Assembly (NCBI GenBank): GCA_016869765.1
Contig: VGES01000010.1
Location: 13,573-77,572, forward strand
Origin: Alphaproteobacteria bacterium
GTDB lineage: Bacteria; Pseudomonadota; Alphaproteobacteria; SHVP01
Direction of reading: 5' to 3'
Length of the DNA: 64,000 bases
In this document: positions 1 through 64,000 of the stretch, piece by piece
Position numbering within the stretch: the first letter of the stretch is position 1
Layout: every line of letters begins with the position of its first letter
Made by a program: the position numbers and the translations under genes
Notes under the pieces: generated by a model
The model's database searches: none
What the model was told of the DNA's origin: nothing
What the model saw: the letters and a program-made list of their open reading frames with translations, nothing else

Positions 1-901
1 GAAACCGCCGCGTCGCGCCCTGCCAGGTGAGGCGGGCGAGTTCCTCCTGCGGCGTGACGCCGCCCGGCACCACCTCGGCCGGATATTCGTAGCGTAGTTC
101 TTCCAGATCGAAGCGGCAGACGGCGGCGATCGCCGCGGTGCGCGCCACGGCCTCGGGGTAGTCGCGGAACAGTCGCGCCATCTCGGCGGCCGGTTTCAGG
201 TGGCGCTCGGCGTTGGGGAGCAGCCGGTAGCCGGCCTCGTCGATCGTGCAGTGTTCGCGGATGCAGGTGAGCACGTCCTGCAGCGCACGGCGTTCGGGCG
301 CGTGATAGTGCACGTCGTTGGTGGCGACGAGCGGCGTGCCGCACGCCTCGGCCAGCGCTGCCAGCAGCACGAGGCGACGGCGGTCATCACCGCGGTACAG
401 AAGACTCGCCGCGAGATAACTGCGCCCGGGAAACGCTGCAGCCACTTGACGCAGGTGTTGGCCGAAGGCGCTCGCGGGGCCGAGCACCGACGGATCGAAC
501 GCGCGTGCGGGATCGTCGAGCGCCTCGGGTGGCAAGGCGATGACGATCTGGCCCTCGCCGTAAGGGGGGAACTCGGACCACGCGAGGTGACACTCGCCCT
601 TGGGCGCGCGGCGCTTGCCCAAGGTGAGAAAACGGGTGAGCCGGCCGTAGGCGGCGCGGTCGGTCGGGTAGCAGAGGACGCTCGGCGCATCGGTGAAATC
701 GAGCCGGACGCCGACCACGAGACGGATGCCGGCTTTCGTGGCGGCGCGGTGGGCGCGAACGACGCCGCCCACCGAGTTGCGATCGGTGATCGCGAGCGCT
801 TTCAGCCCGAGCGCCGCCGCGGTCTCGGCCAGTTCGTCGGCGTGCGAGGCGCCGCGCAAGAAGCTGAAGTTGCTGGTGACCTGCAGCTCGACGTAGTCCA
901 A
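1..901 (-). CDS. dnaE2: Error-prone DNA polymerase DnaE2 (ImuC), N-terminal PHP-domain part; gene continues beyond the left edge
   Basis: Reverse-strand reading from TTG at 901 (GGAGG 4 nt upstream) gives (M)DYVELQVTSNFSFLRGASHADELAETAAALGLKALAITDRNSVGGVVRAHRAATKAGIRLVVG... This is the canonical DnaE2 PHP-domain N-terminus. The frame stays open to position 1, which explains its absence from the complete-ORF track. The 200..1027 + ORF is its antisense shadow. Confidence 0.9.
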   Translation of the reverse strand, partial: MDYVELQVTSNFSFLRGASHADELAETAAALGLKALAITDRNSVGGVVRAHRAATKAGIRLVVGVRLDFTDAPSVLCYPTDRAAYGRLTRFLTLGKRRAPKGECHLAWSEFPPYGEGQIVIALPPEALDDPARAFDPSVLGPASAFGQHLRQVAAAFPGRSYLAASLLYRGDDRRRLVLLAALAEACGTPLVATNDVHYHAPERRALQDVLTCIREHCTIDEAGYRLLPNAERHLKPAAEMARLFRDYPEAVARTAAIAAVCRFDLEELRYEYPAEVVPGGVTPQEELARLTWQGATRRF

Positions 902-918
902 GACGCCTCCCCGATTCA
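896..918. repeat. Degenerate third copy of the imuB-stop/dnaE2-start junction motif (about 17/23 matches to 6523..6545)
   Basis: Minus strand TGAATCGGGGAGGCGTCTTGGAC here versus TGAATCGGGCAGGGCTCATGACC after the imuB stop. The dnaE2 TTG start aligns with the second ATG of the MNRAGLMT leader ORF. Confidence 0.55.
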
Positions 919-1086
919 GCAGTGTGGTGTTTCGCGGCGCAGATCGAAGTCTTCGCGCGGGAAGAAGCAGGTCAAAAAGCGGATGTCGGCCCGGGGCGGT
1001 GGCTTCAACTCACGGGCCCGGAGATAGACCTCTTGGACGACGGCATCACTGCCGCGAATCGGCGGATCGGCGTCGGCCATCCTCAT
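916..1086 (-). CDS. Small ORF (56 aa, MRMADADPPIRGSDAVVQEVYLRARELKPPPRADIRFLTCFFPREDFDLRRETPHC) between P1 and dnaE2; possibly a remnant of a further paralog
   Basis: Its ATG (1086) overlaps the P1 stop as ATGA. A second ATG at 1080 sits 8 nt after GGAG. The stop at 916 lies immediately before the dnaE2 RBS. FLTCFFPRED..FDLRR weakly resembles the FLSIAFFPQGGQWWFRR motif of the paralog family. No TM segment. Confidence 0.3.
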   Translation of the reverse strand: MRMADADPPIRGSDAVVQEVYLRARELKPPPRADIRFLTCFFPREDFDLRRETPHC

Positions 1087-1859
1087 GGCTCCTCGGCGTC
1101 GTCCGGTTTGAGGTGCTCGTCGATCGGCCGCAGCACGCGCAATGCTTCGAACGGGACGCGGACCGGTTCGGGGCCGATCAACCAACGCGTCGTTCGGTCG
1201 TGATAGCGAGAGGCCCGAGCGGCAAAGCTGCCGTCATTGACGCAGTCCGCCCATTCTTCAGCCTCGATGGCGCAAAACTCCGCCCCGAAATCGACGACAC
1301 GACGAAACCACCATTGCCCGCCCTGTGGGAAAAACGCGATGCTCAGAAATCGCTCCCAACCGCAGAGGTATCCCAGATTCGCATGCTCCACGAGAACGCA
1401 GAACTTGAGGACGATCTCGCGGTCGCCGACCCGTGGTGCCCGATTTTCCGCGTAAACGGTGTCACGCTCGGGCGGCCACTGAACGTGCGCCGCGGTCACC
1501 ACCAAGTCTTCGAGCACGGCGTAGGCGACCATCGGATGGTCGCGATAAAAACTGTCTTCGTCTGTTGGCAATTCATCGATCGCACCAATCGCCCTGCATA
1601 CGGAAGGCCATTGCCTGAAGTGGCAGGCGACCCACGTGTCGATCAGACAGGCGGTCGTTTCAGTTTCGCCCAAGCAGGAGCTCGTCGTACCGAGCGGCGA
1701 AAAAATCCGATACGGACTTTCTGGCGTCCACACCGAACCGACGAACTCGGCGCGGGAACGAGCATCACCGATCAACACGCCGGCCAACCAAGCGACCAGC
1801 GTCGTCAGCATCAGCCCAACGATTCCGACGCCAGCGATTCTTGCGATTGGTGATGTCAT
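1083..1859 (-). CDS. Paralog P1: single-pass membrane protein with Cys-rich extracytoplasmic domain (putative immunity-like protein), 258 aa
   Basis: N-terminal hydrophobic helix IAGVGIVGLMLTTLVAWLAGVLI. Family motifs: WTPESPY, GTTSSCLG, ACLIDTWVAC, AYAVLE, LKFC, FLSIAFFPQGGQWWFRR, LRPIDEHLKP. Clear paralog of 3794..4609, 3006..3797 and 4623..5387. Confidence 0.75.
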   Translation of the reverse strand: MTSPIARIAGVGIVGLMLTTLVAWLAGVLIGDARSRAEFVGSVWTPESPYRIFSPLGTTSSCLGETETTACLIDTWVACHFRQWPSVCRAIGAIDELPTDEDSFYRDHPMVAYAVLEDLVVTAAHVQWPPERDTVYAENRAPRVGDREIVLKFCVLVEHANLGYLCGWERFLSIAFFPQGGQWWFRRVVDFGAEFCAIEAEEWADCVNDGSFAARASRYHDRTTRWLIGPEPVRVPFEALRVLRPIDEHLKPDDAEEP

Positions 1860-1867
1860 CGATCGTC

Positions 1868-2625
1868 CTAACCGCCCGCGTCGGCCGTCCGGCGGAACAC
1901 CGTCATAGGCGGGGACTGGACGGCCTCGAACGGAACCAAGCCGACGTGGGGTGACATGTCTCTGAGCTTCGATCCGGCCTGCCGGTCAATCTTCCGCGTC
2001 CGCGAGACGCATATCGCAGGTGAAGAACCATCCGGCGGTATGGTGTACCCAACCGCGATATTCCCAAAGGCCACCACGGCGGAAAAAAACGACACTCACG
2101 AAAACATGCCCTGGGACAGAAGTACCGTTCGAGGTCGGGTTTCATCCAACACAGCTTCAGTGTGACTTCGACGTCACCGGCGCGAGGCTTCTCGAACCAC
2201 GGCTCGAGTTTGTCGATCCGCATCCGGGCGCGAGGGACAACCATGCTCTGTTCAATCACCGCGTACGCCGTGAGCGTGCGTTGCTGCTCCTCGGGCTCAT
2301 ATTCCGGTTCGTAACCGAAGAACGCCAAGGCGCCGGGAGAGGACGGCAGTTGAATGGCGTCGCAGGCCGGCAACCACACCGCATTGGTACACGCCATCCA
2401 CGAAGCGATTGCACAGCGCAATGTTTGGGCACCCCCCACGCACGGGACGGTAGAAGCGGTCGCCGAAACCAATTCAAAACGACTTTTGGGCGTCCAGACG
2501 ACCTCCGGGTCGTTCACTCGCCAGCGATCATCCGGGCGCGTCGTCCAAACCGCGGCCGTGATCGCCGCGACGAACGCGACGATCACGACGACGAACCCAA
2601 CGACCTGCACCGAGCGACGTTTCAC
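1868..2625 (-). pseudogene. Paralog P2, disrupted by two frameshifts; closest to P5
   Basis: The GTG start at 2625 overlaps the stop of the truncated M23 ORF (GTGA). Frame 1 reads VKRRSVQVVGFVVVIVAF...WTPKSRFELVSATASTVPCVGGAQTLRCAIASWMAC...VEVTLKLCWMKPDLERYFCPRACF. Family homology continues in a second frame from about 2100 (VSVVFFRRGGLWEYRGWVHHTAGWFFTC), which stops at 1986-1988. It then continues in a third frame (SKLRDMSPHVGLVPFEAVQSPPMTV) to the stop at 1868. Track ORFs 1903..2658 and 1868..2095 are the pieces. Confidence 0.7.
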
Positions 2626-2939
2626 GGTTGCTCCGCCTGCCAGCGTTTGGTGAGCCATTCCCAGGGATCGAGCAACTTCAGCTTTGGTTTTGGTGTTTGA
2701 AGCTTGCCATCGGATCCGATGGTCGCCTCCGGCCGATCAACTTTCCAAACTTCGACGTGGACATGATTGATGGCACCCCGATACTCCTTGGCGACGCTGA
2801 GGTCCTCAACCACGCCTAAGGGAGTCTCGTGAGCCGTGACACGAAAGCTTGTCTTGTGGGCCGGCGATAGTGGCCCGACATCGGGCGTGTTTTTCCAGAT
2901 CGGCGCCAGCGACCCGGTCATGAGCCCTGCCCGATTCAT
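2622..2939 (-). pseudogene. Truncated M23/LytM-like peptidase copy (105 aa): leader MNRAGLMT.. fused to the last ~75 aa of the M23 domain; lacks the HxxxD motif
   Basis: SFRVTAHETPLGVVEDLSVAKEYRGAINHVHVEVWKV...KLLDPWEWLTKRWQAEQP aligns with SIRVIENVTPIGVVQDLDPKYPEIPNHVHVEVWKT...KLLKAWEWFSERWRSQQP of the full-length protein. The N-terminus equals the leader ORF found after imuB. Confidence 0.7.
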
Positions 2940-2967
2940 GGGAACAGGCCGTGCAGAAACCAGCGCG
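2916..2967. repeat. Direct repeat, 51/52 identical to 6523..6574 (imuB 3' end + stop + leader-ORF start)
   Basis: ggtcatgagccctgcccgattcatgggaacaggccgtgcag[a/g]aaccagcgcg is present at both sites. Weaker in-frame similarity continues about 40 nt further into the leader ORF (AxxWxNxPD). Confidence 0.9.
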
Positions 2968-3005
2968 CTGGCAGCTCGGTCACGTCCGCTTCGATTTGGC
3001 GGCCG
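2936..3005 (-). pseudogene. Orphan imuB 3'-terminal remnant (..GRQIEADVTELPARWFLHGLFP*)
   Basis: The reverse frame ending at TGA 2938..2936 reads ...ELPARWFLHGLFP*. The intact imuB ends ...DAASPRWFLHGLFP*. There is no upstream imuB body because the P3 stop is at 3006. Confidence 0.75.
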
Positions 3006-3797
3006 TTAGTCATCGGCGTTCCCCGAACCAGCGACGGAAAAACGATTCAGGACCGTCAGCGACTTAGGATCGACCCGTTCGAACGGCGGCCCGGACGGAT
3101 AACCGGGAATGCGGTTGTTGATGCGCATCGTCCGGGAAAACGACCGCTCCAGGTGAGTCCAACATTCCGGGTATTCCGGAGAGTAGATCTCGCACAGGAA
3201 ATCGCCGATCTGAACCGTCCAACCGCGATACACCCACGGTCCGCCGTCGCGGAAGAAAAAGACACTCAGCAGCCAATCGTTGACGCAACGATAGGTGTCG
3301 GTCTCATCGTCGATCTCCATCCGGCAAATCTTGACGATGATCTCGACATCGCCAGGTTTCGGGTAGGGTTCGTCGGGATAGCCGGTGAGGGCGGTGCGGC
3401 GGGCCGGCCATGCGACGCCCTTCTTCTCCAGCACCGCATAGGCGTAAATCACTGCGGGCGGATCGAGCGATTTCGTGTCCGGCGCGTCAACCGGGTCGTC
3501 CGCGCTGGGGTAGCGGATACTTCGGCACGCCGGCCGATGACCGAGCCAGTCGCAGGCCAGCCACGTATCCACAGCGCAGTCCAACGTGTGCGGTTCGCCG
3601 ATACAGCGGCTGGTTGCCCCTGATCGCGACAGGAGACGATAAGGGCTTTCCAGAGACCACGCGGTTCGGTGCGCCATCTTCGACAACAGCGCCTGGCTCC
3701 TTGGAATCTGTGCCAACACGCCCCAACCGATAGCCGCCACGAGCGCCGCGAGAACGAACGTCGTGCCGATGACCACGGTCCGGCCGCGAATCGTCAT
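3006..3797 (-). CDS. Paralog P3: single-pass membrane protein with Cys-rich extracytoplasmic domain, 263 aa
   Basis: TM helix VVIGTTFVLAALVAAIGWGVLA. Motifs: WSLESPY, GATSRCIG, LDCAVDTWLAC, AYAVLE, GDVEIIVKIC, LLSVFFFRDGGPWVYRGW. The start ATG overlaps the P4 stop (ATGA). Confidence 0.75.
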   Translation of the reverse strand: MTIRGRTVVIGTTFVLAALVAAIGWGVLAQIPRSQALLSKMAHRTAWSLESPYRLLSRSGATSRCIGEPHTLDCAVDTWLACDWLGHRPACRSIRYPSADDPVDAPDTKSLDPPAVIYAYAVLEKKGVAWPARRTALTGYPDEPYPKPGDVEIIVKICRMEIDDETDTYRCVNDWLLSVFFFRDGGPWVYRGWTVQIGDFLCEIYSPEYPECWTHLERSFSRTMRINNRIPGYPSGPPFERVDPKSLTVLNRFSVAGSGNADD

Positions 3798-4609
3798 CGT
3801 GGCCCCGCTTCTTGCGCTGGCTTCAACCGCTCATCGATGGGTCGCAGAAGCGATCGCGCCGCCTCCGACAATCGGACCGGACGCGACCCGAGGAGCCAAC
3901 GGCGGTCCTCGCCCAGTTCGTCGAGTCGACGCATGGTCCCCGTGAAACTGCCCCCACCCGCGTCGCGACAGTCTTTGGGGACCGTCGCTTCTGGAGGACA
4001 CGTGTGCTCCCACGAAAAAACCAAGTCGAGCTTGCGACGGAAATGCCAGCGATCCCCTACACGAAAAAACGCCACGCTGACGAAGTCGAGGTGTTGGCAA
4101 ATGTGCCCCAGACCTGGCCATTCGGAGAGCCCGCAGATCTTGAGGGCGACCTCGACGTCCCCGGTTTGAGGCAGCTGCACCGGGAGAAAGGGTTCACGGA
4201 CGAACTTGGCTGGAAGGACCACACGTCGGCCATCGTTCACCGTCATCTGTTCGAGGATTTCGTAGGCGACGACCGGATCGGGATCGCGCCATTGCCAGTC
4301 GAAATACAACGATCGACCGGGAAACGGCGGGTGAGCGATCGCGGCACACGGTGTCGGCCAGCGGGTGTTGTGGCAGGCAACCCAGGTATCGACAGCACAG
4401 GCGAGCGTCCGGGAGTCGCCGAGACAGGGGCTCGTCGCACCGAACGTGGCGAACAGCTGATAGCGGCTCGTGGGCGTCCACATCACGCCGAGAAATGGAT
4501 CACGCCGCGTCACATCGGCCATCAACGCCACAGCGAACCAGGCGATGACCCCCGTGAGGGCGATCGCCAGAGCGCTGACCAGCGCAACAGCCCGATTGGA
4601 ATGATGCAT
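3794..4609 (-). CDS. Paralog P4: single-pass membrane protein with Cys-rich extracytoplasmic domain, 271 aa
   Basis: TM helix AVALVSALAIALTGVIAWFAVAL. Motifs: WTPTSRY, GATSPCLG, LACAVDTWVAC, AYEILE, GDVEVALKIC, FVSVAFFRVGDRWHFRR, LLRPIDERLKP (closest to P1). Confidence 0.75.
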   Translation of the reverse strand: MHHSNRAVALVSALAIALTGVIAWFAVALMADVTRRDPFLGVMWTPTSRYQLFATFGATSPCLGDSRTLACAVDTWVACHNTRWPTPCAAIAHPPFPGRSLYFDWQWRDPDPVVAYEILEQMTVNDGRRVVLPAKFVREPFLPVQLPQTGDVEVALKICGLSEWPGLGHICQHLDFVSVAFFRVGDRWHFRRKLDLVFSWEHTCPPEATVPKDCRDAGGGSFTGTMRRLDELGEDRRWLLGSRPVRLSEAARSLLRPIDERLKPAQEAGPR

Positions 4610-4622
4610 CGCGGTTGACCGA

Positions 4623-5387
4623 TCAGGGCTCGGGGAACGAAGTCATCTTCATGGACCGAACGAATTCCCCCGGGATCCACGGAAGATGCGCTGATGGATC
4701 GAAGGATGGCCGCGCGCCGTAACGAAGAATGCGAGACGCGGTCGCCCCAAAAAAATAATGGCACGGCTCGAGATTGGGCTCGCAATCGGCATGCTCATCG
4801 TAATAGTGCCCGCGAAAGACCCAGCGGCCCTCGTGATGGAAAAAGACGATGCTGAAGGTCCGGGGCCCATCGACGCAACGATGCCCCTCGGGCTCGGGTT
4901 CCATCGAGCACGACATCACAGTGATTTCGACGTCACCGACCTGGGGTTTTTCCAACTGATCGTTGACGACGTATAGGGGCGTGCGGGCCGTGATCAGCCT
5001 GCGATCCAATACGGCATAAGCCGTCACCCGCCGTTCCAATTCGGCCTGATACTCCTCGTCATCGAGATTCCAGTCGCGAAATACGATGTAGCGAATCGAT
5101 TGACAGGCGAAATCTCGTTCCGGAAAGGCGCATGCTATCCACGTCGCGATGGCGCACCGTAGGCTTTCCGCACCACCGACACAGGGGATCGTCGAGGCTG
5201 AATAGGATACGAGTTCGAATGGACGGGCCTTGTTTGAAAGGAGACCGATTTGGTCTCGTTCCCGACCTGCGTTAGATCGACCGGAATCATTAGGAGGTAA
5301 CGTTTCGACCGTTACGGTGATTGCCGCGATGAGTGCGACAACTATGCCGACGACAAGCCCAACGGCCTGAAGAGGATGACGCGTCAT
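4623..5387 (-). CDS. Paralog P5: single-pass membrane protein with Cys-rich extracytoplasmic domain, ~254 aa; directly coupled to the M23-like gene
   Basis: The ATG at 5387 overlaps the M23-gene stop (ATGA). The track ORF start at 5426 is probably too long. Sequence: MTRHPLQAVGLVVGIVVALIAAITV..., then PFELVSYSASTIPCVGGAESLRCAIATWIAC, AYAVLD, GDVEITVMSC, FSIVFFHHEGRWVFRG. Confidence 0.75.
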   Translation of the reverse strand: MTRHPLQAVGLVVGIVVALIAAITVTVETLPPNDSGRSNAGRERDQIGLLSNKARPFELVSYSASTIPCVGGAESLRCAIATWIACAFPERDFACQSIRYIVFRDWNLDDEEYQAELERRVTAYAVLDRRLITARTPLYVVNDQLEKPQVGDVEITVMSCSMEPEPEGHRCVDGPRTFSIVFFHHEGRWVFRGHYYDEHADCEPNLEPCHYFFGATASRILRYGARPSFDPSAHLPWIPGEFVRSMKMTSFPEP

Positions 5388-6418
5388 GGTTGCTGCGACC
5401 GCCAACGCTCGCTGAACCACTCCCACGCCTTCAGCAACTTTTTCTTTGGCCCTGTTTTCCAGACTTCGACGTGCACGTGGTTGGGGATCTCCGGGTATTT
5501 TGGATCGAGGTCTTGGACGACCCCGATTGGCGTCACGTTTTCGATGACGCGAATGCTATCTCCCAAGTCCAAGATGTTTCTGAATCCAAGCGTCGCCGGA
5601 TCAACGTAGAAGATCTTTATCTCGTGACCATCGTCGGTCTCGATCTTGACGCCGCAGTAAGGCGAATTGTCTCCATAGGGAGTGGCCTTCGAGAGTTTGC
5701 CACTTATAGGGGCGTACAGAATTTTCCCTGCTTCGACCAACAAGTCGTCACCTTGGTGGCTGTAGGGCTCGTTGCTCTTGGAACGAGTCCGTCGATCGCC
5801 AACTTTGCCGCCACCCCACCGCGGGTGCCATCCACGTCGTTCGGTGTCGCGAAGATGAACCGCCGTTCCGGGTGCCGGGGGTGGAATTTGTGGAACAGGA
5901 TGGACTGTGGGTTGCCTCGCGGGTGAGCGTTTCTGGGGTGGGGTCGGTTTTTCGATCGGCACGGCACTGACCGGCGCGCGCGTCGGCGTCGGAACAGCGG
6001 CCGGGGGACCGGCTTGGGCAAGCTCAATCGGGCGCTCGCGCTCTTCGCCCGCGGTGATCGGCGCTGGGGCGCCGGGCGGGTCGAGCGCGTTTGAGGCCAA
6101 CGTTTCGGGCGCAGGCGGCGCCACCGCCGACAACCCGCGATCGGGATCGCGCACGTCGATCCCGAGATTGGTGAACTCCTGGCCCCAGCGGGTTCCTTGT
6201 TCGGATTGCGGATCGTCACGCGCCGTGAGGTACAGCGCCCGGCCCTGTTGCCAGCGCCAGAACTCGACCGTGTCCGATTGGTGCGGGTTGGCTGCACCGG
6301 TGGCCCATTGGCCGGGCCATTCGGGCGGCACCACGTCGCCGATCAACGGAGGGTTTTCAGGGTCGTTCGCGGCCGTGGCCGGATCGACGGGGGGGAACGG
6401 GTACGAACCACGCGTCAT
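5384..6418 (-). CDS. M23/LytM-family peptidase-like protein (putative peptidoglycan-hydrolase toxin): unknown N-domain + Pro-rich linker + C-terminal M23 domain, ~344 aa
   Basis: C-terminus reads RRGWHPRWGGG...YSHQGDDLLVEAGKILYAPISGKL...IGVVQDL...NHVHVEVW. This matches the M23 signature: R-x-HP pre-motif, H-x-G-x-D (HxxxD), G-x-x-[IV]-x-A-x-x-x-G-x-[LV], HxH. The likely start is the ATG at 6418 with AAGGAG 7 nt upstream, not the track start 6457. No signal peptide or TM helix is evident. Confidence 0.75.
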   Translation of the reverse strand: MTRGSYPFPPVDPATAANDPENPPLIGDVVPPEWPGQWATGAANPHQSDTVEFWRWQQGRALYLTARDDPQSEQGTRWGQEFTNLGIDVRDPDRGLSAVAPPAPETLASNALDPPGAPAPITAGEERERPIELAQAGPPAAVPTPTRAPVSAVPIEKPTPPQKRSPARQPTVHPVPQIPPPAPGTAVHLRDTERRGWHPRWGGGKVGDRRTRSKSNEPYSHQGDDLLVEAGKILYAPISGKLSKATPYGDNSPYCGVKIETDDGHEIKIFYVDPATLGFRNILDLGDSIRVIENVTPIGVVQDLDPKYPEIPNHVHVEVWKTGPKKKLLKAWEWFSERWRSQQP

Positions 6419-6546
6419 GAGGAAGCTCCTTGGTTGGAGAATCCTCCCCCGCACCATCGTGCGGCCCTGCCCTTACTTATAAACCGATCAGGCACGTTTT
6501 CCCAGAACGAGGCGAAGACCCAGGTCATGAGCCCTGCCCGATTCAT
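6415..6546 (-). CDS. Leader ORF (43 aa, MNRAGLMTWVFASFWENVPDRFISKG...) bridging imuB and the M23-like gene
   Basis: Its ATG overlaps the imuB stop (ccATGAat) and its stop overlaps the M23-gene ATG (ctcATGAcg). The first ~22 codons are conserved with the N-terminus of the truncated copy at 2939 (MNRAGLMTGSLAPIWKNTPDV). Whether it is translated is unknown. Confidence 0.4.
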   Translation of the reverse strand: MNRAGLMTWVFASFWENVPDRFISKGRAARWCGGGFSNQGASS

Positions 6547-6574
6547 GGGAACAGGCCGTGCAGGAACCAGCGCG
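6523..6574. repeat. Direct repeat, partner of 2916..2967 (imuB 3' end/junction)
   Basis: See 2916..2967. Contains the last ~10 imuB codons, the stop, and the leader-ORF start. Confidence 0.9.
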
Positions 6575-8150
6575 GCGATGCGGCGTCGGGCGCGTAGAGG
6601 CCGTTGCGGAACAGCCAGAAGCGGGCGCCATCGTCGTCCTCGACGCGGAAATAGTCGCGGGTCTCGCCACGATCGAACAGCGTGGTGGTCGTCGGTCGCC
6701 ACCACTCGGGCGCGATGCGTTCGGGCCCCTCGGCCGTGTGCACGCGGTGCAGCACCGTGCGCCAGCGAAACAACCGCGGCGGCTCGTCGGGCACCGGCGC
6801 CACCACCTCGATCGGCTCGGGTTGGGACAACAGCGCCAGCGGCCGTTCGCGGTTGACGAACCACGGCCGCCCCGGCTGCCAGCGGCGGCGCGGCCCATCG
6901 CCCGCAGCCAGCACCGGGATCGACACCGAGGCGCGTTCGGGGATGAAACTCTCGGACGGCGCCAGGCGCACGACATCCGCCTTGCCGAGTCGATTGGCCA
7001 GGCGATCGACCAGCGGATCGAGGCTTCCCGCCGGCACGCCGCGGCGACGTTTGAGCGCGAGTTGCGCGGCGGCCAGCGGTTCGACCACGGCCGCCTCGAC
7101 CGCCAGCGCGTCGATGCCGAAGCCCGGATCGATGCTCGACAAGTGCTCGTCGAGCAGGCGAAAGAGATGCGTCGCCGTGCGCACCGGCGCGCTGGTGCCG
7201 ATGCGCACCGACGGTCGTTCGCCATCGACGCGATAGACCTGGAAGACGAGCCGCCGCAGCCCCAATTCGTCCTGCTGCAACCGGTAACAAAGCCGCGTCA
7301 ACAACCGGCGCGCCGCCTCGGCGATGTCCTCGGCGCGGCCGATCGGCTCGGCGAACGGCATCACCTCGCGCAGGGGGGCGACGAGCGGACGCGGCGAGAT
7401 CGGCTCGCGCACGCGGCCCAACGCCTGATCGACGCGACTCAAGAGCGTCTCGCCGAAACGGCTCACCAGGGGCCCGCGCGGCAGGTCGAACAGATCGCCG
7501 GCGCGACGCAGGCCCAAGCGTTCGAGCCCGGCGATCATCGTCGTGGGCAGACGCAACGCCGCGATCGGCAAGGGCGCCAGGAACGTCCGCGCGCCGCCCG
7601 GTGCGACGAGGCTCGTGGTCTTGGCCGTGAAGCGTGCCGCCGCCCAGGCCACGCCAAGCGTGTCGGCGACCGCCGCGCGGGCGGCAAAGCCGCGCCAGCG
7701 CAGCCGGGTCACGAGATCCTCGATCAGCGCCGCTTCGCCGCCGAACAGGTGGGCGCAACCACTGACGTCGAGCCACAGCCCGGCGCCGGCGATCGTCGCC
7801 TCGGGGTTCCCGTCGAGCGCGACCCAGGGCGTGTAACGCGTCGCCCAGTCGGCGAGTTTCTCCAGCGCGGCGATGTCGGCTGCCGGATCGGCGAAGGCCA
7901 CCGCGACGTTGGGCCAGATCGCGCGCACGTCGGTGAGCGGCATTCCGGGCAACACGCCGTGACTGGCGAGCTCATGATCGGCCGCGGCGACGCGCAGCGT
8001 GTTCTGTTCGCGAACGACCGTGACTTGGATTCGGCCGGGAGCGCGGGCGCCGTCAGGCGACGGCGCGCCCGCCAGCCGGTCGATCGCGAAGTTCGGCAAC
8101 CACAGCGAGACCACCCGGGTCTCGCCGGTACGCGGGGTCGTGGGGGTCAT
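6543..8150 (-). CDS. imuB: ImuB, Y-family polymerase-like subunit of the SOS mutasome
   Basis: 535 aa. N-terminus ...RVVSLWLPNFAIDRL and C-terminus PRWFLHGLFP are typical of ImuB. It lies downstream of imuA. The long + strand ORF 6558..8285 and the - ORF 6415..7776 are shadows. Confidence 0.9.
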   Translation of the reverse strand: MTPTTPRTGETRVVSLWLPNFAIDRLAGAPSPDGARAPGRIQVTVVREQNTLRVAAADHELASHGVLPGMPLTDVRAIWPNVAVAFADPAADIAALEKLADWATRYTPWVALDGNPEATIAGAGLWLDVSGCAHLFGGEAALIEDLVTRLRWRGFAARAAVADTLGVAWAAARFTAKTTSLVAPGGARTFLAPLPIAALRLPTTMIAGLERLGLRRAGDLFDLPRGPLVSRFGETLLSRVDQALGRVREPISPRPLVAPLREVMPFAEPIGRAEDIAEAARRLLTRLCYRLQQDELGLRRLVFQVYRVDGERPSVRIGTSAPVRTATHLFRLLDEHLSSIDPGFGIDALAVEAAVVEPLAAAQLALKRRRGVPAGSLDPLVDRLANRLGKADVVRLAPSESFIPERASVSIPVLAAGDGPRRRWQPGRPWFVNRERPLALLSQPEPIEVVAPVPDEPPRLFRWRTVLHRVHTAEGPERIAPEWWRPTTTTLFDRGETRDYFRVEDDDGARFWLFRNGLYAPDAASPRWFLHGLFP

Positions 8151-8892
8151 GCGTCATGCTGGCGCCTGGGCGCCACTCCAGTTGCCACGCGCGGGACGGA
8201 CCGCCGCGGCAATAATCGAGATCGACCTGCCAACGCGGGGCATGGTCGGAACCGGTGCGGGCCGGCGACACGCGCCAGCGGGTGAGCGCGGCGGTGGTCG
8301 CGGCGCTGGCGGTCGTGACGCCGACGCGCGGCAAACGATCGAGCAGGAAGGCGAGCGCGCCGGTGGTTTCGGCCGCGAGTTGCAGCCGCCGGTTGGCGGT
8401 GAGGCTGACGCGTGCGGCTTCGCCGACGACGGCGGCAACCGCGGCGCTGCGCAGCCCCTCCTCCATCGCCCACAGCATGTCCTGGGTGTTGCGGGCCCGG
8501 GCGATAACCAGGCGATCGGGGGCGATGCCCCAATGGGCGAGGCCAGCGCCGTACAGCTCGCCCGCTTCGTTGGCCGCGTGTGCGGTCTGGCACCACAGCA
8601 CCTGACCGCCGTCGGCCACCACCGCCGACAACACCGCCGCCAGAAATCCGAACGCCGCCTGGCCGCCGGTCATTTCGTGCAAGGCGCCACGCGGCAGGCC
8701 GCCCCACGGCAAGCCCGGATCGAGCCCCGGCGCCAGCGGCAGGGCCGCGTGCCGGCCCTGGCCCCGCTCGATCGCGCCGATGCTGGCCCGCAGCCGGGCG
8801 AGCGCCTGCCCTCGCTCCGCTCGGTCGCGGACCGGGGCGGGCGGCAGAGATGCCAATTCGCCCCTGTCCTGCAGGGTTGCCGCCAACGCCAT
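8053..8892 (-). CDS. imuA: ImuA, RecA/SulA-like SOS mutagenesis protein
   Basis: 279 aa. ...GLPWGGLPRGALHEMTG...AAFGFLAAVL...VLWC is the ImuA-type degenerate RecA-fold core. It is the first gene behind the LexA boxes and overlaps imuB by 98 nt. Confidence 0.85.
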   Translation of the reverse strand: MALAATLQDRGELASLPPAPVRDRAERGQALARLRASIGAIERGQGRHAALPLAPGLDPGLPWGGLPRGALHEMTGGQAAFGFLAAVLSAVVADGGQVLWCQTAHAANEAGELYGAGLAHWGIAPDRLVIARARNTQDMLWAMEEGLRSAAVAAVVGEAARVSLTANRRLQLAAETTGALAFLLDRLPRVGVTTASAATTAALTRWRVSPARTGSDHAPRWQVDLDYCRGGPSRAWQLEWRPGASMTHDPHDPAYRRDPGGLAVVAELRDRPAGGRAVA

Positions 8893-8916
8893 GGGTCCTC
8901 CCTAACTCGAACCCTA

Positions 8917-8942
8917 GTTCTGTAATTGTTCTTGTTATGTTC
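8917..8942. promoter_or_regulatory. Triple alphaproteobacterial LexA-type box GTTC-N7-GTTC-N7-GTTC upstream of imuA
   Basis: GTTCtgtaattGTTCttgttatGTTC lies 25-50 nt upstream of the imuA start, in a locally AT-rich stretch. It matches the GTTC-N7-GTTC direct-repeat SOS box known from Alphaproteobacteria. Confidence 0.75.
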
Positions 8943-9340
8943 TATTTTATCCCCAAGAGGGAGTCAAGGGTGGCCTCGCTCGATGACGCTGCCAGGCCCC
9001 GCTCGACCGGTCGCCCCTAAGCTAAGCGCGCTCGTCTCCCGATCGCGGCGGCTGCGTTCCCGCCCGCCGCAGGATGGACAATCCCCGCTTGGCCCTGCCA
9101 CCCCTGGCCCGGCCGGCAAAAAACTCCGCGGCGGACAAGCCTTCGACCTGCCCGGTATCGGATCTGGACGCACGCCCCCTCCGCCGTGCTTTACGATCAG
9201 CACGCGATCCATCGCGTTTGTCGGAATTGCCGCCCATCCAAGAAACCAAGCACGCCATCCGACGATCAGATACACCTACGCTCTTAACGAGTCATGCCCT
9301 CCAACACCTTCTCCGCCGCGCCCCGCCGCTCACCCTGCCC

Positions 9341-9422
9341 TCTCCCCGCATCCTGCGGCGCTTGTCGCCGCAAGCGGCGACAGATGCGGGGAGAGGAGGG
9401 ACCCGCCGCCAACGGCGGCGGG
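9341..9422. repeat. REP-like nested GC-rich palindromes in the imuA/cysQ intergenic region
   Basis: A 12-bp outer stem, tctccccgcatc (9341-9352) / gatgcggggaga (9383-9394), encloses an 8-bp hairpin gtcgccgc-aa-gcggcgac (9364-9381). A 9-bp hairpin cccgccgcc-aac-ggcggcggg follows (9402-9422). No T-tract. Confidence 0.5.
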
Positions 9423-9451
9423 AGGTGAGGGGCACCGACTTTCGCCTGAAC

Positions 9452-10213
<762 letters not shown>

Positions 10214-10278
10214 TCATTCGACCGGGTTCAACGCCCCCGCTTCCGGCTGATTGGCTGCAACGCGCCGCAACGAAGCGT

Positions 10279-10578
10279 CTATTCCTCCGGCAGCCGGCTA
10301 CGGACATCCATTCTCTGGTGAAGAACACGGAGAACCAGGATCGATGTCCCGGTCTCCCGGAAGAAAATGACGTGCCTTCCGCAATCCAAACTTCGCAATC
10401 CACCCGCGACATCATCACGCCGCCGAGCGGCACCTGTGTTCTCACGCAATCGAAACAGGCATTGGCGCAAGGTCAAAAGGTATTGCCGACGCTGGGCGTC
10501 GCCCCACTGCTCTATCGTGTAGCGTGATATTTCTCTGAGGTCGCGTCTCGCCGAGTCCGCGACAACGAGCTCTTTCAT
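10279..10578 (-). CDS. parE: ParE/RelE-family type II toxin
   Basis: 99 aa. ...ARRDLREISRYTIEQWGDAQRRQYL...VIFFRETGTSILVLRVLHQRMD is typical ParE. It overlaps the upstream antitoxin by 4 nt. Confidence 0.8.
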   Translation of the reverse strand: MKELVVADSARRDLREISRYTIEQWGDAQRRQYLLTLRQCLFRLRENTGAARRRDDVAGGLRSLDCGRHVIFFRETGTSILVLRVLHQRMDVRSRLPEE

Positions 10579-10835
10579 CGATCGACGAATAGAGCTTCAA
10601 AATCCTCCGGACTCTCGACCCGAGTTCCCCTACCCGCCTCGATATCGGCGTCGCCCTTCGCCAGTTCTTCGCGAAGCCGGGCGACCTTCAGCGCCTGCAC
10701 TTCGTCATGCTCTTGCAACAGGCGCAGCGCCTCTCGTACCACGTCACTTTCGTCGCGATACAAGCCCGATTGAACCTTCTGGCGGACGAGATCTTCGAGT
10801 TTTGGTGTGAGCGAGACTTTCATGTTGCTGACCAT
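10575..10835 (-). CDS. parD: ParD-type (ribbon-helix-helix) antitoxin
   Basis: 86 aa. VSLTPKLEDLVRQKVQSGLYRDESDVVREALRLLQE is the ParD4/CopG-like motif. The start may instead be the ATG at 10823. Confidence 0.8.
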   Translation of the reverse strand: MVSNMKVSLTPKLEDLVRQKVQSGLYRDESDVVREALRLLQEHDEVQALKVARLREELAKGDADIEAGRGTRVESPEDFEALFVDR

Positions 10836-10904
10836 GCACCCGAACCACGTCGACGAGGGTACCCCGACGTGCCGCGCCCTTCAACGCGCCCCAAGCAGAA
10901 GACG

Positions 10905-11900
10905 CTACCCGTTGACGTCGACCACCGTGCGGCCGCGCACCTTGCCTTGGAGAATGTCCTGCGCGAGTGCCAACAGGCGGGCGAATGGCACCACCGTCGT
11001 CATCGCATCGAGCTTGTCCTTGGGCAGGTCGCTGCCGAGCCGCGCCCACGCTGCGCGCCGGCGGGGGACGGGGCAGAACACCGAATCGATGCCCAGGAGA
11101 TTCACCCCGCGCAGGATGAACGGCAGCACCGTCGTCGGCAGGTCGCTGCCGCCGGCCAGGCCGCACGCCGCCACCGCGCCGTGCCGCGCGGTCTGCGCCA
11201 GCACCATGGCGAGCGTCTGACTGCCCACGGTGTCGACCGCGCCGGTCCAGCGCTCGCTCTCGAGCGGCCGGCCGACCTTGTGCAGGTCGGCGCGGGCGAC
11301 GAACTCGCTCGCGCCCAAACCGCGCAGATAATCATGCGTTTCGGCGCGCCCGGTCGCCGCCGCGACCTTGAAGCCCTTGTGCGCGAGGAGCGCCACGGCA
11401 ACGCTGCCCACGCCACCCGCGGCGCCGGTGACGAGCACCGGCTTGTCGCCAGGACGAACTCCGGAGTCTTCGAGGGCCATCACCGACAGCATGGCGGTGA
11501 AGCCGGCCGTGCCGATCGCCATCGCGCGTTTGGGGTCGAGGCCGGCCGGCAGGCGCACCAGCCATTCGGCTTTGAGCCGGGCACGCTGGGTGTAGCCGCC
11601 CCACGCGGTTTCGGACAATCCCCAGCCGGTCGCCACCACGGCATCGCCCGCCTTGAACTCAGGACTCTGCGACTGCCGCACGGTGCCGGCGAGGTCGATC
11701 CCCGGCACCATCGGGAACTTGCGCATCACCTTGCCGCGGTTGCCGTTGAGCGCCAGGCCGTCCTTGTAATTGAGGCCCGAGTAGGCGACGTCGACCACGA
11801 CCTCGCCCGGCGGCAACTCGGCCTCGGTGAGATCACGGAAGGCAACGCTCGACTTGCCGTCGGTTTCGGTGGCGTAGAGCGCTTTGAACGTGACGGCCAT
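10905..11900 (-). CDS. acuI: MDR-family NADPH:quinone/acrylyl-CoA reductase (YhdH/AcuI-like)
   Basis: 331 aa. SGLNYKDGLA, FPMVPGIDLAGTV, GTAGFTAML, VTGAAGGVGS, CGLAGG and QGRTVV track E. coli YhdH closely. Confidence 0.75.
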   Translation of the reverse strand: MAVTFKALYATETDGKSSVAFRDLTEAELPPGEVVVDVAYSGLNYKDGLALNGNRGKVMRKFPMVPGIDLAGTVRQSQSPEFKAGDAVVATGWGLSETAWGGYTQRARLKAEWLVRLPAGLDPKRAMAIGTAGFTAMLSVMALEDSGVRPGDKPVLVTGAAGGVGSVAVALLAHKGFKVAAATGRAETHDYLRGLGASEFVARADLHKVGRPLESERWTGAVDTVGSQTLAMVLAQTARHGAVAACGLAGGSDLPTTVLPFILRGVNLLGIDSVFCPVPRRRAAWARLGSDLPKDKLDAMTTVVPFARLLALAQDILQGKVRGRTVVDVNG

Positions 11901-11952
11901 GATCCCCTCGCGAACGATTGCACGCCTGATCTAGCAGAGAACGACGGACCCG

Positions 11953-13284
11953 TCAGGCGGGACGCAGCGTCTCCTCGAAGCGGAGCGGTTTGCCCGCGGG
12001 TGGCCCCTGCAACACGCCGTCGCGCATCACCGTGCGACCGCGGATGATGGTCATCATCGGCCAGCCAGTGATGCGCATGCCGTCGTAGGGCGTCCAGCCG
12101 CACTTGCTGGCGATCCACTTGGCCTCGATCGTCCGGCGCGCGTTGAGATCGACGAGGGTCAAATCGGCGTCGTTGCCGACCGCGACACGGCCCTTGCCGA
12201 TCATGCCGAACACCCGCGCCGGCCCGGCGCAGACGAGATCGATCAGCTGGTGCAGCGTCAGCCGCCCGGCCGCGACGTGGTCGAGCATCACGGGCAAGAG
12301 CGTCTGGACGCCGGGCATGCCGGACGGACTGTCGGGATAAATCTTGTCCTTGTTGGCCTTGGGATGCGGCGCGTGGTCCGAACCGATCATGTCGGGAACT
12401 CCGGCCTGGAGCGCCTGCCACAGCCCGTCGCGGTGACGGGCGGCGCGGATCGGTGGGTTCATCTGGGCGTAGGTGCCGAGCCGGTCGTAGCAGTCGGGCG
12501 CTGCCAACGTGAGGTGCTGCGGCGTCACCTCGACCGAGGCGATGTCCTTGTGCTCGGCCAGGATGTCCATCTCCTCGGCCGTCGTCACGTGCAGCACGTG
12601 AACCCGCCGTTTGCTCGCGCGGGCCAGCCGCAACAGCCGTTGCGTCGCCTGGATCGCGCTCAGCTCGTCGCGCCACATCGGGTGGTTGTGCACGTCGTGC
12701 CCACGACGATCCTTCTGGGCTTCGAGCAGGAAGTTGTCCTCGGCGTGGATGGCGATGCGCCGCCGGCCCGACCGCATGATGCGTTCGAGCGCCGCGTCGT
12801 CGGGCACCAGCAAATCGCCGGTCGAGGCGCCCATGAACACCTTGATGCCGCAGCAGCCGGCCATGTTCTCCCAGGCGAAGAGCTGATCGGCGTTCTGCGC
12901 CGTGCCACCGAGATAGAACGCGTAGTCGCACCAGGCGCGGCCCTTGGCGCGCGTCATCTTGTCGGCAAACGCCGCCGGGTCGACCGTCATCGGCCTGGTG
13001 TTGGGCATTTCGAAGACCGCGGTGATGCCGCCCAACACGGCGCCGCGCGTGCCGCTTTCGAGGTCCTCGGCGCCCTCCATGCCGGGCTCGCGGAAATGCA
13101 CCTGGGTGTCGATCACGCCGGGCAACACGTGCAGCCCCTCGGCGGCCACGACCTCGGCGGCCGGCGCGCCCGTCAGCGAACCGATGGCGACGATCTTGCC
13201 GGCACGCATGCCGACATCCGCCCGGCCGATGCCGCGGTGCGACACCACGGTGCCGCCCCGCACGATCACGTCGTAAGTGTTCAC
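11953..13284 (-). CDS. pyrC: Dihydroorotase (amidohydrolase superfamily)
   Basis: 443 aa. GVIDTQVHFREPG, IKVFMG, IAIHAED, SDHAPH and DADLTLVD motifs. The GTG start overlaps the upstream stop (GTGA). Confidence 0.8.
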   Translation of the reverse strand: MNTYDVIVRGGTVVSHRGIGRADVGMRAGKIVAIGSLTGAPAAEVVAAEGLHVLPGVIDTQVHFREPGMEGAEDLESGTRGAVLGGITAVFEMPNTRPMTVDPAAFADKMTRAKGRAWCDYAFYLGGTAQNADQLFAWENMAGCCGIKVFMGASTGDLLVPDDAALERIMRSGRRRIAIHAEDNFLLEAQKDRRGHDVHNHPMWRDELSAIQATQRLLRLARASKRRVHVLHVTTAEEMDILAEHKDIASVEVTPQHLTLAAPDCYDRLGTYAQMNPPIRAARHRDGLWQALQAGVPDMIGSDHAPHPKANKDKIYPDSPSGMPGVQTLLPVMLDHVAAGRLTLHQLIDLVCAGPARVFGMIGKGRVAVGNDADLTLVDLNARRTIEAKWIASKCGWTPYDGMRITGWPMMTIIRGRTVMRDGVLQGPPAGKPLRFEETLRPA

Positions 13285-13991
13285 GCGACCTCCAACAGCA
13301 GACGCGCGAGGGGGGCCGGCGCCGTCACCATGGCGTCATGGCCAGTCGCGAGTTCCCGGTAGCGCCACGACGGATCGGAAGCGGCTGCCTTGGCGAATGA
13401 CGACATGGTGCTGCGCGCGCGCTCGGTGCAGCGGATGAAGGTGCGCCGCAACGTCGCAGCGCGGTCGTGGGGCAGATCGGACGGATCGGTCATGGTCTTG
13501 AGCGGATGGGGCGTGAGATGGCGGTTGAGCCATTGTACCTGCTCGGGATCATGAACGCCCAGAAACTCCATCGAGCCCGCGGGCAGGTGGGTTGCTGTTC
13601 CGCCGCTCTTCCGGAGCTGTTCGAGCGAGCCGCCGGGGCGTGGCGGCACGAGTTCGACATGTGTCAGGCCATGGCGCGGAACGAGGGCATCGAGATAGAC
13701 GAGATGGGCCAGCCGGTCGGCGCAATACTCGGCCACCCCGCTGATCACGATGCCGCCGTAGGAATGTCCGACCAGACGCACCGCCGCGAGTTCCTCGGCT
13801 TCGATGACGTTGACGATGTCCCGGACATGGGTGGCGAGCCCAATCCCTGCCCAGGGCAGGTGCGCCCGGTCGCCGAGGCCGCTCAGCGTGGGTGTGAACA
13901 CCGCGTGGCCGGCCCGGCGCAGTTCCTTGGCGACATCCCGCCAGCACCAGCCGCCGTGCCAGGCGCCGTGGACCAGCACGAAGTCGACCAC
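13281..13991 (-). CDS. Alpha/beta hydrolase (SABP2/methylesterase-like), canonical GHSYGG nucleophile elbow
   Basis: Start VVDFVLVHGAWHGGWCWRDV..., then VGHSYGG, GHDAM. The GTG start at 13991 lies just after the upstream stop. The track ORF 13281..14519 is over-extended. Confidence 0.75.
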   Translation of the reverse strand: MVDFVLVHGAWHGGWCWRDVAKELRRAGHAVFTPTLSGLGDRAHLPWAGIGLATHVRDIVNVIEAEELAAVRLVGHSYGGIVISGVAEYCADRLAHLVYLDALVPRHGLTHVELVPPRPGGSLEQLRKSGGTATHLPAGSMEFLGVHDPEQVQWLNRHLTPHPLKTMTDPSDLPHDRAATLRRTFIRCTERARSTMSSFAKAAASDPSWRYRELATGHDAMVTAPAPLARLLLEVA

Positions 13992-13993
13992 CG

Positions 13994-14695
13994 TCAGGCC
14001 ATCGACTGGATGAGGTCCGCGGTCTCCTTCGGCGCCGTCATCATGGCGTTGTGGCCGGTCGCGAGTTCGACGTAGCGCCAGCCCGGATCGCTCTTGGCGC
14101 GCGCGATCGAGATCGAATCGGGGTTCATCGCGGGCGCGGTGCAGTTGATGTAAAGCCGCGGGATCGTCGTCGCATGGGCGCCCGTGAGCACGAGCTTGTC
14201 GGTCAACGTCTTGCGCGGGTGCGGCACGAGGCGGCGGGCGAGCCAGGCGCGATCGGCGGCATCGAACACGCCCAGGCGCTCGGCGCTCGCCGGTGCCAGC
14301 AACCAGTCGGGCAACGACGGATCGGGCGCGGGCGGCGGGCCACGGCGCGGCACGATGTCGGACAACGATTCGCCGGTCTTCGGGTTGAGCGCGTCGAGAT
14401 AGACCAGCGCCTTGACCGCTGGGCCGAGGCGGTCGGCAACCCCCGGGATGACCATTCCGGCATAGGAATGGCCGACGAGGACGGCCCGATCGATCTCCTC
14501 GAAACGAAACAACCGGCACACGTCTTCGATGTGCGTATCGAGCCCGACCTCGGGCGTCATCAGGTGCACGCGCTCGCCCAGGCCGGTGAGCGTCGGCGTG
14601 TAGACCTCATGACCCGCTTCGCGCAGCAGGGCAGCGACCCGGCGCCAGCACCAGCCCCCATGCCACGCCCCATGAACGAGAACGATGTCGGCCAT
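13994..14695 (-). CDS. Alpha/beta hydrolase (SABP2/methylesterase-like), tandem paralog
   Basis: Start MADIVLVHGAWHGGWCWRRV..., then VGHSYAG, GHNAM. ATG at 14695. Confidence 0.75.
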   Translation of the reverse strand: MADIVLVHGAWHGGWCWRRVAALLREAGHEVYTPTLTGLGERVHLMTPEVGLDTHIEDVCRLFRFEEIDRAVLVGHSYAGMVIPGVADRLGPAVKALVYLDALNPKTGESLSDIVPRRGPPPAPDPSLPDWLLAPASAERLGVFDAADRAWLARRLVPHPRKTLTDKLVLTGAHATTIPRLYINCTAPAMNPDSISIARAKSDPGWRYVELATGHNAMMTAPKETADLIQSMA

Positions 14696-14696
14696 G

Positions 14697-15749
14697 TCAG
14701 CGCCCCGTGATCGCGTCGAAGAACTTGATGTAGGCCTCGACCACTTTTTCCTCGGTGAACTCTTTCTCGTAGGCGGCGCGGCCTGCGCGCGACAGTCGGC
14801 GCTGCACCTCGGGGCTTTCGAGCACGGTGCGAATCCCCGTGGCGAGCGCGGCCGCATCGTCGACCGGGACGAGCATGCCGGTGCGGCCGTCCTCGATCAG
14901 TTCGAGCGGACCTGCCGCCGCCGCGGCGACGACGGGGAGCCGCGCGCACCAGGCCTCGATCACGACGTTTCCGAGCGGCTCCTGGCGCGAGGGACAGACG
15001 AAGACATCGGCGGCCGCGAACAGCGACGCCATGTCCTCCTGCCAGCCCAGGAAACGCACGCGATCGATGATCTTGAGTTCGCCCGCCAGGCGCCGCAGCG
15101 TCGCCTCCATGGGCCCGGTGCCCGCCAGCCAGAGGTGGCAGTCGGGCAGTTCGCGCATCGCCTGCAGCAAAACGTCGAAGGCCTTGTTGAGATGAAGCCG
15201 CCCGGCGGCGAGCAGCAGCGGCACGTCCTCGGGGGTCGCGAACTCGGAGCGCGGCCGTGCCGGCGCCTTGGGCACGCTGACGAAATTGGGCAGGTAGTGG
15301 ACCCGGTCGGCGGCCCAGCGTTTGACCTTGAGGTAGCGGAGGATCCCCTGGGTGTTGGCGATCAGGTGATCACACGCCGCGTAGTACTTGAGGTTGTAGA
15401 ATCCGCCCAGGCGTGCGGCGTGGACGAAGCGTTTCTTGGTGCTCGCGGCCGGCGGGCAATGTTCGGTCGCCCGGTTCATCCAGGTGAGTACAACGTCCGG
15501 GCGATAGGCGTCGATCTCGGCCCGGAAGCGGCGGCGCGTCCACAGATCGATTCGCCCGCCGAAGCGCAGCTCCTTGGGCTCGAGGCCGGCCGCCTGGAGG
15601 GCCGCCGTGCGCGCCACGTTGCGCCGCACGACCACGTGTTGCTGCACGCCCGCACGATGCAGCGCCGCGCACAGGCGAACGAAGAACTCTTCGGCGCCCC
15701 CGTGGGCCGCGCCCGCCATCGCCTGCAGGATGCGGAGCGGCCTAGCCAC
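14697..15749 (-). CDS. Glycosyltransferase family 4 (GT-B, RfaG-like)
   Basis: PLRILQAMAGAAHGGAEEFF..., C-terminal VFVCPSRQEPLGNVVIEAWCARLPVVA..GPLELIEDGRTG (the E-x7-E region). Start uncertain (GTG 15749 or ATG 15719). Confidence 0.75.
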   Translation of the reverse strand: MARPLRILQAMAGAAHGGAEEFFVRLCAALHRAGVQQHVVVRRNVARTAALQAAGLEPKELRFGGRIDLWTRRRFRAEIDAYRPDVVLTWMNRATEHCPPAASTKKRFVHAARLGGFYNLKYYAACDHLIANTQGILRYLKVKRWAADRVHYLPNFVSVPKAPARPRSEFATPEDVPLLLAAGRLHLNKAFDVLLQAMRELPDCHLWLAGTGPMEATLRRLAGELKIIDRVRFLGWQEDMASLFAAADVFVCPSRQEPLGNVVIEAWCARLPVVAAAAAGPLELIEDGRTGMLVPVDDAAALATGIRTVLESPEVQRRLSRAGRAAYEKEFTEEKVVEAYIKFFDAITGR

Positions 15750-16497
15750 GTTCGAGCCGAGCCTTGAGGTGCGACAAGAGCGGATAGAGGGCCGCAAACA
15801 GCGCGATCAGGAAGCCCCAGGCGCCTTCACGATATCCCTGGCGGCGCCAATAGCACTTGAGGAAGCGCGACACCACGCGCCGCAGGTTCCCGGGCAGGCT
15901 GCCGATGTCGCCGGAGTCCCGCAGATCCGCCGCGTGCGCCGTCGTGTAGCGATCGAGGCGACGGATCATGTCCGAAATGTTGGCATCGACGTGATGAATC
16001 ATGCGGGCCTTCAGGCGGCGCGGCTCTCCGTGCAATTCCAGGCTTGGATGAATGCGTTGTCGTCCCCAGCGTTTGGCCCCCTTGGTGAACAGCCGCGGCG
16101 CCGAGGAGACGCCCCAGGACCCGCCCCAACCATAACGCACCAGCCGATCGCCCACGTAGTTGTCGAAGGGTACCAGGAAATGGCCGGGACTCGCGGTGGC
16201 AATCGCCGCGCGGATTTCGCGCGCGAGCTCCTCCGGCACGCGTTCGTCGGCGTCGACCTCGAGGACCCAGCGGCCGCGGCAGGCCTCGATCCCGGCATTG
16301 CGCCGGTCGCCCTCGATCGGCCAAGCCCCGGCCAGGGTGCGGCAGCCGTGCGCCGCCGCAATCCCGGCCGAGTCGTCGGTGCAGCGATCGAGCACGACGA
16401 CGATTTCGTCGGCGAAGGCGAGCGTCGCCAGGCACGCCGCGAGCTGGTGTTCTTCGTTGTGGGCGACGACGAGCGCCGAAAGCGCGACTTCGGTCAT
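15742..16497 (-). CDS. Glycosyltransferase family 2
   Basis: LSALVVAHNEE...EIVVVLDRCTDDS...VLEVDADE is a GT-A fold with a DxD-like motif. The ATG at 16497 overlaps the upstream stop (ATGA). Confidence 0.75.
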   Translation of the reverse strand: MTEVALSALVVAHNEEHQLAACLATLAFADEIVVVLDRCTDDSAGIAAAHGCRTLAGAWPIEGDRRNAGIEACRGRWVLEVDADERVPEELAREIRAAIATASPGHFLVPFDNYVGDRLVRYGWGGSWGVSSAPRLFTKGAKRWGRQRIHPSLELHGEPRRLKARMIHHVDANISDMIRRLDRYTTAHAADLRDSGDIGSLPGNLRRVVSRFLKCYWRRQGYREGAWGFLIALFAALYPLLSHLKARLERG

Positions 16498-17453
16498 GGA
16501 CCCCTCCGTCGTTGCCACAAGGCGAGCGCCGCGTCACGGACAGCCGCGACGCTGAGCGAGGTCATCAGGCTGCGCTGGCTGCGATAGTCGTAGTCCGGCG
16601 CCCGAACGATCGCCTCGTAGCTTTCCGGCGTACGCACCCAGGCGCAATGGGGCCCGAAGGGCGCGTAATGAACCTCGTTGCTCGGACCGAACAGGCCGAG
16701 CGTCGGGGTTCCCGCCGCCGCCGCCAGGTGCATCAACCCGGAGTCGTTGCCGACATAGAGCGCACAGCGCTCCAGGCACGCGGCCAACGTCAGCAGATCG
16801 TGGCGCCCGATGAGATCGATGGTCCGTTCCGGCGGCAGGTCGGCGAGCAACGGCGCGGCCGCGCTTCGCTCGCGCGGATCGGGGCCTCCTAGCACCGCGA
16901 TCTTGGCGGTCGCGAACGCCGGCTCGGCCCACAGCGCCCGGACGAGCGTGGCAAAGCGCTCGGCCGGCCATTGCTTGCCGCCCCAGTTGGCGGTCGGCCC
17001 GAGCGCGATCGTCGGCTGGCGATCGTCGATCAACGCCTGAGCCTGGGTGCGATGCGCCGCGCTCAACCACAGCCGTGGCGGCGCCGGTTCGCGCCAGCCC
17101 ATGGTCCCGGCCAGCATCATCAGGCGATGTTCGCCGCGCTCGACCTTGCGCAACACGAACCGTCGACGCGCCGGCACGAGATAGGCGAAGGCCGAGGCCC
17201 GGAGATCGACCACGGTATCCCACCAATGGGTGACCGTGGCGCGCCACAGATCGAACCAGTGCAACGACCACGGGCGCTTTTTCCAGGCGATGATCCGTTC
17301 GGCGTTGGGCAACGCCGCGAACAACGGCGCGGCAACAGGTCCGCACACGACCGTGGCGCGCGCGGTCGGGTGTTCGTCGAGCAGTCGCCCGAGCACGCCG
17401 GTCGAAAGAACCGCATCGCCCAGCCGGTTGGCGGTCACGAAGAGAATCCGCAT
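16494..17453 (-). CDS. Glycosyltransferase family 9 (LPS heptosyltransferase-like)
   Basis: MRILFVTANRLGDAVLSTG..., GPTANWGGKQWP, YVGNDSGLMHLAAAAGTPTLGLFGPS. Confidence 0.8.
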   Translation of the reverse strand: MRILFVTANRLGDAVLSTGVLGRLLDEHPTARATVVCGPVAAPLFAALPNAERIIAWKKRPWSLHWFDLWRATVTHWWDTVVDLRASAFAYLVPARRRFVLRKVERGEHRLMMLAGTMGWREPAPPRLWLSAAHRTQAQALIDDRQPTIALGPTANWGGKQWPAERFATLVRALWAEPAFATAKIAVLGGPDPRERSAAAPLLADLPPERTIDLIGRHDLLTLAACLERCALYVGNDSGLMHLAAAAGTPTLGLFGPSNEVHYAPFGPHCAWVRTPESYEAIVRAPDYDYRSQRSLMTSLSVAAVRDAALALWQRRRGP

Positions 17454-17456
17454 GCC

Positions 17457-17957
17457 CTAGGACGGAGTTGCCAGCGCCGTCGTGAGCTTCTGCAGCCACT
17501 CCTCGATGCGACGGCGGTTGACCCCGAAGTCCGAGCGCCCGTAGATCGAGCGGCTGTAGATCGCCAGCGTCGAGCGCGTCGCCCCGAGCTCCAGGAAGCG
17601 CACGGTCACGACGTCGGGAAATCCGGCGGCGCGTGAGCGTTGGACATAGTCGACCTGGTTCAACTCCGGGTCGAAGGCGAAGATGGCGGTCCGCGGCGCG
17701 CCCGCCACGATCTGCTCCCATTCGTAGCGCAATCGATCGACGGCGACCGGAAATTCGGGGCTGAGGCGATGCGCCTGGGTGCGGGCGCAGAGATCCGCCG
17801 GGCACACCAGGTAGCGGTTGTCGCTGCCACCGGTGAGCGTCACCCGCTCGAAGACGACCGGCGGGACATCGCCGATTCCGAGCTCGCCCGAGCAGCTCGC
17901 GGCCCCCAGGAGCGTGGCGAACACGGCAAGGGTCGTGAGGCGGCCAAACCGGGGCAT
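17457..17957 (-). CDS. DUF1499-like lipoprotein
   Basis: MPRFGRLTTLAVFATLLGAASC is a lipobox-like signal. The C-terminal SRSIYGRSDFGVNRRRIEEW is characteristic of DUF1499. Confidence 0.6.
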   Translation of the reverse strand: MPRFGRLTTLAVFATLLGAASCSGELGIGDVPPVVFERVTLTGGSDNRYLVCPADLCARTQAHRLSPEFPVAVDRLRYEWEQIVAGAPRTAIFAFDPELNQVDYVQRSRAAGFPDVVTVRFLELGATRSTLAIYSRSIYGRSDFGVNRRRIEEWLQKLTTALATPS

Positions 17958-18058
17958 GCCGTGCTTATACCGCGACCGCCGCCCACCGGCCACCCGACCA
18001 ATCTTGTCGGGCCGGCAGGAGCCGCCTATTTGTAGGCGGCGACACCGGGGTCACGAAC

Positions 18059-18967
18059 ATGCAACACAGGGCAACGACGCTGGCAGGCCGTGGCCTTCTC
18101 GCCATCACCGGCGAGGACACCACCACGTACCTGCAGGGGCTTATCTCCAACGACATCGAGAAAGTGACGGACGAACGCGCCGTGTTCGCAGCGCTGCTCT
18201 CGGCCCAGGGAAAATTTCTCCACGACTTCATCGTGTTTCGCATCGCGTTGGACGGCCGAACGTCCGTCGTCCTCGACCTCGAGCGGGCGCGGCAGGCCGA
18301 CTTGTTGCGGCGGCTCACGCTCTATCGCCTGCGGGCCAAGGTCGAGTTTCTCGATGTGACGGACCGCCTGCGTACGCTCGCCCTGTGGGGGCCAAACGCG
18401 GCCGCCCAAGCGGACCTCGCCAGCGAGCCGGGCGCGGCACGAACGATCGCCGGCGGCCTGATCGCCGTCGACCCGCGACACGTCGGTCTCGGCCTCCGCG
18501 CCTGGATTCCCGCGACGGCGGCCGAGGCGGTCGCAGCGGACCTCGGCTTTGTTCTGGCCGACGAGGCCGCCTACGACGCCCATCGCCTGGCCCTCGGCAT
18601 CCCGGATGGCAGCCGCGACGTCGTGATCGACAAGAGCCTCCCCCTCGAATGCGGCTTCGATGAGCTCAACGCCGTCGACTACAAAAAGGGCTGCTACGTC
18701 GGCCAAGAGATGACCGCGCGAACGCACTATCGCGCCACCATTCGAAAGAGGCTCTACCAAGTGGCGATCGACGGCCCGCTCCCGGCGCCCGGCACGCCGA
18801 TCATGCGAGGGGAGGCGGAAGCCGGAGAAATGCGCTCCGGCTTGGGCCAACAGGGGTTGGCCCTCTTGAAGATCGACGAGGCCAAGGCCGCGATCGAAGG
18901 CCGCGAGACGTTGTCCGCCGGGACGAGTAGACTGCGACCCACCAAACCTGCTTGGGCCAACTTCTAG
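18059..18967 (+). CDS. ygfZ: Folate-binding YgfZ/CAF17-family protein (aminomethyltransferase fold)
   Basis: 302 aa. LAITGEDTTTYLQGLISND, AYDAHRLALGIP, KGCYVGQE (the KGCYxGQE signature). Confidence 0.8.
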   Translation: MQHRATTLAGRGLLAITGEDTTTYLQGLISNDIEKVTDERAVFAALLSAQGKFLHDFIVFRIALDGRTSVVLDLERARQADLLRRLTLYRLRAKVEFLDVTDRLRTLALWGPNAAAQADLASEPGAARTIAGGLIAVDPRHVGLGLRAWIPATAAEAVAADLGFVLADEAAYDAHRLALGIPDGSRDVVIDKSLPLECGFDELNAVDYKKGCYVGQEMTARTHYRATIRKRLYQVAIDGPLPAPGTPIMRGEAEAGEMRSGLGQQGLALLKIDEAKAAIEGRETLSAGTSRLRPTKPAWANF

Positions 18968-18968
18968 G

Positions 18969-19571
18969 GTGGACATGTCGGCTGAGCCGCGCGCCCGGTG
19001 TCCTTGGTGCGGCTCGGACCCGGTTTATGTCGCCTACCACGATCACGAATGGGGCGTTCCGGAGTGGGACGACCGGGCGTTGTTCGAGAAACTCGTGCTC
19101 GACGGCTTCCAGGCCGGCCTGAGCTGGATCACCATCCTGCGTAAGCGCGAGGCGTTTCGTGAAGCCTTCGACGGCTTCGTGCCGGAGACCATCGCCCGCT
19201 ACGACCGCCGCAAGCTGAGGCGCCTGATGGCCAACCCGGGAATCGTGCGCAATCGCGCCAAGATCGAATCCTCGGTGACCAGCGCGCGCGCCTGGCTCGC
19301 GCTCATGGAGCGCGAACCCGAGGGCTTTGCCGGATTTCTCTGGCGCTTCGTCGACGGCGAGCCCCAGGTCAACCGCTTCCGCCGCCAGAGGCAGGTCCCG
19401 GCCGAGACGAAGGAGTCCCAGGCGATGAGCAAGGCCCTGAAAGAGGCGGGCTTTCGTTTCTGCGGGCCGACGATCGTCTATGCCTTCATGCAGGCCGTGG
19501 GCATGGTCAACGACCACCTTGTGGATTGTTTTCGCCACGGTGAGGTTTCACGCCAGCGGGCACGATCGTGA
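18969..19571 (+). CDS. tag: DNA-3-methyladenine glycosylase I
   Basis: CPWCGSDPVYVAYHDHEWGVP, FEKLVLDGFQAGLSW, GPTIVYAFMQAVGMVNDH. Confidence 0.85.
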   Translation: MDMSAEPRARCPWCGSDPVYVAYHDHEWGVPEWDDRALFEKLVLDGFQAGLSWITILRKREAFREAFDGFVPETIARYDRRKLRRLMANPGIVRNRAKIESSVTSARAWLALMEREPEGFAGFLWRFVDGEPQVNRFRRQRQVPAETKESQAMSKALKEAGFRFCGPTIVYAFMQAVGMVNDHLVDCFRHGEVSRQRARS

Positions 19572-21448
19572 AACCGAAACCGCCGAAGCGGGGTATTAGC
19601 GTCAACGAGGTCGGCAACCGCGACGAGGACCAGCCCGTCGCCGGCTTGCCGCCAACCGCTCCGGCTTTGGCAGACAGTTACGTCGAAACGTTTCACTGGA
19701 CCGTCGACCTCTCGCCCGAGGCATTGTGGTCGGTGTTGGGCGATCCCGGCCGCCTCGACGAAGCGGCCGGGTGGCCGCGCGTCCGGTTGCGCTCGCGCAA
19801 GCCGCGCCGCGCCCGACGCATCAACTCCCCACGCGGCCCGTTCGGCTGGCCCTTCGCGATGTCCTTCGACGAACAACCGATCGAGTGGGTCAGGCCGAAA
19901 TGGTGGCGGCGCGAGCGCACGTACGGTTCTGGGCCGCTCGCGTCCGATGTCCTCACCCTCGCCATCCTGCGCAACCACGAATCGGTGACGACGATCTCCT
20001 TTACGGTGGAAGTGGTCCCCCGCGGCATCGTCGGCTGGCTCCTGGTGCGCACGGCGCTCTTCCGTATGGCCCGCGAAACCTTCGCGCAGGTGCTGGGGGA
20101 CGCCATGAGCCAGCGCCACATGCGGCAATCGCCGGACCGGGTGTTGAGCGACGTGACGATTCCCGATCACCTCGAGGACGCGGTCACCCGGCTCGACGCC
20201 TCGCCCTACGGACACGATGGGACCGCGTTGATCCGCTGGCTGCTGGCCGCCCCCGGCGAGGACGTGGTGCGGATTCGGCCGTTCGAACTCGCGAGCGATC
20301 GCCGCCTGTCGGCGACCGCCGCGATCGACACCTGCCTGCAGGCCGCGGCCTACGGCCTGATGCGGCCCAACTGGGAACTCGTCTGCAATGCTTGCGGCAT
20401 GCTGGTGCAAACCGAGCCGCGACTTGGAGATCTTCCTGGAAGTGCCGCCTGTCCGTCGTGCCAGACCACGGTGTTCCGCGATCTCGCGCAGACCGTCGAA
20501 CTCACGTTCGCGGCGACCGACGCCGTGCGGCAGTTGGACAATGCCGACATCGACCGCGCGGCGCGACGCGAGTCCTATGCCGCGGAACTCCGTGTCGGGG
20601 TCGATGCCGGCCGCGCCCGCACGGTTCACGCCACGCTTGCGCCCGGTAGCTACCGGGTCGAGGCGCTGGAGACCGGCGATGGCGGTGAGATGACCGTGTC
20701 GGGTGGGCGCTTTGCCGCGGTCACGGTCGGGAGCGGCCTCTCGATCGGCTCGGGCACCGAGGCCGGCACGTTGCAGGTCACCAATCGCGGCGGTGAACGC
20801 CAGACCGTGGTCGTCTCGCGCCTGCCGCGTTCGGACATGGGTCTGCGCGCCAACCGCGCCATCACGCAACAGGCCTTCACCGAACTGCACGCCCAGGACG
20901 GGCTCGACGAAGGCGAAAGTTACTCGCTCGGGCCGGTGACCGTGGCGACGTTCAACCTGGCGCTTGAAGCCGCCAGTTATCAGAGCGGGTCGTCGTCCGG
21001 CAGCTACAAGCAACTTCGCGCCCTGATCGATCAGATCAAGGCGGCGGTTGCGGAAGCCGGTGGCAGCACCTGGGGCGAAAGCGAGGACGCGGCGGTGGCG
21101 GTGTTCGCCCAGTCGGATGCAGCGGCCCGGACGGTGCTGCATTTGCGGCGGCTGAGCGAAAGCGGCCGCCCGATCGCGGCCACGCTGTTGAGCGGGCTTG
21201 CTTCTTTGGTCGCCAAGGGCGAGAAGCGCCGGGTCGAAGGCCCGGCCCTCGACGGCGCGCAAGCGCTGCACCGGCTCGCCCGCCGCGGCGACTTCCTCAC
21301 CGACCTGACGATCGCCGGTGACCCGACCTTCCAACGCCTGCTCCAGGGCGCAGGGTTGACCGGTGTGCGGCGCGATTCGACCGCACTGCCGGATGGCGCT
21401 TACGAAGAAATCATCGCCGCACCCGACCGCCAGGGCCGGGTGGCGTAG
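19568..21448 (+). CDS. Multidomain protein: SRPBCC-like N-domain + CxxC..CxxC module + degenerate class III cyclase-homology domain
   Basis: 626 aa. The GTG start overlaps the tag stop (GTGA). The 4-Cys module is CNACGMLVQTEPRLGDLPGSAACPSCQ. The C-terminal VTVATFNLA...GGSTWGESEDAAVAVF resembles V-x-F-x-D-x...GD-A-x-x-A-x-F of cyclase domains, but the metal-binding Asp positions are substituted. Confidence 0.55.
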   Translation: MKPKPPKRGISVNEVGNRDEDQPVAGLPPTAPALADSYVETFHWTVDLSPEALWSVLGDPGRLDEAAGWPRVRLRSRKPRRARRINSPRGPFGWPFAMSFDEQPIEWVRPKWWRRERTYGSGPLASDVLTLAILRNHESVTTISFTVEVVPRGIVGWLLVRTALFRMARETFAQVLGDAMSQRHMRQSPDRVLSDVTIPDHLEDAVTRLDASPYGHDGTALIRWLLAAPGEDVVRIRPFELASDRRLSATAAIDTCLQAAAYGLMRPNWELVCNACGMLVQTEPRLGDLPGSAACPSCQTTVFRDLAQTVELTFAATDAVRQLDNADIDRAARRESYAAELRVGVDAGRARTVHATLAPGSYRVEALETGDGGEMTVSGGRFAAVTVGSGLSIGSGTEAGTLQVTNRGGERQTVVVSRLPRSDMGLRANRAITQQAFTELHAQDGLDEGESYSLGPVTVATFNLALEAASYQSGSSSGSYKQLRALIDQIKAAVAEAGGSTWGESEDAAVAVFAQSDAAARTVLHLRRLSESGRPIAATLLSGLASLVAKGEKRRVEGPALDGAQALHRLARRGDFLTDLTIAGDPTFQRLLQGAGLTGVRRDSTALPDGAYEEIIAAPDRQGRVA

Positions 21449-21452
21449 TAAA

Positions 21453-21473
21453 ACCGTTAGGCGTCTTTCTCGC
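21453..21473. repeat. Orphan copy of the ppdK 3' end (20/21 identical to 21668..21688)
   Basis: accgttaGgcgtctttctcgc versus accgttaAgcgtctttctcgc. The copies are 215 bp apart. Confidence 0.8.
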
Positions 21474-21671
21474 CCTCGCCCTTCATGGGTCCGGCATGCC
21501 TCGGGGCGAGTCCAGGCTCAGGGCCTCGCATTCACCAGCGCACATTGGACCAAGGACGCAGCCCGGGTGGTCAAGGGAACCTTGACATGGGCTGGGAACG
21601 TTGGAGCCTTTGATCGCTTTTCGTGGGCGAGGAGCCCTATCGAGCAATGGGCGTACTCGAATTGGCGACCG

Positions 21672-24347
<2,676 letters not shown>

Positions 24348-24350
24348 CGT

Positions 24351-26423
24351 TCATCCTTCGATCTGCGAAAAATCCGCGACGCCGTCGAGGGCGCCGCGAA
24401 TCTGCGCCAGAAGCTTGAGCCGGTTGGCCCGCAACTCGGGCTCCGGAGCGTTCACCGTGACCTTGTCGAAGAACGCATCGATCGGCCGGCGAAGCTGCGC
24501 CAACGCAGCCATGGCCGCCGTGAATTTTTCGGCCGCCAGGGCGTCGGCGCCGGTTTTTTGGACGGCAAGCAGGGCCTCATGCAAGGCCTTTTCTTCGGGC
24601 GCGCGAAACCGCGCCGGATCGGCTGGTCCGTCGTAGGCCCGGCCGTCCTTCTTGGCCTCGATCCGCACGATATTGCCGGCGCGGCGATAGGCGGTGAGCA
24701 GGTTGGTGCCGTCGTCGCCGGCCAGGAACCGGCGCAAGGCCTCGACCCGGGCCATGAGGCGGACGAGGTCGTCCTCGCCGCCACGGCCGAACACCGCCGA
24801 AATGAGGTCGTGACGCACCCCCTGCTCGCGCAGGTGCACCTTGAGCCGATCGGCGATGAAGGCGAGGAGCTCGTCGGCGTCGAGCTTGCCAGCCTTGGCC
24901 GATGGCCCGTTGGTGTAGAGGCGGGCGGCCTGAGCGAACACCTGTTTCAGGGACAGCCGCAGGCCGTTTTCGAGGATCAACCGGATGACGCCCTGGGCCG
25001 CGCGCCGGAGGGCGAAGGGATCCTTGGAGCCGGTCGGCGTTTCGCCGATGGCGAAGAACCCGACCAGGGTGTCGATCTTGTCGGCGAGCGCGATCACGAC
25101 GGAAACAGGAGCGGTCGGGCAACGGTCGCCCGGCCCCTTGGGCGAATAGTGCTCGGTGATGGCGCGAACGACGTCATCGGGTTCGCCGCCGTGGCGCGCG
25201 TAATAACTGCCCATGACGCCCTGCAACTCGGGGAACTCGCCCACCATGCCGGTGACGAGGTCGGCCTTGGCCAGCCGGGCTGCGACCTGGACCTTTTCGC
25301 GGTCGGCGCCCGTCACCACTTTGGCGAGGTCGGCGGCCAGGGCTTCGATGCGATCGACCTTGGCATCGAGCGTGCCGAGCCTGGCGTGGAACACGATGTC
25401 GCGCAGCTTGGGCGCACGGCTCGCCAAGCTTTGCTTGCGGTCGAGGTCCCAGAAAAAGCGCGCATCGGCGAGACGCGCGCGCAACACGCGCTCGTTGCCG
25501 GCGACGATCGCGCGCCCCTGGTCCTTGGCCTCGAGGTTGGCGACGACGATGAACGCCGGCGCCATCACGCCCGACTGGTCGGCGAGCGCGAGGTAGCGTT
25601 GATGGTTGCGCATCGCGGCTCGCAGCACTTCGGGCGGCAGGTCCATGAACGACGGGTCGATCGCGCCGCGCAGCACCACGGGCCACTCGACGAGCCCGGC
25701 GATTTCGTCGAGCAATTCGGCGTCTTCGATCAACGTCAGACGGCGCTGCGCCGCGGCAAAACGCGCCTGCGCTTCGATGAAGTCGCGGCGCTCGCCGGCG
25801 CTCAGCATGACGTGTGCCTCGCGCAGCTTCTGGCGGTAGTCCGCGAAGTCGGCCACGGGAAATGCCACCGGGGCATGGAAGCGGTGTCCGGCCGTCCGCT
25901 GGCCAGACGCGACGGGCCCGAGCGAAAACCGGACGACCTCGCCGTCGAAAAGACACAGCACGCTCTGGATCGGACGCACCCAACGGAAATCGCCGGTGCC
26001 CCACCGCATCGACTTGGGCCAGGGCAGCTTGACGAGCGTTTCGGGCAACAGCTTGGCCAGAACGTCCCGTGTCGCGCGCCCCTGACGTTGGACGACCGCG
26101 AACAGGAACACGCCCTTGCCGGTGTCGCGCTCTTCGACCTGCTCGCGGCTGAGCCCGACAGAATTCAGGAACCCCTTGATCGCCTGCTCGGAGGCATCGC
26201 GCCGCGGGCCGCGGCGCTCTTCGCTCGTGTCGGGTTGGGCGAGCGGCAAGCCCGTGACGACGAGCACCAGTCGCCGCGGGGTGACGAACGTCTGGAGGCC
26301 CTCGACTGCCAAGCCGGAGGTCTTGAGCGCCTCGCCCACCAGCCGCGCGAGATCGTCGGCGGCGCGCGCCTGCATGCGGGCCGGGATTTCCTCGCAGAGG
26401 ATTTCGAGCAGCAGCTCGGCCAT
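24351..26423 (-). CDS. glyS: Glycine--tRNA ligase beta subunit
   Basis: From the ATG at 26423 (ATGA overlap with the glyQ stop): [18 protein letters not shown]..., [18 protein letters not shown]. The track ORF 24351..27233 is over-extended into an out-of-frame reading of glyQ. Confidence 0.9.
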
Positions 26424-27289
26424 CACCGGGCCTTCGCCTGGAGCCAGGCTTCGCACGACGCCTTGGCGAGCGCGCGCACCCGCGCGATGTAGGCCGCACG
26501 TTCGGTGACGCTGATCACGCCGCGCGCATCCAGCAGGTTGAAGGCGTGCGAGGCCTTGATGCAGTGGTCGTAGGCCGGCAACGCGAGTCCGCGCTCGATC
26601 AGCGCCCGGCATTGCGCCTCGGCGTCGGCGAAGTGGCGCAGCAGCATCGCCGTGTCGGCGTGCTCGAAGTTGTAGGCCGAGAACTCGCGTTCGCCGCGCA
26701 GGAATACATCGCCGTAGCGCACGCCCTGGCCGTTCCAATCGAGGTCGTAGACGTTCTCGACGCCCTGGACGTACATCGCCAGGCGTTCGAGGCCGTAGGT
26801 GATCTCGCCCGACACCGGATTGCAGTCGATACCGCCGACCTGCTGGAAGTAGGTGAACTGCGTCACCTCCATGCCGTCGCACCACACCTCCCAGCCCAGG
26901 CCCCAGGCGCCCAACGTCGGGCTCTCCCAGTCGTCCTCGACGAGGCGGATGTCGTGGTTGGCGGCATCGATGCCGATCGCCTTCAGGCTGCCGAAGTAGC
27001 GTTCGAGGATATCGCCGGGCGACGGCTTCAGGATGACCTGGAACTGATAGTAGTGCTGCAGGCGGTTCGGGTTCTCGCCGTAACGTCCGTCGGCGGGACG
27101 GCGCGAGGGCTGGACGAACGCTGCGTTCCACGGCTCTGGCCCGAGCGCCCGCAGGGTCGTGGCCGGATGAAAGGTGCCCGCCCCCATCTCGACGTCGTAG
27201 GGTTGCAGCACGACACAGCCCTGCCGCGCCCAATACGCCTGCAGGGTGAGGATGAGATCTTGAAAGGTTGGGACGGTGGCGTTCGCCAT
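26423..27289 (-). CDS. glyQ: Glycine--tRNA ligase alpha subunit
   Basis: 288 aa. [50 protein letters not shown]. Confidence 0.95.
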
Positions 27290-27360
27290 CGTCAGGGCCG
27301 CTTTTGTAGGGGGCCTAAATAGGGCGCGGGCAACCTACCGAGCGCTCCGCGCAGGGTCAA

Positions 27361-27579
27361 CTAGGCTTTCTTGGCGAGAAACGGGCAGTCGCCACGACCG
27401 CAGGGCTGCGACAGGGTCTGGGCGACATAGCTGCCGCAGACCTTGCACGGGCGCACCTCTTCGGGGGGCGGCAACTCCTCCCGCGCCTTCTGCATTCGGC
27501 GGAGGATCCGCAGCACGTAGAACGCCGCGATCAGGAGCAGCAGGGCGATGCCGATTTTGGTCGCGCTGATGCCGAACAT
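27361..27579 (-). CDS. Small membrane-anchored Cys-rich protein (72 aa, CxxC...C....C)
   Basis: MFGISATKIGIALLLLIAAFYVLRILRR...CKVCGSYVAQTLSQPCGRGDCPF. The ATG overlaps the S49 peptidase stop (ATGA). Confidence 0.55.
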   Translation of the reverse strand: MFGISATKIGIALLLLIAAFYVLRILRRMQKAREELPPPEEVRPCKVCGSYVAQTLSQPCGRGDCPFLAKKA

Positions 27580-28400
27580 CAGAGTCCGTACCGTCCCCAA
27601 AGTTGGCGCGCTTCCAGGGTCGCCAACGCCTCCTCTGCCGCGGCCGCGCCGACGGAAGCAAGCCCCAATCGACGCCGCAGCCAGCCGGTTTCGCCGCCGA
27701 AGACGCGAAACTGCGTGCGGTCCCCGAATTCCGCCCGCATCGTCGCCGCGAGGTCCCCGAGGCCGTCGATCAGCCCCAGTTCCAGCGCCCGGAGCCCGGT
27801 CCAGAACTCCCCCGAGAACAGCGTCGCCTCGTCGGCCTTGAGCTTGCCCGACCGGCGCTCGCGCACGACGTCCTTGAAAGCGTCGTGAATATCGGCCTGG
27901 AGCGCGCTCAGGCGCGCGACGTCCTCGGGTTTCTCCGGCAGGAACGGATCGAGGAACGATTTGCGATCGCCCGAGGTGTGGAGTCGGCGCTCGATGCCGT
28001 GACGCAGCAGCAGTTCCTGCATCCCGAAACTGCCGCTGATGACCCCGATCGAACCCACGATCGAGGCCCGGTCGGCGTAGATGCGATCGCCGGCCAGCGC
28101 CAGCCAATAGCCCCCCGAGGCCGCCACGTCCTGGGCGAAAGCGTGGACGGGCACCTCGTGTTCCTGGGCGAGCGCGCGGATGCGCCGGAAGATCATCGCC
28201 GATTGCACGGGCGAGCCACCGGGCGAATTGATGTCGAGCGCCACGGCGCGGGTCCCGCGCCCCTGAAAGGCCCGCTCCAGCATCGGGGCGAGCGCGGCCA
28301 GGTTGAGGCCCCCGCGCCAGCGCCCACTACCGCCGATGATGCCGAACAGGCGCACCACCGACACCACGGGCCGTCGTCCGCCGAGAAAAGGAATCTTCAC
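27579..28400 (-). CDS. S49-family serine peptidase (SppA/SohB-like)
   Basis: AVALDINSPGGSPVQS, AASGGYWLALAGD, GSIGV. GTG start at 28400 chosen; the track ORF is over-extended. Confidence 0.75.
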   Translation of the reverse strand: MKIPFLGGRRPVVSVVRLFGIIGGSGRWRGGLNLAALAPMLERAFQGRGTRAVALDINSPGGSPVQSAMIFRRIRALAQEHEVPVHAFAQDVAASGGYWLALAGDRIYADRASIVGSIGVISGSFGMQELLLRHGIERRLHTSGDRKSFLDPFLPEKPEDVARLSALQADIHDAFKDVVRERRSGKLKADEATLFSGEFWTGLRALELGLIDGLGDLAATMRAEFGDRTQFRVFGGETGWLRRRLGLASVGAAAAEEALATLEARQLWGRYGL

Positions 28401-28410
28401 GCCACGGACA

Positions 28411-29172
28411 TTAGGAGGGGCCGAGGGGAGCGGCAAGCGACAGCGCCGCGCCGCCGCGCAGGATGTCTTCGGCCTCCTCGGTGAAGCGCTGGTCGTCGCG
28501 ATGGACGATGAATGCCGGCGCCCGACGGAGTTCGCTGGCCCCACCACAAAGGCCGCGCACGATCACGAGTTCGGCGGGGCCGGCGCGCCGCGACCACAGC
28601 TCGCGCACCAGGAGGTCGCCGAGATGGCGCTGCATCGCGGCGATCAACTCCGACGCGCGCGCCGCGGTGAAAATCACGGTCAGGGAGCCGCCCGGCCGGA
28701 TCAGCGCGGCCGAGCGGTCAATCCAGTCGGCCAGGGCAAGCTCGCCCTCGTGGCGAGCCGCTTCCCGTGCGCGGTCGGGCGAACGGTTCCCGACCCGGCG
28801 ATAAGGCGGATTGGTCATCGCGTGGTCGAACGGCCCGAGAGCGAGGGCGTGCGCGAGATCGCTGCAGACGAACCGCACCCGATCCGACCAACGGTTGCGA
28901 TCGGCATTGTCCTTGGCCAACGCGATCAGGTCGGCCTGCCGGTCGAGGCCCGTGACGGTGACCTCGGGACAGCGCCAGGCCAAGCACAACGCCGCCGGCC
29001 CATGCGCGCTGCCGATGTCGACCACCGATTCGCCCGACCTAGCAGCCACGGCCGCGGCGAGAAACACCGCGTCGCTGCCGGCGCGAAAACCTCGCGCCGG
29101 CTGGCGCAGCAACACGCGCCCGTCGAGCAAACGGTCGTCGGTGAACGCCTCAGCCTGTCCGGCCTGGCTCAT
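28411..29172 (-). CDS. SAM-dependent N6-adenine methyltransferase (tRNA m6A37 TrmN6/YfiC-like), NPPY motif
   Basis: 253 aa. VVDIGSAHG (SAM-binding loop) and FDHAMTNPPY. Confidence 0.7.
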   Translation of the reverse strand: MSQAGQAEAFTDDRLLDGRVLLRQPARGFRAGSDAVFLAAAVAARSGESVVDIGSAHGPAALCLAWRCPEVTVTGLDRQADLIALAKDNADRNRWSDRVRFVCSDLAHALALGPFDHAMTNPPYRRVGNRSPDRAREAARHEGELALADWIDRSAALIRPGGSLTVIFTAARASELIAAMQRHLGDLLVRELWSRRAGPAELVIVRGLCGGASELRRAPAFIVHRDDQRFTEEAEDILRGGAALSLAAPLGPS

Positions 29173-29398
29173 TCGGGATCACCACGGCTTCGGCAAACAG
29201 GCCCGCCTCCTCGATCAGGGCACGGGCACGGCCGGCGTCCACCTCGCCCACCATCACGCGCCGCGGAATGGCGCCGATGCTGCCCTCGAGCGCACTCGTG
29301 TGCTGATCGAGCACCAGGGCCGGGATGCCGCTGTCATCGAGGAGCGCCAATGCCCACGACAGCATCACGGGATCGTTGGTGCGCAGCAACTCGATCAT
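29150..29398 (-). CDS. DUF2007-like small protein
   Basis: 82 aa. MIELLRTNDPVMLSWALALLDDSGIPALVLDQH... is the typical DUF2007 pattern. Confidence 0.6.
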   Translation of the reverse strand: MIELLRTNDPVMLSWALALLDDSGIPALVLDQHTSALEGSIGAIPRRVMVGEVDAGRARALIEEAGLFAEAVVIPNEPGRTG

Positions 29399-29444
29399 CC
29401 GCTGTCTCGGTTCGAACCCCGGTTCCGATCATGGGCGCAAGGCC

Positions 29445-29640
29445 ATGACGTTTCTCACAGCCTACATCAAATGGACCATGCTGGTGTCGGGGGTACTGAC
29501 CTGCACCATGATCCTGGCGGAGGTCATCGTCTGCAACTGGGGCGCGCTGATCGCGCTCGTCGGCGGAATGCTCATCAATGGCGTCACAATGCCCCGGCCC
29601 GCGGCCGCGGCCTCGATTGCCCCCGGCCGCCGGCGCCCCT
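29445..29640 (+). pseudogene. Possible remnant of a small membrane-protein gene upstream of ispB
   Basis: From the ATG at 29445: MTFLTAYIKWTMLVSGVLTCTMILAEVIVCNWGALIALVGGMLING, hydrophobic and coding-like. The frame then degenerates into Pro/Arg-rich sequence and runs into ispB (track ORF 29325..29780). The end coordinate is arbitrary. Confidence 0.25.
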
Positions 29641-29679
29641 ATGCTCCGCCGCCGCAGGAATGGTCAAGCTGGGGGCCGC

Positions 29680-30699
29680 GTGACCAACGTCATTCGCCTG
29701 GAAGAAGAGCGCACACGAACGCTGCAGACGCTGGATGCGCTGCGGCGCCTGGTCAAGGACGACCTCGACCGGGTCAATGACATGATCCTGCACCAGATGC
29801 AGAGCCGGGTGCCGCTGATTCCCGAGCTGGCCGGCCATCTCATCGCCTCGGGCGGCAAGCGGCTGCGCCCGATGCTGACCCTCGCCGCGGCCCGGTTGTG
29901 CAACTACATGGGCGCACGCCACATCGCGTTGGCCGCCTGCGTCGAGTTCATCCACACGGCAACGCTCCTCCACGACGACGTGGTCGATGAAAGCCTGTTG
30001 CGCCGCGGCGTCAAGACCGCGAACGCGCGTTGGGGCAACGACGCGAGCGTGCTGGTGGGCGACTTCCTGTTCAGCCGCGCCTTCCAGCTCATGGTGGCCG
30101 ACGGATCCCTGCGGGTGCTCAAGATTCTGTCCGATGCCTCGGCGATCATCGCCGAGGGCGAAGTGCACCAGCTGCTCACCAGCAACGACACCACGACGAG
30201 CGAAGACGCCTACCTCGAGGTGATCTCGGCCAAGACGGCGGCGCTGTTTTCCGCGGCCTGCCGCATCGGCGCCGTGGTGGCCGAACGCCCCCCGGTCGAG
30301 GAGGACGCGCTGGAAAGCTACGGCCGCAACCTCGGGATCGCGTTTCAGCTCGTCGACGACGCGCTCGACTATTCCTCGCGCGAGGCCGTGCTCGGCAAAA
30401 CCGTGGGCGATGATTTCCGCGAGGGCAAGATCACGCTTCCCGTGATCCTCGCGTTCCGCCGCGGCAACGACGAGGAGCGGACGTTCTGGAAGCGGACCCT
30501 GGAAGAGGGCCGCCAGGACAACACCGACATCGGCGAAGCGATCCGGCTGCTCGAGAAGTACGGCAGCCTGCGCGCCACCGTCGAGCGCGCCCGCCATTAC
30601 GCCGCCAAGGCCAAGGACGCGCTCGGGATCTTCCCCGATTCGCCGCGCAAACAGACCCTGCTCGACGTCGCCGATTTTGCCGTGAGCCGGAGCCTTTGA
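29680..30699 (+). CDS. ispB: Octaprenyl/polyprenyl diphosphate synthase
   Basis: GGKRLRP, TLLHDDVVDE (first DDxxD), QLVDDALD (second DDxxD). Start GTG 29680 or ATG 29641. Confidence 0.9.
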   Translation: MTNVIRLEEERTRTLQTLDALRRLVKDDLDRVNDMILHQMQSRVPLIPELAGHLIASGGKRLRPMLTLAAARLCNYMGARHIALAACVEFIHTATLLHDDVVDESLLRRGVKTANARWGNDASVLVGDFLFSRAFQLMVADGSLRVLKILSDASAIIAEGEVHQLLTSNDTTTSEDAYLEVISAKTAALFSAACRIGAVVAERPPVEEDALESYGRNLGIAFQLVDDALDYSSREAVLGKTVGDDFREGKITLPVILAFRRGNDEERTFWKRTLEEGRQDNTDIGEAIRLLEKYGSLRATVERARHYAAKAKDALGIFPDSPRKQTLLDVADFAVSRSL

Positions 30700-30752
30700 C
30701 GTCGTGAGCTGGCTTGCCTGACCGGGGGCCCAGGGCTATAAGCGCCGAGCCT

Positions 30753-30829
30753 CGGAGAGTAGCTCAGCCTGGTAGAGCACCACGTTCGGGACGTGGGGGC
30801 CGGAGGTTCAAATCCTCTCTCTCCGACCA
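30753..30829 (+). tRNA. tRNA-Pro: tRNA-Pro (anticodon CGG)
   Basis: Hand-folded cloverleaf. Acceptor CGGAGAG/CTCTCCG, D-arm GCTC-AGCCTGGTA-GAGC, anticodon arm CCACG-TTCGGGA-CGTGG (CGG, G37), T-arm GGAGG-TTCAAAT-CCTCT, discriminator A, encoded CCA. Confidence 0.9.
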
Positions 30830-31090
30830 ATTTTTCCCGCTCGTCGTTCACCACCGAGCGCTGCACGGCCATCCCCCGGAAACCACCGGAGGGCCGGTTC
30901 TCGCCGAAGTGCTGCGACCGCGCGGCATCACCGTGAACGTGTTGTGCCTGAGCCACGTCCAAGACCGACATGGGCGGGCCCGAGGCCCCGGTCGAGCGCA
31001 TTCCTCGATCGCCGGAACGAAGAACATTGATCGCCGAGGCGCGTTCTGATCAGATCGACAATCCCGACTCGTTTCGCGTAAGTACCGACG

Positions 31091-32401
31091 ATGGCTCGAA
31101 CAGCGGCCGCCCGCCAACCACTCTTGACCCTCGCGGTCGTTGCGATCCTGGCCGGCTGTGCTCCGCCCGAGCCCTCCCCCCCGGCCGCCGGTCTTCACGA
31201 CTTCACCTTCGGTGGCGGTATCGGGCGACGCGCTGGCGGACCCGATCTCGCCATCTACGTCGATTGGTCCGGAGCGTTTCCGCCTGCGAGTCGCGACACT
31301 TGGTTTCAGGCCCGCTATTCGGTCGACAGTTTTTCGCGTCTCGACGAGATCTGGCCGACGAGCACCAGCCCTGCGCCATCCGAACCGAGCCGCTGGCGAC
31401 GCGCCGACACCGAGATCGACGTCACCTACGATCGCCCGGCGCCCCTGGGCGGCGGCCGCAACACCATCGCGGGCTTCCTCGATCGCAACCCGACGACCGG
31501 ACTGCTGGTGGCCCAGGACGGCACGATCCTCCTCGAACGCTACCAATATGGCCGCGACGACCACCATCGTTTCACGTCGTTTTCGATGGCCAAGACGCTG
31601 ATCGCCCTCCTATTCGGCATCGCTGTATCGGAAGGGCACGTGAAATCGATCGAGGATGCCGCGGAGGTCTACGCGAGCGATCTACGCGGCACCGAATACG
31701 GTCGCACGCCGCTGCGCCACCTGCTCACCATGTCCTCCGGCGTCGACTTCCGCGAGGACTACGATGGCAACGACGACTCGGCCCGGCTTGTGCGGGCGAG
31801 CTTCGTCGGGCAGACGGCGGGCGGGGCGGCCGCGGTTCGCCAATTCAACACCCGCGGCGCCGAGCCCGGCGCACGCTGGTACTACGCCTCCGCCGAAACC
31901 TTCGTGCTTGCCCACGTGTTGCGGGCCGCGATCGGGCGGCCGCTCCACGAGTATTTCGCCGAGAAAATCTGGCGGCCGATCGGCGCCGAGGCCGACGCGA
32001 CGTGGTTGACCGACCGATCCGGCCTCGCGGTGGGCTTCATGGGCTTCAACGCCCGGCTGCGCGACTTCGCGCGGCTCGGCATGATGCTGGCGAACGGCGG
32101 CCGGGCCGGCGACCGCCAGATCGTCCCAGCCGCTTGGCTCGCCGAGGCCACGCGCGCCCACTTCACGGCTGCCCAGACACGCCGGGGGTTCGGTTATGGC
32201 TTCCAGACCTGGATCTTCGCCGAGAACGACGGGTCGTACGCCTTGCAGGGCGTGCGTGGCCAGGTGCTTTACGTCGATCCTGCGCGCCGCCTCGTCCTGG
32301 TCCACACGGCGGTCCGCCAGAGCGCGCGCGACCCCGGTGGCGCCGACACCATCGCACTGTGGCGGGCGATCAAGCGCGCAACCCCCGTCGCGGGTCGCTG
32401 A
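31091..32401 (+). CDS. Serine hydrolase of the beta-lactamase/PBP (class C-like) family, lipoprotein
   Basis: 436 aa. Lipobox LAGC and SxxK motif FSMAKT. The overall pattern is that of beta-lactamase-related esterases. Confidence 0.7.
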   Translation: MARTAAARQPLLTLAVVAILAGCAPPEPSPPAAGLHDFTFGGGIGRRAGGPDLAIYVDWSGAFPPASRDTWFQARYSVDSFSRLDEIWPTSTSPAPSEPSRWRRADTEIDVTYDRPAPLGGGRNTIAGFLDRNPTTGLLVAQDGTILLERYQYGRDDHHRFTSFSMAKTLIALLFGIAVSEGHVKSIEDAAEVYASDLRGTEYGRTPLRHLLTMSSGVDFREDYDGNDDSARLVRASFVGQTAGGAAAVRQFNTRGAEPGARWYYASAETFVLAHVLRAAIGRPLHEYFAEKIWRPIGAEADATWLTDRSGLAVGFMGFNARLRDFARLGMMLANGGRAGDRQIVPAAWLAEATRAHFTAAQTRRGFGYGFQTWIFAENDGSYALQGVRGQVLYVDPARRLVLVHTAVRQSARDPGGADTIALWRAIKRATPVAGR

Positions 32402-32404
32402 CGC

Positions 32405-33187
32405 CTAGGTCGACCGCCGGCGCTGGCGGTCGATCTCATAGAGGCACACCGCGGCGGCGGCCGCCGCATTGAGCGAGTTGAGCCCGCCCCGCTGTGGCAC
32501 GCGCACGAGGGCCTGGCAGGCGTCACGGACCTCGGGCGAAAGACCCCGCCCTTCCCCGCCGATCACCAGAGCAACGGGGCCGGTGAACACCTCTTCGTCG
32601 AGGGCCTGGCCGGCATCGGCCGCCGTGCCGATGGCTCTTACGCCCGACCCCGCGAGTGCGGTGAGCGCGTCGCGGATCGAGGCCACCTCCGCGATGGCCA
32701 GACGATTGACCGCGCCCGCGGAACTGCGCGCCACCTGACTGTTGATCCCCGTCTGGCCCGAGTCCGCCAGCACGACGCCACCCGCACCGAACACCTCGGC
32801 CGACCGCAGGACCGCGCCCAGATTGAAAGGATCCTGGATGCCGTCGAGCACCACGTAGAGCGCGCCGGGTTCGCGCGCCCGCGCGAGCAGATCGGCCCAC
32901 GCAACGTAAGGGTAGGGTCCGACCCGTGCGATGCAGCCCTGATGGTCGCGAACCCGCACCAGCTCTTCGAGCCGGAGGCGCGGCACCAGCGTCGGCCTGA
33001 GCCCGAGCGCCTTGGCCTGCCCGACCAGGGGATCCAGCACCGCCAGCGCCAGGTCCTCGGCGAACACGAGTTCGAGGATCGGCCAGCGGCCGGCGGCCAG
33101 CGTCTCCGAGACCAGGTTGTGGCCCCACAGCCAACTACGCTGATGGCTGGACAGGAATCGGGACTTGCGTTTTCGCCGCGCGACCAC
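32405..33187 (-). CDS. TrmH/SpoU-family RNA 2'-O-methyltransferase (RlmB-like)
   Basis: The C-terminal 260 aa of track ORF 32405..34606 contain LDGIQDPFNLGAVLRSAEVFG, LVIGGEGRGL and SLNAAAAAAVCLYE. GTG start at 33187 chosen. The rest of the 733-aa ORF is the antisense shadow of the FAD gene. Confidence 0.75.
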   Translation of the reverse strand: MVARRKRKSRFLSSHQRSWLWGHNLVSETLAAGRWPILELVFAEDLALAVLDPLVGQAKALGLRPTLVPRLRLEELVRVRDHQGCIARVGPYPYVAWADLLARAREPGALYVVLDGIQDPFNLGAVLRSAEVFGAGGVVLADSGQTGINSQVARSSAGAVNRLAIAEVASIRDALTALAGSGVRAIGTAADAGQALDEEVFTGPVALVIGGEGRGLSPEVRDACQALVRVPQRGGLNSLNAAAAAAVCLYEIDRQRRRST

Positions 33188-33262
33188 GGGGGCGATTGAT
33201 ACTATCGGGCCCGCTTGCCGTCGACAGCCACAGCGGAGATTCCCGTGGTCAGCCTTCGCAGC

Positions 33263-34741
33263 ATGCCGCGCTGGACCGCCGAAGCCGACGTCGTCGTGCT
33301 GGGCGCCGGGTTGTCGGGCCTGGTGGCCGCCGTCACCGCGCACGAGGCGGGCGCACACGTCCTCGTGCTCGAAAAGATGGGCCCGGACCGCGCCGGCGGC
33401 ATCAGCCGCGTGCGCTACCCGCAAATCGTATGGGCGCCGCGCCCGGAGAAGCTCTCCGCCCTGATCGCCTATCAGACGGCACTCAACGAGCCCAATCCGC
33501 TGCCCGAACCCGAACTTCGCGCCTGGGCCGAGGACATGGTGGGCTTGAGCCCGTGGGTCGGTGAACACATCGCAGCCGCGGGCTACGTCTGGTCGCCTTG
33601 GGACGCGAGCGTGCTCAACTGGGTGCCGGGTCCGGAGTTCCCGGAGATGCCCGGCGCCGACTGCGTCGATCGCCTGTTTGCCGCCGGCCCCGGATCTGGC
33701 GGGTTGTGGCGGGCCTTCGCCGCGTTGCGCGAGCATCGCGGCATCGCGATCCGCTACGACGCGCGGGCCTTCGAACTGGTACAGAACGGAGATCAATCCG
33801 TGGCAGGCGTGCTCGCGCGCGAAGGCAATCAAACGACCGCCGTCCGCGCCCATCGCGGCGTCGTTGTCGCCACCGGCGGCTTCGATGCTGCACCGGAACT
33901 CTTGCGCGACTACATGGGCTTTGCCGAGGCCTACCCGATCGGCTCGCCGCACAACACCGGCGATGGCTTCCGGCTGTTGCAACGCGCTGGCGCCGCGATG
34001 TGGCACGTGCGCAATCCCACGATCACCGGCGGTGTATGGCCGGCGATCAAAGTGCCGGAGCACGCCGCGGCGTTCTTTGCCGCGCAGAACCTCGGCGTCG
34101 GCAGCTATATCGAAGTCGCCAAGGACCATCGCCGCTTCTACGCCGAGACCGGCGGCTGGAACCGCTTTCACAACAAGCTGCAGCGCTTCGGCGGCTGGGT
34201 CGACCAACCGATTGCCACGATGCTCCCCGTCCACATGATTCTGGACGACCGTGTGCGCCGTGCCTGCCGGCTCGCCCGCCCGATTTATTGGAACGCCGAG
34301 ATGGAGCACCGTTGGAGCGCCGACAACAGCGTCGAGGTCGCCAAGGGCTGGGTGATCCAGGCGGGCACGATCGCCGAACTCGCGGCCAAGATCGGCCGCG
34401 ACCCGGAGGCGCTCATGGCGACGGTCGAGCGCTACAACACCGATGCGCGTCTCGGCCAGGACCCCGAGTTCGGGCGCGCGCCCGAACGTGTCGCGCCCAT
34501 CCTCGAGCCGCCGTTCTACGCCCTGGCCCTGGTGCCGGGCCTCGTCGGAACCACCGGTGGGGCGCGCCGCCTCCCCGATGGTCGCGTGCTCGACCACGAC
34601 GACCACGTCATCCCCGGCCTGTTCGAAGCGGGCGAACTGGGATCGCCGCTCGCCAACCTCTACGAAAACGGCTCCTTCCTGACCGAGGCGATCCGCTCGG
34701 GCCGCGCTGCCGGCGCCAGTGCCGCCCGCGCCCGCTCCTGA
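33263..34741 (+). CDS. FAD-dependent oxidoreductase (FAD_binding_2: fumarate reductase/ketosteroid dehydrogenase-like)
   Basis: ADVVVLGAGLSGLVAAVTA...VLVLEK (GxGxxG), VVVATGGF, C-terminal GLFEAGE. The track start TTG 33215 is possible, but ATG 33263 is preferred. Confidence 0.75.
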   Translation: MPRWTAEADVVVLGAGLSGLVAAVTAHEAGAHVLVLEKMGPDRAGGISRVRYPQIVWAPRPEKLSALIAYQTALNEPNPLPEPELRAWAEDMVGLSPWVGEHIAAAGYVWSPWDASVLNWVPGPEFPEMPGADCVDRLFAAGPGSGGLWRAFAALREHRGIAIRYDARAFELVQNGDQSVAGVLAREGNQTTAVRAHRGVVVATGGFDAAPELLRDYMGFAEAYPIGSPHNTGDGFRLLQRAGAAMWHVRNPTITGGVWPAIKVPEHAAAFFAAQNLGVGSYIEVAKDHRRFYAETGGWNRFHNKLQRFGGWVDQPIATMLPVHMILDDRVRRACRLARPIYWNAEMEHRWSADNSVEVAKGWVIQAGTIAELAAKIGRDPEALMATVERYNTDARLGQDPEFGRAPERVAPILEPPFYALALVPGLVGTTGGARRLPDGRVLDHDDHVIPGLFEAGELGSPLANLYENGSFLTEAIRSGRAAGASAARARS

Positions 34742-34776
34742 CCAACCACTCGGCCGTGGAGTTTCTGAGGGCGAAC

Positions 34777-36324
34777 TCAGGTCTTCCTGGCTTCTTCGGC
34801 AAAGACGTCGCGGTAAACCGCCTCGATTCGTCGGGCTTCATCATCCGTCAGGGAGGCGAGTTCCTTCTCGCGCCGCGCCTTTGGGATACTCCCGCCGTTC
34901 TGGCGCATGAACATGATGATGTCCTGCGCCAATCGATCGGGCATCTCGATTGTTTCCATGATGCGCCGCTGCGCTTCGTCATGCCGCCGCAAGTAATCGA
35001 TCTCCTGCGGCAGGTCATGATCGACCGTCCGTTCGACGCAGGTGTAGAGGAACTCCGCTGCTTCCGTACCGTCGAAGTAGCGATATAGATCGGACGTATC
35101 GTTCAGGACTTCGACATTGCGGTTCTCCGTCGGCCGCCATTCGATGAAATCCATCAATGGCCCGGAGTGGTTCTTCAGGATGCGGCCATAGTCCTCGATG
35201 CGGGTGAGCATCACCGATGAAACCGGGAATACCATGCCGGGCGGTGTGTAGCCTCGTTCGGCAAGAACATGATGAATCAGGCAGCGGTGAACGCGTCCGT
35301 TGCCGTCCTGATAGGGATGAACATACACAAAGCCAAAGGCCGTGGCCGCGGCCTGCAGGACGGCGTCGAGTCCGCTTTCGCGCATTCGCTCGTTGGCGGC
35401 CAGCAAGCCGGCCACCAACGAATCGAGGTCGTCCGGACGCGCTCCGATGAATTCCGGCAGAGGATCGCCATCGTGATCGCGTTCTCCGAGGAACACGCCA
35501 TCCGGGCGCAGGCCCGGGCGGATGAATCGCGTGTCCTCGATCAAGACGCTGTGGAGGCGCCCGAGTTCGTCCAGGCTGAGTTTGCTCTTGCCCGCCTGCA
35601 GGACGGCGCGACCCCACCGCTCCAGCCGGCTGCGCGGCGGCCGCTCACCTTCGATCTCGAAACTGGCGCGGCTGTCAGCGAGCAGCAGAAAGCTGGCCGC
35701 CCGGGCAACGAGGCGCGCTCCGGTCCGGCCGATCGTTTCGGCGGCCCTCTGCGCCAAACCGGCTTCGACGAATTTTTCCAGTTTTTCGGTCCGGCGGATG
35801 ACCGGGCAATAGGACCCGGAGCCGAGCAGATTGTCTCTGACCCGATGGCGCCGGGAGAGAATCGCTTTGCCGGTGAAATACGACTTGGGATCGAGCGCCT
35901 CGACGGCGGTCACGGCAGGCGCGTCTTCGATATCGAGCTGTTTCCCGGTCAGGCGTTCACAGAAAAACCAGACTCGCCGGGTCAGCGTGCCGGTCGGGGC
36001 GGATTTGACGAAGTTTTCGAGATATGGGGCCGGAACGGACTCGAAGGCGCGCTTCAGAATGAGGAGGTCGATGGGCTCATGGCGCAGCGCGAATCCGAGA
36101 TGGTCCTCGAACCGGTTTCCGGGAGCATAGCGCTTGTCAAGAATGCGCCAGTTGCCGTCGGTCCGTCGGCTTCCGCGAACGTGACTATCGGATACGCAAC
36201 TCGGCCTTCTGACCGGAGCCTTCAGGCCGAGGGCATGGACGATCGCCGCCCACCCGACAAGGCTCGTCCCGGCAGGGACAACAGTGCCTTGAAAGGTCGA
36301 CGGGGGGTCGAGGCGAAGCTCCAT
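34777..36324 (-). CDS. Fic-family protein (adenylyltransferase-like), 515 aa
   Basis: Fic motif HPYQDGNGRVHR (HPFx[D/E]GNGR). ATG at 36324 (MELRLDPP...). The track N-terminal extension with repeated IFD is translation of the upstream repeat region. Confidence 0.8.
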   Translation of the reverse strand: MELRLDPPSTFQGTVVPAGTSLVGWAAIVHALGLKAPVRRPSCVSDSHVRGSRRTDGNWRILDKRYAPGNRFEDHLGFALRHEPIDLLILKRAFESVPAPYLENFVKSAPTGTLTRRVWFFCERLTGKQLDIEDAPAVTAVEALDPKSYFTGKAILSRRHRVRDNLLGSGSYCPVIRRTEKLEKFVEAGLAQRAAETIGRTGARLVARAASFLLLADSRASFEIEGERPPRSRLERWGRAVLQAGKSKLSLDELGRLHSVLIEDTRFIRPGLRPDGVFLGERDHDGDPLPEFIGARPDDLDSLVAGLLAANERMRESGLDAVLQAAATAFGFVYVHPYQDGNGRVHRCLIHHVLAERGYTPPGMVFPVSSVMLTRIEDYGRILKNHSGPLMDFIEWRPTENRNVEVLNDTSDLYRYFDGTEAAEFLYTCVERTVDHDLPQEIDYLRRHDEAQRRIMETIEMPDRLAQDIIMFMRQNGGSIPKARREKELASLTDDEARRIEAVYRDVFAEEARKT

Positions 36325-36343
36325 AGGTATTCCGGGATTCTTG

Positions 36344-36458
36344 TCGAAAATTGATTTAATCGAAGAACTTCTATCGAAAATGACAATAGTCGATCCAGCG
36401 TCGAAAATCACTCACGAATCTCGAATATGAGCTCAACCATGCTGAAAAAGTCGAAAAT
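36344..36458. promoter_or_regulatory. AT-rich region with iterated TCGAAAAT motif upstream of the Fic gene
   Basis: Perfect TCGAAAAT at 36344, 36374, 36401 and 36451. Degenerate copies TCGAAGAA (~36358), TCGATCCA (~36390) and TCGAATAT (36421). Spacing is about 20-30 nt. The region is strikingly AT-rich for this genome. Confidence 0.5.
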
Positions 36459-36744
36459 CATAGTTTCATGGGGCTGACCACCGAAATGCTAGAGCCAGAC
36501 GGACCCATCGGCTTTTCCCGAGGACCAGGCCCCACGTGCTCCAAGAAAGTGCACGATCCCCAGAGCCGGGTAAGGGACAGCGGCGCCCAGTCTCGGTGTT
36601 TTGACAGGTTACGCCTGCGATCGAGAAGGACGCGAGCAGGACAACCAGCGGCCCTGGTTCCTCGCCGACGCGCCTCGCCGGAAATCATCACCATCGACGA
36701 CGCGACGCTCGTCCGCTCGCGCCCCGAATTGGTTAAGTTGCGCC

Positions 36745-37944
36745 ATGGCGGGTTCGCGCGCGCTACTCATGCTGATCGCGGGCGGCGCGATGGTCTCGCT
36801 GATGACCCTCGGGCTGCGCAACGGCTTCGGGCTGTTCCTCGAACCGATGTCGAGCACCTACGGTTGGGGACGCGAGGTCTTTGCCCTCGCGATCGCGCTA
36901 CAGAACGTGATCTGGGGTTTGGGCCAGCCGTTTGCCGGCGCGCTCGCCGACCGCTACGGCGCGTTCCGCGTGCTGCTCCTGGGTGGGCTTCTCTACGTGC
37001 TCGGCATCGCCCTGATGTCGACGGTGACGAGCCCTCTCCATTTGCACTTGACCGCGGGAGTCATGATCGGGCTCGGTACCGCGGGAGCCTCGTTCACGGT
37101 CGTGTTGGCGGCGATCGGCCGGCTGCTGCCGGCGGCACAGCGCGGCTGGGCCTTCGGCCTGATCACCGCGGCGGGCTCGCTCGGGCAGTTCCTGCTGGCG
37201 CCCATCGGCCAAGCGCTGATCGAGGCCTACGGCTGGTCGACCGCCCTTCTGTGGTTGGCGCTGATGGCGATCGCGGTGGTGCCGATGGCCCTCGCCTTCC
37301 GCGCCGACCGCCCCGCCGCGCAGCCCATCCCGGGCGAGTCGCTCAGCCGATCGCTCGGGGCGGCGACCGGCAGCGTAGACTACTGGTGCCTGCTCAGCGG
37401 TTTTTTCGTCTGCGGTTTCCACGTCGCACTGATTCAAACCCACTTGCCGGCCGCGCTCGCCGACGCCGGCCTGTCGAAGGCGATCGCGGCCTGGGCGCTC
37501 GCCTTGATCGGTTTGTTCAACGTCGTCGGCGCCTACGCCGCCGGTCCGCTCGGCGAGCGCGTGCGCAAGAAATGGCTGCTGTCGGCGATCTACGGCAGCC
37601 GCGCCGTCGTGCTCGCCGGGTTTGTGCTCCTGCCGGTGACGACCGAAAGCGCGCTCGTGTTCTCCGCCGCCATGGGGCTGCTCTGGTTATCGACGGTGCC
37701 ACCGACGTCGGGCTTGGTCGCCCACCTGTTCGGCCCGCGCTACCTCGCGACGCTGTTCGGGATCGTTTTCCTCAGCCATCAGGTTGGCGCGTTCCTCGGG
37801 GCCTGGCTCGGCGGCGTCCTCTATGACCGCTACGGCACCTACGAGCCGGCGTGGTGGATGGCGGCGGCACTCGGCGTCTTCGCCGCCATCGTCAACCTGC
37901 CGATCCGTGAGCCTGCGCCCTCCGCGAACGAGGTGCGGGCATGA
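36745..37944 (+). CDS. MFS transporter
   Basis: From the ATG at 36745: MAGSRALLMLIAGGAMVSL..., with multiple hydrophobic segments consistent with 12 TM helices and GALADRYG in loop 2-3. Confidence 0.8.
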   Translation: MAGSRALLMLIAGGAMVSLMTLGLRNGFGLFLEPMSSTYGWGREVFALAIALQNVIWGLGQPFAGALADRYGAFRVLLLGGLLYVLGIALMSTVTSPLHLHLTAGVMIGLGTAGASFTVVLAAIGRLLPAAQRGWAFGLITAAGSLGQFLLAPIGQALIEAYGWSTALLWLALMAIAVVPMALAFRADRPAAQPIPGESLSRSLGAATGSVDYWCLLSGFFVCGFHVALIQTHLPAALADAGLSKAIAAWALALIGLFNVVGAYAAGPLGERVRKKWLLSAIYGSRAVVLAGFVLLPVTTESALVFSAAMGLLWLSTVPPTSGLVAHLFGPRYLATLFGIVFLSHQVGAFLGAWLGGVLYDRYGTYEPAWWMAAALGVFAAIVNLPIREPAPSANEVRA

Positions 37945-38281
37945 ACGGGTGGCGCCGCCACGGCTTTGCCGCGCTCCTGCTCGGGAGTGTCTGCCTCGCC
38001 GGCCTGGGGACCTTCGAAGCTTTGCGGCCGGCGCGCGGCGGCGATGTGATCGCCGTGTTTCCGCCGACATGGTCGCGCGAGCAGGTCCTGACGGCGATTC
38101 GCGACTCGGGCGCTATGATGCGGGATGACGTTTGGGCCGCCCGCGTTTGGCATCTGGCCGTCGCCGATGATGCCGTTCGCGCCCGCGTCGCGCGAACGGC
38201 CCTGAGCGTCATCGACGCACGTTATCTCGAAGCGATGCTGTTGGCGGTGGGTTGCACCCCACCCGCGCCGCCACGGGGGCG

Positions 38282-38297
<16 letters not shown>
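37941..38297 (+). CDS. Hypothetical protein with N-terminal signal/anchor-like segment (118 aa)
   Basis: The ATG overlaps the MFS stop (ATGA). GC3-rich codon usage is consistent with coding. No recognisable domain. Confidence 0.45.
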
Positions 38298-39157
<860 letters not shown>

Positions 39158-39196
39158 GTACACTGTATAGCGCGCCCCGCGCGCAGAAGCGAAATC

Positions 39197-40135
39197 ATGC
39201 CGGAACTGCCCGACATCGCCGCCTATGTCGCTTGCCTCAAGCCCCGGGTGCTCGACCGGCGGTTGCAGCGCGTGCGCCTGAACAGCCCTTTCCTCCTGCG
39301 CTCGGTCGATCCCCCGCTCAAAGCCTTCGAGGATCGACCGGTCACCGACGTGCGCCGGTTGGGCAAGCGCATCGTGCTGGCGTTTCCCGACGAGCACTAC
39401 CTGGTCCTGCACCTGATGATCGCAGGCCGGCTGCATTGGAAGGAGGCGAATGCCAAGCTCGCCGGCAAGTTCGTGCTCGTCGGCTTCGACTTCCCCGGCG
39501 GCACCTTGACCCTCACCGAGGCCGGATCGAAGCGTCGCGCGTCGCTCTACGCTGTGCGCGGCGACGGCGGCCTGATCGCCCATGACCCCGGCGGCCTCGA
39601 GGTGATGACCAGCGACCGCGCGGCGTTTGCCGAACGGCTCACCCTGGAGAATCATACGGTTAAGCGGGCGCTCACCGACCCACGCGTGTTCAGCGGCATC
39701 GGCAACGCCTATTCCGACGAGATTCTCCATCGCGCCAAACTTTCACCGCTGCGCTGGACGGATGCCCTGACGTCCGAGGATATCGATCGCCTGTTCGTCG
39801 CCTGCCGCGGCGTCCTCGAAGAATGGACCGAACGGTTGATCCGCGAGGCCGGCGCGGGCTTTCCGGAGAAGGTCACCGCCTTCCGGCCGGGCATGGCCGC
39901 GCACGGTCGCTACGGGGAACCCTGCCCGGTCTGTCGTGCGCCGATCCAACGCATCGCCTACGCCGACAACGAGACCAACTACTGCGCCCCCTGCCAGACC
40001 AGCGGCAAATTGCTCGCCGATCGATCGTTGTCACGGCTGCTCAAGGGCGACTGGCCACGCTCCCTCGTCGAACTCGACGAACTGAAGCGCGAGGCGCGTA
40101 CGGCGGGATTGCGCACCCCGCGTTCGACCCCCTAG
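39197..40135 (+). CDS. Fpg/Nei-family DNA glycosylase/AP lyase
   Basis: The N-terminal MPELPD is the catalytic Pro2/Glu3 motif. H2TH region: GIGNAYSDEILHRAKL. C-terminal zinc finger: CPVC...CAPC. Confidence 0.8.
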   Translation: MPELPDIAAYVACLKPRVLDRRLQRVRLNSPFLLRSVDPPLKAFEDRPVTDVRRLGKRIVLAFPDEHYLVLHLMIAGRLHWKEANAKLAGKFVLVGFDFPGGTLTLTEAGSKRRASLYAVRGDGGLIAHDPGGLEVMTSDRAAFAERLTLENHTVKRALTDPRVFSGIGNAYSDEILHRAKLSPLRWTDALTSEDIDRLFVACRGVLEEWTERLIREAGAGFPEKVTAFRPGMAAHGRYGEPCPVCRAPIQRIAYADNETNYCAPCQTSGKLLADRSLSRLLKGDWPRSLVELDELKREARTAGLRTPRSTP

Positions 40136-40144
40136 GCTCTCCCC

Positions 40145-40297
40145 ATGCGTTGGTTGCCCGTCGTCCTGTTGTTGCTGGCCGGAGTCCTTGCCGTTGTCGT
40201 CGCCCGCAACCTGCCGTCGGGCGATGGTGGAACCGCGAAGCCGGCCGCCACCAGCCCGGTCGACGACGCGGCCCGCGCCGCCACCGAGCGCCGCTGA
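40145..40297 (+). CDS. Possible small secreted/membrane peptide (50 aa)
   Basis: MRWLPVVLLLLAGVLAVVVARNL... Below the track length cutoff, with no further support. Confidence 0.25.
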   Translation: MRWLPVVLLLLAGVLAVVVARNLPSGDGGTAKPAATSPVDDAARAATERR

Positions 40298-40300
40298 CCC

Positions 40301-41119
40301 CTAGTAATTCGTCGAGGGTCGCCATGGCCCGGCATAACGCTCGTGGCCGGGCGGCAGGATGGGCTTGTGCTCGGGGACCCAGCGGAACGGTTTCTCGACC
40401 GGGAAGTATTCGTAGAGCAGCGGGCCGCCCACCGAGCGCATGAAGAAATTGCAGCCGGTCTGGGTACCGAACGGCCCGTGCTTGATTCCGGCCGGCCGCC
40501 AGAAGTAAGCGCCGGCGTAGTAGATGCCATAGGGGCCGGAGAGCTCGCCCGCCAGCGTGTACATCTCCTGCACCGTCGTATGGCGTTCGACCTTGCCCGA
40601 GCCGTCGTTGGGGCGCGTCGTCTGCAGGTAGGTCATATCGCCGGTGACCGGATCGTTGCGTAGGAACAGGACCCGGCCTGGGAAATACTTGTTGTCTTCC
40701 CAGCCGCCGCGGCGCGTGTCGATGTGGCGGATCAGCCGGCGTTCGTCGCAGGGATTCGTCGGCGCTCCGGCGAACGCGCGCGGTTCCGCCGAGAAAAACG
40801 TGAGCACCACGGCGCCCGCTGGGGCGGAGAACGACCGGCGTTCGAACCCGACCGGGAAATGGGCGTATGCGCCGCGCTCGTAGAGCGTGCCGTTGAGCTC
40901 GAAGGCCCCTTCCAGGACGAAGACCTCCTCGTCGGCCGCCAGGTGCTCGTGTTCGCGGCGGGCATAACCGGCGGCGTAGCGCAGTACGAGGCTCGAGTCC
41001 TTGCCCTCGGGGTCGATCGACAGGGTCTTGACCTCGACCTCGGGACGCCCGCCGCCGTAGAGGCCCCGGGTCCAGGGCAGGACCTGCGGTTGGATGAAGT
41101 CGAGATGGGGTCGGGCCAT
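40301..41119 (-). CDS. Cupin-superfamily protein (probable bicupin)
   Basis: 272 aa with two beta-barrel-like halves (HEHLAADEEVFVLEGAFELNG; HTTVQEMYTLAGEL). The assignment rests on general pattern only. Confidence 0.5.
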   Translation of the reverse strand: MARPHLDFIQPQVLPWTRGLYGGGRPEVEVKTLSIDPEGKDSSLVLRYAAGYARREHEHLAADEEVFVLEGAFELNGTLYERGAYAHFPVGFERRSFSAPAGAVVLTFFSAEPRAFAGAPTNPCDERRLIRHIDTRRGGWEDNKYFPGRVLFLRNDPVTGDMTYLQTTRPNDGSGKVERHTTVQEMYTLAGELSGPYGIYYAGAYFWRPAGIKHGPFGTQTGCNFFMRSVGGPLLYEYFPVEKPFRWVPEHKPILPPGHERYAGPWRPSTNY

Positions 41120-41135
41120 GGCGGTCTCCTCGCGG

Positions 41136-42032
41136 CTATTGGGAAACGGTCGTTGGTTTGGCGCTCGCTTGTCGTCGCTCGCGCATGGCGACGTAGGTGG
41201 CGGCAGAGAAGATCACGGCACCGCCGACCAGCGCCCAGAGCGTCGGCACCTCGGCAAACGCGACATAGCCGATGACGCTGATCCAGACGATGCGGGTGAA
41301 GTCGAAGGGCAACACCACCGTCAGGTCGGCATGGCGAAATGCCTCGGTGAGGCAGATGTTGCCGAGTCCGGCGCAGACGCCGATCGCGACCAACCAGAAC
41401 CAGGCCTCGGCGCTGGGCCAAGTCCACACGAACAGCGCCGGAACGAACGTCACGACCGTCATCACGACGCTCATGTAGGCGGTCGCCGTGACGCTCGACT
41501 CGGTGCGGGCCAGGTATTTGATCACCGCCATGCCGGAACCCCAACATAGCGCCGCGAACAACGCCAACAACGAGCCCGGGTTGACCTCGGCGATGCCTGG
41601 ACGAATGACGATCCAGGCGCCGATCAGTCCGACGGCCAGAGCAGCCAATCGCTGCCACTCTGCGCGTTCCCCCATGAGCAGAATGGCGATCGCCGTCGTG
41701 CAAAGCGGCGCCGTGAATGAGAGCGCCGTGTTCTGCGACAAGGGAATGATCGTGATGGCATAGAACGTCGCCATCATGTTCAGGCTCTGCAACGTGCCGC
41801 GCAGCACGTGCCAGCGGAGCTTCTGCGTGCGAAAAATGCTCAAGCCTTGGCGTAGGAGTGGCAGCACGACGAGCAACGCGAAGACCGACCGGAGAAACCC
41901 GATCTCGATGGCGTGCACCTCGTCGCTGATGTGGCGGATCATGCCGTGCTGCGACGTGAAGATGAGCGTCGTCGCCAGCATCAGCAGGATCCCGCGCACA
42001 GAGGCGGGCAACGCGAGGAACGCCCGAGTCAT
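41136..42032 (-). CDS. DMT-superfamily (EamA-like) transporter
   Basis: The ATG at 42032 overlaps the upstream hydrolase stop (ATGA). The hydrophobicity pattern suggests about 10 TM segments in two EamA-like halves. Confidence 0.75.
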   Translation of the reverse strand: MTRAFLALPASVRGILLMLATTLIFTSQHGMIRHISDEVHAIEIGFLRSVFALLVVLPLLRQGLSIFRTQKLRWHVLRGTLQSLNMMATFYAITIIPLSQNTALSFTAPLCTTAIAILLMGERAEWQRLAALAVGLIGAWIVIRPGIAEVNPGSLLALFAALCWGSGMAVIKYLARTESSVTATAYMSVVMTVVTFVPALFVWTWPSAEAWFWLVAIGVCAGLGNICLTEAFRHADLTVVLPFDFTRIVWISVIGYVAFAEVPTLWALVGGAVIFSAATYVAMRERRQASAKPTTVSQ

Positions 42033-42898
42033 TGCACCGGCTGCTCCGCATCGAGAAACGCGCGGATGATCGGCGCCACCTCGCGGTAGCGAAACAACAG
42101 CATCTCCCGACCCCATTGCGGCAGGTCGATCATCTTGCCGTTGCGAATGTAGGCGGCCGCCCGCGCCGTCGGCGCCCACAAATCGTCGCGCGCGTGCAGC
42201 AGCAGCAGCGGCTGGGTGACCTTGGGCAGGTTCTCGGCATGGAGATACGAAAACGCCGCGTGGTGGCCGTGATAGGCGAGCGGTCCCGCCCGAAGGCCTT
42301 CGACGAATTCGAGTTCACGCACCGTGATCGGGACCTCGGGCGGCAGGTTGTCCCTTGCCCAACCCCAGCGCACCATGACGTAGCGACCGTCGTCATCGGC
42401 GGTTTCGACAGCGTCGTCGAACGCGGTGAGGGCCGCCAGTTCGGCTGCGCTGTACACCGGCGCGGCGTTCAACACCACGCGCCGCACCTGCACGGGTCGT
42501 TGGATCGCGACCTCGACGGCCGTTTTCGACCCGGTGTGATCCCCCATCACGTCGATGTCGCGAAACCCGAAATAATCGATCAGTTCGCCCATGGCCGCGG
42601 CAAAATCGGCGATCGACGGCGGGTGCGGCAGGGCATCGGAATTGCCGAAGGCCGGCGTGTCGGCGACAATCGCGACGCGATCGCGACCCAATTCGGCGAT
42701 CAGGCCCTCATAGCAGCGCCCGGACGACCCCGTCTGATGAAACAGGAACAGCGGCCGGCGCTCGGACGGCGATGCAGGTTTCGCGATCCGGTAATGAAGC
42801 TGACCATAGCGGTAGTCGGCGTAGCCGCGACGGACCGTCGACGGCGCACGCCAGAGCAATTCGCGGCGCCGTTGATCGGCGCTCCGCGCGTCAACCAT
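42029..42898 (-). CDS. Alpha/beta-hydrolase-fold protein, single domain, GDHTG elbow (H1)
   Basis: RRGYADYRYGQLHYR, LFLFHQTGSSGR, DTPAFGNSD, VMGDHTGSKTAVE. N-type paralog of the didomain genes upstream. Confidence 0.7.
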   Translation of the reverse strand: MVDARSADQRRRELLWRAPSTVRRGYADYRYGQLHYRIAKPASPSERRPLFLFHQTGSSGRCYEGLIAELGRDRVAIVADTPAFGNSDALPHPPSIADFAAAMGELIDYFGFRDIDVMGDHTGSKTAVEVAIQRPVQVRRVVLNAAPVYSAAELAALTAFDDAVETADDDGRYVMVRWGWARDNLPPEVPITVRELEFVEGLRAGPLAYHGHHAAFSYLHAENLPKVTQPLLLLHARDDLWAPTARAAAYIRNGKMIDLPQWGREMLLFRYREVAPIIRAFLDAEQPVQ

Positions 42899-44585
42899 CG
42901 AGGAACCGACGGATCGTCGGCACAACCTCGCCGAAGTGGGTCTGGAACATACCGAATCCGATATGCGGCAGGTCGACGACGGTGACGTTCTTGATCAGCG
43001 GAACGGCGCGGTGCGTCATCGGAATGACGAGGTCCTTGCCCGGCATCAGGAGGAGCACGGGCTGCCCCAGAGCGCGCAGCGCAGGGGCGGGGTCATAGCC
43101 GACCGCCGCTTCCGGCCCCCACCACAGTCCGAGAGGTCCACCCCGCAGGGCCTCGCAGAACAACGTCGAGACGACATCGATCGGCGCCTGGCCCGACTTC
43201 AAGCGTGCCGCCCGCTTCCAAATCTCGGCCAGGTGAGTGCCATCGGCACGCGTCGTCACGGGCTTCGCCCGTGACAGCATGCTGCGGCGCTCCTCATCGG
43301 TGTACACCGCGCAGGTGTTGAGCACGATTTTGCGGATCAGCTTCGGACGTTCGGCGGCCAGCATCACCGTCAGCTTGGCGCCGGTATGATCGCCGAGGGC
43401 ATCGATCGTCGTGTAGCCCAACCTGTCGATCGCCTCCGACACCGGGCGCATCAAGTCGGCCAACGACGGTTGCTTGGCCGGACGGTCGCTCTCGCCGAAG
43501 CCCGGCGTGTCGACGGCAATCGCGACGCGATCGGTGGCGAGCGCGACGGCGGCATCTTCATAGACCCGACCGGAAAGCGGGCTGATGTGGAACAAGAACA
43601 GCGGCGGCTTCGTGCTCGGCTTTGCCGGCTCGGCGATGCGCAGGTGCAAGAAGCCGGTCGAGACCTCGACGAAGCGTTTTCGGATCGCCGCCGCCTTGGC
43701 GATCCGGGGCTTGGCCGGAGCCGGGCGGGCCGGTGACGCGGAAACCGACGCGGGCGGCTGATCGAAAAACTCGCGCGCAATCTTCCCGAGTTCCGTGGCG
43801 TGGAGCGAGATCGCTCCCATTCGGAACGTCGGCAGTTCCATGAGCTTGCCGTTGCGCAGGTGCGGCACCGTCCGGTGGGTGTGCTCGCGAAAACCGTCGT
43901 CGGGGCAGAGCAGCAGGATCGGGTGGGCAATGTCCTTGAGCGCGTCCGTCACGGCATATTGGAACGAGGCGTTATGGCCGTACCAGATGACGTCGCCGCC
44001 CCGCTGCATCTCGGCGAAGTCACGATTGAGCAGCTCGATCGGTGAACTGTCCGCGTACAAGCGCTTCAGGCGCACGAAATGTTCGACGTGGTGGTGGCCG
44101 TCCTCCGGCGGCGCATGAGGCTTCTCGCGCTCGATGATCTGCTTCTGCATCGCCTGCTGCTCGGCGGTGAACACCATCGCCGCATTGAGCATGAGCCGCC
44201 CGATCTGCTTCGGGCGTTGCCGGGTCAGTTCCATCGCGACCTTGGTGCCCGTGTGATCGCCGATGAGGTCGACGACCTCGAGCCCGAGCGTGTCCATCAC
44301 ATCGCCCATCGCGGCGGCGTATTCCTCGATCGTCGGCGGCGCGGGCGGTGGCGCCGAATCGCCGAATCCGGGGGTGTCGGGCGCAATGGCAAAGCGGTCG
44401 CGCCCGAGGTCGGCCACGAGGTGCTCCCATGGCCGCCCGGACGACGGGCTTTGGTGGAACAACAGCACTGGGCGTTTCTTCGATTTGGGGTCGCCCGCCG
44501 CACGATAGTGAATCTGACCGAAACGGCCATCGAGGTAACCCCGGCGCACCGTATCGGGGCGGCGCCACCAGTCGATTTCAGTCAT
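42891..44585 (-). CDS. Didomain alpha/beta-hydrolase-fold protein, two GDHTG elbows (H2)
   Basis: 564 aa. N-domain: FHQSPSSGR, DTPGFGDSA, LIGDHTGTKVAME. A Pro/Ala linker follows. C-domain: FHISPLSGR, DTPGFGESD, ALGDHTGAKLTVM. Confidence 0.75.
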   Translation of the reverse strand: MTEIDWWRRPDTVRRGYLDGRFGQIHYRAAGDPKSKKRPVLLFHQSPSSGRPWEHLVADLGRDRFAIAPDTPGFGDSAPPPAPPTIEEYAAAMGDVMDTLGLEVVDLIGDHTGTKVAMELTRQRPKQIGRLMLNAAMVFTAEQQAMQKQIIEREKPHAPPEDGHHHVEHFVRLKRLYADSSPIELLNRDFAEMQRGGDVIWYGHNASFQYAVTDALKDIAHPILLLCPDDGFREHTHRTVPHLRNGKLMELPTFRMGAISLHATELGKIAREFFDQPPASVSASPARPAPAKPRIAKAAAIRKRFVEVSTGFLHLRIAEPAKPSTKPPLFLFHISPLSGRVYEDAAVALATDRVAIAVDTPGFGESDRPAKQPSLADLMRPVSEAIDRLGYTTIDALGDHTGAKLTVMLAAERPKLIRKIVLNTCAVYTDEERRSMLSRAKPVTTRADGTHLAEIWKRAARLKSGQAPIDVVSTLFCEALRGGPLGLWWGPEAAVGYDPAPALRALGQPVLLLMPGKDLVIPMTHRAVPLIKNVTVVDLPHIGFGMFQTHFGEVVPTIRRFLDG

Positions 44586-46269
44586 CGCAATGCTCCCGGA
44601 TCAGTTTGGCGAATTCGCTCGGACGTTCCTCGACGAAGCCATAGCGATCGCGCGGCAGGTCGTGGAGTTTGGCGGTCGTCATCAACGTGAGGGCTCGCGC
44701 CGTGTGCTCTTCCAGTCCGTCGCGGGGCCGGAACACCAGGACCGGCTGCGTAATGCGGGGCAGCACGCCGTCCATGACATAGGAGAACACCGCGCCGTGC
44801 CCCCAATGGCCGAAGGGACCACCACGGGTGGACTCGACCAGGTTGCGTTCGATGGCCATCCGACCGAGCGTCGGCGCCGTCAGGCGCGTCATCCGAGCCC
44901 ACATTTCGGGCAGGTGACTGCCGTCCGCCTTGCCGGGTTCGTGGCGGGCGTGGGCCAGGCGCTCGCGCCGTTGATCGGCATCGAAGAACGGTACCGTGTT
45001 GAGGGCGAAGCGACGAACGAGGGTCGGATAGGTGACGGCCATTTCGATCGCGACACACGCTCCGGTGTGATCGCCGTACATGTCGATCGGCGTAGCCAGG
45101 CCGAGTTGCTGTATCGCCTCCACCATGTAGGCGGCGAGGTCGGCCATCGACGGCGGTTTCGGAGGGGCATCGGACTCGCCGAACCCCGGCAGGTCGAGGG
45201 CCACCGCAATGCGATCGCGACCGAGTTCGGCCAGCAACGGTTCGAAATTTCGCCCCGAGACGGGACTCATGTGCAAACACACGATCGGGCGGGCCTTCGC
45301 GCTCGTCGGCGTGACGACGCGCGCCAACACCTGACCGCTGCGGGTCGCCACGAAGCGTTTTCGGATCGCGCGCGGCGCGATCGTGGCCTTGACCGGGGCC
45401 GGCTTGGGCGCGCCCGCCGTCAGGCTCGCGTGCGGTCCATCAAGGAATGACCGCACGATGGCGGCCATCTCCACGGCCCTGGTCGACACCGCTCCCATCT
45501 TCCAATCGGGCAACTCGTGGATGCGGCCGTTCTTGAGATGCGGGCGCGCCGCCTGCGTCGCCTCCCATAGGCCGTCGTCCGGGCACAGAATCAGCACCGG
45601 CTGAGCGAGGGCCGGCAGGGCCTCGGCATGGCTGTAGGCGAAGGCCGCGTTGTGCCCATACCACGCCAGATCAAGACCACGCAGACCCTCGTAGAAGTCG
45701 CGCTCGAAGAGATCGTCCGGAATATCGGCCGGATACCACTTGCGCATGCCCTGCCATCGTTTCAGCAGGTGGCTACCGTCGGCCGGCGGCGGTTTCGGCT
45801 TTTCGTCCTCGAGATGGGCCATCATCTCGGCCATTTTCGTGTCTGAGTACACGGGCGCCGCGTTGAGCACGAGCCGGCGGATCTGGTTCGGCCGCTGGCG
45901 CGCCAATTCGACCGCGACCTTGGCGCCGGTATGGTCACCGAACGCGTCGATCTCTTTCAGCCCCAAGGCATCAAGGAAGTCGCCCATCGCTGCCGCATAG
46001 TCAGCGATCGTCGGTGGCGACGGCGGCGGATCGGAATCACCGAACCCCGGCGTGTCCGGAGCGATCACCGTCCGGTCGGTGCCGAGCGCCGCCATGAGGT
46101 GCTCGAAGGGCCGCCCCGACGACGGGCTCTGATGGAACAGCACGACGGGTTTCCCGCGGGGGGCTTTGGGCTCGATGATGCGATAGTGAATCTGCCCGAA
46201 GCGGGCATCGGCAAAGTCGCGGCGCACGCTTTCCGGCCTGCGCCACCAACGTTGAGCAGCGTCGGACAT
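44578..46269 (-). CDS. Didomain alpha/beta-hydrolase-fold protein, two GDHTG elbows (H3)
   Basis: 563 aa. AFGDHTGAKVAVE and MYGDHTGACVAIE. Same architecture as H2, with an 8-nt overlap with H2. Confidence 0.75.
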   Translation of the reverse strand: MSDAAQRWWRRPESVRRDFADARFGQIHYRIIEPKAPRGKPVVLFHQSPSSGRPFEHLMAALGTDRTVIAPDTPGFGDSDPPPSPPTIADYAAAMGDFLDALGLKEIDAFGDHTGAKVAVELARQRPNQIRRLVLNAAPVYSDTKMAEMMAHLEDEKPKPPPADGSHLLKRWQGMRKWYPADIPDDLFERDFYEGLRGLDLAWYGHNAAFAYSHAEALPALAQPVLILCPDDGLWEATQAARPHLKNGRIHELPDWKMGAVSTRAVEMAAIVRSFLDGPHASLTAGAPKPAPVKATIAPRAIRKRFVATRSGQVLARVVTPTSAKARPIVCLHMSPVSGRNFEPLLAELGRDRIAVALDLPGFGESDAPPKPPSMADLAAYMVEAIQQLGLATPIDMYGDHTGACVAIEMAVTYPTLVRRFALNTVPFFDADQRRERLAHARHEPGKADGSHLPEMWARMTRLTAPTLGRMAIERNLVESTRGGPFGHWGHGAVFSYVMDGVLPRITQPVLVFRPRDGLEEHTARALTLMTTAKLHDLPRDRYGFVEERPSEFAKLIREHCDD

Positions 46270-46353
46270 TCTCCCCCCGGAGTTGCCCGGGCACGAACGG
46301 CCCGGTTGCCCAGCATAGTAGCCGACCCGTTCGGGCCGACGAAGGGAATCGCG

Positions 46354-48093
46354 TCAGGCGGCGAGGAACGCAGCGATGGTCGGCGCGCAATCCTTGGCGC
46401 GGTACTCGAACATCGAGTTGCCGTACCCGGCAAACTCGACGTAGCGCCCGTTCTTGAGCAGTTTCGCGCCGCGCCGCGACGGTTCGATCAAGCTGTCCTG
46501 GTCGGAACAGACGAGCAGGAGCTCGTTCTCGATGTGCGGCAACACCTCGCCCAGAAGGTAGAGATTGGCGGCCCGTGGTCCCCACCAGGTGCACGGCCCG
46601 GCGCGCAATGTCTCGTAGAAGCGAAAGGCGATCTGATCCTGATCGAGCTTGCCGCGGTTCAGATTCTGGTAGCGATCCCAGAGCTGGGCGATATGGCCGC
46701 CGTCTTCTTGGACAGGGATCGATCCCATGCGGCCCTGCCACCCGCGCTGTTCTTCGGCCGAGTACACCCCGGCCGTATTCATCACCACACGACGCACGAG
46801 ATCGCGCCGCCGGTAGGCGGTCTCGATCGCTGTCTTGACACCCGTATGATCGCCGAGGAGGTCGACCTTGGGATGCCCCAACGCCTGGAGAAGACCGATC
46901 ATGGCCTCGGCGTAGTCGGCGATATCGGGGCGAACCGCCGGCTTGAACGACTCGCCATATCCAGGCGAGTCCACCGCCATGACCGTCCGTGGGCCAGCCA
47001 GCTCGTGCAGCAGGGCCTCGAAGTAATGACCGGACCGTGGACTCATGTGAAAGCACAACAGCGGCGGAGCCGCCGGGTTGCCCGCAATAACGCGAACGTG
47101 CATTTGCCCGCGCGGGGTCATGATGAAGCGCCGTTCGATTGCGGAACGCCCCGATACCGGCAGCGACGGCGCCACCTTGGGCGTCGCCTGCGAGCTCTCG
47201 CCCGCCGGGCCGTCGAGAAACTGGCGCAGGATCGCGGCGAGTTCTTCCGCGCGACGGCTGATCGAGCCCACCCGCCAATCGGGCAGTGGCAGGAGGCGAC
47301 CATTCTCGAGGTAGCGGGCCGCACGCTGGGTTTCGTCCCACAGCCCGTCGTTGGTGCACAGGACCAGCACCGGCTGCTCCAAGCGGGGCAGATTTTCTGC
47401 GTGCGAATAGTTGTAAGCCGCGTGATAGCCGAACCACGTCCGTTCGCGCGCCCGCAACGTCTCGCAGAAGTCTCGATCGACCAAACCGAAAGGGGCGTCC
47501 GCGTCGTAGTGGCGGCGGAATTCGGCCCAACGTTGCCGGAAGTGCTCTCCCGAAGCCGGTTTCCAGGATTCGGTCCGCTTCTCGACCAAAAGCCGCTGTT
47601 GGGCCGCCACCTGCTGGGCGTCGTAGATCGGCGCGGCGTGAAGCACGACCCTGCGAACCTGGCGCGGGCGTTGCTGCGCCAACTCGACGGCGATCTTGGA
47701 GCCGGTGTGATCGCCCAACAGATCAACGATCCCCAGTCCCAACTCGTCGAGCAGATCACCGATGGCGGCGGCATACGCGCCGATCGAGGGTGGTTCTGCT
47801 GGGGCATCAGAATCGCCAAAGCCCGGCGTATCGGGGGCGATGGCGCGACGGTCGCGGCCCATCACGGCGAGAAGCTGCTCCCAGGCGCGCCCTGAGGACG
47901 GGCTCTGGTGCAGGCAGATCAGGGGCACCCGATCGCGGCGCGGAACGCTTGCGGCGCGATAGTGAATCTGACCGAAACGACAACGGCCATAGGCGCGCGT
48001 GACGCCGGCGGGCGTCGACCACCACGAAAGATCATCGCCCGAGGCTTCCTGGTCCTCTGGCCAGCCTGTTGCCGCTGACTGCACGACGTTCAT
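46354..48093 (-). CDS. Didomain alpha/beta-hydrolase-fold protein, two GDHTG elbows (H4)
   Basis: ATG at 48093 preceded by GGAGGG. LLGDHTGSKIAVE and LLGDHTGVKTAIE. The track start 48225 is probably too long. Confidence 0.75.
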   Translation of the reverse strand: MNVVQSAATGWPEDQEASGDDLSWWSTPAGVTRAYGRCRFGQIHYRAASVPRRDRVPLICLHQSPSSGRAWEQLLAVMGRDRRAIAPDTPGFGDSDAPAEPPSIGAYAAAIGDLLDELGLGIVDLLGDHTGSKIAVELAQQRPRQVRRVVLHAAPIYDAQQVAAQQRLLVEKRTESWKPASGEHFRQRWAEFRRHYDADAPFGLVDRDFCETLRARERTWFGYHAAYNYSHAENLPRLEQPVLVLCTNDGLWDETQRAARYLENGRLLPLPDWRVGSISRRAEELAAILRQFLDGPAGESSQATPKVAPSLPVSGRSAIERRFIMTPRGQMHVRVIAGNPAAPPLLCFHMSPRSGHYFEALLHELAGPRTVMAVDSPGYGESFKPAVRPDIADYAEAMIGLLQALGHPKVDLLGDHTGVKTAIETAYRRRDLVRRVVMNTAGVYSAEEQRGWQGRMGSIPVQEDGGHIAQLWDRYQNLNRGKLDQDQIAFRFYETLRAGPCTWWGPRAANLYLLGEVLPHIENELLLVCSDQDSLIEPSRRGAKLLKNGRYVEFAGYGNSMFEYRAKDCAPTIAAFLAA

Positions 48094-48187
48094 TGTCCCT
48101 CCGTTCGAGGCAGTATGAACGGCGTTCACGACGGTGCAACCCGGGCTTGACGCTACGGCGGGCGGCAGCGAGAACTGGCGATATACG

Positions 48188-48976
48188 ATGCCCAGGTTTT
48201 CCGCCAATCTTTCACTTCTGTTCACCGAGCATGCCGTGCTCGATCGATTCGCGGCGGCGCGAGATGCCGGATTCGAGGCGGTCGAAATTCAGTTCCCCTA
48301 CGACCTGCCCGTCGAGCACTGGCGGCGTGCCAAAGAGCGCAGCGGCCTGGACTTCGTGTTGTTCAACGTCCCGGCGGGCGATCTCCCCAAGGGCGGGGCC
48401 GGCCTCGCGGGCGTGCCGGGACGCGAGGGGCATTTTCGCGCCGCCGTGGCCGAGGCGAAACACTATGCTGAAGCCTTAGCGCCGCGGGCGGTCAATGTCC
48501 TCGCCGGTTGGCCTTCGCCGACGGTCGATCGTGACCGCTGCCGCGAGAGTCTGGTCGCCAATCTGGGCTATGCCGCCGACGTCATGAGTTCCCTAGGGGT
48601 TCGGGTCGTGGTCGAACCGATCAATCGTGTCGATCGCCCGGACTCCTTGGTCGCGACGTCCCACGATGGTCTCGAGATATTGGCGACCGTAGGCCACGCC
48701 AACCTCGCGCTTCAATGGGATGCCTATCACATGGCGATGATGGGCGAGGACCCGGCCGCTTCCCTGCCCGCGCTCGCCGACAAGATCGGGCATATCCAGT
48801 TTGCGGACGCTCCCGGCCGCCAGGAGCCGGGAACGGGGGCGATCGATTTCGACGCCCTGTTCACGGCGATCGACTCTTGTGCGTACGAGGGTTGGGTGGG
48901 CGCCGAATACGTGCCGTCGGGTGCGACACGGGACAGCTTGAATTGGCTGCGGCGCCGGCGCGCGCGCCCGGCCTAG
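48188..48976 (+). CDS. hyi: Hydroxypyruvate isomerase-like TIM-barrel (xylose isomerase-like fold)
   Basis: MPRFSANLSLLFTE..., VVVEPIN, HIQFAD and GWVGAEY are typical Hyi/OtnI-type motifs. Confidence 0.75.
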   Translation: MPRFSANLSLLFTEHAVLDRFAAARDAGFEAVEIQFPYDLPVEHWRRAKERSGLDFVLFNVPAGDLPKGGAGLAGVPGREGHFRAAVAEAKHYAEALAPRAVNVLAGWPSPTVDRDRCRESLVANLGYAADVMSSLGVRVVVEPINRVDRPDSLVATSHDGLEILATVGHANLALQWDAYHMAMMGEDPAASLPALADKIGHIQFADAPGRQEPGTGAIDFDALFTAIDSCAYEGWVGAEYVPSGATRDSLNWLRRRRARPA

Positions 48977-50982
48977 GAACCGGTGGCCTTGCGCATGGCA
49001 TCGATCCAGCGCGCCAAGTCTTCGCTCTTTTGGTAGGGCATGCCGTCGCCCTTAGCCGCAACGGCGGCGTGCGGCCGGATATCGTTGCGGGTCATTTCGA
49101 AGGACGCCTTGTCCTTCAAACCGGCCTGGGCATAACTCGCCGCCAGGAACAGGCGGTTGGGCAACCAATTCGGACTGATGTCGAGGCCACGACGAAATGC
49201 TGTGGCCGCCGCGTCGTAGTCCTGTTTGACGAACAACGCATGACCGACGCTGAACTGGTACCAAGCCGGCGGACGCGGGTTCAGGCGAAACGCCGTCTGG
49301 GCATGAATGAGCGCATCATCCGGGGCGCCAGTCCAAGCCAGCACACGCGCCAGCCGAGCGCGGCCATCGGCAAAGTTGGGATCGAGATCGACGCCCTTGG
49401 CCGCCGCCGCCACCGCCGGCCCGAACTGGCGCTTCTCCAGAAGTCCCATGGCCAACACACTCTGAGCGGCCGCCAGCGTCTCGTCGAGCGCGACCGCTCG
49501 CTGCGCCGCATCGAGCGCCTTGTCGAGGCTGGCACCAAACGGCGGCTGGGAATCGGCAATGCGGATCTGCGCCACGGCCAAGCCCTCGTACGCCGCGGCG
49601 AACTGCGGGTCGACCTCGATCGCCTTGCCAAAAGCCGTGACGGCGTTGTCGAGCGCTTCTCGACCACTCCCCATCAAGGCAGCGCGGCCACGCAGGAGAT
49701 GTTCGTAAGCCTCGGGACGGCGCGTATCGCGACGCCGCAATACGCCGATCTCTTCCTCGGTCAACGGCGCCCCGATACCGGCCGCCAAATCGCGAGCGAT
49801 CTCGGTGCGTGTGAGTTGTAATTCATGCAGACCGCGGTCGAAGGGCTTCATCCACATCGGGGCTTCCTTGCCGCCCTCAAGCATCTGCACGGTCAGGCGC
49901 ACACGATCGCCGGTCCGTTGCAGCACTCCGACCAACGCGTAGCGAACGCCGAGCTCCAGGCCGACTTTGGCAACGGATCCAGGAGCGCCGTCGTAGCGGA
50001 ACGAAGAATCGGTGGCGACGACGAAGCGATCGCTACTGCGGCTCAGGGCGCGCGCCACGTCATCGGCGAGCGCCCGCGCCAAATAGTCGAGAGACGGATC
50101 GCGCGCAACGTTGTTGAACGGCAGGATCGCGATCGACGGTCGGTCGGGCAAGGGCGGCGGCCCCTCGCCGAAGGTTGGGTCGGCGTCACGCGACCCGCTT
50201 CTAGCGATGTCTCGCTGGTCGCGGTTTTGCGAATCTTGCCCACCCGCGCGGCTGACGTTCGGATCGAGAATGCTCGCGACAGGCTTGTCGAACAGCGGCA
50301 CCCGATTGCCAGCCACGACGTTGACCGGCGCGTCGCTGCCCTCGATCTTGCTGCGCTGCCACATGTAAGCGCCGAGCACGCCGAACACCATCACGGCGAG
50401 GATCGTCCCGGCAATCGCCCGACGGCCAATCCCGCCCCCGAGCCGACGACTGCGCACGTTCGCGTAGGCCTCGAGACTTTCGGCCCCCTTGAAGACCTCG
50501 AACGTCCGACCGCCCAAGTCCTGCTCGCCGAGTTCCTCGAACTCGAGGTCGGTCCGTCCATCGACCTGGTCATAGGCGCGCTTGGTGAAGCACGTGTCGC
50601 CAGCTTCGCCGAGCCCACTCAGGGCCGTCGCGACCGTCACCGCCTCGCCCCTGAGGTTTCGCCCTTCGCCGCTCACCGTCCCGACGTCGACCCCCATGCG
50701 GAAGCGCATCTGGCGATGATTGGGCTGGTCTTGGTTGAGTTCGCGGACCTCCTCGTGGATCGCCGTCGCCGCATTGGCGGCCGCCACCGGACTGACGAAC
50801 TCAGCCTTGAAATGATCGCGCTCGGCCGCGAACAGCCGACCGCGGTTCTCCGTGACGTGGCCGCGTACGATGTCGAGATAGCTGCGAAGCTGGCGCTGGG
50901 CCCAGGCTTTGTCGCTCGCCAACAGTTCGTCGAAGCGATCGACAGTCAGGGCGAGTACCGCCGTTAGTTTGGTGGTGGCCAC
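48973..50982 (-). CDS. Membrane protein: N-terminal cyclase-homology-like domain, TM helix, TolB-N-like module and TPR repeats
   Basis: GTG at 50982 with GGAGAG 7 nt upstream. TM helix AIAGTILAVMVFGVLGAYMW. SIAILPFNNVARDPSLDYLARALADDV is the pattern seen in cyclase/TPR regulators. The C-terminal half is TPR-like. Confidence 0.65.
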   Translation of the reverse strand: MATTKLTAVLALTVDRFDELLASDKAWAQRQLRSYLDIVRGHVTENRGRLFAAERDHFKAEFVSPVAAANAATAIHEEVRELNQDQPNHRQMRFRMGVDVGTVSGEGRNLRGEAVTVATALSGLGEAGDTCFTKRAYDQVDGRTDLEFEELGEQDLGGRTFEVFKGAESLEAYANVRSRRLGGGIGRRAIAGTILAVMVFGVLGAYMWQRSKIEGSDAPVNVVAGNRVPLFDKPVASILDPNVSRAGGQDSQNRDQRDIARSGSRDADPTFGEGPPPLPDRPSIAILPFNNVARDPSLDYLARALADDVARALSRSSDRFVVATDSSFRYDGAPGSVAKVGLELGVRYALVGVLQRTGDRVRLTVQMLEGGKEAPMWMKPFDRGLHELQLTRTEIARDLAAGIGAPLTEEEIGVLRRRDTRRPEAYEHLLRGRAALMGSGREALDNAVTAFGKAIEVDPQFAAAYEGLAVAQIRIADSQPPFGASLDKALDAAQRAVALDETLAAAQSVLAMGLLEKRQFGPAVAAAAKGVDLDPNFADGRARLARVLAWTGAPDDALIHAQTAFRLNPRPPAWYQFSVGHALFVKQDYDAAATAFRRGLDISPNWLPNRLFLAASYAQAGLKDKASFEMTRNDIRPHAAVAAKGDGMPYQKSEDLARWIDAMRKATGS

Positions 50983-51184
50983 CCGTTTGCTCTCCGCGCA
51001 ACTCCGACTTGTTGGTATCCGGTTTTGCCGTCCCGGTCCAGCGTCAACCCGCTTCGGTGGGGCAATCCGCGCCACTCCACGAGGGCGGCCGGCTGATACA
51101 AACGATTCTGTGAACGATTTATTCCGCTCGACGCAACTCACAGGCAAGATAGGCACGCCGTGGGCAATTGCCGGACCTCTGCCG

Positions 51185-52078
51185 ATGACGATCCCTTTCC
51201 TCCGCGACCTGGCCTTTGAATACGGCGCCTGCGACACACTCACGCCGTTGATCCGCCGCGTGATCGCTCGCAACCCCTCGCCGTTCACGTTCCATGGCAC
51301 CGGCACCTATGTCGTCGGTCGCGGCGAAGTCGCCGTCATCGACCCCGGGCCGCTGCTACCCGAGCACGTCACCGCGATCGGCCAGGCCTTGACCGGCGAA
51401 ACCATCACCCATATCGCCATCACCCACACCCACCGCGATCATTCTCCGGCGGCCACCCCGCTGAAGCGGAGCTTTGGCGGTTTGACCTACGGGTTCGGAC
51501 CGCACGGCTCGGGGCGGCCCGATTCCGGGGCCGAGGTCGAGGAAGGTGGGGATCGCGACTTCCGCCCCGACGTCACCCTCCGTGACGGCGACCGGCTCGA
51601 GGGTCCGGGCTGGACCCTCGAGGCGGTCCACACCCCGGGTCATTGTTCCAACCACCTGTGCTTCCGGCTGATCGAAGAAGAGGCGCTGTTCACGGGCGAT
51701 CACGTGATGGGCTGGTCGACCACGGTGATCGCGCCACCGGACGGCGACATGGGCGCCTATTTCCATAGCCTGGAGAAGCTGCTCCATCGTCACGACACGA
51801 TCTACTGGCCGACCCACGGTCCGGCGATTCGCGATCCCCACCCGTTCGTCCGCGCCTACCTCGCGCACCGCCGGGAACGCGAGCAGCAGATTCTGGATTG
51901 CCTAGCCGATGGCGCATCGACCATTCCAGGGATCGTGCAACGGCTCTACGCCGCCGTCGATCCCCGGCTCCATCCGGCTGCGGCGCGCTCGGTGTTGGCG
52001 CATCTCATCCATCTCGTCGAGACGCGCCGCGCGGCCTGCGACGGCCCGCCGAGCCTGCAGTCGACGTTCCGCCGCTGA
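51185..52078 (+). CDS. MBL-fold metallo-hydrolase
   Basis: THTHRDH (HxHxDH) and HTPGH. The C-terminal winged-helix-like tail is common in this subfamily. Confidence 0.8.
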   Translation: MTIPFLRDLAFEYGACDTLTPLIRRVIARNPSPFTFHGTGTYVVGRGEVAVIDPGPLLPEHVTAIGQALTGETITHIAITHTHRDHSPAATPLKRSFGGLTYGFGPHGSGRPDSGAEVEEGGDRDFRPDVTLRDGDRLEGPGWTLEAVHTPGHCSNHLCFRLIEEEALFTGDHVMGWSTTVIAPPDGDMGAYFHSLEKLLHRHDTIYWPTHGPAIRDPHPFVRAYLAHRREREQQILDCLADGASTIPGIVQRLYAAVDPRLHPAAARSVLAHLIHLVETRRAACDGPPSLQSTFRR

Positions 52079-52086
52079 CCGCCCGG

Positions 52087-53715
52087 CTAAGACGCCGGCA
52101 ACCGATGCAGGCGATAATCTTCGCGCAGCTTCGACTTGAGGAGCTTGCCGGTCGCTGTATGCGGCAGCTCCGGGACGAAGATGACGTCGTCAGGCAGCCA
52201 CCACTTGGCCAGTTTCGGCGTGAGGAACGCCAGCATCTCTTCGCGGGATACCGTTGCCCCCGAACGCTTGACGACGAGCAGGAGCGGCCGCTCGTCCCAT
52301 TTCGGGTGCGGCACGCCGATGACGCAGGCTTCGGCGACCGCCGGGTGACCGACCGCCAGGTTCTCGATTTCGATCGAGCTGATCCACTCGCCGCCCGACT
52401 TGATCACGTCCTTGGCTCGGTCGGTGATATGCATGTACCCATCGCCATCGAGCGTCGCGACATCCCCGGTGTCGAACCACTCACCTGCGCCCAGACGGAC
52501 CCCCTCACCTTTGAAGTACCCGTTGGCGGTCCACGGCCCGCGGACCAGGAGATGGCCGAACGCCTTACCGTCCCGCGGCAGTTCCTTGCCGTCGTCATCG
52601 ACGATCTTGAGCTCGACCCCGTAGAGCGCCCGGCCCTGTTTCACCTGAACGTCGAGGCGTTGCTCGTTGGACGCCACGGCATGTTTGGGCAATAGGCGGT
52701 TCACGACGCCGAGCGGGCTCATTTCGGTCATGCCCCAGGCGTGCAGGACGTTAACGCCATATTGGCGCTGAAACGTGTCGATCATCGAGCGCGGGGCTGC
52801 CGCGCCGCCGATCACGATCGAGCGGACGGCTCCGAGGCCTTTCTTGGTTTCCGCCAGGTGACCGAGCAACGCCAACCACACCGTCGGAACGCCGGCGAGC
52901 AGGGTGACCCGTTCTCGCTCGATCAACTCCAGGAGACTCGCGCCATCGAGCTTGGCGCCGGGGAACACGAGTTTCGCCCCACACATCGGGGCGGCATAGG
53001 CCAGGCCCCACGCGTTGGCGTGAAACATCGGCACCACCGGCAGGATGACCTCGCTGCTCGACAGGTCGAGCGCGTCGGGCATGCAAGCGCCCCAGGAATG
53101 CAGCACCGTCGAGCGATGGCTATAGATGACCCCCTTGGGGTTACCCGTCGTCCCCGAGGTGTAGCAGAGCGAGGACGCGGCCGCCTCGTCGAACTCCGGC
53201 CACACGAAATCGGCGGACGCCTCGGCGAGGAGGGTCTCGTAGCACAGGGTCCGCTCGAGCCTGCTCGGCGGCATGTGCTCGGCGTCGGTGAGGATGACGA
53301 AAGCCTTGATGGATTTGAGCTTCGGCGCCAGTGCCTCGATCAAAGGCAGGAACGTCAGGTCGACGAACAGGTAGACATCCTCGGCATGGTTCGCGATGTA
53401 GGCGATCTGGTCGGGGAATAGCCGCGGGTTGATCGTGTGCAGCACCGCGCCGAGGCCCGAGACGCCGAAATACAACTCGAGATGGCGCTGACTGTTCCAA
53501 GCCAGGGTCGCCACCCGATCGCCACGACCAACGCCGAGGCGCTGGAGCGCATTGGCGAGCCGCTTGGAACGGGCCAACGCGTCGCGGTAACCGTAGCGGT
53601 GAATCGGACCTTCGATCGTCCGCGTTACGATCTCCTGGTCGCCGTGATACAGCGCCGCGTATTCGATCAGCGACGAGATCATCAGCGGGCGATCCATCAT
53701 TTGGCCGCGCAGCAT
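52087..53715 (-). CDS. AMP-dependent acyl-CoA synthetase (fatty-acid--CoA ligase)
   Basis: 542 aa. [12 protein letters not shown] (AMP-binding P-loop), TGD..DGY..I.DR.KD, GKLLK. Confidence 0.85.
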
Positions 53716-53780
53716 AGTGCCCTCCCCTGAGACCTTCAGTCTAAGGGGAGGGGTGCCGCGCGGTCACGCGGATGCAGCCT

Positions 53781-54647
53781 CTAGTGGGACATCAGAACCG
53801 GGATATCGGCCCGTGCCAACACCTCGGAGGTGGCGCCGCCAAAGATCAAGTGGCGCAGGCGGCTGCGGGTATAGGCGCCCATCACCAGCAGATCACAACC
53901 CTCGCCCTGCGCCCGGCTCAGGAGCTCCCGCCCGATGCCGCCACGAATCTCCGGAATTTCGATCGATCGGGCGCTGACGCCATGACAGCCGAGGTAGGCG
54001 ATGATATCCGAGACGGGGGCGCCGGCGCGGCGGCCCTCCGGCAAGGAAAGAATGACAACCCGCTCCGCCGCGGTGATGAAATGCAATCCGGCGCCGAGGC
54101 CGAGGGCCCGCGTCGCCTCGATACTGCCGTTCCAGGCGACCGCCACCGACTTTCCCAACGTGCCGAGCGGTTTCGGTGGCGCGATCAGGATCGGTCGACC
54201 GGTTTCCAGCAACGCAATCTCGAGCGTCGTGCGCACGGAGTCGTTGGTGCTGGACGAGCGCGTCGCCACGATCAGGTCTGAAAGGCGTCCGCGCATCGCC
54301 AGAAGCTCGTCTTCGCGTCCCACGGCCGTCGCGAAACTCGCGGAGAAGCCACCGGGGGCTCGCGCCGCGGTTACGGGGACGTTGTAACGCTTGCAGGCCT
54401 CTTCGAACTGTTTGCGCGCGCGGTCGCGTCGCTCGCGCCCCTCCTGCTCGACCGCGTTCATAATGTCCTGGATCATGTTGCTGGTCATGCCCTCGGCCAT
54501 GTAGGCCACGCTGTCGCGCGGATCGAGCGAGACATGAAAGGCCTCGACGTGCGCGTCGACATAGCGGCCGACCTGAAGTGCGACGTCGACCGTCGAACTC
54601 GGTGCATCGGTCCCCGAGACCGGCGCTAGAATGACGTGAATGGCCAT
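53781..54647 (-). CDS. Tandem universal stress protein (two UspA domains)
   Basis: 288 aa with two USP-like halves. The C-terminal GAYTRSRLRHLIFGGATSEVL is a G-2x-G-9x-G(S/T)-like ATP motif. Confidence 0.7.
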   Translation of the reverse strand: MAIHVILAPVSGTDAPSSTVDVALQVGRYVDAHVEAFHVSLDPRDSVAYMAEGMTSNMIQDIMNAVEQEGRERRDRARKQFEEACKRYNVPVTAARAPGGFSASFATAVGREDELLAMRGRLSDLIVATRSSSTNDSVRTTLEIALLETGRPILIAPPKPLGTLGKSVAVAWNGSIEATRALGLGAGLHFITAAERVVILSLPEGRRAGAPVSDIIAYLGCHGVSARSIEIPEIRGGIGRELLSRAQGEGCDLLVMGAYTRSRLRHLIFGGATSEVLARADIPVLMSH

Positions 54648-54736
54648 GGCGACCCCCTACCCATTGCTGACCGATTTTCCCACACGATCATGCGTCTGTA
54701 ACCTAGATTGCTGCTGTCATCAGGCGATGACCCAGG

Positions 54737-56269
54737 TCAACCTGATCGAACGATCCGACGCATCTCGCCCAGGGCGCTGCCCCGCTTGCCACCAGCGTCG
54801 ATTCGCCGCCACTCGACCGCGTCGGATGCCGACGCCAGTTGAGACTCGAGCACCGCGAGATCGGCGTCCGAGGCGTCATCGCTGCGGGCGGCGACGCGCG
54901 CTCGCAGCACCTCGGCCGGCGCATCGAGCCAGAAACCGACGAACGGAACACCCGTCACACGTGCAACCTCGGTGAGGCGCTGGCGATCGCCCACGCGATT
55001 CCATACGGCGTCCGCGATGACCGACCGACCCGACGCGAGCACGTTCGCGGCACGAACAAAAAGGATATCGAACACCTTGGCGGAAACCTCCGGGCGGTAG
55101 GCCTCGGGCGGCAGTCGCTCGAGTGGATCGCGACCAAACAGCTTTTTCCGGATGACGTCCGAGCGAAGGATGACCGCCCCTGGAAAACCCCCAACCTCGG
55201 GCGCCAGTGCCCGCGACATTGTCGACTTCCCGGAACCCGACAGCCCCCCGATCGCAATCAATCGCGGCGGCGATCCGTCCAGCAGGTTCGTCACCTCCCG
55301 GAGATACCGGTTCGCCTCGGCGACCTTGGCATCGCGGGCCGCGGCGTCTGGCTGCACCTTCGCCGCCGGACCACCCACGTGAGCCCGGATCGCCGCGCGA
55401 CAGGCGAGATAGAGCGGGAGAAGCGCCAACCCGGCATCGTCGCTGGTACGCCAGGCATATTCGTTGAGGACGACGTTGGCGAGGTCCCTTCGCCCGCGAT
55501 GGCCGAGGTCCATCAGCAAGAAGGCAAGATCGTAGAGCGCATCACACACCGCCAGTCGTTCGTCGAACTCGATCGAATCGAACAGGACCGGCTTGCCATC
55601 GATCAGACAGATGTTCCGGAGATGCAGATCGCCGTGCAGAAGACGAACGAAGCCGCCGTCCGGTCGTTTGGCCAGGACGGGCGTGCGCCGTTCCAGTTCC
55701 TGACGCAACCCGGCCACGGCCGCGGCCACATCGGAGGCCGGAAATACGTCCGACTGGTCCTGGAGTTCGCGCGCCGCGATTTCGACGACGCGCATCATCT
55801 CGGCCGGCAGATCGACGCAAGAACGGATTTCGGCGCTGCGCTGAAAACGATCGATCTCGGCGCACAGGGCCTCGATGAGCTTTTCGTCGAGACGCCCCTC
55901 CTCGGCCAAACGATCGAACAGCAAACTGTCGTCGAAGCGGCGCATGACGACCAGCCAGTCGATCGCCGTTCCGGCCCCGTCGATTGCCAGACGACCGTCC
56001 GACTCGCGGGTCACGGCGGCGATCCGCTCGTAAATCCGTGGCGCCGTTCGCCGGTTGAGGCGAACCTCGGCCTCGCACATGGCGCGCCGGCGCTCGGGCG
56101 TTCCGTAATCGAGATAGGGGAAGCGAACCGCCCGCTTCAGCTTGTAGGCCCGGGTCGCCGTCAGAACTACGACCGCGCCATGCGTGTCGATTCGCCGGAT
56201 CGGGCCGCCGCCATGGGTCCCGGGAGCGCACAGAAAATCGATGATCTCGCGCTGGTCCTGGACGATCAC
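54737..56269 (-). CDS. Bifunctional aminoglycoside-phosphotransferase-like kinase / P-loop ATP-binding protein
   Basis: 510 aa. APH/kinase motif LLHGDLHLRNI plus a C-terminal Walker A GGLSGSGKST. Confidence 0.7.
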   Translation of the reverse strand: MIVQDQREIIDFLCAPGTHGGGPIRRIDTHGAVVVLTATRAYKLKRAVRFPYLDYGTPERRRAMCEAEVRLNRRTAPRIYERIAAVTRESDGRLAIDGAGTAIDWLVVMRRFDDSLLFDRLAEEGRLDEKLIEALCAEIDRFQRSAEIRSCVDLPAEMMRVVEIAARELQDQSDVFPASDVAAAVAGLRQELERRTPVLAKRPDGGFVRLLHGDLHLRNICLIDGKPVLFDSIEFDERLAVCDALYDLAFLLMDLGHRGRRDLANVVLNEYAWRTSDDAGLALLPLYLACRAAIRAHVGGPAAKVQPDAAARDAKVAEANRYLREVTNLLDGSPPRLIAIGGLSGSGKSTMSRALAPEVGGFPGAVILRSDVIRKKLFGRDPLERLPPEAYRPEVSAKVFDILFVRAANVLASGRSVIADAVWNRVGDRQRLTEVARVTGVPFVGFWLDAPAEVLRARVAARSDDASDADLAVLESQLASASDAVEWRRIDAGGKRGSALGEMRRIVRSG

Positions 56270-56278
56270 GCTCTCCCC

Positions 56279-57202
56279 CTAGTGAAAGGTCGGATGACCC
56301 TCGGCGATCCCCTCGGGGTCCTGATGGATGATCACTTCAGCCCCGGGATATGCGGCTCGGATCCGGCTCTCGACGTCGTCGGACACCTCGTGGGCGCGTT
56401 GCAGCGTCATGGTTGCCGGTAGCACCAGGTGCAGCTGAATGAACGAATCACGACCCGAGGTCCGGGTACGTAAGTCGTGGAGGTCGAGAACTTCGGGATG
56501 CGCCAAGGCGAGATTACGGACGCGCTCGCGCTGATCCTCCGGGAACTCGCGATCCATCAGCATGTCGTACGAACGACGCAGAACCCCGTAGGCGCTGTAG
56601 ACGACGATCGCGGCGATGGCCAAAGCCACCAGCGGGTCGGCGTAGAGCCAACCCAACGCATCGACCACGATGAGGGCGACGATGACGCCGGCATTCGTCA
56701 GCAGATCACCCACGAAGTGCAGCGAATCGGCCCAGATCGCCACCGAGCGGGTGCGACGGACGACATAGTACTGGAACGCCACCAGCCCCGCCGTGGCGAC
56801 GATCGAGAACACCATGACGGCGATGGCGATCCAACCGGCTTCGATGGGCTCCGGGCGCAGCAAACGCTGTATCGCCTCGATGATGAGAAACAAGGCCGAG
56901 CCGATGATGAACGCGGCCTGTGCGAGGCCGGCGAGCGACTCGGCCTTCCCGTGACCGAAGCGATGCTCCTGATCCGCCGGCTGCAACGCGTGTCGCACAG
57001 CCAGCAGGTTCACCAACGACGCCAGCGCATCGAGCGCCGAATCGATCAGCGTGCTCAGCATGCCGATCGACCCGGTGACGAGCCATGCCCCCAGCTTGGC
57101 GACGATCAGCGTGACTGCCACACCGACCGCGGCCCATGTGGCGGCGGCCATCAGGCTGGCGTTCGGAACCGGCCTCCCGGAGTTGGTCGCGTTCGATGTC
57201 AT
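56279..57202 (-). CDS. Cation diffusion facilitator (CDF) family metal efflux transporter
   Basis: ATG at 57202. Motifs: SALDALAS, HRFGHGKAE, DSLHFVGDLL. The track ORF is over-extended. Confidence 0.85.
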   Translation of the reverse strand: MTSNATNSGRPVPNASLMAAATWAAVGVAVTLIVAKLGAWLVTGSIGMLSTLIDSALDALASLVNLLAVRHALQPADQEHRFGHGKAESLAGLAQAAFIIGSALFLIIEAIQRLLRPEPIEAGWIAIAVMVFSIVATAGLVAFQYYVVRRTRSVAIWADSLHFVGDLLTNAGVIVALIVVDALGWLYADPLVALAIAAIVVYSAYGVLRRSYDMLMDREFPEDQRERVRNLALAHPEVLDLHDLRTRTSGRDSFIQLHLVLPATMTLQRAHEVSDDVESRIRAAYPGAEVIIHQDPEGIAEGHPTFH

Positions 57203-57204
57203 GA

Positions 57205-57786
57205 TCAGGGCGACAGGATACGCGCGATCCACGCCCCGTCGCGGCGGCGGTACTCGATCCGGTCGTGCAAGCGCGACGGACGCTCGGTCCAGAACTCGAT
57301 CAAGTCGGCGGTGAGGCGAAACCCGCTCCAATGCGGCGGACGGGGTACCGCACGACCGGCATGATGTTCGCTGATGGCCGCGACCGCCGCCTCGAGTTCG
57401 CGGCGGTCGGTGATCGGCTGCGACTGATGCGACGCCCAGGCGCCGATCTGGCTTCCCCGAGGTCGCGAGGCGAAGTACGCGTCGGCTTCGACATCGGCGA
57501 CCGGTGTCACGCTTCCCTCCAAGCGAACTTGGCGCCCAAGCGACTTCCAGTACAGGCATAGCGCCGCCCGCTGGTCGTGGCGCAGTTCATCGCCCTTGCG
57601 ACTATCGAGGTTCGTATAGAAGACGGGACCGCTCGGCCCCAAATCCTTAATGAGAACCATTCGCACCGCCGGCCCACCGTCCCGGCGGACGGTTGCCAAG
57701 GCGGCGGCGTTGGGGTTGATCGGCTCGGTTTTCTCGGCCTCGGCCAGCCAGCGCCGGCAAAGGCCCAGGGGATCGGCGTCGGTCAC
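57205..57786 (-). CDS. pdxH: Pyridoxamine 5'-phosphate oxidase
   Basis: 193 aa. RMVLIKD, FYTNLDSRKG, IEFWTERPSRLHDR. Confidence 0.9.
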   Translation of the reverse strand: MTDADPLGLCRRWLAEAEKTEPINPNAAALATVRRDGGPAVRMVLIKDLGPSGPVFYTNLDSRKGDELRHDQRAALCLYWKSLGRQVRLEGSVTPVADVEADAYFASRPRGSQIGAWASHQSQPITDRRELEAAVAAISEHHAGRAVPRPPHWSGFRLTADLIEFWTERPSRLHDRIEYRRRDGAWIARILSP

Positions 57787-57983
57787 GAACCAGGTCCTCT
57801 CGGGGTCGCGGAAGATCGCCCAACTTCCGCCGAAATCGCGACGTTACATGAAGGCGTTGAGGCGGGATTCACGGCAGGCCTTTCTCGCTCTATATAATCA
57901 GTTGGTCGACACGGGCCAATGCGCGCGCGACGACCAGGGGCCGCATCTCGAAACCCATTTTGTTACGCGAAGGAGTGCAAAAG

Positions 57984-58457
57984 ATGTCACTAACGAAAAT
58001 GGCGATCGTGGCCGGGCTCGGCTTGGCCCTCGTCGCCTGCGAAGGCGCCGGCCCGAAACAAGGGGTCGGCACCGTTGTTGGCGCCGTCGGCGGCGGTGTA
58101 GCGGGTGCCCAGTTCGGCCGCGGGCAGGGGCAATTGATCGCGACCGCGGCGGGCGCCCTGCTTGGTGCGTTCCTCGGTGGCGAGGTCGGCAAGTCGCTCG
58201 ATCGCGCCGACCGCCTGAGCATGGAACGGACGACGCAGCAGACCCTCGAGCGTACCCCGACCGGGCAGGCGAGCGAGTGGCGCAACCCCGACAGTGGAAA
58301 CTCTGGCACCGTGACGCCGACCCGCACCTATCAGAAAGCGAGCGGCGAGCAGTGCCGCGAATTCACGCAAACCGTGAGCGTCGGCGGCAAATCCGAGCAA
58401 GCGTATGGCACGGCGTGCCGTCAACCCGACGGTACTTGGAAGATCGTCAGCGGCTGA
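57984..58457 (+). CDS. Outer-membrane lipoprotein, 17-kDa surface antigen / glycine-zipper family
   Basis: AAGGAG RBS, lipobox LALVAC, glycine zipper GAVGGGVAGAQFG...AAGALLGAFLGG, and a C-terminal CREF...GTAC module. Confidence 0.75.
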   Translation: MSLTKMAIVAGLGLALVACEGAGPKQGVGTVVGAVGGGVAGAQFGRGQGQLIATAAGALLGAFLGGEVGKSLDRADRLSMERTTQQTLERTPTGQASEWRNPDSGNSGTVTPTRTYQKASGEQCREFTQTVSVGGKSEQAYGTACRQPDGTWKIVSG

Positions 58458-58461
58458 GCGA

Positions 58462-59973
58462 GTGACCGACGCGATCGATCCAAGTCCGAACGACGAATGG
58501 AAACGGCCCCGCGGGAGCCACCGCGGGGCCGTCCTTCTCTTGGGCTTGCTGCTGGTCGCCACGCCGGCCCACGCCGATTTCGATGCCGGTGTGCGGGCCT
58601 ACGACTCCGGGGACTTCGTGACGGCGTTCAACGAGTGGCTGCCGCTCGCGCGTTCAGGCGACGCTGCTGCACAACGCAATCTCGCCCATCTCTATCGGCT
58701 CGGCCGCGGCGTTCCTCAGGACTTTCAGGTCGCGGCCAACTGGTATCGCCAAGCGGCCGATCGCGGTCTGACGCGCGCCGGCGCCAATCTCGCGACCATG
58801 TACCTGCGCGGCCAAGGCGTCCCGCAGAACGCGCAGCGTGCGGCAGCATGGTTCATGCGCGCCGCGGTCGATGGCCATGCCATCGCACAGTTCAACCTGG
58901 CCCTGATGTATGACCGAGGCCTCGGTGTGAGCGAGGACGAGGCTCGCGCCGCCGGTTGGGCGCAACTTGCCGCCGAGGCGGGCCACGAGCGGGCTCTGGA
59001 ACTCATGGCCGGGTACCGCGATCGCAACGTCGACGGCCTGCCGCTCGAAATACTACGGGACGATCCCGGGTTGTCCGAGGCGCGCCTGTTCGAACCCGAC
59101 ACGGAAGAGGAGATCGCCGCCGCTGCCCCGGCGCGGCAGGCGGCTGCCCCGCCGTCGAGCGCGCCGCGCGCCAGCCCGCCGACAGCTTCGGCACGGACCG
59201 AATCGGGACGGTCTCGCCGTTCACCGCTTTCCCCCAATCGCGATGACGATGATGGAGAGGAGGAAGATCCCTTTGCTGCCAAAGGGCCTGCGGCCGACAA
59301 ACCAGCGGAAGCGCCGGCCCGGCCGGCCGCCCGGTCTCCCGCCCCGCCGCGAACCGCCGCCGCCCCGCGATCGAGCGCGCCGGCCTCCCCGACTGCCGCG
59401 GCTTCAACCACCTCGACCGCCGTCGCTCCGGCGGCGCCGAGCCCGCCCCGGCCCGATCCGGCGGGCGATGCCAAACCACCGGCCGAAGCGCTGACGCCCG
59501 CGCCCGAGCGCACCGAAGGCGACGACAACCTCGGGGCCGACGACGAAACCGCCCCGATGAACCAGGCCGCGGTCGCTGCCCCGACGCCGCCCCCGCCCAG
59601 GGTCCCATCAGCAGCAGCCCCGGCACCGGCCGCACCGCGCAGCGCAGCGCTGCCGCGCGATGACGCCGCGCTGGTGGCGGAGGGGCTCGAAGCCTATCGA
59701 CGACGGGACTTCCGCGCGGCCATGGAAGTCTGGCTGCCACTGGCGCGGACCGGCTCGGCTGATGCCCAGTTCTATGTCGGCGGTCTCTACATGGACGGGT
59801 CGGGCGTGCCCGAGGACGTCGTGCAAGCCCATGCCTGGTGGAAGCTCGCCAGCGAGCAGGACCACGCTCGGGCCAAGGAATTTCTCACCCTCGTCAAGTC
59901 CGTGATGGACGACGATCAAATCAAGAAGTCGGACGAGCTCGCCGAGCGTTTGCGTCCGGCCCGCCGACCCTAG
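58462..59973 (+). CDS. Sel1-repeat (TPR-like) protein with long Pro/Ala-rich linker
   Basis: Sel1 repeats are AAQRNLAHLYRLGRGVPQD, AGANLATMYLRGQGVPQN, AQFNLALMYDRGLGVSED and, C-terminally, AQFYVGGLYMDGSGVPED. About 170 aa of P/A-rich spacer. In-frame GTG at 58462 chosen as start. Confidence 0.7.
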   Translation: MTDAIDPSPNDEWKRPRGSHRGAVLLLGLLLVATPAHADFDAGVRAYDSGDFVTAFNEWLPLARSGDAAAQRNLAHLYRLGRGVPQDFQVAANWYRQAADRGLTRAGANLATMYLRGQGVPQNAQRAAAWFMRAAVDGHAIAQFNLALMYDRGLGVSEDEARAAGWAQLAAEAGHERALELMAGYRDRNVDGLPLEILRDDPGLSEARLFEPDTEEEIAAAAPARQAAAPPSSAPRASPPTASARTESGRSRRSPLSPNRDDDDGEEEDPFAAKGPAADKPAEAPARPAARSPAPPRTAAAPRSSAPASPTAAASTTSTAVAPAAPSPPRPDPAGDAKPPAEALTPAPERTEGDDNLGADDETAPMNQAAVAAPTPPPPRVPSAAAPAPAAPRSAALPRDDAALVAEGLEAYRRRDFRAAMEVWLPLARTGSADAQFYVGGLYMDGSGVPEDVVQAHAWWKLASEQDHARAKEFLTLVKSVMDDDQIKKSDELAERLRPARRP

Positions 59974-59984
59974 CGTGCCGACCG

Positions 59985-60878
59985 ATGCGTGATCCTTACG
60001 ACGTCCTCGGCGTCGCCCGCGGCGCAACCGACGCCGAGATCAAGAAGACCTATCGACGCCTGGCCAAGTCCCTCCACCCCGACATGCATCCGGGCGATCG
60101 CAAGGCGGCGGACCGCTTCAAGGAGGTCACCGCCGCCTACGACCTGCTCGGCGACCCCGAGAAACGCCAGCGCTTCGATGCCGGCGAGATCGATGCCGCC
60201 GGTAACGAACGACCGAAGTTCCACCAGGCGGGCGGCCCAGGGCGCCAGCAGGGCCCGTTCGGATTCGGATTCGGCAACAACCCCGAGGAGATCTTCGCCC
60301 AGTTCTTCGGCGGTCGCCGGCGTGGCACGGCGCGGATGGCGGAAGACGATGAGGCGCCCGTCGCCCGCATGAGCCTGTGCATTCCATTCCTCGACGCCGT
60401 GCGTGGCACGACGCGCAAGATGGTGCTACCCGGCGGACGCGAGCGCGAGGTTCGCCTCCCCGCAGGCATCAGCGACGGCCAAACGCTGCGCGTTCGCGGT
60501 GAACCCGACGCTCCGATCCGCGGCGACATCCGTCTCGAGATTCGCGTCGACCCTCATGCGTTCTTTCGCCGGGACGGTGACGACATCCACATCGACCTTC
60601 CCATCACCCTGCGCGAGGCGATCCTCGGCGCCAAAGTGGCCGTTCCAACGGTCGAAGGCGCGGTGATGATGAACGTGCCGCGCGGGACGAATTCGGGAGC
60701 GACGTTGCGGTTGCGCGGCAAGGGCGTGCAACGCCAACGACAACGCATCCGGGGCGACCAACTCGTCCATCTGGTCGTCACGATGCCCGATGTCGTCGAC
60801 GACGAGCTGCGCCGTCTGATCGAGGGATGGGAAGCGAAACACCCCTACGACCCCCGCCGGAAGCTGGGCGACGGCTGA
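59985..60878 (+). CDS. DnaJ-class co-chaperone without zinc finger (CbpA-like)
   Basis: J-domain DPYDVLGV...YRRLAKSLHPD (HPD), a G/F region, and C-terminal substrate-binding domains. Confidence 0.8.
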   Translation: MRDPYDVLGVARGATDAEIKKTYRRLAKSLHPDMHPGDRKAADRFKEVTAAYDLLGDPEKRQRFDAGEIDAAGNERPKFHQAGGPGRQQGPFGFGFGNNPEEIFAQFFGGRRRGTARMAEDDEAPVARMSLCIPFLDAVRGTTRKMVLPGGREREVRLPAGISDGQTLRVRGEPDAPIRGDIRLEIRVDPHAFFRRDGDDIHIDLPITLREAILGAKVAVPTVEGAVMMNVPRGTNSGATLRLRGKGVQRQRQRIRGDQLVHLVVTMPDVVDDELRRLIEGWEAKHPYDPRRKLGDG

Positions 60879-60992
60879 GGGTCCCAGTGGCCGTGCGTTT
60901 GACCGCCGGGTCGGTTCGTGTACCATGCCGCCAGCCTGCCGCCACGGGCCGCATTGCGGCCGCCCGCCTGCGTCGGTTTTCGGAGTCCTAGG

Positions 60993-61856
60993 ATGAACAC
61001 GCCAGCCCCTCTGATGGAAGGCAAGCGCGGCTTGATCATGGGCGTTGCCAACGATCGTTCGTTGGCGTGGGGCATCGCCCGCACGATCGCCGCGCATGGC
61101 GGCCAGTTGGCATTCACCTATCAGGGCGACGCGCTTGGCAAGCGGGTTCGCCCGTTGGCGCAAAGCGTTGGCTCGGACATCGTCCTGCCTTGCGATGTGA
61201 CCGACGATGCCAACGTCGACGCGACGTTCGCCGAGATCGCGAAGCGCTGGGGCACGATCGACTTCCTGGTTCACGCCATCGCGTACTCCGACAAGGAGCA
61301 GCTCAAAGGGCGCTACCTCGATACGACGCGTGAAAACTTCGCCATGACGATGAACGTCTCGTGCTTTTCGTTCACCACGGTCTGTCGGCGCGCCGAAACG
61401 CTGATGCCCAACGGCGGCAGTCTGCTGACGCTGACCTACTACGGCGCCGAAAAGGTGATGCCGCACTACAACGTCATGGGTGTGGCCAAAGCGGCGCTCG
61501 AAGCGAGCGTTCGCTACCTGGCGGTCGACCTCGGCGGCAAGGCGATCCGCGTCAACGCCATTTCGGCGGGCCCGATCAAGACCCTGGCGGCGAGCGGGAT
61601 CGGCGATTTCCGCTACATCCTGCGCTGGAACGAGTACAACGCCCCGCTCAAGCGCACCACGACCATCGACGATGTCGGTGGCGCGGGTCTCTATCTGCTG
61701 AGCGACTTGGGCCGCGGCGTGACCGGCGAAGTGCATCACGTCGATTCCGGCTACCATGTCGTCGGCATGAAAGCGGTCGACGCGCCGGACATTGCCGTCG
61801 TGCTCTCGGGCGGGGACGAAGCCGCCACCCCGCTACGCGGCCGCGCCAGCGGCTGA
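60993..61856 (+). CDS. fabI: Enoyl-[acyl-carrier-protein] reductase (NADH)
   Basis: GKRGLIMGVANDRSLAWGIA, the YNVMGVAKAALE Tyr/Lys motif, and AISAGPIKT. Confidence 0.9.
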   Translation: MNTPAPLMEGKRGLIMGVANDRSLAWGIARTIAAHGGQLAFTYQGDALGKRVRPLAQSVGSDIVLPCDVTDDANVDATFAEIAKRWGTIDFLVHAIAYSDKEQLKGRYLDTTRENFAMTMNVSCFSFTTVCRRAETLMPNGGSLLTLTYYGAEKVMPHYNVMGVAKAALEASVRYLAVDLGGKAIRVNAISAGPIKTLAASGIGDFRYILRWNEYNAPLKRTTTIDDVGGAGLYLLSDLGRGVTGEVHHVDSGYHVVGMKAVDAPDIAVVLSGGDEAATPLRGRASG

Positions 61857-61883
61857 TCGAGGCCGCCCCCGGCAGGCGCCCCC

Positions 61884-62954
61884 ATGTCGCACAACACGTT
61901 CGGTCATCTGTTCCGGGTCACGACCTGGGGCGAAAGCCACGGACCCGCGATCGGGGCGGTGGTCGACGGCTGCCCGCCTCTGATCCCGCTGGATGAGCGC
62001 GATCTGCAAGTGTGGCTCGACCGTCGGCGACCAGGGCAGTCGCGATTCACGACGCAACGGCGCGAACCCGATGCCGTCCGAATCCTGTCCGGGATCTTCG
62101 AAGGGCGGACGACGGGCACGCCGATCGGCCTCGTCGTCGACAACGTGGATGCCCGTTCGCACGACTATGGCGACCTCGCCGATCGTTACCGTCCGGGTCA
62201 CGCCGATTACACCTACGAGGCCAAGTACGGCGTCCGCGATCATCGGGGCGGCGGGCGGCAATCGGCCCGTGAAACGGCGATGCGGGTCGCCGCCGGGGCG
62301 ATCGCGCGGAAGGTTCTCGGACCGTCGATCACCATTCGCGGCGCGCTGGTGCAGATCGGGCCGCATGCCATAGATCGGGCACGCTGGGATTGGGCGGAGA
62401 TCGAACGCAATCCGTTCTGGAGTCCGGACTCAGGCGCCGCGACGCGGTGGGAGAGTTACCTCGACGAGGTGCGCAAGCGCGGTTCTTCCGCTGGTGCCGT
62501 CATCGAAGTGACGGCGAGTGGCGTGCCGGCGGGTTGGGGCGCCCCAGTCTACGGCAAGCTCGACGCCGACCTCGCGCAGGCGATGATGAGCATCAACGCG
62601 GTCAAAGGCGTGGAAATCGGCGCCGGGTTCGCCGCCGCTGCCCTCTCCGGCGAAGAGAACGCGGACGAAATGAGGATGGCTGGCGGCCGGGTGCGCTTCG
62701 AGTCCAATCACGCGGGCGGAATCCTTGGCGGCATTTCGACGGGGCAAGACATCGTCGTGCGCTTCGCGGTCAAGCCAACGTCATCGATCCTGACACCGCG
62801 GCGCACCGTCACCCGGAGCGGGGCCGAAGCCGAGGTTTCAACCAAGGGTCGGCACGACCCCTGCGTCGGCATCCGGGCCGTTCCCGTCGGCGAGGCCATG
62901 ATGGCCTGCGTCCTGGCCGACCAGTTCCTGCGTCACCGCGGCCAAGTCGGCTAG
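61884..62954 (+). CDS. aroC: Chorismate synthase
   Basis: 356 aa. [38 protein letters not shown]. Confidence 0.95.
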
Positions 62955-62979
62955 GTGGCGCCACCAACGAGGCAACGCG

Positions 62980-63552
62980 ATGTCTTCTGCCACCCACGCG
63001 CTCGATTTACCAGAACCGCGCCGTGACCAACTCGATCCCGACCACCAGGCCTATTTCAAGAAGTGCGAAGAAAAGCTCGGATTGGTGCCGCACGTGTTGC
63101 GCGCCTATTCGTGGAACCAGAAGAAGCTGCGCGCCTTCGCCGCCTACTACAACGAACTGATGCTGGGCGATTCGGGCTTGAGCAAACTCGAACGCGAGAT
63201 GATCGCGGTGGTCGTCTCCTCGATCAATCATTGCTACTACTGCCTCGTCGCCCACGGCGCCGCGGTTCGCCAGTTGTCGGGCGACCCGGCGCTCGGCGAA
63301 CAATTGGTCATGAACTACCGGGCCGCCGCGTTGAGCCTGCGCCAGCGCGCCATGCTCGACGGCGCGTGGGCCCTCACCACATCACCGTCGACCTTCGGGG
63401 CCGACGACCGGGCGCGGCTGCGGGCGGCGGGACTTAGCGACGCCGACATCTGGGATCTTTGTGACGTCGTCGGCCTGTTCAACATGACCAACCGGGTCGC
63501 CGCGGGCGTCGAAATGACGCCCAACCCCGAGTACCACGCGATGGCGCGCTAA
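62980..63552 (+). CDS. AhpD-like / carboxymuconolactone decarboxylase-family peroxidase-related protein
   Basis: 190 aa. The CxxC motif INHCYYCLVAH is typical of the peroxidase-related CMD family. Confidence 0.7.
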   Translation: MSSATHALDLPEPRRDQLDPDHQAYFKKCEEKLGLVPHVLRAYSWNQKKLRAFAAYYNELMLGDSGLSKLEREMIAVVVSSINHCYYCLVAHGAAVRQLSGDPALGEQLVMNYRAAALSLRQRAMLDGAWALTTSPSTFGADDRARLRAAGLSDADIWDLCDVVGLFNMTNRVAAGVEMTPNPEYHAMAR

Positions 63553-63562
63553 CGCCGGCCGA

Positions 63563-64000
63563 TCACTTTTTCCGCAGGACCGCTACCAATTCGACGTGCG
63601 GCGACCATAGGAACTGGTCGATCGGCGTGACGCGGTCGAGTTTGTAACCACCGTCGACGAGGGTCCGGGCATCGCGCGCGAAGGTGGCGGGATTGCAAGA
63701 CACGGCCGCGATGGTCGGCACCCGCGACTTGGCGAGAGCTTCCGCCTGTACCGGCGCCCCGGCGCGCGGCGGATCGAACACCACCGCTTCGAACCGCCGC
63801 AGATCTTCGCCCAATAGGGGACGCCGGGTGAGATCGCGTTGCTCGACGGTGAGCCGCCGCGGCGGATCGCCGCGCAAATTCTGCACCGCCTGTTTCAGCG
63901 CCGAGACCATGGCGAGATCGCCATCGACGCCGTGCACGACGTGATCCTTGGCCAACGGCAGCGCGATCGTGCCCAGGCCGCAGAACAGGTCGGCGACGCG
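63563..64000 (-). CDS. RNA (uracil-5-)-methyltransferase (RumA/TrmA family), C-terminal part; gene continues beyond the right edge
   Basis: VADLFCGLGTIALPLA (SAM loop), FDPPRAG, SCNPATFARD, and DQFLWSPHVE near the end. The frame is open to position 64000. Confidence 0.75.
   Translation of the reverse strand, partial: RVADLFCGLGTIALPLAKDHVVHGVDGDLAMVSALKQAVQNLRGDPPRRLTVEQRDLTRRPLLGEDLRRFEAVVFDPPRAGAPVQAEALAKSRVPTIAAVSCNPATFARDARTLVDGGYKLDRVTPIDQFLWSPHVELVAVLRKK

Follow-up and report, generated by a model that had tools for sequence, protein, structure and literature searches.

In CDI (cdiA-CT/cdiI) systems and Rhs orphan arrays, a truncated toxin 3' fragment and immunity genes lie downstream of the active module. 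T6SS effectors bearing M23 domains are known together with their immunity genes (PMC6833914), and SOS-controlled bacteriocin-immunity operons have likewise been described, colicins being under SOS control (PMC9578287). LECT2, a vertebrate secreted signalling protein without peptidase activity, is a catalytically inactive member of the M23 fold (PMC9662197). The window analysed here, meaning the whole 64-kb stretch of DNA, contains an insert that is best explained, with about an even chance of being right, by the horizontal acquisition of a toxin-immunity (effector-immunity) locus built from two homologous cassettes, one stacked on the other. If this is true, DNA damage may switch on a cell-wall-peptidase-like weapon together with protective membrane proteins.

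The insert within the SOS operon

The features of the locus are listed below in order of position.

1..901, minus: dnaE2 (imuC), 5' part, TTG start at 901, runs off the window; Pfam PHP domain
899..918, minus: right junction, read from sequence, with 9-mer TGAATCGGG (918-910), GGAGG ribosome-binding site (909-905) and dnaE2 TTG (901-899)
916..1086, minus: small ORF, 54-56 aa; ATGA overlap with the P1 stop
1083..1859, minus: P1, intact; paralog match
1903..2658, minus: P2, closest to P5, pseudogene; frameshift near 2100-2116
2622..2939, minus: truncated M23 remnant (M23t), 105 aa; start of the leader continuing in frame into the M23 C-terminal part
2880..2967, minus: middle junction repeat, a direct repeat with imuB 3'-end copy (about 2968-2940, one mismatch), 9-mer (2938-2930) and leader start
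3006..3797, minus: P3; paralog match, AlphaFold2 model
3794..4609, minus: P4, closest to P1; 38% identity, E 3e-53 against P1
4623..5387, minus: P5, immunity candidate with 8 Cys and an N-terminal anchor, its start in ATGA overlap with the M23 gene; sequence, paralog match
5384..6418, minus: M23-like toxin candidate, 344 aa; ATG with AAGGAG ribosome-binding site
6415..6546, minus: leader ORF, 43 aa, MNRAGLMTWVFASFWENVPD...; ATGA overlaps with imuB upstream and the M23 gene downstream
6487..6574, minus: left junction repeat (direct repeat D1) with the last ~32 nt of imuB, 9-mer TGAATCGGG (6545-6537) and leader ORF start
6543..8150, minus: imuB (start 8150/8114); Pfam IMS + IMS_C
8053..8892, minus: imuA; NCBIfam ImuA (ImuA_translesion) E 1.5e-19, below that model's cutoff
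8917..8942, plus: triple GTTC-N7-GTTC-N7-GTTC, LexA (SOS) box of alphaproteobacterial type; two overlapping perfect matches

An earlier note on this DNA had described imuA, imuB and dnaE2 as co-oriented and separated, between the latter two, by about 5.6 kb; all three do lie on the minus strand, and the intervening lower-GC DNA has its genes on the operon strand. imuB is 39-50% identical to 80 ImuB loci of related genomes and dnaE2 is matched by tblastn in 77 related loci. The two genes are normally compact, as had been claimed, with a gap of at most 50 nt in about 68 of the 77 related genomes in which both could be placed. The triple box sits 25-50 nt upstream of the imuA ATG, and GTTCN7GTTC is the Caulobacter LexA consensus (PMC9578287). 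ATGA overlaps join imuB to the leader (imuB stop TGA, 6545-6543), the leader to the M23 gene, M23 to P5, P4 to P3, M23t to P2 and P1 to the small ORF, while terminator-like sites within the insert do not exceed chance frequency. The operon strand, these overlaps and the read-through needed for dnaE2 make transcription from the LexA-controlled imuA promoter most likely; the insert is thus probably co-transcribed with the SOS operon, and the whole set would respond to DNA damage in the way colicins do.

The insert consists of two homologous cassettes, head to tail, each preceded by a copy of the imuB 3' end and the leader. Cassette A comprises the leader ORF, the M23-like gene, P5, P4 and P3; the decayed cassette B comprises a 75-residue M23 remnant, frameshifted P2, P1 and the small ORF, such that M23 corresponds to M23t, P5 to P2 and P4 to P1. 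Direct repeat D1 (6487..6574) is 84% identical to 2880-2967, the first ~20 codons of the leader recur at 2939-2880, and the 9-mer TGAATCGGG occurs three times in 64 kb, all at the three junctions, the small ORF stop TGA (918-916) falling within the right-hand copy. Since P1-P5 match one another at E 1e-14 to 3e-53 and the 9-mer is confined to the junctions, the layout is beyond chance. The two small ORFs that had been counted in the insert are the leader (6546..6415), which has no family match, and the 54-56 aa ORF (1086..916), which has no significant one. Cassette A (M23-P5-P4-P3) would be the current module and cassette B (M23 remnant, frameshifted P2, P1) an older, displaced 'orphan' module, still bearing the upstream homology (imuB 3' end and leader) that may have permitted stacking, like CDI/Rhs orphan modules. 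The right junction, with its TTG start, was compared with the ATGA imuB-dnaE2 junctions of relatives, and the locus is envisaged to have landed at such a stop/start overlap.

Composition differs as the earlier note proposed. The flanks have a GC of 0.70-0.75, while most of the insert lies at 0.54-0.65, apart from the 5' portion of the M23 gene that encodes its Pro-rich region (~0.70); GC3 falls from 0.84-0.88 in imuA, imuB and dnaE2 to 0.62-0.75 in the genes of the insert. Furthermore, a survey of relatives found insert genes at none of the 80 related imuB loci. Horizontal acquisition and accessory status are supported by this absence together with the lower GC and GC3. Two relatives (L005, L006) carry VapBC-type modules, a FitA-like/PIN pair, at their imuB-dnaE2 junction; these, and dinB-yafNOP in E. 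coli (PMC9578287), give a precedent for toxin-antidote genes within such operons, where the earlier note knew of no description.

The insert might also be non-functional passenger DNA, a decaying old insertion retained only for dnaE2 transcription through it. Such decay fits the frameshift in P2, the truncation of M23t and the polymorphic indel of the M23 gene, and also the near absence of close relatives of the window proteins among 5.8 billion proteins. However, the stop/start overlaps are kept throughout the insert and four paralogs (254-271 aa) remain open, with Cys and anchors conserved despite 27-38% identity, implying long purifying selection, and this makes the passenger explanation decidedly improbable.

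The M23-like protein and the Cys-rich paralogs

The M23-like protein has a Pro-rich N-terminal part of ~190 aa, for which no relatives were found, followed by a LECT2-like M23 domain with the motifs GWHPRW, HQGDD (5758-5744), FYVDP (5611-5597) and HVHVE (5479-5465). The zinc ligands, which the earlier note had singled out for checking, are present (H221, D225, H316) and kept across the family; FYVDP stands where canonical M23 enzymes have their mid-domain catalytic His, a loss shared with LECT2. On its own the sequence scores 14.8 bits against a Pfam M23 threshold of 28.7, but LECT2 is the closest solved structure in the PDB (E 1e-6 with the single sequence, E 1e-19 with the family profile), the profile also matches LytU, lysostaphin and LytM (1e-7 to 1e-3), and metagenome homologues exceed the Pfam cutoff. 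Membership of the M23 group follows from the LECT2 matches and these homologues, so the full-length M23 gene that had been claimed stands by motif and LECT2 match, though not by single-sequence Pfam score. Structure prediction gave no usable model of the protein (pLDDT 40.6). The second copy is truncated as described (2939..2622), with homology limited to its last ~75 aa (43% identity, E 4e-15), HVHVE being retained and HxxxD lost. Neither a hydrophobic segment (maximum KD19 0.83) nor an export signal is seen in the full-length protein; no PAAR, Rhs, MIX, LXG or colicin-type translocation domain was detected in its N-terminal 190 aa, nor any secretion-system gene within the window.

Each paralog has one strong N-terminal hydrophobic segment (2.1-2.95) and eight conserved Cys, which gives a compartment pattern: the M23 protein lacks an export signal and every partner has a signal or anchor. 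Five paralogous membrane proteins had been proposed, of which P1, P3, P4 and P5 are intact (254-271 aa, mutual identity 27-38%, all 8 Cys); P2 is a frameshifted pseudogene, its homology going on in another frame by tblastn, with a stop near 1989. In the AlphaFold2 model of P3, an NTF2-like alpha+beta domain comes after a TM helix (core pLDDT about 85-95), with weak fold matches to ARC6, VirB8, the CaMKII hub and SnoaL-type proteins. No described immunity family was matched in Pfam, NCBIfam or PADLOC, and the earlier note had recognised no family either. By sequence and model, the paralogs fall in a family that lacks annotation, marked by an N-terminal anchor, eight conserved Cys and a predicted NTF2-like fold.

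Under the toxin-immunity reading, the candidate toxin would be the LECT2-like M23 metallopeptidase-fold domain, C-terminal in a signal-less Pro-rich protein, and the five paralogs an immunity family. A single N-terminal helix would hold each of them in the inner membrane, and its NTF2-like domain, with four probable disulfides, would face the periplasm and neutralise incoming M23 toxin. The M23 protein itself would be toxic and would reach its target by a presumed route of delivery. A 1-nt deletion (the A at position 5934) inactivates the M23-like gene in all four other, independent assemblies of the same population, which are 99.97% identical to the window. This deletion, together with the reduction of the second toxin copy to 75 aa, the four intact paralogs with all 8 Cys and the lack of a toxin neighbour beside most Cys-rich family members elsewhere, would suit a defensive island of periplasmic inhibitors against other bacteria's M23-type toxins, its own toxin being vestigial or in the course of loss. 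We consider this unlikely: the 344-aa toxin ORF of the window is intact, with zinc ligands and the ATGA link to P5 kept, and P2 is itself decaying, so immunity genes have not been uniformly kept.

Another reading is an endogenous cell-wall remodelling module, in which, during the SOS response, an M23/LytM-type factor and membrane-bound regulators would work on the envelope of their own cell, for instance to block division, to repair it or to lyse the cell in a controlled way. M23-fold proteins are often autolysins or regulators, e.g. EnvC and NlpD (PMC9662197), related DUF8155-M23 proteins look housekeeping, and the locus lies in an SOS operon. The M23 protein, however, has no signal peptide or anchor, and its own periplasm is therefore out of reach by Sec; the locus is missing from all 80 relatives and foreign in composition, while the divergence among the paralogs, the truncated copy and the variable N-termini of homologues suit conflict systems better. 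Such a module is improbable.

Related loci in metagenomes and viruses

A motif scan of metagenomes yielded 63 loci of the Cys-rich family. At 16 of these unrelated loci an M23 homologue (E down to 1e-20 against the window protein) adjoins the family member, 1-212 nt apart, the pair being convergent, not co-directional, in 15; the other 47 members have ordinary housekeeping neighbours. In the homologues the M23 domain lies at the C-terminus, after N-terminal parts that are unrelated (some PG_binding-like, some long and of low complexity, others of different kinds). Orphan-module arrangements are seen at two loci (L090, L150), where successive toxin genes have a common N-terminal or middle region and differing C-terminal domains, with a gene for a small secreted protein after each. 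The related LECT2-like M23 also occurs in TM-anchored DUF8155-M23 proteins, which are apparently housekeeping.

Profile matches to M23-bearing phage internal proteins, one LECT2-like M23 in a phage-like contig (L151) and PHROG metallo-endopeptidase matches (E about 1e-3) raise a phage-derived lysis or superinfection-exclusion module, with a virion or endolysin-type M23 and a periplasmic blocker. This is very improbable indeed, as neither the Cys-rich family nor the LECT2-like M23 group came up in motif scans covering 2.9 million viral contigs, BFVD gave no structural match, and no phage gene, integrase or holin lies in or near the insert.

The toxin/immunity grammar that the earlier note saw in the layout is partly supported by these sequence comparisons. 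The recurrent M23/Cys-rich pairing, varied N-termini, orphan modules and compartment pattern speak for it; against it stand the lack of a trafficking domain, the missing catalytic His, the P2 pseudogene and the toxin frameshift in four assemblies, as well as the convergent order of 15 of the 16 pairs, the housekeeping neighbours of most family members and the apparently housekeeping DUF8155-M23 proteins.

Comparison with known systems

Like the T6SS M23 effectors (Tpe groups) of Acinetobacter baumannii (PMC6833914), the window protein is signal-less with a C-terminal M23-fold toxin domain, and its locus has an adjacent periplasm-facing partner gene, extra immunity genes and orphan remnants. 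Unlike theirs, it lies near no T6SS gene or marker domain such as VgrG, PAAR or Hcp, its M23 is of the LECT2-like branch with one catalytic His missing, and no described immunity family matches its partners (8 Cys, NTF2-like). With CDI/Rhs arrays it shares a displaced fragment that retains conserved upstream sequence, possibly serving as recombination homology, although here that sequence is the imuB 3' end and leader ORF and not a toxin N-terminal region, and CdiB/CdiA and an Rhs core are lacking.

Colicin M/Cmi and pesticin/Pim resemble the locus in LexA control (here predicted), a periplasm or cell-wall target (here presumed), a periplasm-facing immunity protein anchored by an N-terminal helix, and a toxin N-terminus that is probably disordered. 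In the window, however, it is the host imuA promoter and not the toxin gene that carries the LexA box. The locus, which is chromosomal and inside another operon, showed no lysis gene, receptor-binding domain or TonB/Tol box. Lysostaphin/Lif and zoocin A/Zif of Gram-positive bacteria (PMC9662197) likewise pair an M23-fold interbacterial weapon with a linked immunity gene, but those enzymes are secreted via signal peptides and immunity is a FemABX-like modification of the producer's peptidoglycan cross-bridge, not a periplasmic binding protein. LECT2 (PDB 5B0H, 9NON) has the same HxGxD and HxH zinc ligands and the same loss of the mid-domain catalytic His, whereas in the bacterial proteins the domain follows N-termini of various kinds and has a periplasmic partner of bacterial origin.

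A toxin-antidote module inside a LexA-controlled translesion-synthesis operon is found in dinB-yafN-yafO-yafP of E. coli (PMC9578287), a theme common to the FitA-like/PIN pairs at the imuB-dnaE2 junction of the two relatives. Those are intracellular type II toxin-antitoxin pairs, whereas the window antidote is predicted to be periplasmic and the candidate toxin has a cell-wall-enzyme fold, which argues for between-cell logic and not addiction.

The imuA-imuB-dnaE2 operon and its insert

The genes imuA, imuB and dnaE2 are co-oriented under a LexA box. The gene map of the window confirms the reading of the earlier note, which placed an array of M23-like and paralogous membrane-protein genes between imuB and dnaE2. 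The features are as follows, where P1-P5 are the five Cys-rich paralogs and M23t is the second M23 copy.

8892..8053, minus strand: imuA (NCBIfam ImuA, E 1.5e-19, under the model's cutoff)
8150..6543, minus strand: imuB (Pfam IMS and IMS_C)
6546..6415, minus strand: leader ORF, 43 aa
6418..5384, minus strand: M23-like gene, 344 aa
5387..4623, minus strand: P5
4609..3794, minus strand: P4
3797..3006, minus strand: P3
2939..2622, minus strand: M23t, a truncated M23 copy of 105 aa
2658..1903, minus strand: P2
1859..1083, minus strand: P1
1086..916, minus strand: small ORF, 54-56 aa
901 (TTG start) and continuing beyond the window edge, minus strand: dnaE2 (PHP domain)

The segment 8917-8942, lying 25-50 nt before the imuA start, is a perfect GTTC-N7-GTTC-N7-GTTC; the SOS box of Caulobacter has been reported as GTTCN7GTTC (PMC9578287). 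The triple GTTC repeat comprises two overlapping perfect GTTC-N7-GTTC sites, not a single box. These LexA boxes are 2.5 kb upstream of the M23-like toxin candidate gene, no LexA box lies immediately before that gene, and LexA control of it would depend on read-through from the imuA promoter. Promoter and terminator scans of the insert were uninformative, as their counts did not differ from chance, with no excess of terminator-like sites.

Composition sets the insert apart, as had been suspected from a few counted lines: GC is 0.54-0.65 across most of the insert and 0.70-0.75 in the flanks, while GC3 is 0.62-0.75 in the insert genes and 0.84-0.88 in imuA, imuB and dnaE2. Relatives of the start of M23t and of the small 54-aa ORF are absent from the 148 fetched loci. 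A second low-GC islet (0.585-0.625) is present at window 10200-10850, approximately 1.4 kb upstream of imuA, and contains a ParD-type antitoxin gene (10835-10575, minus strand, Pfam E 2e-7) and a 69-aa ORF without a match.

The insert was compared with 80 imuB loci from species-representative genomes, in 77 of which dnaE2 could be placed. All matches are Alphaproteobacteria, mostly Rhodospirillales-like MAGs, and ImuB identity is at best 50%, indicating that the host has no close sequenced relative. The expectation that imuB and dnaE2 are normally compact was borne out, i.e. the two genes lie no more than 50 nt apart in about 68 of the 77 relatives, compared with a gap of 5,641 nt in the window, and in many of them the two genes meet in an ATGA stop/start overlap. 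No M23 or paralog homologue is present at any of the 80 related imuB loci, and no other locus of the Cys-rich or M23 families lies near imuB or dnaE2; the insert is accessory rather than an invariant core, and the M23 array is unique to the window organism.

The largest other gaps are 1,133 nt, 745 nt and 655 nt, in the imuB relatives L005, L006 and L034 respectively. In the first two, genes for a FitA-like RHH antitoxin and a PIN toxin are found exactly between imuB and dnaE2 on the operon strand (L005:6137-7206 and L006:5062-5723), with GC below that of the rest of the locus and with the PIN stop abutting the dnaE2 ATG. The third gap is filled by an ORF of 193 aa whose IS200/RAYT-like (Y1_Tnp) match is weak (L034:11656-12237). 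The FitA-like/PIN pairs, taken with the M23 array, suggest that the imuB-dnaE2 junction has been colonised by toxin-antidote modules more than once. The earlier note knew of no such locus inside the mutasome operon; this stands for the M23 array, which occurs at none of the 80 relatives, but VapBC-type pairs occupy the same junction in two of them.

The M23-like protein and the Cys-rich family

The description of 6418..5384 as an M23/LytM-like gene held for its zinc-ligand motifs and, by way of its family, for its fold, but alone the protein falls under the Pfam threshold (PF01551; score 14.8 bits, gathering cutoff 28.7 bits, E 0.035, with profile positions 2-91 of 96 covered). The sole match of its C-terminal 171 aa to PDB sequences is LECT2 (E 1e-6), a vertebrate protein. 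A family profile that combines the window domain with 13 metagenome homologues (about 15 sequences) matched LECT2 at 1e-19 and M23 peptidases (9gy1, LytU, lysostaphin, LytM, ShyA and Csd-type) at 2e-7 to 1e-3, while homologues of the window domain (E 1e-13 to 1e-21) exceed the Pfam M23 cutoff at 34-54 bits; M23-fold homology is thereby established transitively. The same profile also matches phage internal proteins carrying M23 domains. A phage origin was nonetheless rejected, since the Cys-rich family and the LECT2-like M23 were both absent from two IMG/VR scans (2.9 million viral contigs).

Zinc ligands H221 and D225 (in H221-Q-G-D-D225) and H316 (in H314-V-H316, where H314 is the first His of HxH) are present and are invariant or nearly so in the 15-sequence family alignment. 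The mid-domain catalytic His, equivalent to LytM His260 in the Y-x-H-L strand, is replaced in the window protein, which reads F-Y-V-D-P, and family members differ in the residue found there (K, D, E, T, S, H, A). LECT2 likewise lacks this His and is hence termed a 'degenerate' M23 (PMC9662197). With the mid-domain catalytic His missing, peptidase activity is not to be assumed, and from its sequence hydrolase activity is plausible.

The protein has no hydrophobic segment at all. Its N-terminal ~190 residues are Pro-rich and contain no Pfam, NCBIfam or PADLOC domain, and relatives of the N-terminal 173 aa were found neither in the 148 fetched loci nor by a word-indexed homologue search. The same type of search with the full protein returned only its own frameshifted allele, and an AlphaFold2 model of the whole protein, made from a 2-row alignment, has a pLDDT of 40.6, too low to be usable.

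Five paralogous membrane proteins had been proposed, and all five are mutually homologous (27-38% identity, E 1e-14 to 3e-53), but P2 carries a frameshift near 2100-2116. In every intact paralog a single N-terminal segment is strongly hydrophobic and eight Cys occupy conserved positions; the eight Cys together with the N-terminal anchor point to a periplasmic location. As the earlier note had supposed, they belong to no recognised family: there is no significant match in Pfam, NCBIfam, PHROGs or PADLOC. A word-indexed search with a 29-sequence paralog alignment returned 4 proteins only, and it was an exhaustive profile search and a metagenome motif scan that opened up the family. In a search of representatives of about 15 billion proteins, the five-paralog profile found close matches only in the window's own genes, along with about 90 remote relatives that have the motif ATSxCIGxPxTPxCAxETxxAC...LC in common. 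These relatives are secreted proteins of 160-200 aa or contain 2-4 tandem copies of a ~140-aa domain, which in some members (P0007, P0008, P0012, P0019 and P0024) follow a single signal peptide. A holin/endolysin lysis cassette was rejected, as the partner family elsewhere consists mostly of soluble secreted proteins of that shorter length, not holins.

The AlphaFold2 model of P3 (mean pLDDT 70.8, core 85-95) begins with a long helix at the N-terminus, after which two helices pack against a curved sheet of four strands. Foldseek against the PDB gave weak NTF2-like matches (E 0.03-0.3; ARC6 intermembrane domain, VirB8, CaMKII hub and SnoaL/scytalone-dehydratase types), suggesting an NTF2-like fold class for the model. 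A fold search against BFVD gave no match, and the P3 fold searches gave no link to a known immunity family.

Junction repeats, cassette stacking and population variants

A 9-bp direct repeat bounds the insert. The 9-mer, TGAATCGGG, has three copies in the 64 kb window, one immediately following imuB (6545-6537), one midway through the insert (2938-2930) and one immediately preceding dnaE2 (918-910). The native junction, reconstructed from relatives and from the right-hand junction of the insert, would have read ...CTGTTCCCATGAATCGGGGAGGCGTCTTGGAC, i.e. imuB stop, GGAGG ribosome-binding site and dnaE2 TTG. With the right-hand repeat, the last small ORF is followed by the stop codon and ribosome-binding site that would once have stood between imuB and dnaE2.

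The middle repeat is longer (88 nt, 2967-2880, 84% identical to 6574-6487) and combines ~32 nt of the imuB 3' end (one mismatch) with the 9-mer and with the ~20 codons that open the leader ORF. Gene order is the same on both sides of it: M23 corresponds to M23t, P5 to P2 (38% identity) and P4 to P1 (38% identity, E 3e-53). This synteny identifies two homologous cassettes, head to tail, of which the distal one has decayed: cassette A (leader ORF, M23-like gene, P5, P4 and P3) and cassette B (M23t, P2, P1 and the small ORF). The truncated M23 copy recognised by the earlier note is indeed there, at 105 aa, but only the last ~75 residues of M23 are kept in it. A simple old tandem duplication would also give two cassettes in this order. 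The junction repeat is 84% identical in nucleotides, whereas the cassette proteins are only about 38-43% identical in amino acids, so the repeat is far better conserved than the proteins and a second, diverged cassette stacked by recombination anchored in imuB is the better fit. A transposon, integron or integrative element was rejected as an account of the structure seen today: the insert ORFs encode no recombinase domain, there are no inverted repeats at the insert ends and no attC-like sites, and only the 9-bp direct repeat and the duplicated imuB 3' end are found. If stacking anchored in imuB is the correct reading, the duplicated imuB 3' end would be a record of how such cassettes stack and become displaced.

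Other assemblies of this population yielded four contigs (two from JGI metagenomes, two from Logan) with 99.97% identity to the window. At window 5934 (compare L001:10485) the window has CCCCAGAAACG and an intact M23 ORF, while all four contigs read CCCCGAAACG, without the A. Loss of the A splits the ORF and leaves no in-frame start codon upstream of HQGDD, which would inactivate the toxin candidate in the four assemblies. The context is not a homopolymer and the four independent assemblies agree; either the intact allele of the window is the rarer one or one version is an assembly error. In one of these contigs (L004:1-1790, from Logan SRR7008010; window segments 3203-2889 and 6574-5020 for comparison) a hybrid of the two junction repeats links the P3 3' end to the leader ORF and the M23-like gene. 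Such a join would be expected from a circle or from tandem amplification of cassette A, or alternatively it could be a mis-join across a 41-nt exact repeat.

Pairing elsewhere, a candidate SOS-triggered weapon and known systems

Scanning metagenomes with the motif of the Cys-rich family yielded 63 loci, in 16 of which a homologue of the window M23 domain adjoins the Cys-rich gene (E down to 1e-20, gaps of 1-212 nt); counting only loci with at least 400 nt downstream, the pairing occurs in 15 of 48, representing about 11 distinct sequences. In the window, the start of P5 overlaps the M23 stop codon (ATGA). Elsewhere the M23 domain is C-terminal to unrelated N-termini (L086, L146 (PG_binding_1-like), L090, L102, L125, L142 and L150), and the M23 proteins beside Cys-rich genes have no signal peptides and begin with PG_binding_1-like, long charged low-complexity or phage-like INPAEAKLL sequences. 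At L090:5575-10159, each of two Cys-rich genes is followed by a convergent putative wall hydrolase, one LECT2-like M23 and one a weak GH108 match, and the two putative hydrolases have a common middle region (VIADFKAKQQQG...). At L150:2-2872, two consecutive toxin genes have a common ~100-aa N-terminal region and end in a canonical M23 and a LECT2-like M23 respectively, each followed by a small lipoprotein/secreted-protein gene from other families, a clear polymorphic-toxin arrangement. Some observations count against a toxin-immunity reading of the pair: its orientation is convergent in 15 of the 16 loci, not co-directional, which is atypical for effector-immunity pairs, and 47 of the 63 Cys-rich loci have ordinary neighbours (ABC transporter, IclR and TPR genes).

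Several further loci were noted. By eye, the pair at L087 lies beside serine recombinase-like and ParB-like genes. LECT2-like M23 domains are also found in TM-anchored DUF8155 + Peptidase_M23 proteins (P0104 and P0111; L148:8001-8723 and L149:8001-8858) in ordinary chromosomal contexts, and with these housekeeping contexts the LECT2-like branch is not confined to toxin-like proteins. A 155-aa LECT2-like M23 protein (L151:8001-8468) is present on a phage-like contig of co-directional genes without Pfam matches, adjoining an N6/N4 methyltransferase gene. The DUF8155 proteins and this phage-like occurrence, like the lack of either family in the 2.9 million viral contigs, also weigh against the toxin-immunity reading.

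Judged from sequence, the pairing, the varied N-termini and the L090 and L150 arrangements are those of a polymorphic toxin-immunity architecture, and the window locus resembles an effector-immunity or bacteriocin-immunity locus with orphan modules, in which the toxin role is a candidate one. The toxin/immunity grammar proposed earlier is thus upheld in the recurrent adjacent pair, the varied N-termini, the orphan M23t, P2 and P1 and the extra P4 and P3, but not in any trafficking or secretion domain or link to a secretion system. No secretion-system genes are present in the 64 kb window, and no receptor-binding or translocation domain and no lysis or release gene was recognised in the locus. 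With the secretion marker absent, the partner family new and the catalytic residue missing, the locus cannot be shown to belong to any named system.

The following model is proposed. On DNA damage, LexA would leave the imuA promoter and transcription would proceed through imuA, imuB, the insert and dnaE2. ATGA overlaps are observed along imuB, the leader ORF, the M23 gene and P5 and at several later junctions, and these chains would couple translation in that order. The signal-less M23 protein would be harmless in the producer's cytoplasm, acting only after release or delivery into the periplasm of another cell, while the membrane-anchored paralogs would shield the producer and its kin in the periplasm, and protection would extend to variant toxins through the diverged extra paralogs and the orphan cassette.

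In its widest form the proposal is speculative, and we consider it rather unlikely to hold as a whole: that the imuB-dnaE2 ATGA overlap is a recurrent landing pad for toxin-antidote modules (VapBC-type in two relatives, M23/immunity cassettes here), which would gain LexA control and near-guaranteed retention there because dnaE2 expression would require reading through them, that the module here is a colicin-like, DNA-damage-triggered alphaproteobacterial M23 weapon, and that the 8-Cys NTF2-like proteins are an undescribed, widespread family of specific LECT2-like M23 inhibitors. 

Most noteworthy overall are the family of candidate immunity proteins for LECT2-like M23 domains, the repeated occupation of the junction and the possible SOS-triggered weapon. 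If the toxin-immunity reading is correct, interbacterial antagonism would be linked directly to the SOS mutagenesis operon, with one DNA-damage-triggered promoter driving error-prone repair along with a weapon aimed at the cell wall and the antidotes to it. Together with the VapBC-type inserts, this would mean that the junction tolerates, and perhaps attracts, selfish toxin-antidote modules. A candidate new immunity/inhibitor family, as yet without a Pfam or NCBIfam model, would furthermore provide a handle on the role of bacterial relatives of vertebrate LECT2.

M23-domain T6SS effectors have already been described (PMC6833914). The window locus is similar to polymorphic toxin systems in its C-terminal toxin domain, adjacent candidate immunity gene and orphan fragments, but differs from them in having no recognised trafficking domain, and it differs from colicin/pyocin-type SOS bacteriocin operons in having no recognised receptor-binding or translocation domain and no recognised lysis gene. 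Precedents for toxin-antidote genes in an SOS translesion operon are provided by dinB-yafNOP (PMC9578287) and by the VapBC-type inserts of the two relatives.

Follow-up and report, generated by a model that had tools for sequence, protein, structure and literature searches.

Copies of the imuB/dnaE2 junction bound two effector/immunity-like gene units inside a split SOS mutagenesis operon

The window analysed here, a 64,000-nt stretch of DNA, comes from an uncultured alphaproteobacterium that hosts a split imuA-imuB-dnaE2 SOS mutagenesis operon: the three genes are kept in order behind a LexA box, but imuB and dnaE2, instead of adjoining or overlapping, are separated by 5640 nt. The intervening DNA is made up of two units, M23-P5-P4-P3 and then truncated M23-frameshifted P2-P1-small ORF. 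From the LexA box to dnaE2, the features are the following:

8917..8942, minus strand: LexA (SOS) box, tandem, alphaproteobacterial type, GAAC-N7-GAAC-N7-GAAC, 25-50 nt 5' of the imuA ATG
8053..8892, minus strand: imuA (NCBIfam ImuA_translesion, E=1.5e-19)
6543..8150, minus strand: imuB, inactive Y-family polymerase subunit (Pfam IMS + IMS_C), C-terminus ...PRWFLHGLFP-TGA
6523..6574, minus strand: junction copy 1, made up of the final 11 codons of imuB, the stop/start overlap (ATGA) and the leader's first 8 codons; weaker homology to 6487
6415..6546, minus strand: leader ORF, 43 codons (MNRAGLMTWVFASFWENVPD...), overlaps the imuB stop with its ATG and the M23 ATG with its TGA
5384..6418, minus strand: M23 effector-like gene, 344 aa, with a C-terminal LECT2-like M23 domain
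4623..5387, minus strand: P5, predicted N-terminal TM helix and Cys-rich periplasmic domain; ATGA overlap with M23
3794..4609, minus strand: P4, a paralog; AF2 model with a TM helix and an NTF2/cystatin-like alpha+beta domain
3006..3797, minus strand: P3, a paralog, final gene of unit 1
2936..3013, minus strand: orphan ORF, 25 codons, MTNGRQIEADVTELPARWFLHGLFP and stop, its ATG within the P3 end; ends in the duplicated imuB tail ARWFLHGLFP-stop
2916..2967, minus strand: junction copy 2, matching copy 1 at 51/52 positions; weaker homology to 2880
2622..2939, minus strand: leader', in-frame fusion with the last ~75 residues of a second M23; start of unit 2
1868..2625, minus strand: P2 pseudogene, at least two frameshifts, nearest to P5; overlaps the truncated M23 by GTGA
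1083..1859, minus strand: P1, intact, nearest to P4 (38% aa identity)
916..1086, minus strand: small ORF, 56 codons; ATGA overlap with P1, its TGA sitting where the imuB stop would have sat in the ancestral junction
896..918, minus strand: junction copy 3, 17/23, TGA-ATCGGGGAGGCGTC-TTG, abutting the dnaE2 start
1..901, minus strand: dnaE2 5' part, PHP domain; the intact full gene (1122 aa) is present in contig L089

The imuB product is 38-50% identical to ImuB of 80 alphaproteobacterial loci, and metagenome gene callers place the start of the gene at 8114 instead of 8150. Across most of the insert the GC content is 54-65%, as against 70-75% in imuA, imuB and dnaE2, which we read as a sign of foreign origin; the cassettes would thus have been acquired horizontally. 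The leader, the small ORF, the P proteins and the N-terminal domain of the M23 protein matched nothing in Pfam, NCBIfam or PADLOC, and the small ORF before dnaE2 has no ImuB similarity by a profile of 79 ImuB C-termini. Within the 64 kb there is no gene for a recombinase, a secretion system or lysis, and neither the window nor the contig region downstream of dnaE2 carries an integrase or transposase. Linked delivery machinery (T6SS, CdiB, T4SS etc.), looked for by Pfam and by listing of flanking genes, was likewise absent; Pfam placed 20 further large ORFs of the window in housekeeping or other non-secretion families, seven ORFs having no match.

What bounds the two units? The first-pass annotation had reported a 52-nt repeat shared by 6523-6574 and 2916-2967 and a degenerate third copy at 896-918. 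Self-comparison of the window reproduces both, at 51/52 and 17/23, respectively, and the coordinates claimed and the two-unit partition hold. The only mismatch between copies 1 and 2 is A/G at 2957/6564 (plus strand), and their similarity extends without gaps over 88 nt at 84% (2880-2967 versus 6487-6574). Their exact 41-nt core occurs twice in the 64 kb, against 0.00 times expected from 100 shuffles. Searched on both strands of the window, the 23-mer TGAATCGGGCAGGGCTCATGACC scores at least 17/23 at the three junction sites only, copy 3 matching it at 17/23 and one unrelated site reaching 16, and the 9-mer TGAATCGGG occurs exactly three times, always at a junction. Copy 2 retains 33 nt of the imuB tail together with the first 19 nt of a dnaE2 head (codons 1-7), and the orphan ORF (2936-3013) has no imuB body upstream. 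The additional suggestion that this orphan tail stems from a different imuB allele was not upheld: it resembles the ImuB profile only over RWFLHGLFP, a stretch internal to the 52-nt repeat, and the FWLFRxGLY motif that is conserved just upstream in the 79 ImuB C-termini is absent. A side possibility, and an improbable one, is that the 25-residue product with RWFLHGLFP at its end is translated and vies with ImuB for the latter's partner.

The nature of the repeat becomes apparent from the imuB loci of relatives. Among 77 of them the median imuB-dnaE2 gap is 8 nt and exceeds 300 nt in only four; the distance from imuB to the dnaE2 match is below 100 nt in 68, the stop and start codons overlap as NTGA in 61, and 47 read in frame into dnaE2. 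Homologs of the leader, M23 or P genes were found in none of 80 fetched imuB loci of other species. Because 61/77 relatives overlap at this very point and none has the cassette genes, the repeat can be equated with the imuB-3'/dnaE2-5' junction, which also bears out the earlier claim that each unit begins with an imuB-tail/dnaE2-head junction. The start codon of the ancestral dnaE2 is the leader's first ATG, the one that overlaps the imuB stop. In the dnaE2 frame, copy 3 gives (C)TG-NRGGVL-DYVELQ, compared with MNRAGLM in the leader; it is the ancestral dnaE2 head with the ATG changed to CTG, and the GGGGAGG that it contains now acts as Shine-Dalgarno sequence for the dnaE2 TTG start. The same point in the operon has received other insertions, namely a FitA/PIN toxin-antitoxin pair in two related loci (L005 and L006), while a third (L034) has an IS200-like ORF; a duplicated junction was searched for around the two toxin-antitoxin insertions, and none was found.

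Could the repeat be an assembly artefact or a generic REP-like element? Logan contigs end at 6534, 6552 and 2927, i.e. short-read de Bruijn assemblies break at the repeat, as an artefact might lead one to expect. Against this, separate JGI and ENA contigs span both junction copies in one order, and five or more other contigs read through copy 2 canonically. The layout is 99.96-100% identical in the assemblies of 16 or more samples (six JGI, one ENA, nine Logan), and since so many independent metagenome assemblies show it, the repeat is neither an artefact nor a REP element; we give these two explanations next to no chance. A dispersed element would moreover be expected in many unrelated contexts, and the sequence occurs at only three junction sites in the 64 kb and at none in scans for the junction pattern of viral contigs (0 matches) and JGI metagenome contigs (0 matches, in a collection that evidently lacks the source contigs). 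The assemblies are uniform in another respect. No empty site, single-cassette allele or alternative cassette appeared in any assembly found, and no allele with unit 1 deleted (imuB, junction, truncated M23) was present among contigs with the truncated M23. Other strains with different cassettes bounded by the same junction, as a displacement array would lead one to expect, were not found, all assemblies having the same array and the 80 related loci no cassette genes, and there is no population evidence for a recent insertion, because all assemblies found carry one array. A single Logan contig, L004, joins the P3 end via the junction to leader 1 and M23, as a circular or tandem form of unit 1 would, though it comes from a fragmented k=31 assembly, in which the exact 41-nt repeat may have given rise to a chimera.

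The two units are paralogous and collinear, their genes following one another in the same order. Amino acid identity between them is 43% for M23 and its truncated counterpart (2622..2939), 35% for P5/P2 and 38% for P4/P1, and the best nucleotide segments are 70-81% identical. Unit 2 has decayed. Its M23 gene is a 5'-truncated remnant that should be inactive because the HxxxD half is deleted, and it is followed by P2, whose frameshifted sequence is identical across all assemblies, and by P1. Collinearity might point to an in-situ tandem duplication of leader-M23-Pa-Pb followed by divergence, the junction having been kept or made alike by short-tract conversion from the resident imuB end or by selection on a re-initiation signal; the presence of one array in all assemblies and the fact that a donor or alternative cassette was found nowhere (none at imuB-dnaE2 among 80 related genomes) would fit such a history as well. 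It does not readily explain, however, why the junction is 98% identical when the adjoining homologous part of the leader is only ~64% (23/36) and the coding regions at most 81% identical. Conversion requires flanking homology, which is missing upstream of 2967; there is no ImuB function for the sake of which copy 2 would be conserved; and the junction offers no significant or shared RNA or DNA structure that selection could maintain, given that its folding is no better than that of shuffled sequences (z-scores -1.6 to +1.6) and the folds are not common to the copies. The folding result equally speaks against a structured or attC-like site. We consider the duplication rather unlikely.

We instead favour, with a probability of roughly 0.6, the view that the 52-nt repeat is a recombination scar left by effector/immunity-like modules that were added successively by junction-anchored recombination. 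In the ancestral state the imuB stop and the dnaE2 start would have overlapped (ATGA), an arrangement that most alphaproteobacteria show; two homologous acquired cassettes would now reside inside the first dnaE2 codons, each opening with a copy of the junction, the downstream one older and decayed and the upstream one younger and intact. The near-identity of copies 1 and 2 amid deep divergence elsewhere would mark the site at which the younger cassette recombined. The route may have been either one-sided homology in imuB combined with an illegitimate join, in the manner of Rhs or T6SS displacement, or the Campbell-type integration, by a single crossover, of a circle carrying the junction; conversion is a further possible mechanism. 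Could a dedicated enzyme have been at work instead? A 9-nt core (TGAATCGGG) that is identical at three boundaries and found nowhere else in the 64 kb, direct repeats that flank each unit exactly, the L004 junction, which would fit an excised 3.6-kb circle or a tandem unit 1, and the other insertions at imuB|dnaE2 (FitA/PIN in L005 and L006, the IS200-like ORF in L034) are all compatible with a site-specific, integron-like system, in which integrase-less circles would use the core as an att-like site under the action of a recombinase encoded elsewhere. This we regard as improbable: the window and the contig downstream of dnaE2 hold no integrase or transposase, there is no attC-like hairpin, the L005/L006 insertions lack a duplicated junction, and the junction sequence is missing from the viral and JGI scans. 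A bolder extension of junction-anchored recombination has the junction serving as a reusable docking site, at which integrase-less cassettes would excise as circles, or amplify, by recombination between junctions upon RecA/SOS induction and would re-enter ahead of older ones, yielding an integron-like array in which both shuffling and expression would be wired to DNA damage; it is speculative, and we would give it little weight.

What do the cassettes encode? The M23 protein has an N-terminal domain of 100 residues for which no relatives were detected; a Pro-rich linker joins this domain to the LECT2-like M23 metallopeptidase domain at the C-terminus, and the protein has no signal peptide. Its best sequence match is LECT2 (E=7e-6), and its zinc/catalytic motifs are H221-Q-G-D-D225 (HxxxD) and H314-V-H316 (HxH). 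The Pfam PF01551 score is 12.4 bits, under the gathering cut-off of 28.7, and Foldseek returned 4zyb, 5kvp and 5j1k with probability 1.0 (LytM, zoocin A and Csd1/2), using a model whose pLDDT is 60-85 in the peptidase domain and whose confidence is low outside residues 220-344. For P5, P4 and P3 alike, a TM helix at the N-terminus and a Cys-rich domain outside the cytoplasm are predicted. The wider P family comprises 103 representatives (full HMMER), none of which matches Pfam and which carry signal peptides or TM anchors. For P4, the AF2 model (pLDDT 77) finds as best PDB matches only NTF2/cystatin-like folds, all weak (E>=0.013, target-normalised TM-score <=0.54); NTF2-like immunity proteins, of the Imm-NTF2 type, have reportedly been described. 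The M23 gene is directly followed, via an ATGA overlap, by the P genes as candidate immunity genes. Each cassette would accordingly specify a signal-less LECT2-type M23 peptidoglycan peptidase and, after it, membrane-anchored P proteins facing the periplasm that may neutralise M23, i.e. serve an immunity function. P-like genes occur also where no M23 gene is next to them, in phage-like or housekeeping surroundings, and some adjoin a peptidoglycan-binding protein.

Word-index protein searches with M23, the P paralogs and a 45-sequence P alignment recovered almost only the window's own proteins, and a protein-pattern scan of JGI metagenome contigs yielded no further M23-P module, only two secreted LECT2-like M23 genes with neither P neighbours nor imuB/dnaE2. 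Modules of this kind nevertheless exist at other loci. In L110/L111 an M23 that is 33% identical to the effector-like M23 (E=2e-13) lies 23 nt upstream of a P-like gene, and the L110 M23, beside P0029, passes PF01551 at 41.4 bits; tblastn of the effector-like M23 and of P0029 against plasmids gave no match. A further locus, L114, has the order M23, P, 5'-truncated M23, P, with a FemAB_like gene near the module. The M23 + P pair, previously unnamed, is thus seen at three unrelated loci, with the intact-then-truncated layout at two of the three. Alternatively, the proteins may act on the producer itself, as a damage-induced module for cell-envelope remodelling or autolysis, the repeat still being a recombination scar. 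The missing signal peptide and the lack of a nearby secretion system would suit such a module; so would the habit of LytM-type factors, which commonly act with membrane partners, and the location of P-like genes beside a peptidoglycan-binding protein and in phage-like regions. Paralog arrays in which a truncated enzyme gene stands beside intact partners are, on the other hand, typical of toxin/immunity evolution and not of housekeeping functions, and that layout recurs at L114; in addition, the M23 gene is frameshifted (one A deleted at 5934) in 6 of the assemblies covering that position, while the P genes there are intact. An envelope role is hence possible but unlikely, and we continue with the effector/immunity reading.

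How would the insert be expressed? Its genes share the orientation of the operon and are chained by overlapping stop and start codons, its coding strand holds no promoter-like match, and terminator-like matches are no commoner in it than chance predicts; for these reasons the insert is probably co-transcribed from the LexA-controlled imuA promoter, which would place it under SOS control and would still allow dnaE2 to be expressed at the end of the chain. GTTCN7GTTC is listed as the Caulobacter LexA motif (PMC9578287).

Several known systems share features with the locus described here. In the T6SS arrays of Vibrio cholerae, one-sided homology plus an illegitimate join is proposed to push old modules downstream (Kirchberger et al. 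2017, PMC5361080), and an intact effector with its immunity gene comes first, followed by older immunity genes with effector remnants. The likeness to displacement arrays that had been proposed for this locus stands up, in that unit 2 is decayed, the units share at most 81% of their nucleotides against 98% at the junction, and L114 has the same layout. Here, by contrast, the 3' end of the DNA-repair gene imuB and the dnaE2 start form the anchor in place of a gene for secretion or for an effector, the neighbourhood lacks a T6SS, other protein families are involved, and no strain-to-strain polymorphism of modules was observed. Orphan modules of Rhs/CDI loci also keep a short conserved piece of the upstream anchor, their downstream modules being truncated and partly decayed (Poole et al. 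2011, PMC3150448; C-terminal displacement model of Jackson et al. 2009, cited in PMC5361080); unlike them, the piece retained here derives from an unrelated host gene and not from the toxin's conserved core, and the effector is a free-standing protein of 344 aa instead of forming the C-terminal end of a giant delivery protein. SOS bacteriocin operons (colicins, pyocins; PMC9578287) resemble the insert in placing a signal-less toxin and its immunity behind a LexA-controlled promoter, which in our case is a presumed one, but the insert has no dedicated promoter and no lysis gene, and its candidate toxin is an M23 peptidase rather than a pore-former or nuclease. With the M23 bacteriolysins and lytic factors (lysostaphin, zoocin A, LytM) and LECT2 it shares the fold and the HxxxD/HxH zinc site, LytM and zoocin A being among the top three fold matches; it differs in having a new N-terminal domain of 100 residues and neither a signal peptide nor a cell-wall-targeting domain, and the putative immunity is periplasmic and NTF2-like instead of a FemABX-type cross-bridge modifier. 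Finally, as in islands of the tRNA/tmRNA type and in integron arrays, direct repeats of the target-gene end flank the units, the target genes are intact and entry is, here presumably, promoter-proximal, whereas an integrase, attC-like structures and mobility genes are lacking here.

If this reading is true, conflict modules can colonise the interior of a core stress operon without breaking it, by copying the stop/start junction and so keeping translational coupling, and would gain colicin-like, damage-inducible expression without a promoter of their own. A signal-less LECT2-type M23 paired with a periplasmic Cys-rich NTF2-like protein would then be a candidate new family of peptidoglycan-targeting effector and immunity proteins. 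The imuB|dnaE2 junction, into which a FitA/PIN pair has inserted in two related lineages, gives the impression of a site where selfish modules land repeatedly, and such a role would bear on the evolution of the mutasome cassette and on how DnaE2 levels are set.

The imuB and dnaE2 genes are separated in the window by an insert of 5640 nt. In other alphaproteobacterial species (80 imuB loci, 77 of which also carry dnaE2), the gap from the imuB stop to the start of the dnaE2 match has a median of only 8 nt and stays below 100 nt in 68 of the 77; an NTGA stop/start overlap closes imuB in 61 of these 77 loci, and in 47 the overlapping start is in frame with dnaE2. Even the best imuB match among the 80 reaches just 45-50% protein identity, which leaves the source lineage without a close relative among sequenced genomes. 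GC content is 54-65% for most of the insert versus 70-75% in imuA, imuB and dnaE2. All the genes discussed lie on the minus strand:

8917-8942, upstream of imuA: GAAC-N7-GAAC-N7-GAAC, a tandem form of the alphaproteobacterial SOS box GTTCN7GTTC
6545 down to 2968, minus strand: unit 1, comprising a 43-codon leader ORF, a 344-aa protein and the paralogs P5, P4 and P3
2936-3013, minus strand: orphan 25-codon ORF, MTNGRQIEADVTELPARWFLHGLFP and a stop, closed by the tail in junction copy 2, with its ATG within the final P3 codons
2939 down to 919, minus strand: unit 2, comprising a fusion of a second leader (leader') to a truncated M23 gene, P2, P1 and a 56-codon ORF
896-918, minus strand: junction copy 3, a 17/23 match immediately before dnaE2

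Junction copies 1 and 2 (6523-6574 and 2916-2967) are identical at 51 of 52 nt, lie within 88 nt of ungapped similarity at 84% (2880-2967 versus 6487-6574) and share an exact core of 41 nt, which occurs twice in 64 kb where none is expected in shuffled sequence. On the coding strand the repeat reads ...CGC TGG TTY CTG CAC GGC CTG TTC CCA TGA ATC GGG CAG GGC TCA TGA CC, encoding the final ImuB codons RWFLHGLFP and the TGA stop, and the stop-overlapping ATG opens MNRAGLMT.... Only three junction sites emerged when both window strands were scanned with the 23-mer at 17/23 or better, and the 9-mer TGAATCGGG likewise occurs three times, each time at a junction; the junction sequence has no significant fold and none common to its copies. 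The duplicated imuB-tail segment and the third, degenerate copy reported in the first-pass annotation (51/52 and 17/23) are confirmed as a significant observation. Its further proposal, that the upstream part of the orphan tail came from a different imuB allele, is not supported: when the orphan ORF is compared with a profile built on 79 ImuB C-termini, the alignment is confined to RWFLHGLFP, within the repeat, and FWLFRxGLY, conserved before that stretch in ImuB, is absent from the orphan ORF.

What, then, is the repeated unit? Translated in frame with dnaE2, copy 3, (C)TG AAT CGG GGA GGC GTC TTG GAC TAC GTC GAG CTG CAG, gives L-N-R-G-G-V-L-D-Y-V-E-L-Q, and its likeness to the leader of the other two copies (M-N-R-A-G-L-M-T) identifies the repeat as the ancestral imuB-3'/dnaE2-5' junction. 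The first leader ATG is the former dnaE2 start codon, the insert is located within the ~8 first codons of dnaE2, and the present-day dnaE2 start must be the TTG at 901, 14 nt past the small-ORF TGA, with GGGGAGG as the ribosome-binding site. In contig L089, dnaE2 is unbroken (1122 aa).

The locus was recovered, at 99.96-100% identity, from at least 16 separate samples, among them JGI 3300020083, 3300020193, 3300020197, 3300020198, 3300020200 and 3300020220, ENA ERZ27247963 and nine SRR/ERR runs in Logan. Copies 1 and 2 are both spanned, in unchanged order, by JGI and ENA contigs, copy 2 is crossed canonically (P3, junction, truncated M23) by five more, and k=31 Logan contigs end exactly within the repeats, as a genuine two-copy sequence predicts. 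The number of samples and the spanning contigs rule out an assembly artefact. A dispersed repeat is ruled out as well, since the junction has only its three sites in the window and is absent from the contig scans (no match in viral contigs, and none in the scannable JGI contigs, a weak negative given that this collection evidently lacks these samples); JGI contigs bearing the junction were retrievable through exact-protein look-up. One Logan contig (L105, ERR14822410_25046) is a variant or noisy version of the locus at 99.7% identity, with P1 and dnaE2 each called as two ORFs.

The 344-aa protein lacks a signal peptide and has three parts: ~100 N-terminal residues for which no relatives were detected, a linker rich in proline, and a C-terminal domain that matches LECT2, an M23-fold protein (E=7e-6), and carries the zinc/catalytic-type motifs HxxxD (H221, D225) and HxH (H314, H316). 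As modelled by AlphaFold (pLDDT 60-85 within this domain, poor outside), the domain has fold matches of probability 1.0 to LytM, zoocin A and Csd1/2; it scores under the threshold of the Pfam M23 model. Word-indexed searching among 5.8 billion proteins yielded no more than two homologs, and one of these is this gene in a frameshifted form. In 6 of the 12 assemblies compared besides the window (JGI 3300020193, 3300020197 and 3300020200; SRR7990525, SRR7008010 and SRR7052762) one A is missing from an AAA run in the linker at position 5934, splitting the gene into ORFs of 237 and 119 aa (so called in five; 199 and 118 aa in SRR7052762, whose contig is 5'-truncated) and parting H221/D225 from the rest of the domain; the other six assemblies and the window are unbroken there. 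All P genes are unaltered alongside this polymorphism, and such loss of the enzyme with retention of its partners is easier to reconcile with effector and immunity roles than with a housekeeping role.

The P paralogs are 27-38% identical to one another; all begin with a TM helix and contain several conserved cysteines. When 1.84 billion representatives were searched with full HMMER, 103 relatives emerged, all lacking a Pfam match. These are single-domain secreted proteins (160-230 aa) or carry 2-4 tandem domains, and they share the motif ATSxCIGxPxTPLCAVETxxAC...LC. The P4 model (pLDDT 77) combines a TM helix with an alpha+beta domain whose sole structural neighbours are weak and NTF2/cystatin-like.

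Does the pairing recur elsewhere? Eight genomic contexts of distant P-like genes were examined. At L110/L111 a P-like gene follows, after 23 nt, a signal-less M23 gene that adjoins an IS3 transposase; this M23 passes the Pfam threshold and shares 33% identity with the window effector across 154 residues (E=2e-13). At L114 (3289-5588) an intact M23 gene (206 aa) is followed by a P-like gene, a 5'-truncated M23 fragment and a second P-like gene, and the fragment, 49% identical to the intact L114 M23, lacks the HxxxD half. A FemAB_like gene lies ~1 kb upstream of that module; the lysostaphin and zoocin immunity factors are FemABX-type enzymes. At L098 (9932-13712), near MltA, P-like paralogs, four in all, lie around a protein of 320 aa that has a PG_binding_1 domain and, weakly, PG_binding_3. 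The P-like genes of L099, L100 and L115 have phage-like head or adaptor genes as neighbours (a prohead protease, a head-tail connector and an SU10 adaptor), which shows that prophage- or GTA-like regions carry the P domain too; those of L112 and L113 have neither M23 nor phage-like neighbours, and contig L097 is too short to judge. An enzyme without export signal and a periplasm-facing partner make up the classic topology of peptidoglycan-hydrolase effector/immunity pairs; export and an immunity function are inferred here.

The two units are collinear paralogs (M23/truncated M23, P5/P2, P4/P1), yet their best-conserved nucleotide segments are 70-81% identical as against 98% for the junction. 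Unit 1 is intact in the window. In unit 2, leader' is joined in frame to the final ~75 residues of a second copy of the 344-aa protein, this remnant lacks the catalytic N-terminal half, reading through P2 requires at least two frameshifts, and the decay is present in all assemblies. The simplest account takes unit 2 as resident first and has unit 1 entering later by recombination inside the junction. This might have occurred by homology-facilitated illegitimate recombination with imuB as anchor, the displacement model of the first-pass annotation and the type of mechanism proposed for T6SS and Rhs arrays (PMC5361080, PMC3150448), or by single-crossover integration of a circular unit bearing one junction copy; both routes would end in the same structure and appear inseparable on nucleotide evidence. 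A Logan contig (L004:1-420, SRR7008010_1984672) links the end of P3, carrying the variant base typical of copy 2, via the junction to leader and M23 of unit 1, as a 3.6-kb circle or a tandemly repeated unit 1 would; the contig could, however, be a chimera formed via the 41-nt exact repeat in a fragmented k=31 de Bruijn assembly, and the reciprocal deletion allele was not found. No empty-site, single-cassette or other-cassette genome turned up among the genomes and assemblies examined, so the variation between strains that an active displacement locus should show is not documented. The reading as two cassettes with junction scars is largely right, the different allele apart, and gains strength from the reading of the leader as the dnaE2 head, from the gradient of decay and from the M23-P arrays found independently.

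ATGA/GTGA overlaps link most adjacent genes, namely imuB/leader, leader/M23, M23/P5, P4/P3, orphan ORF/leader', truncated M23/P2 and P1/small ORF; a promoter scan found nothing promoter-like on the coding strand, and terminator-like matches did not exceed chance level. Given this and the SOS box upstream of imuA, the cassettes are probably co-transcribed with the mutasome operon upon DNA damage; we infer this SOS control, like the recombination route. No recombinase, secretion system or lysis gene occurs in the window or its known flanks. Elsewhere, a ParD antitoxin/ParE toxin pair (10279-10835, minus strand; Pfam E=2e-7 and 2e-17) lies ~1.4 kb upstream of the imuA promoter within a local GC dip (0.59), a 544-aa protein has a Fic/DOC domain (34777-36411, minus strand), and three successive large alpha/beta-hydrolase paralogs of 564, 563 and 623 aa, the middle one with a thioesterase domain, occupy 42891-48225 (minus strand).

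The intact-plus-truncated M23-P layout returns at the unrelated locus L114, and such a recurrence is the mark of module displacement known from V. cholerae T6SS arrays and from Rhs/CDI orphans (PMC5361080, PMC3150448). We place the locus with displacement-type effector/immunity arrays; new here are the anchor, an internal stop/start junction of a host operon, the site inside an SOS mutasome operon, and both protein families. Among the closest imuB relatives, L005 (6078-7215) and L006 (4994-5740) carry a FitA-type RHH antitoxin and a PIN toxin between imuB and dnaE2, with a GC content of 0.49-0.55 versus 0.70-0.77 in imuB and no junction duplication around the inserts, and in a Rhodospirillaceae MAG (L034:11659-12315) a 211-aa ORF with a weak Pfam match to IS200-like Y1 transposases (E=0.008) occupies the same position. 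Insertion of selfish or addiction-type modules thus seems to have happened repeatedly at the imuB-dnaE2 junction.
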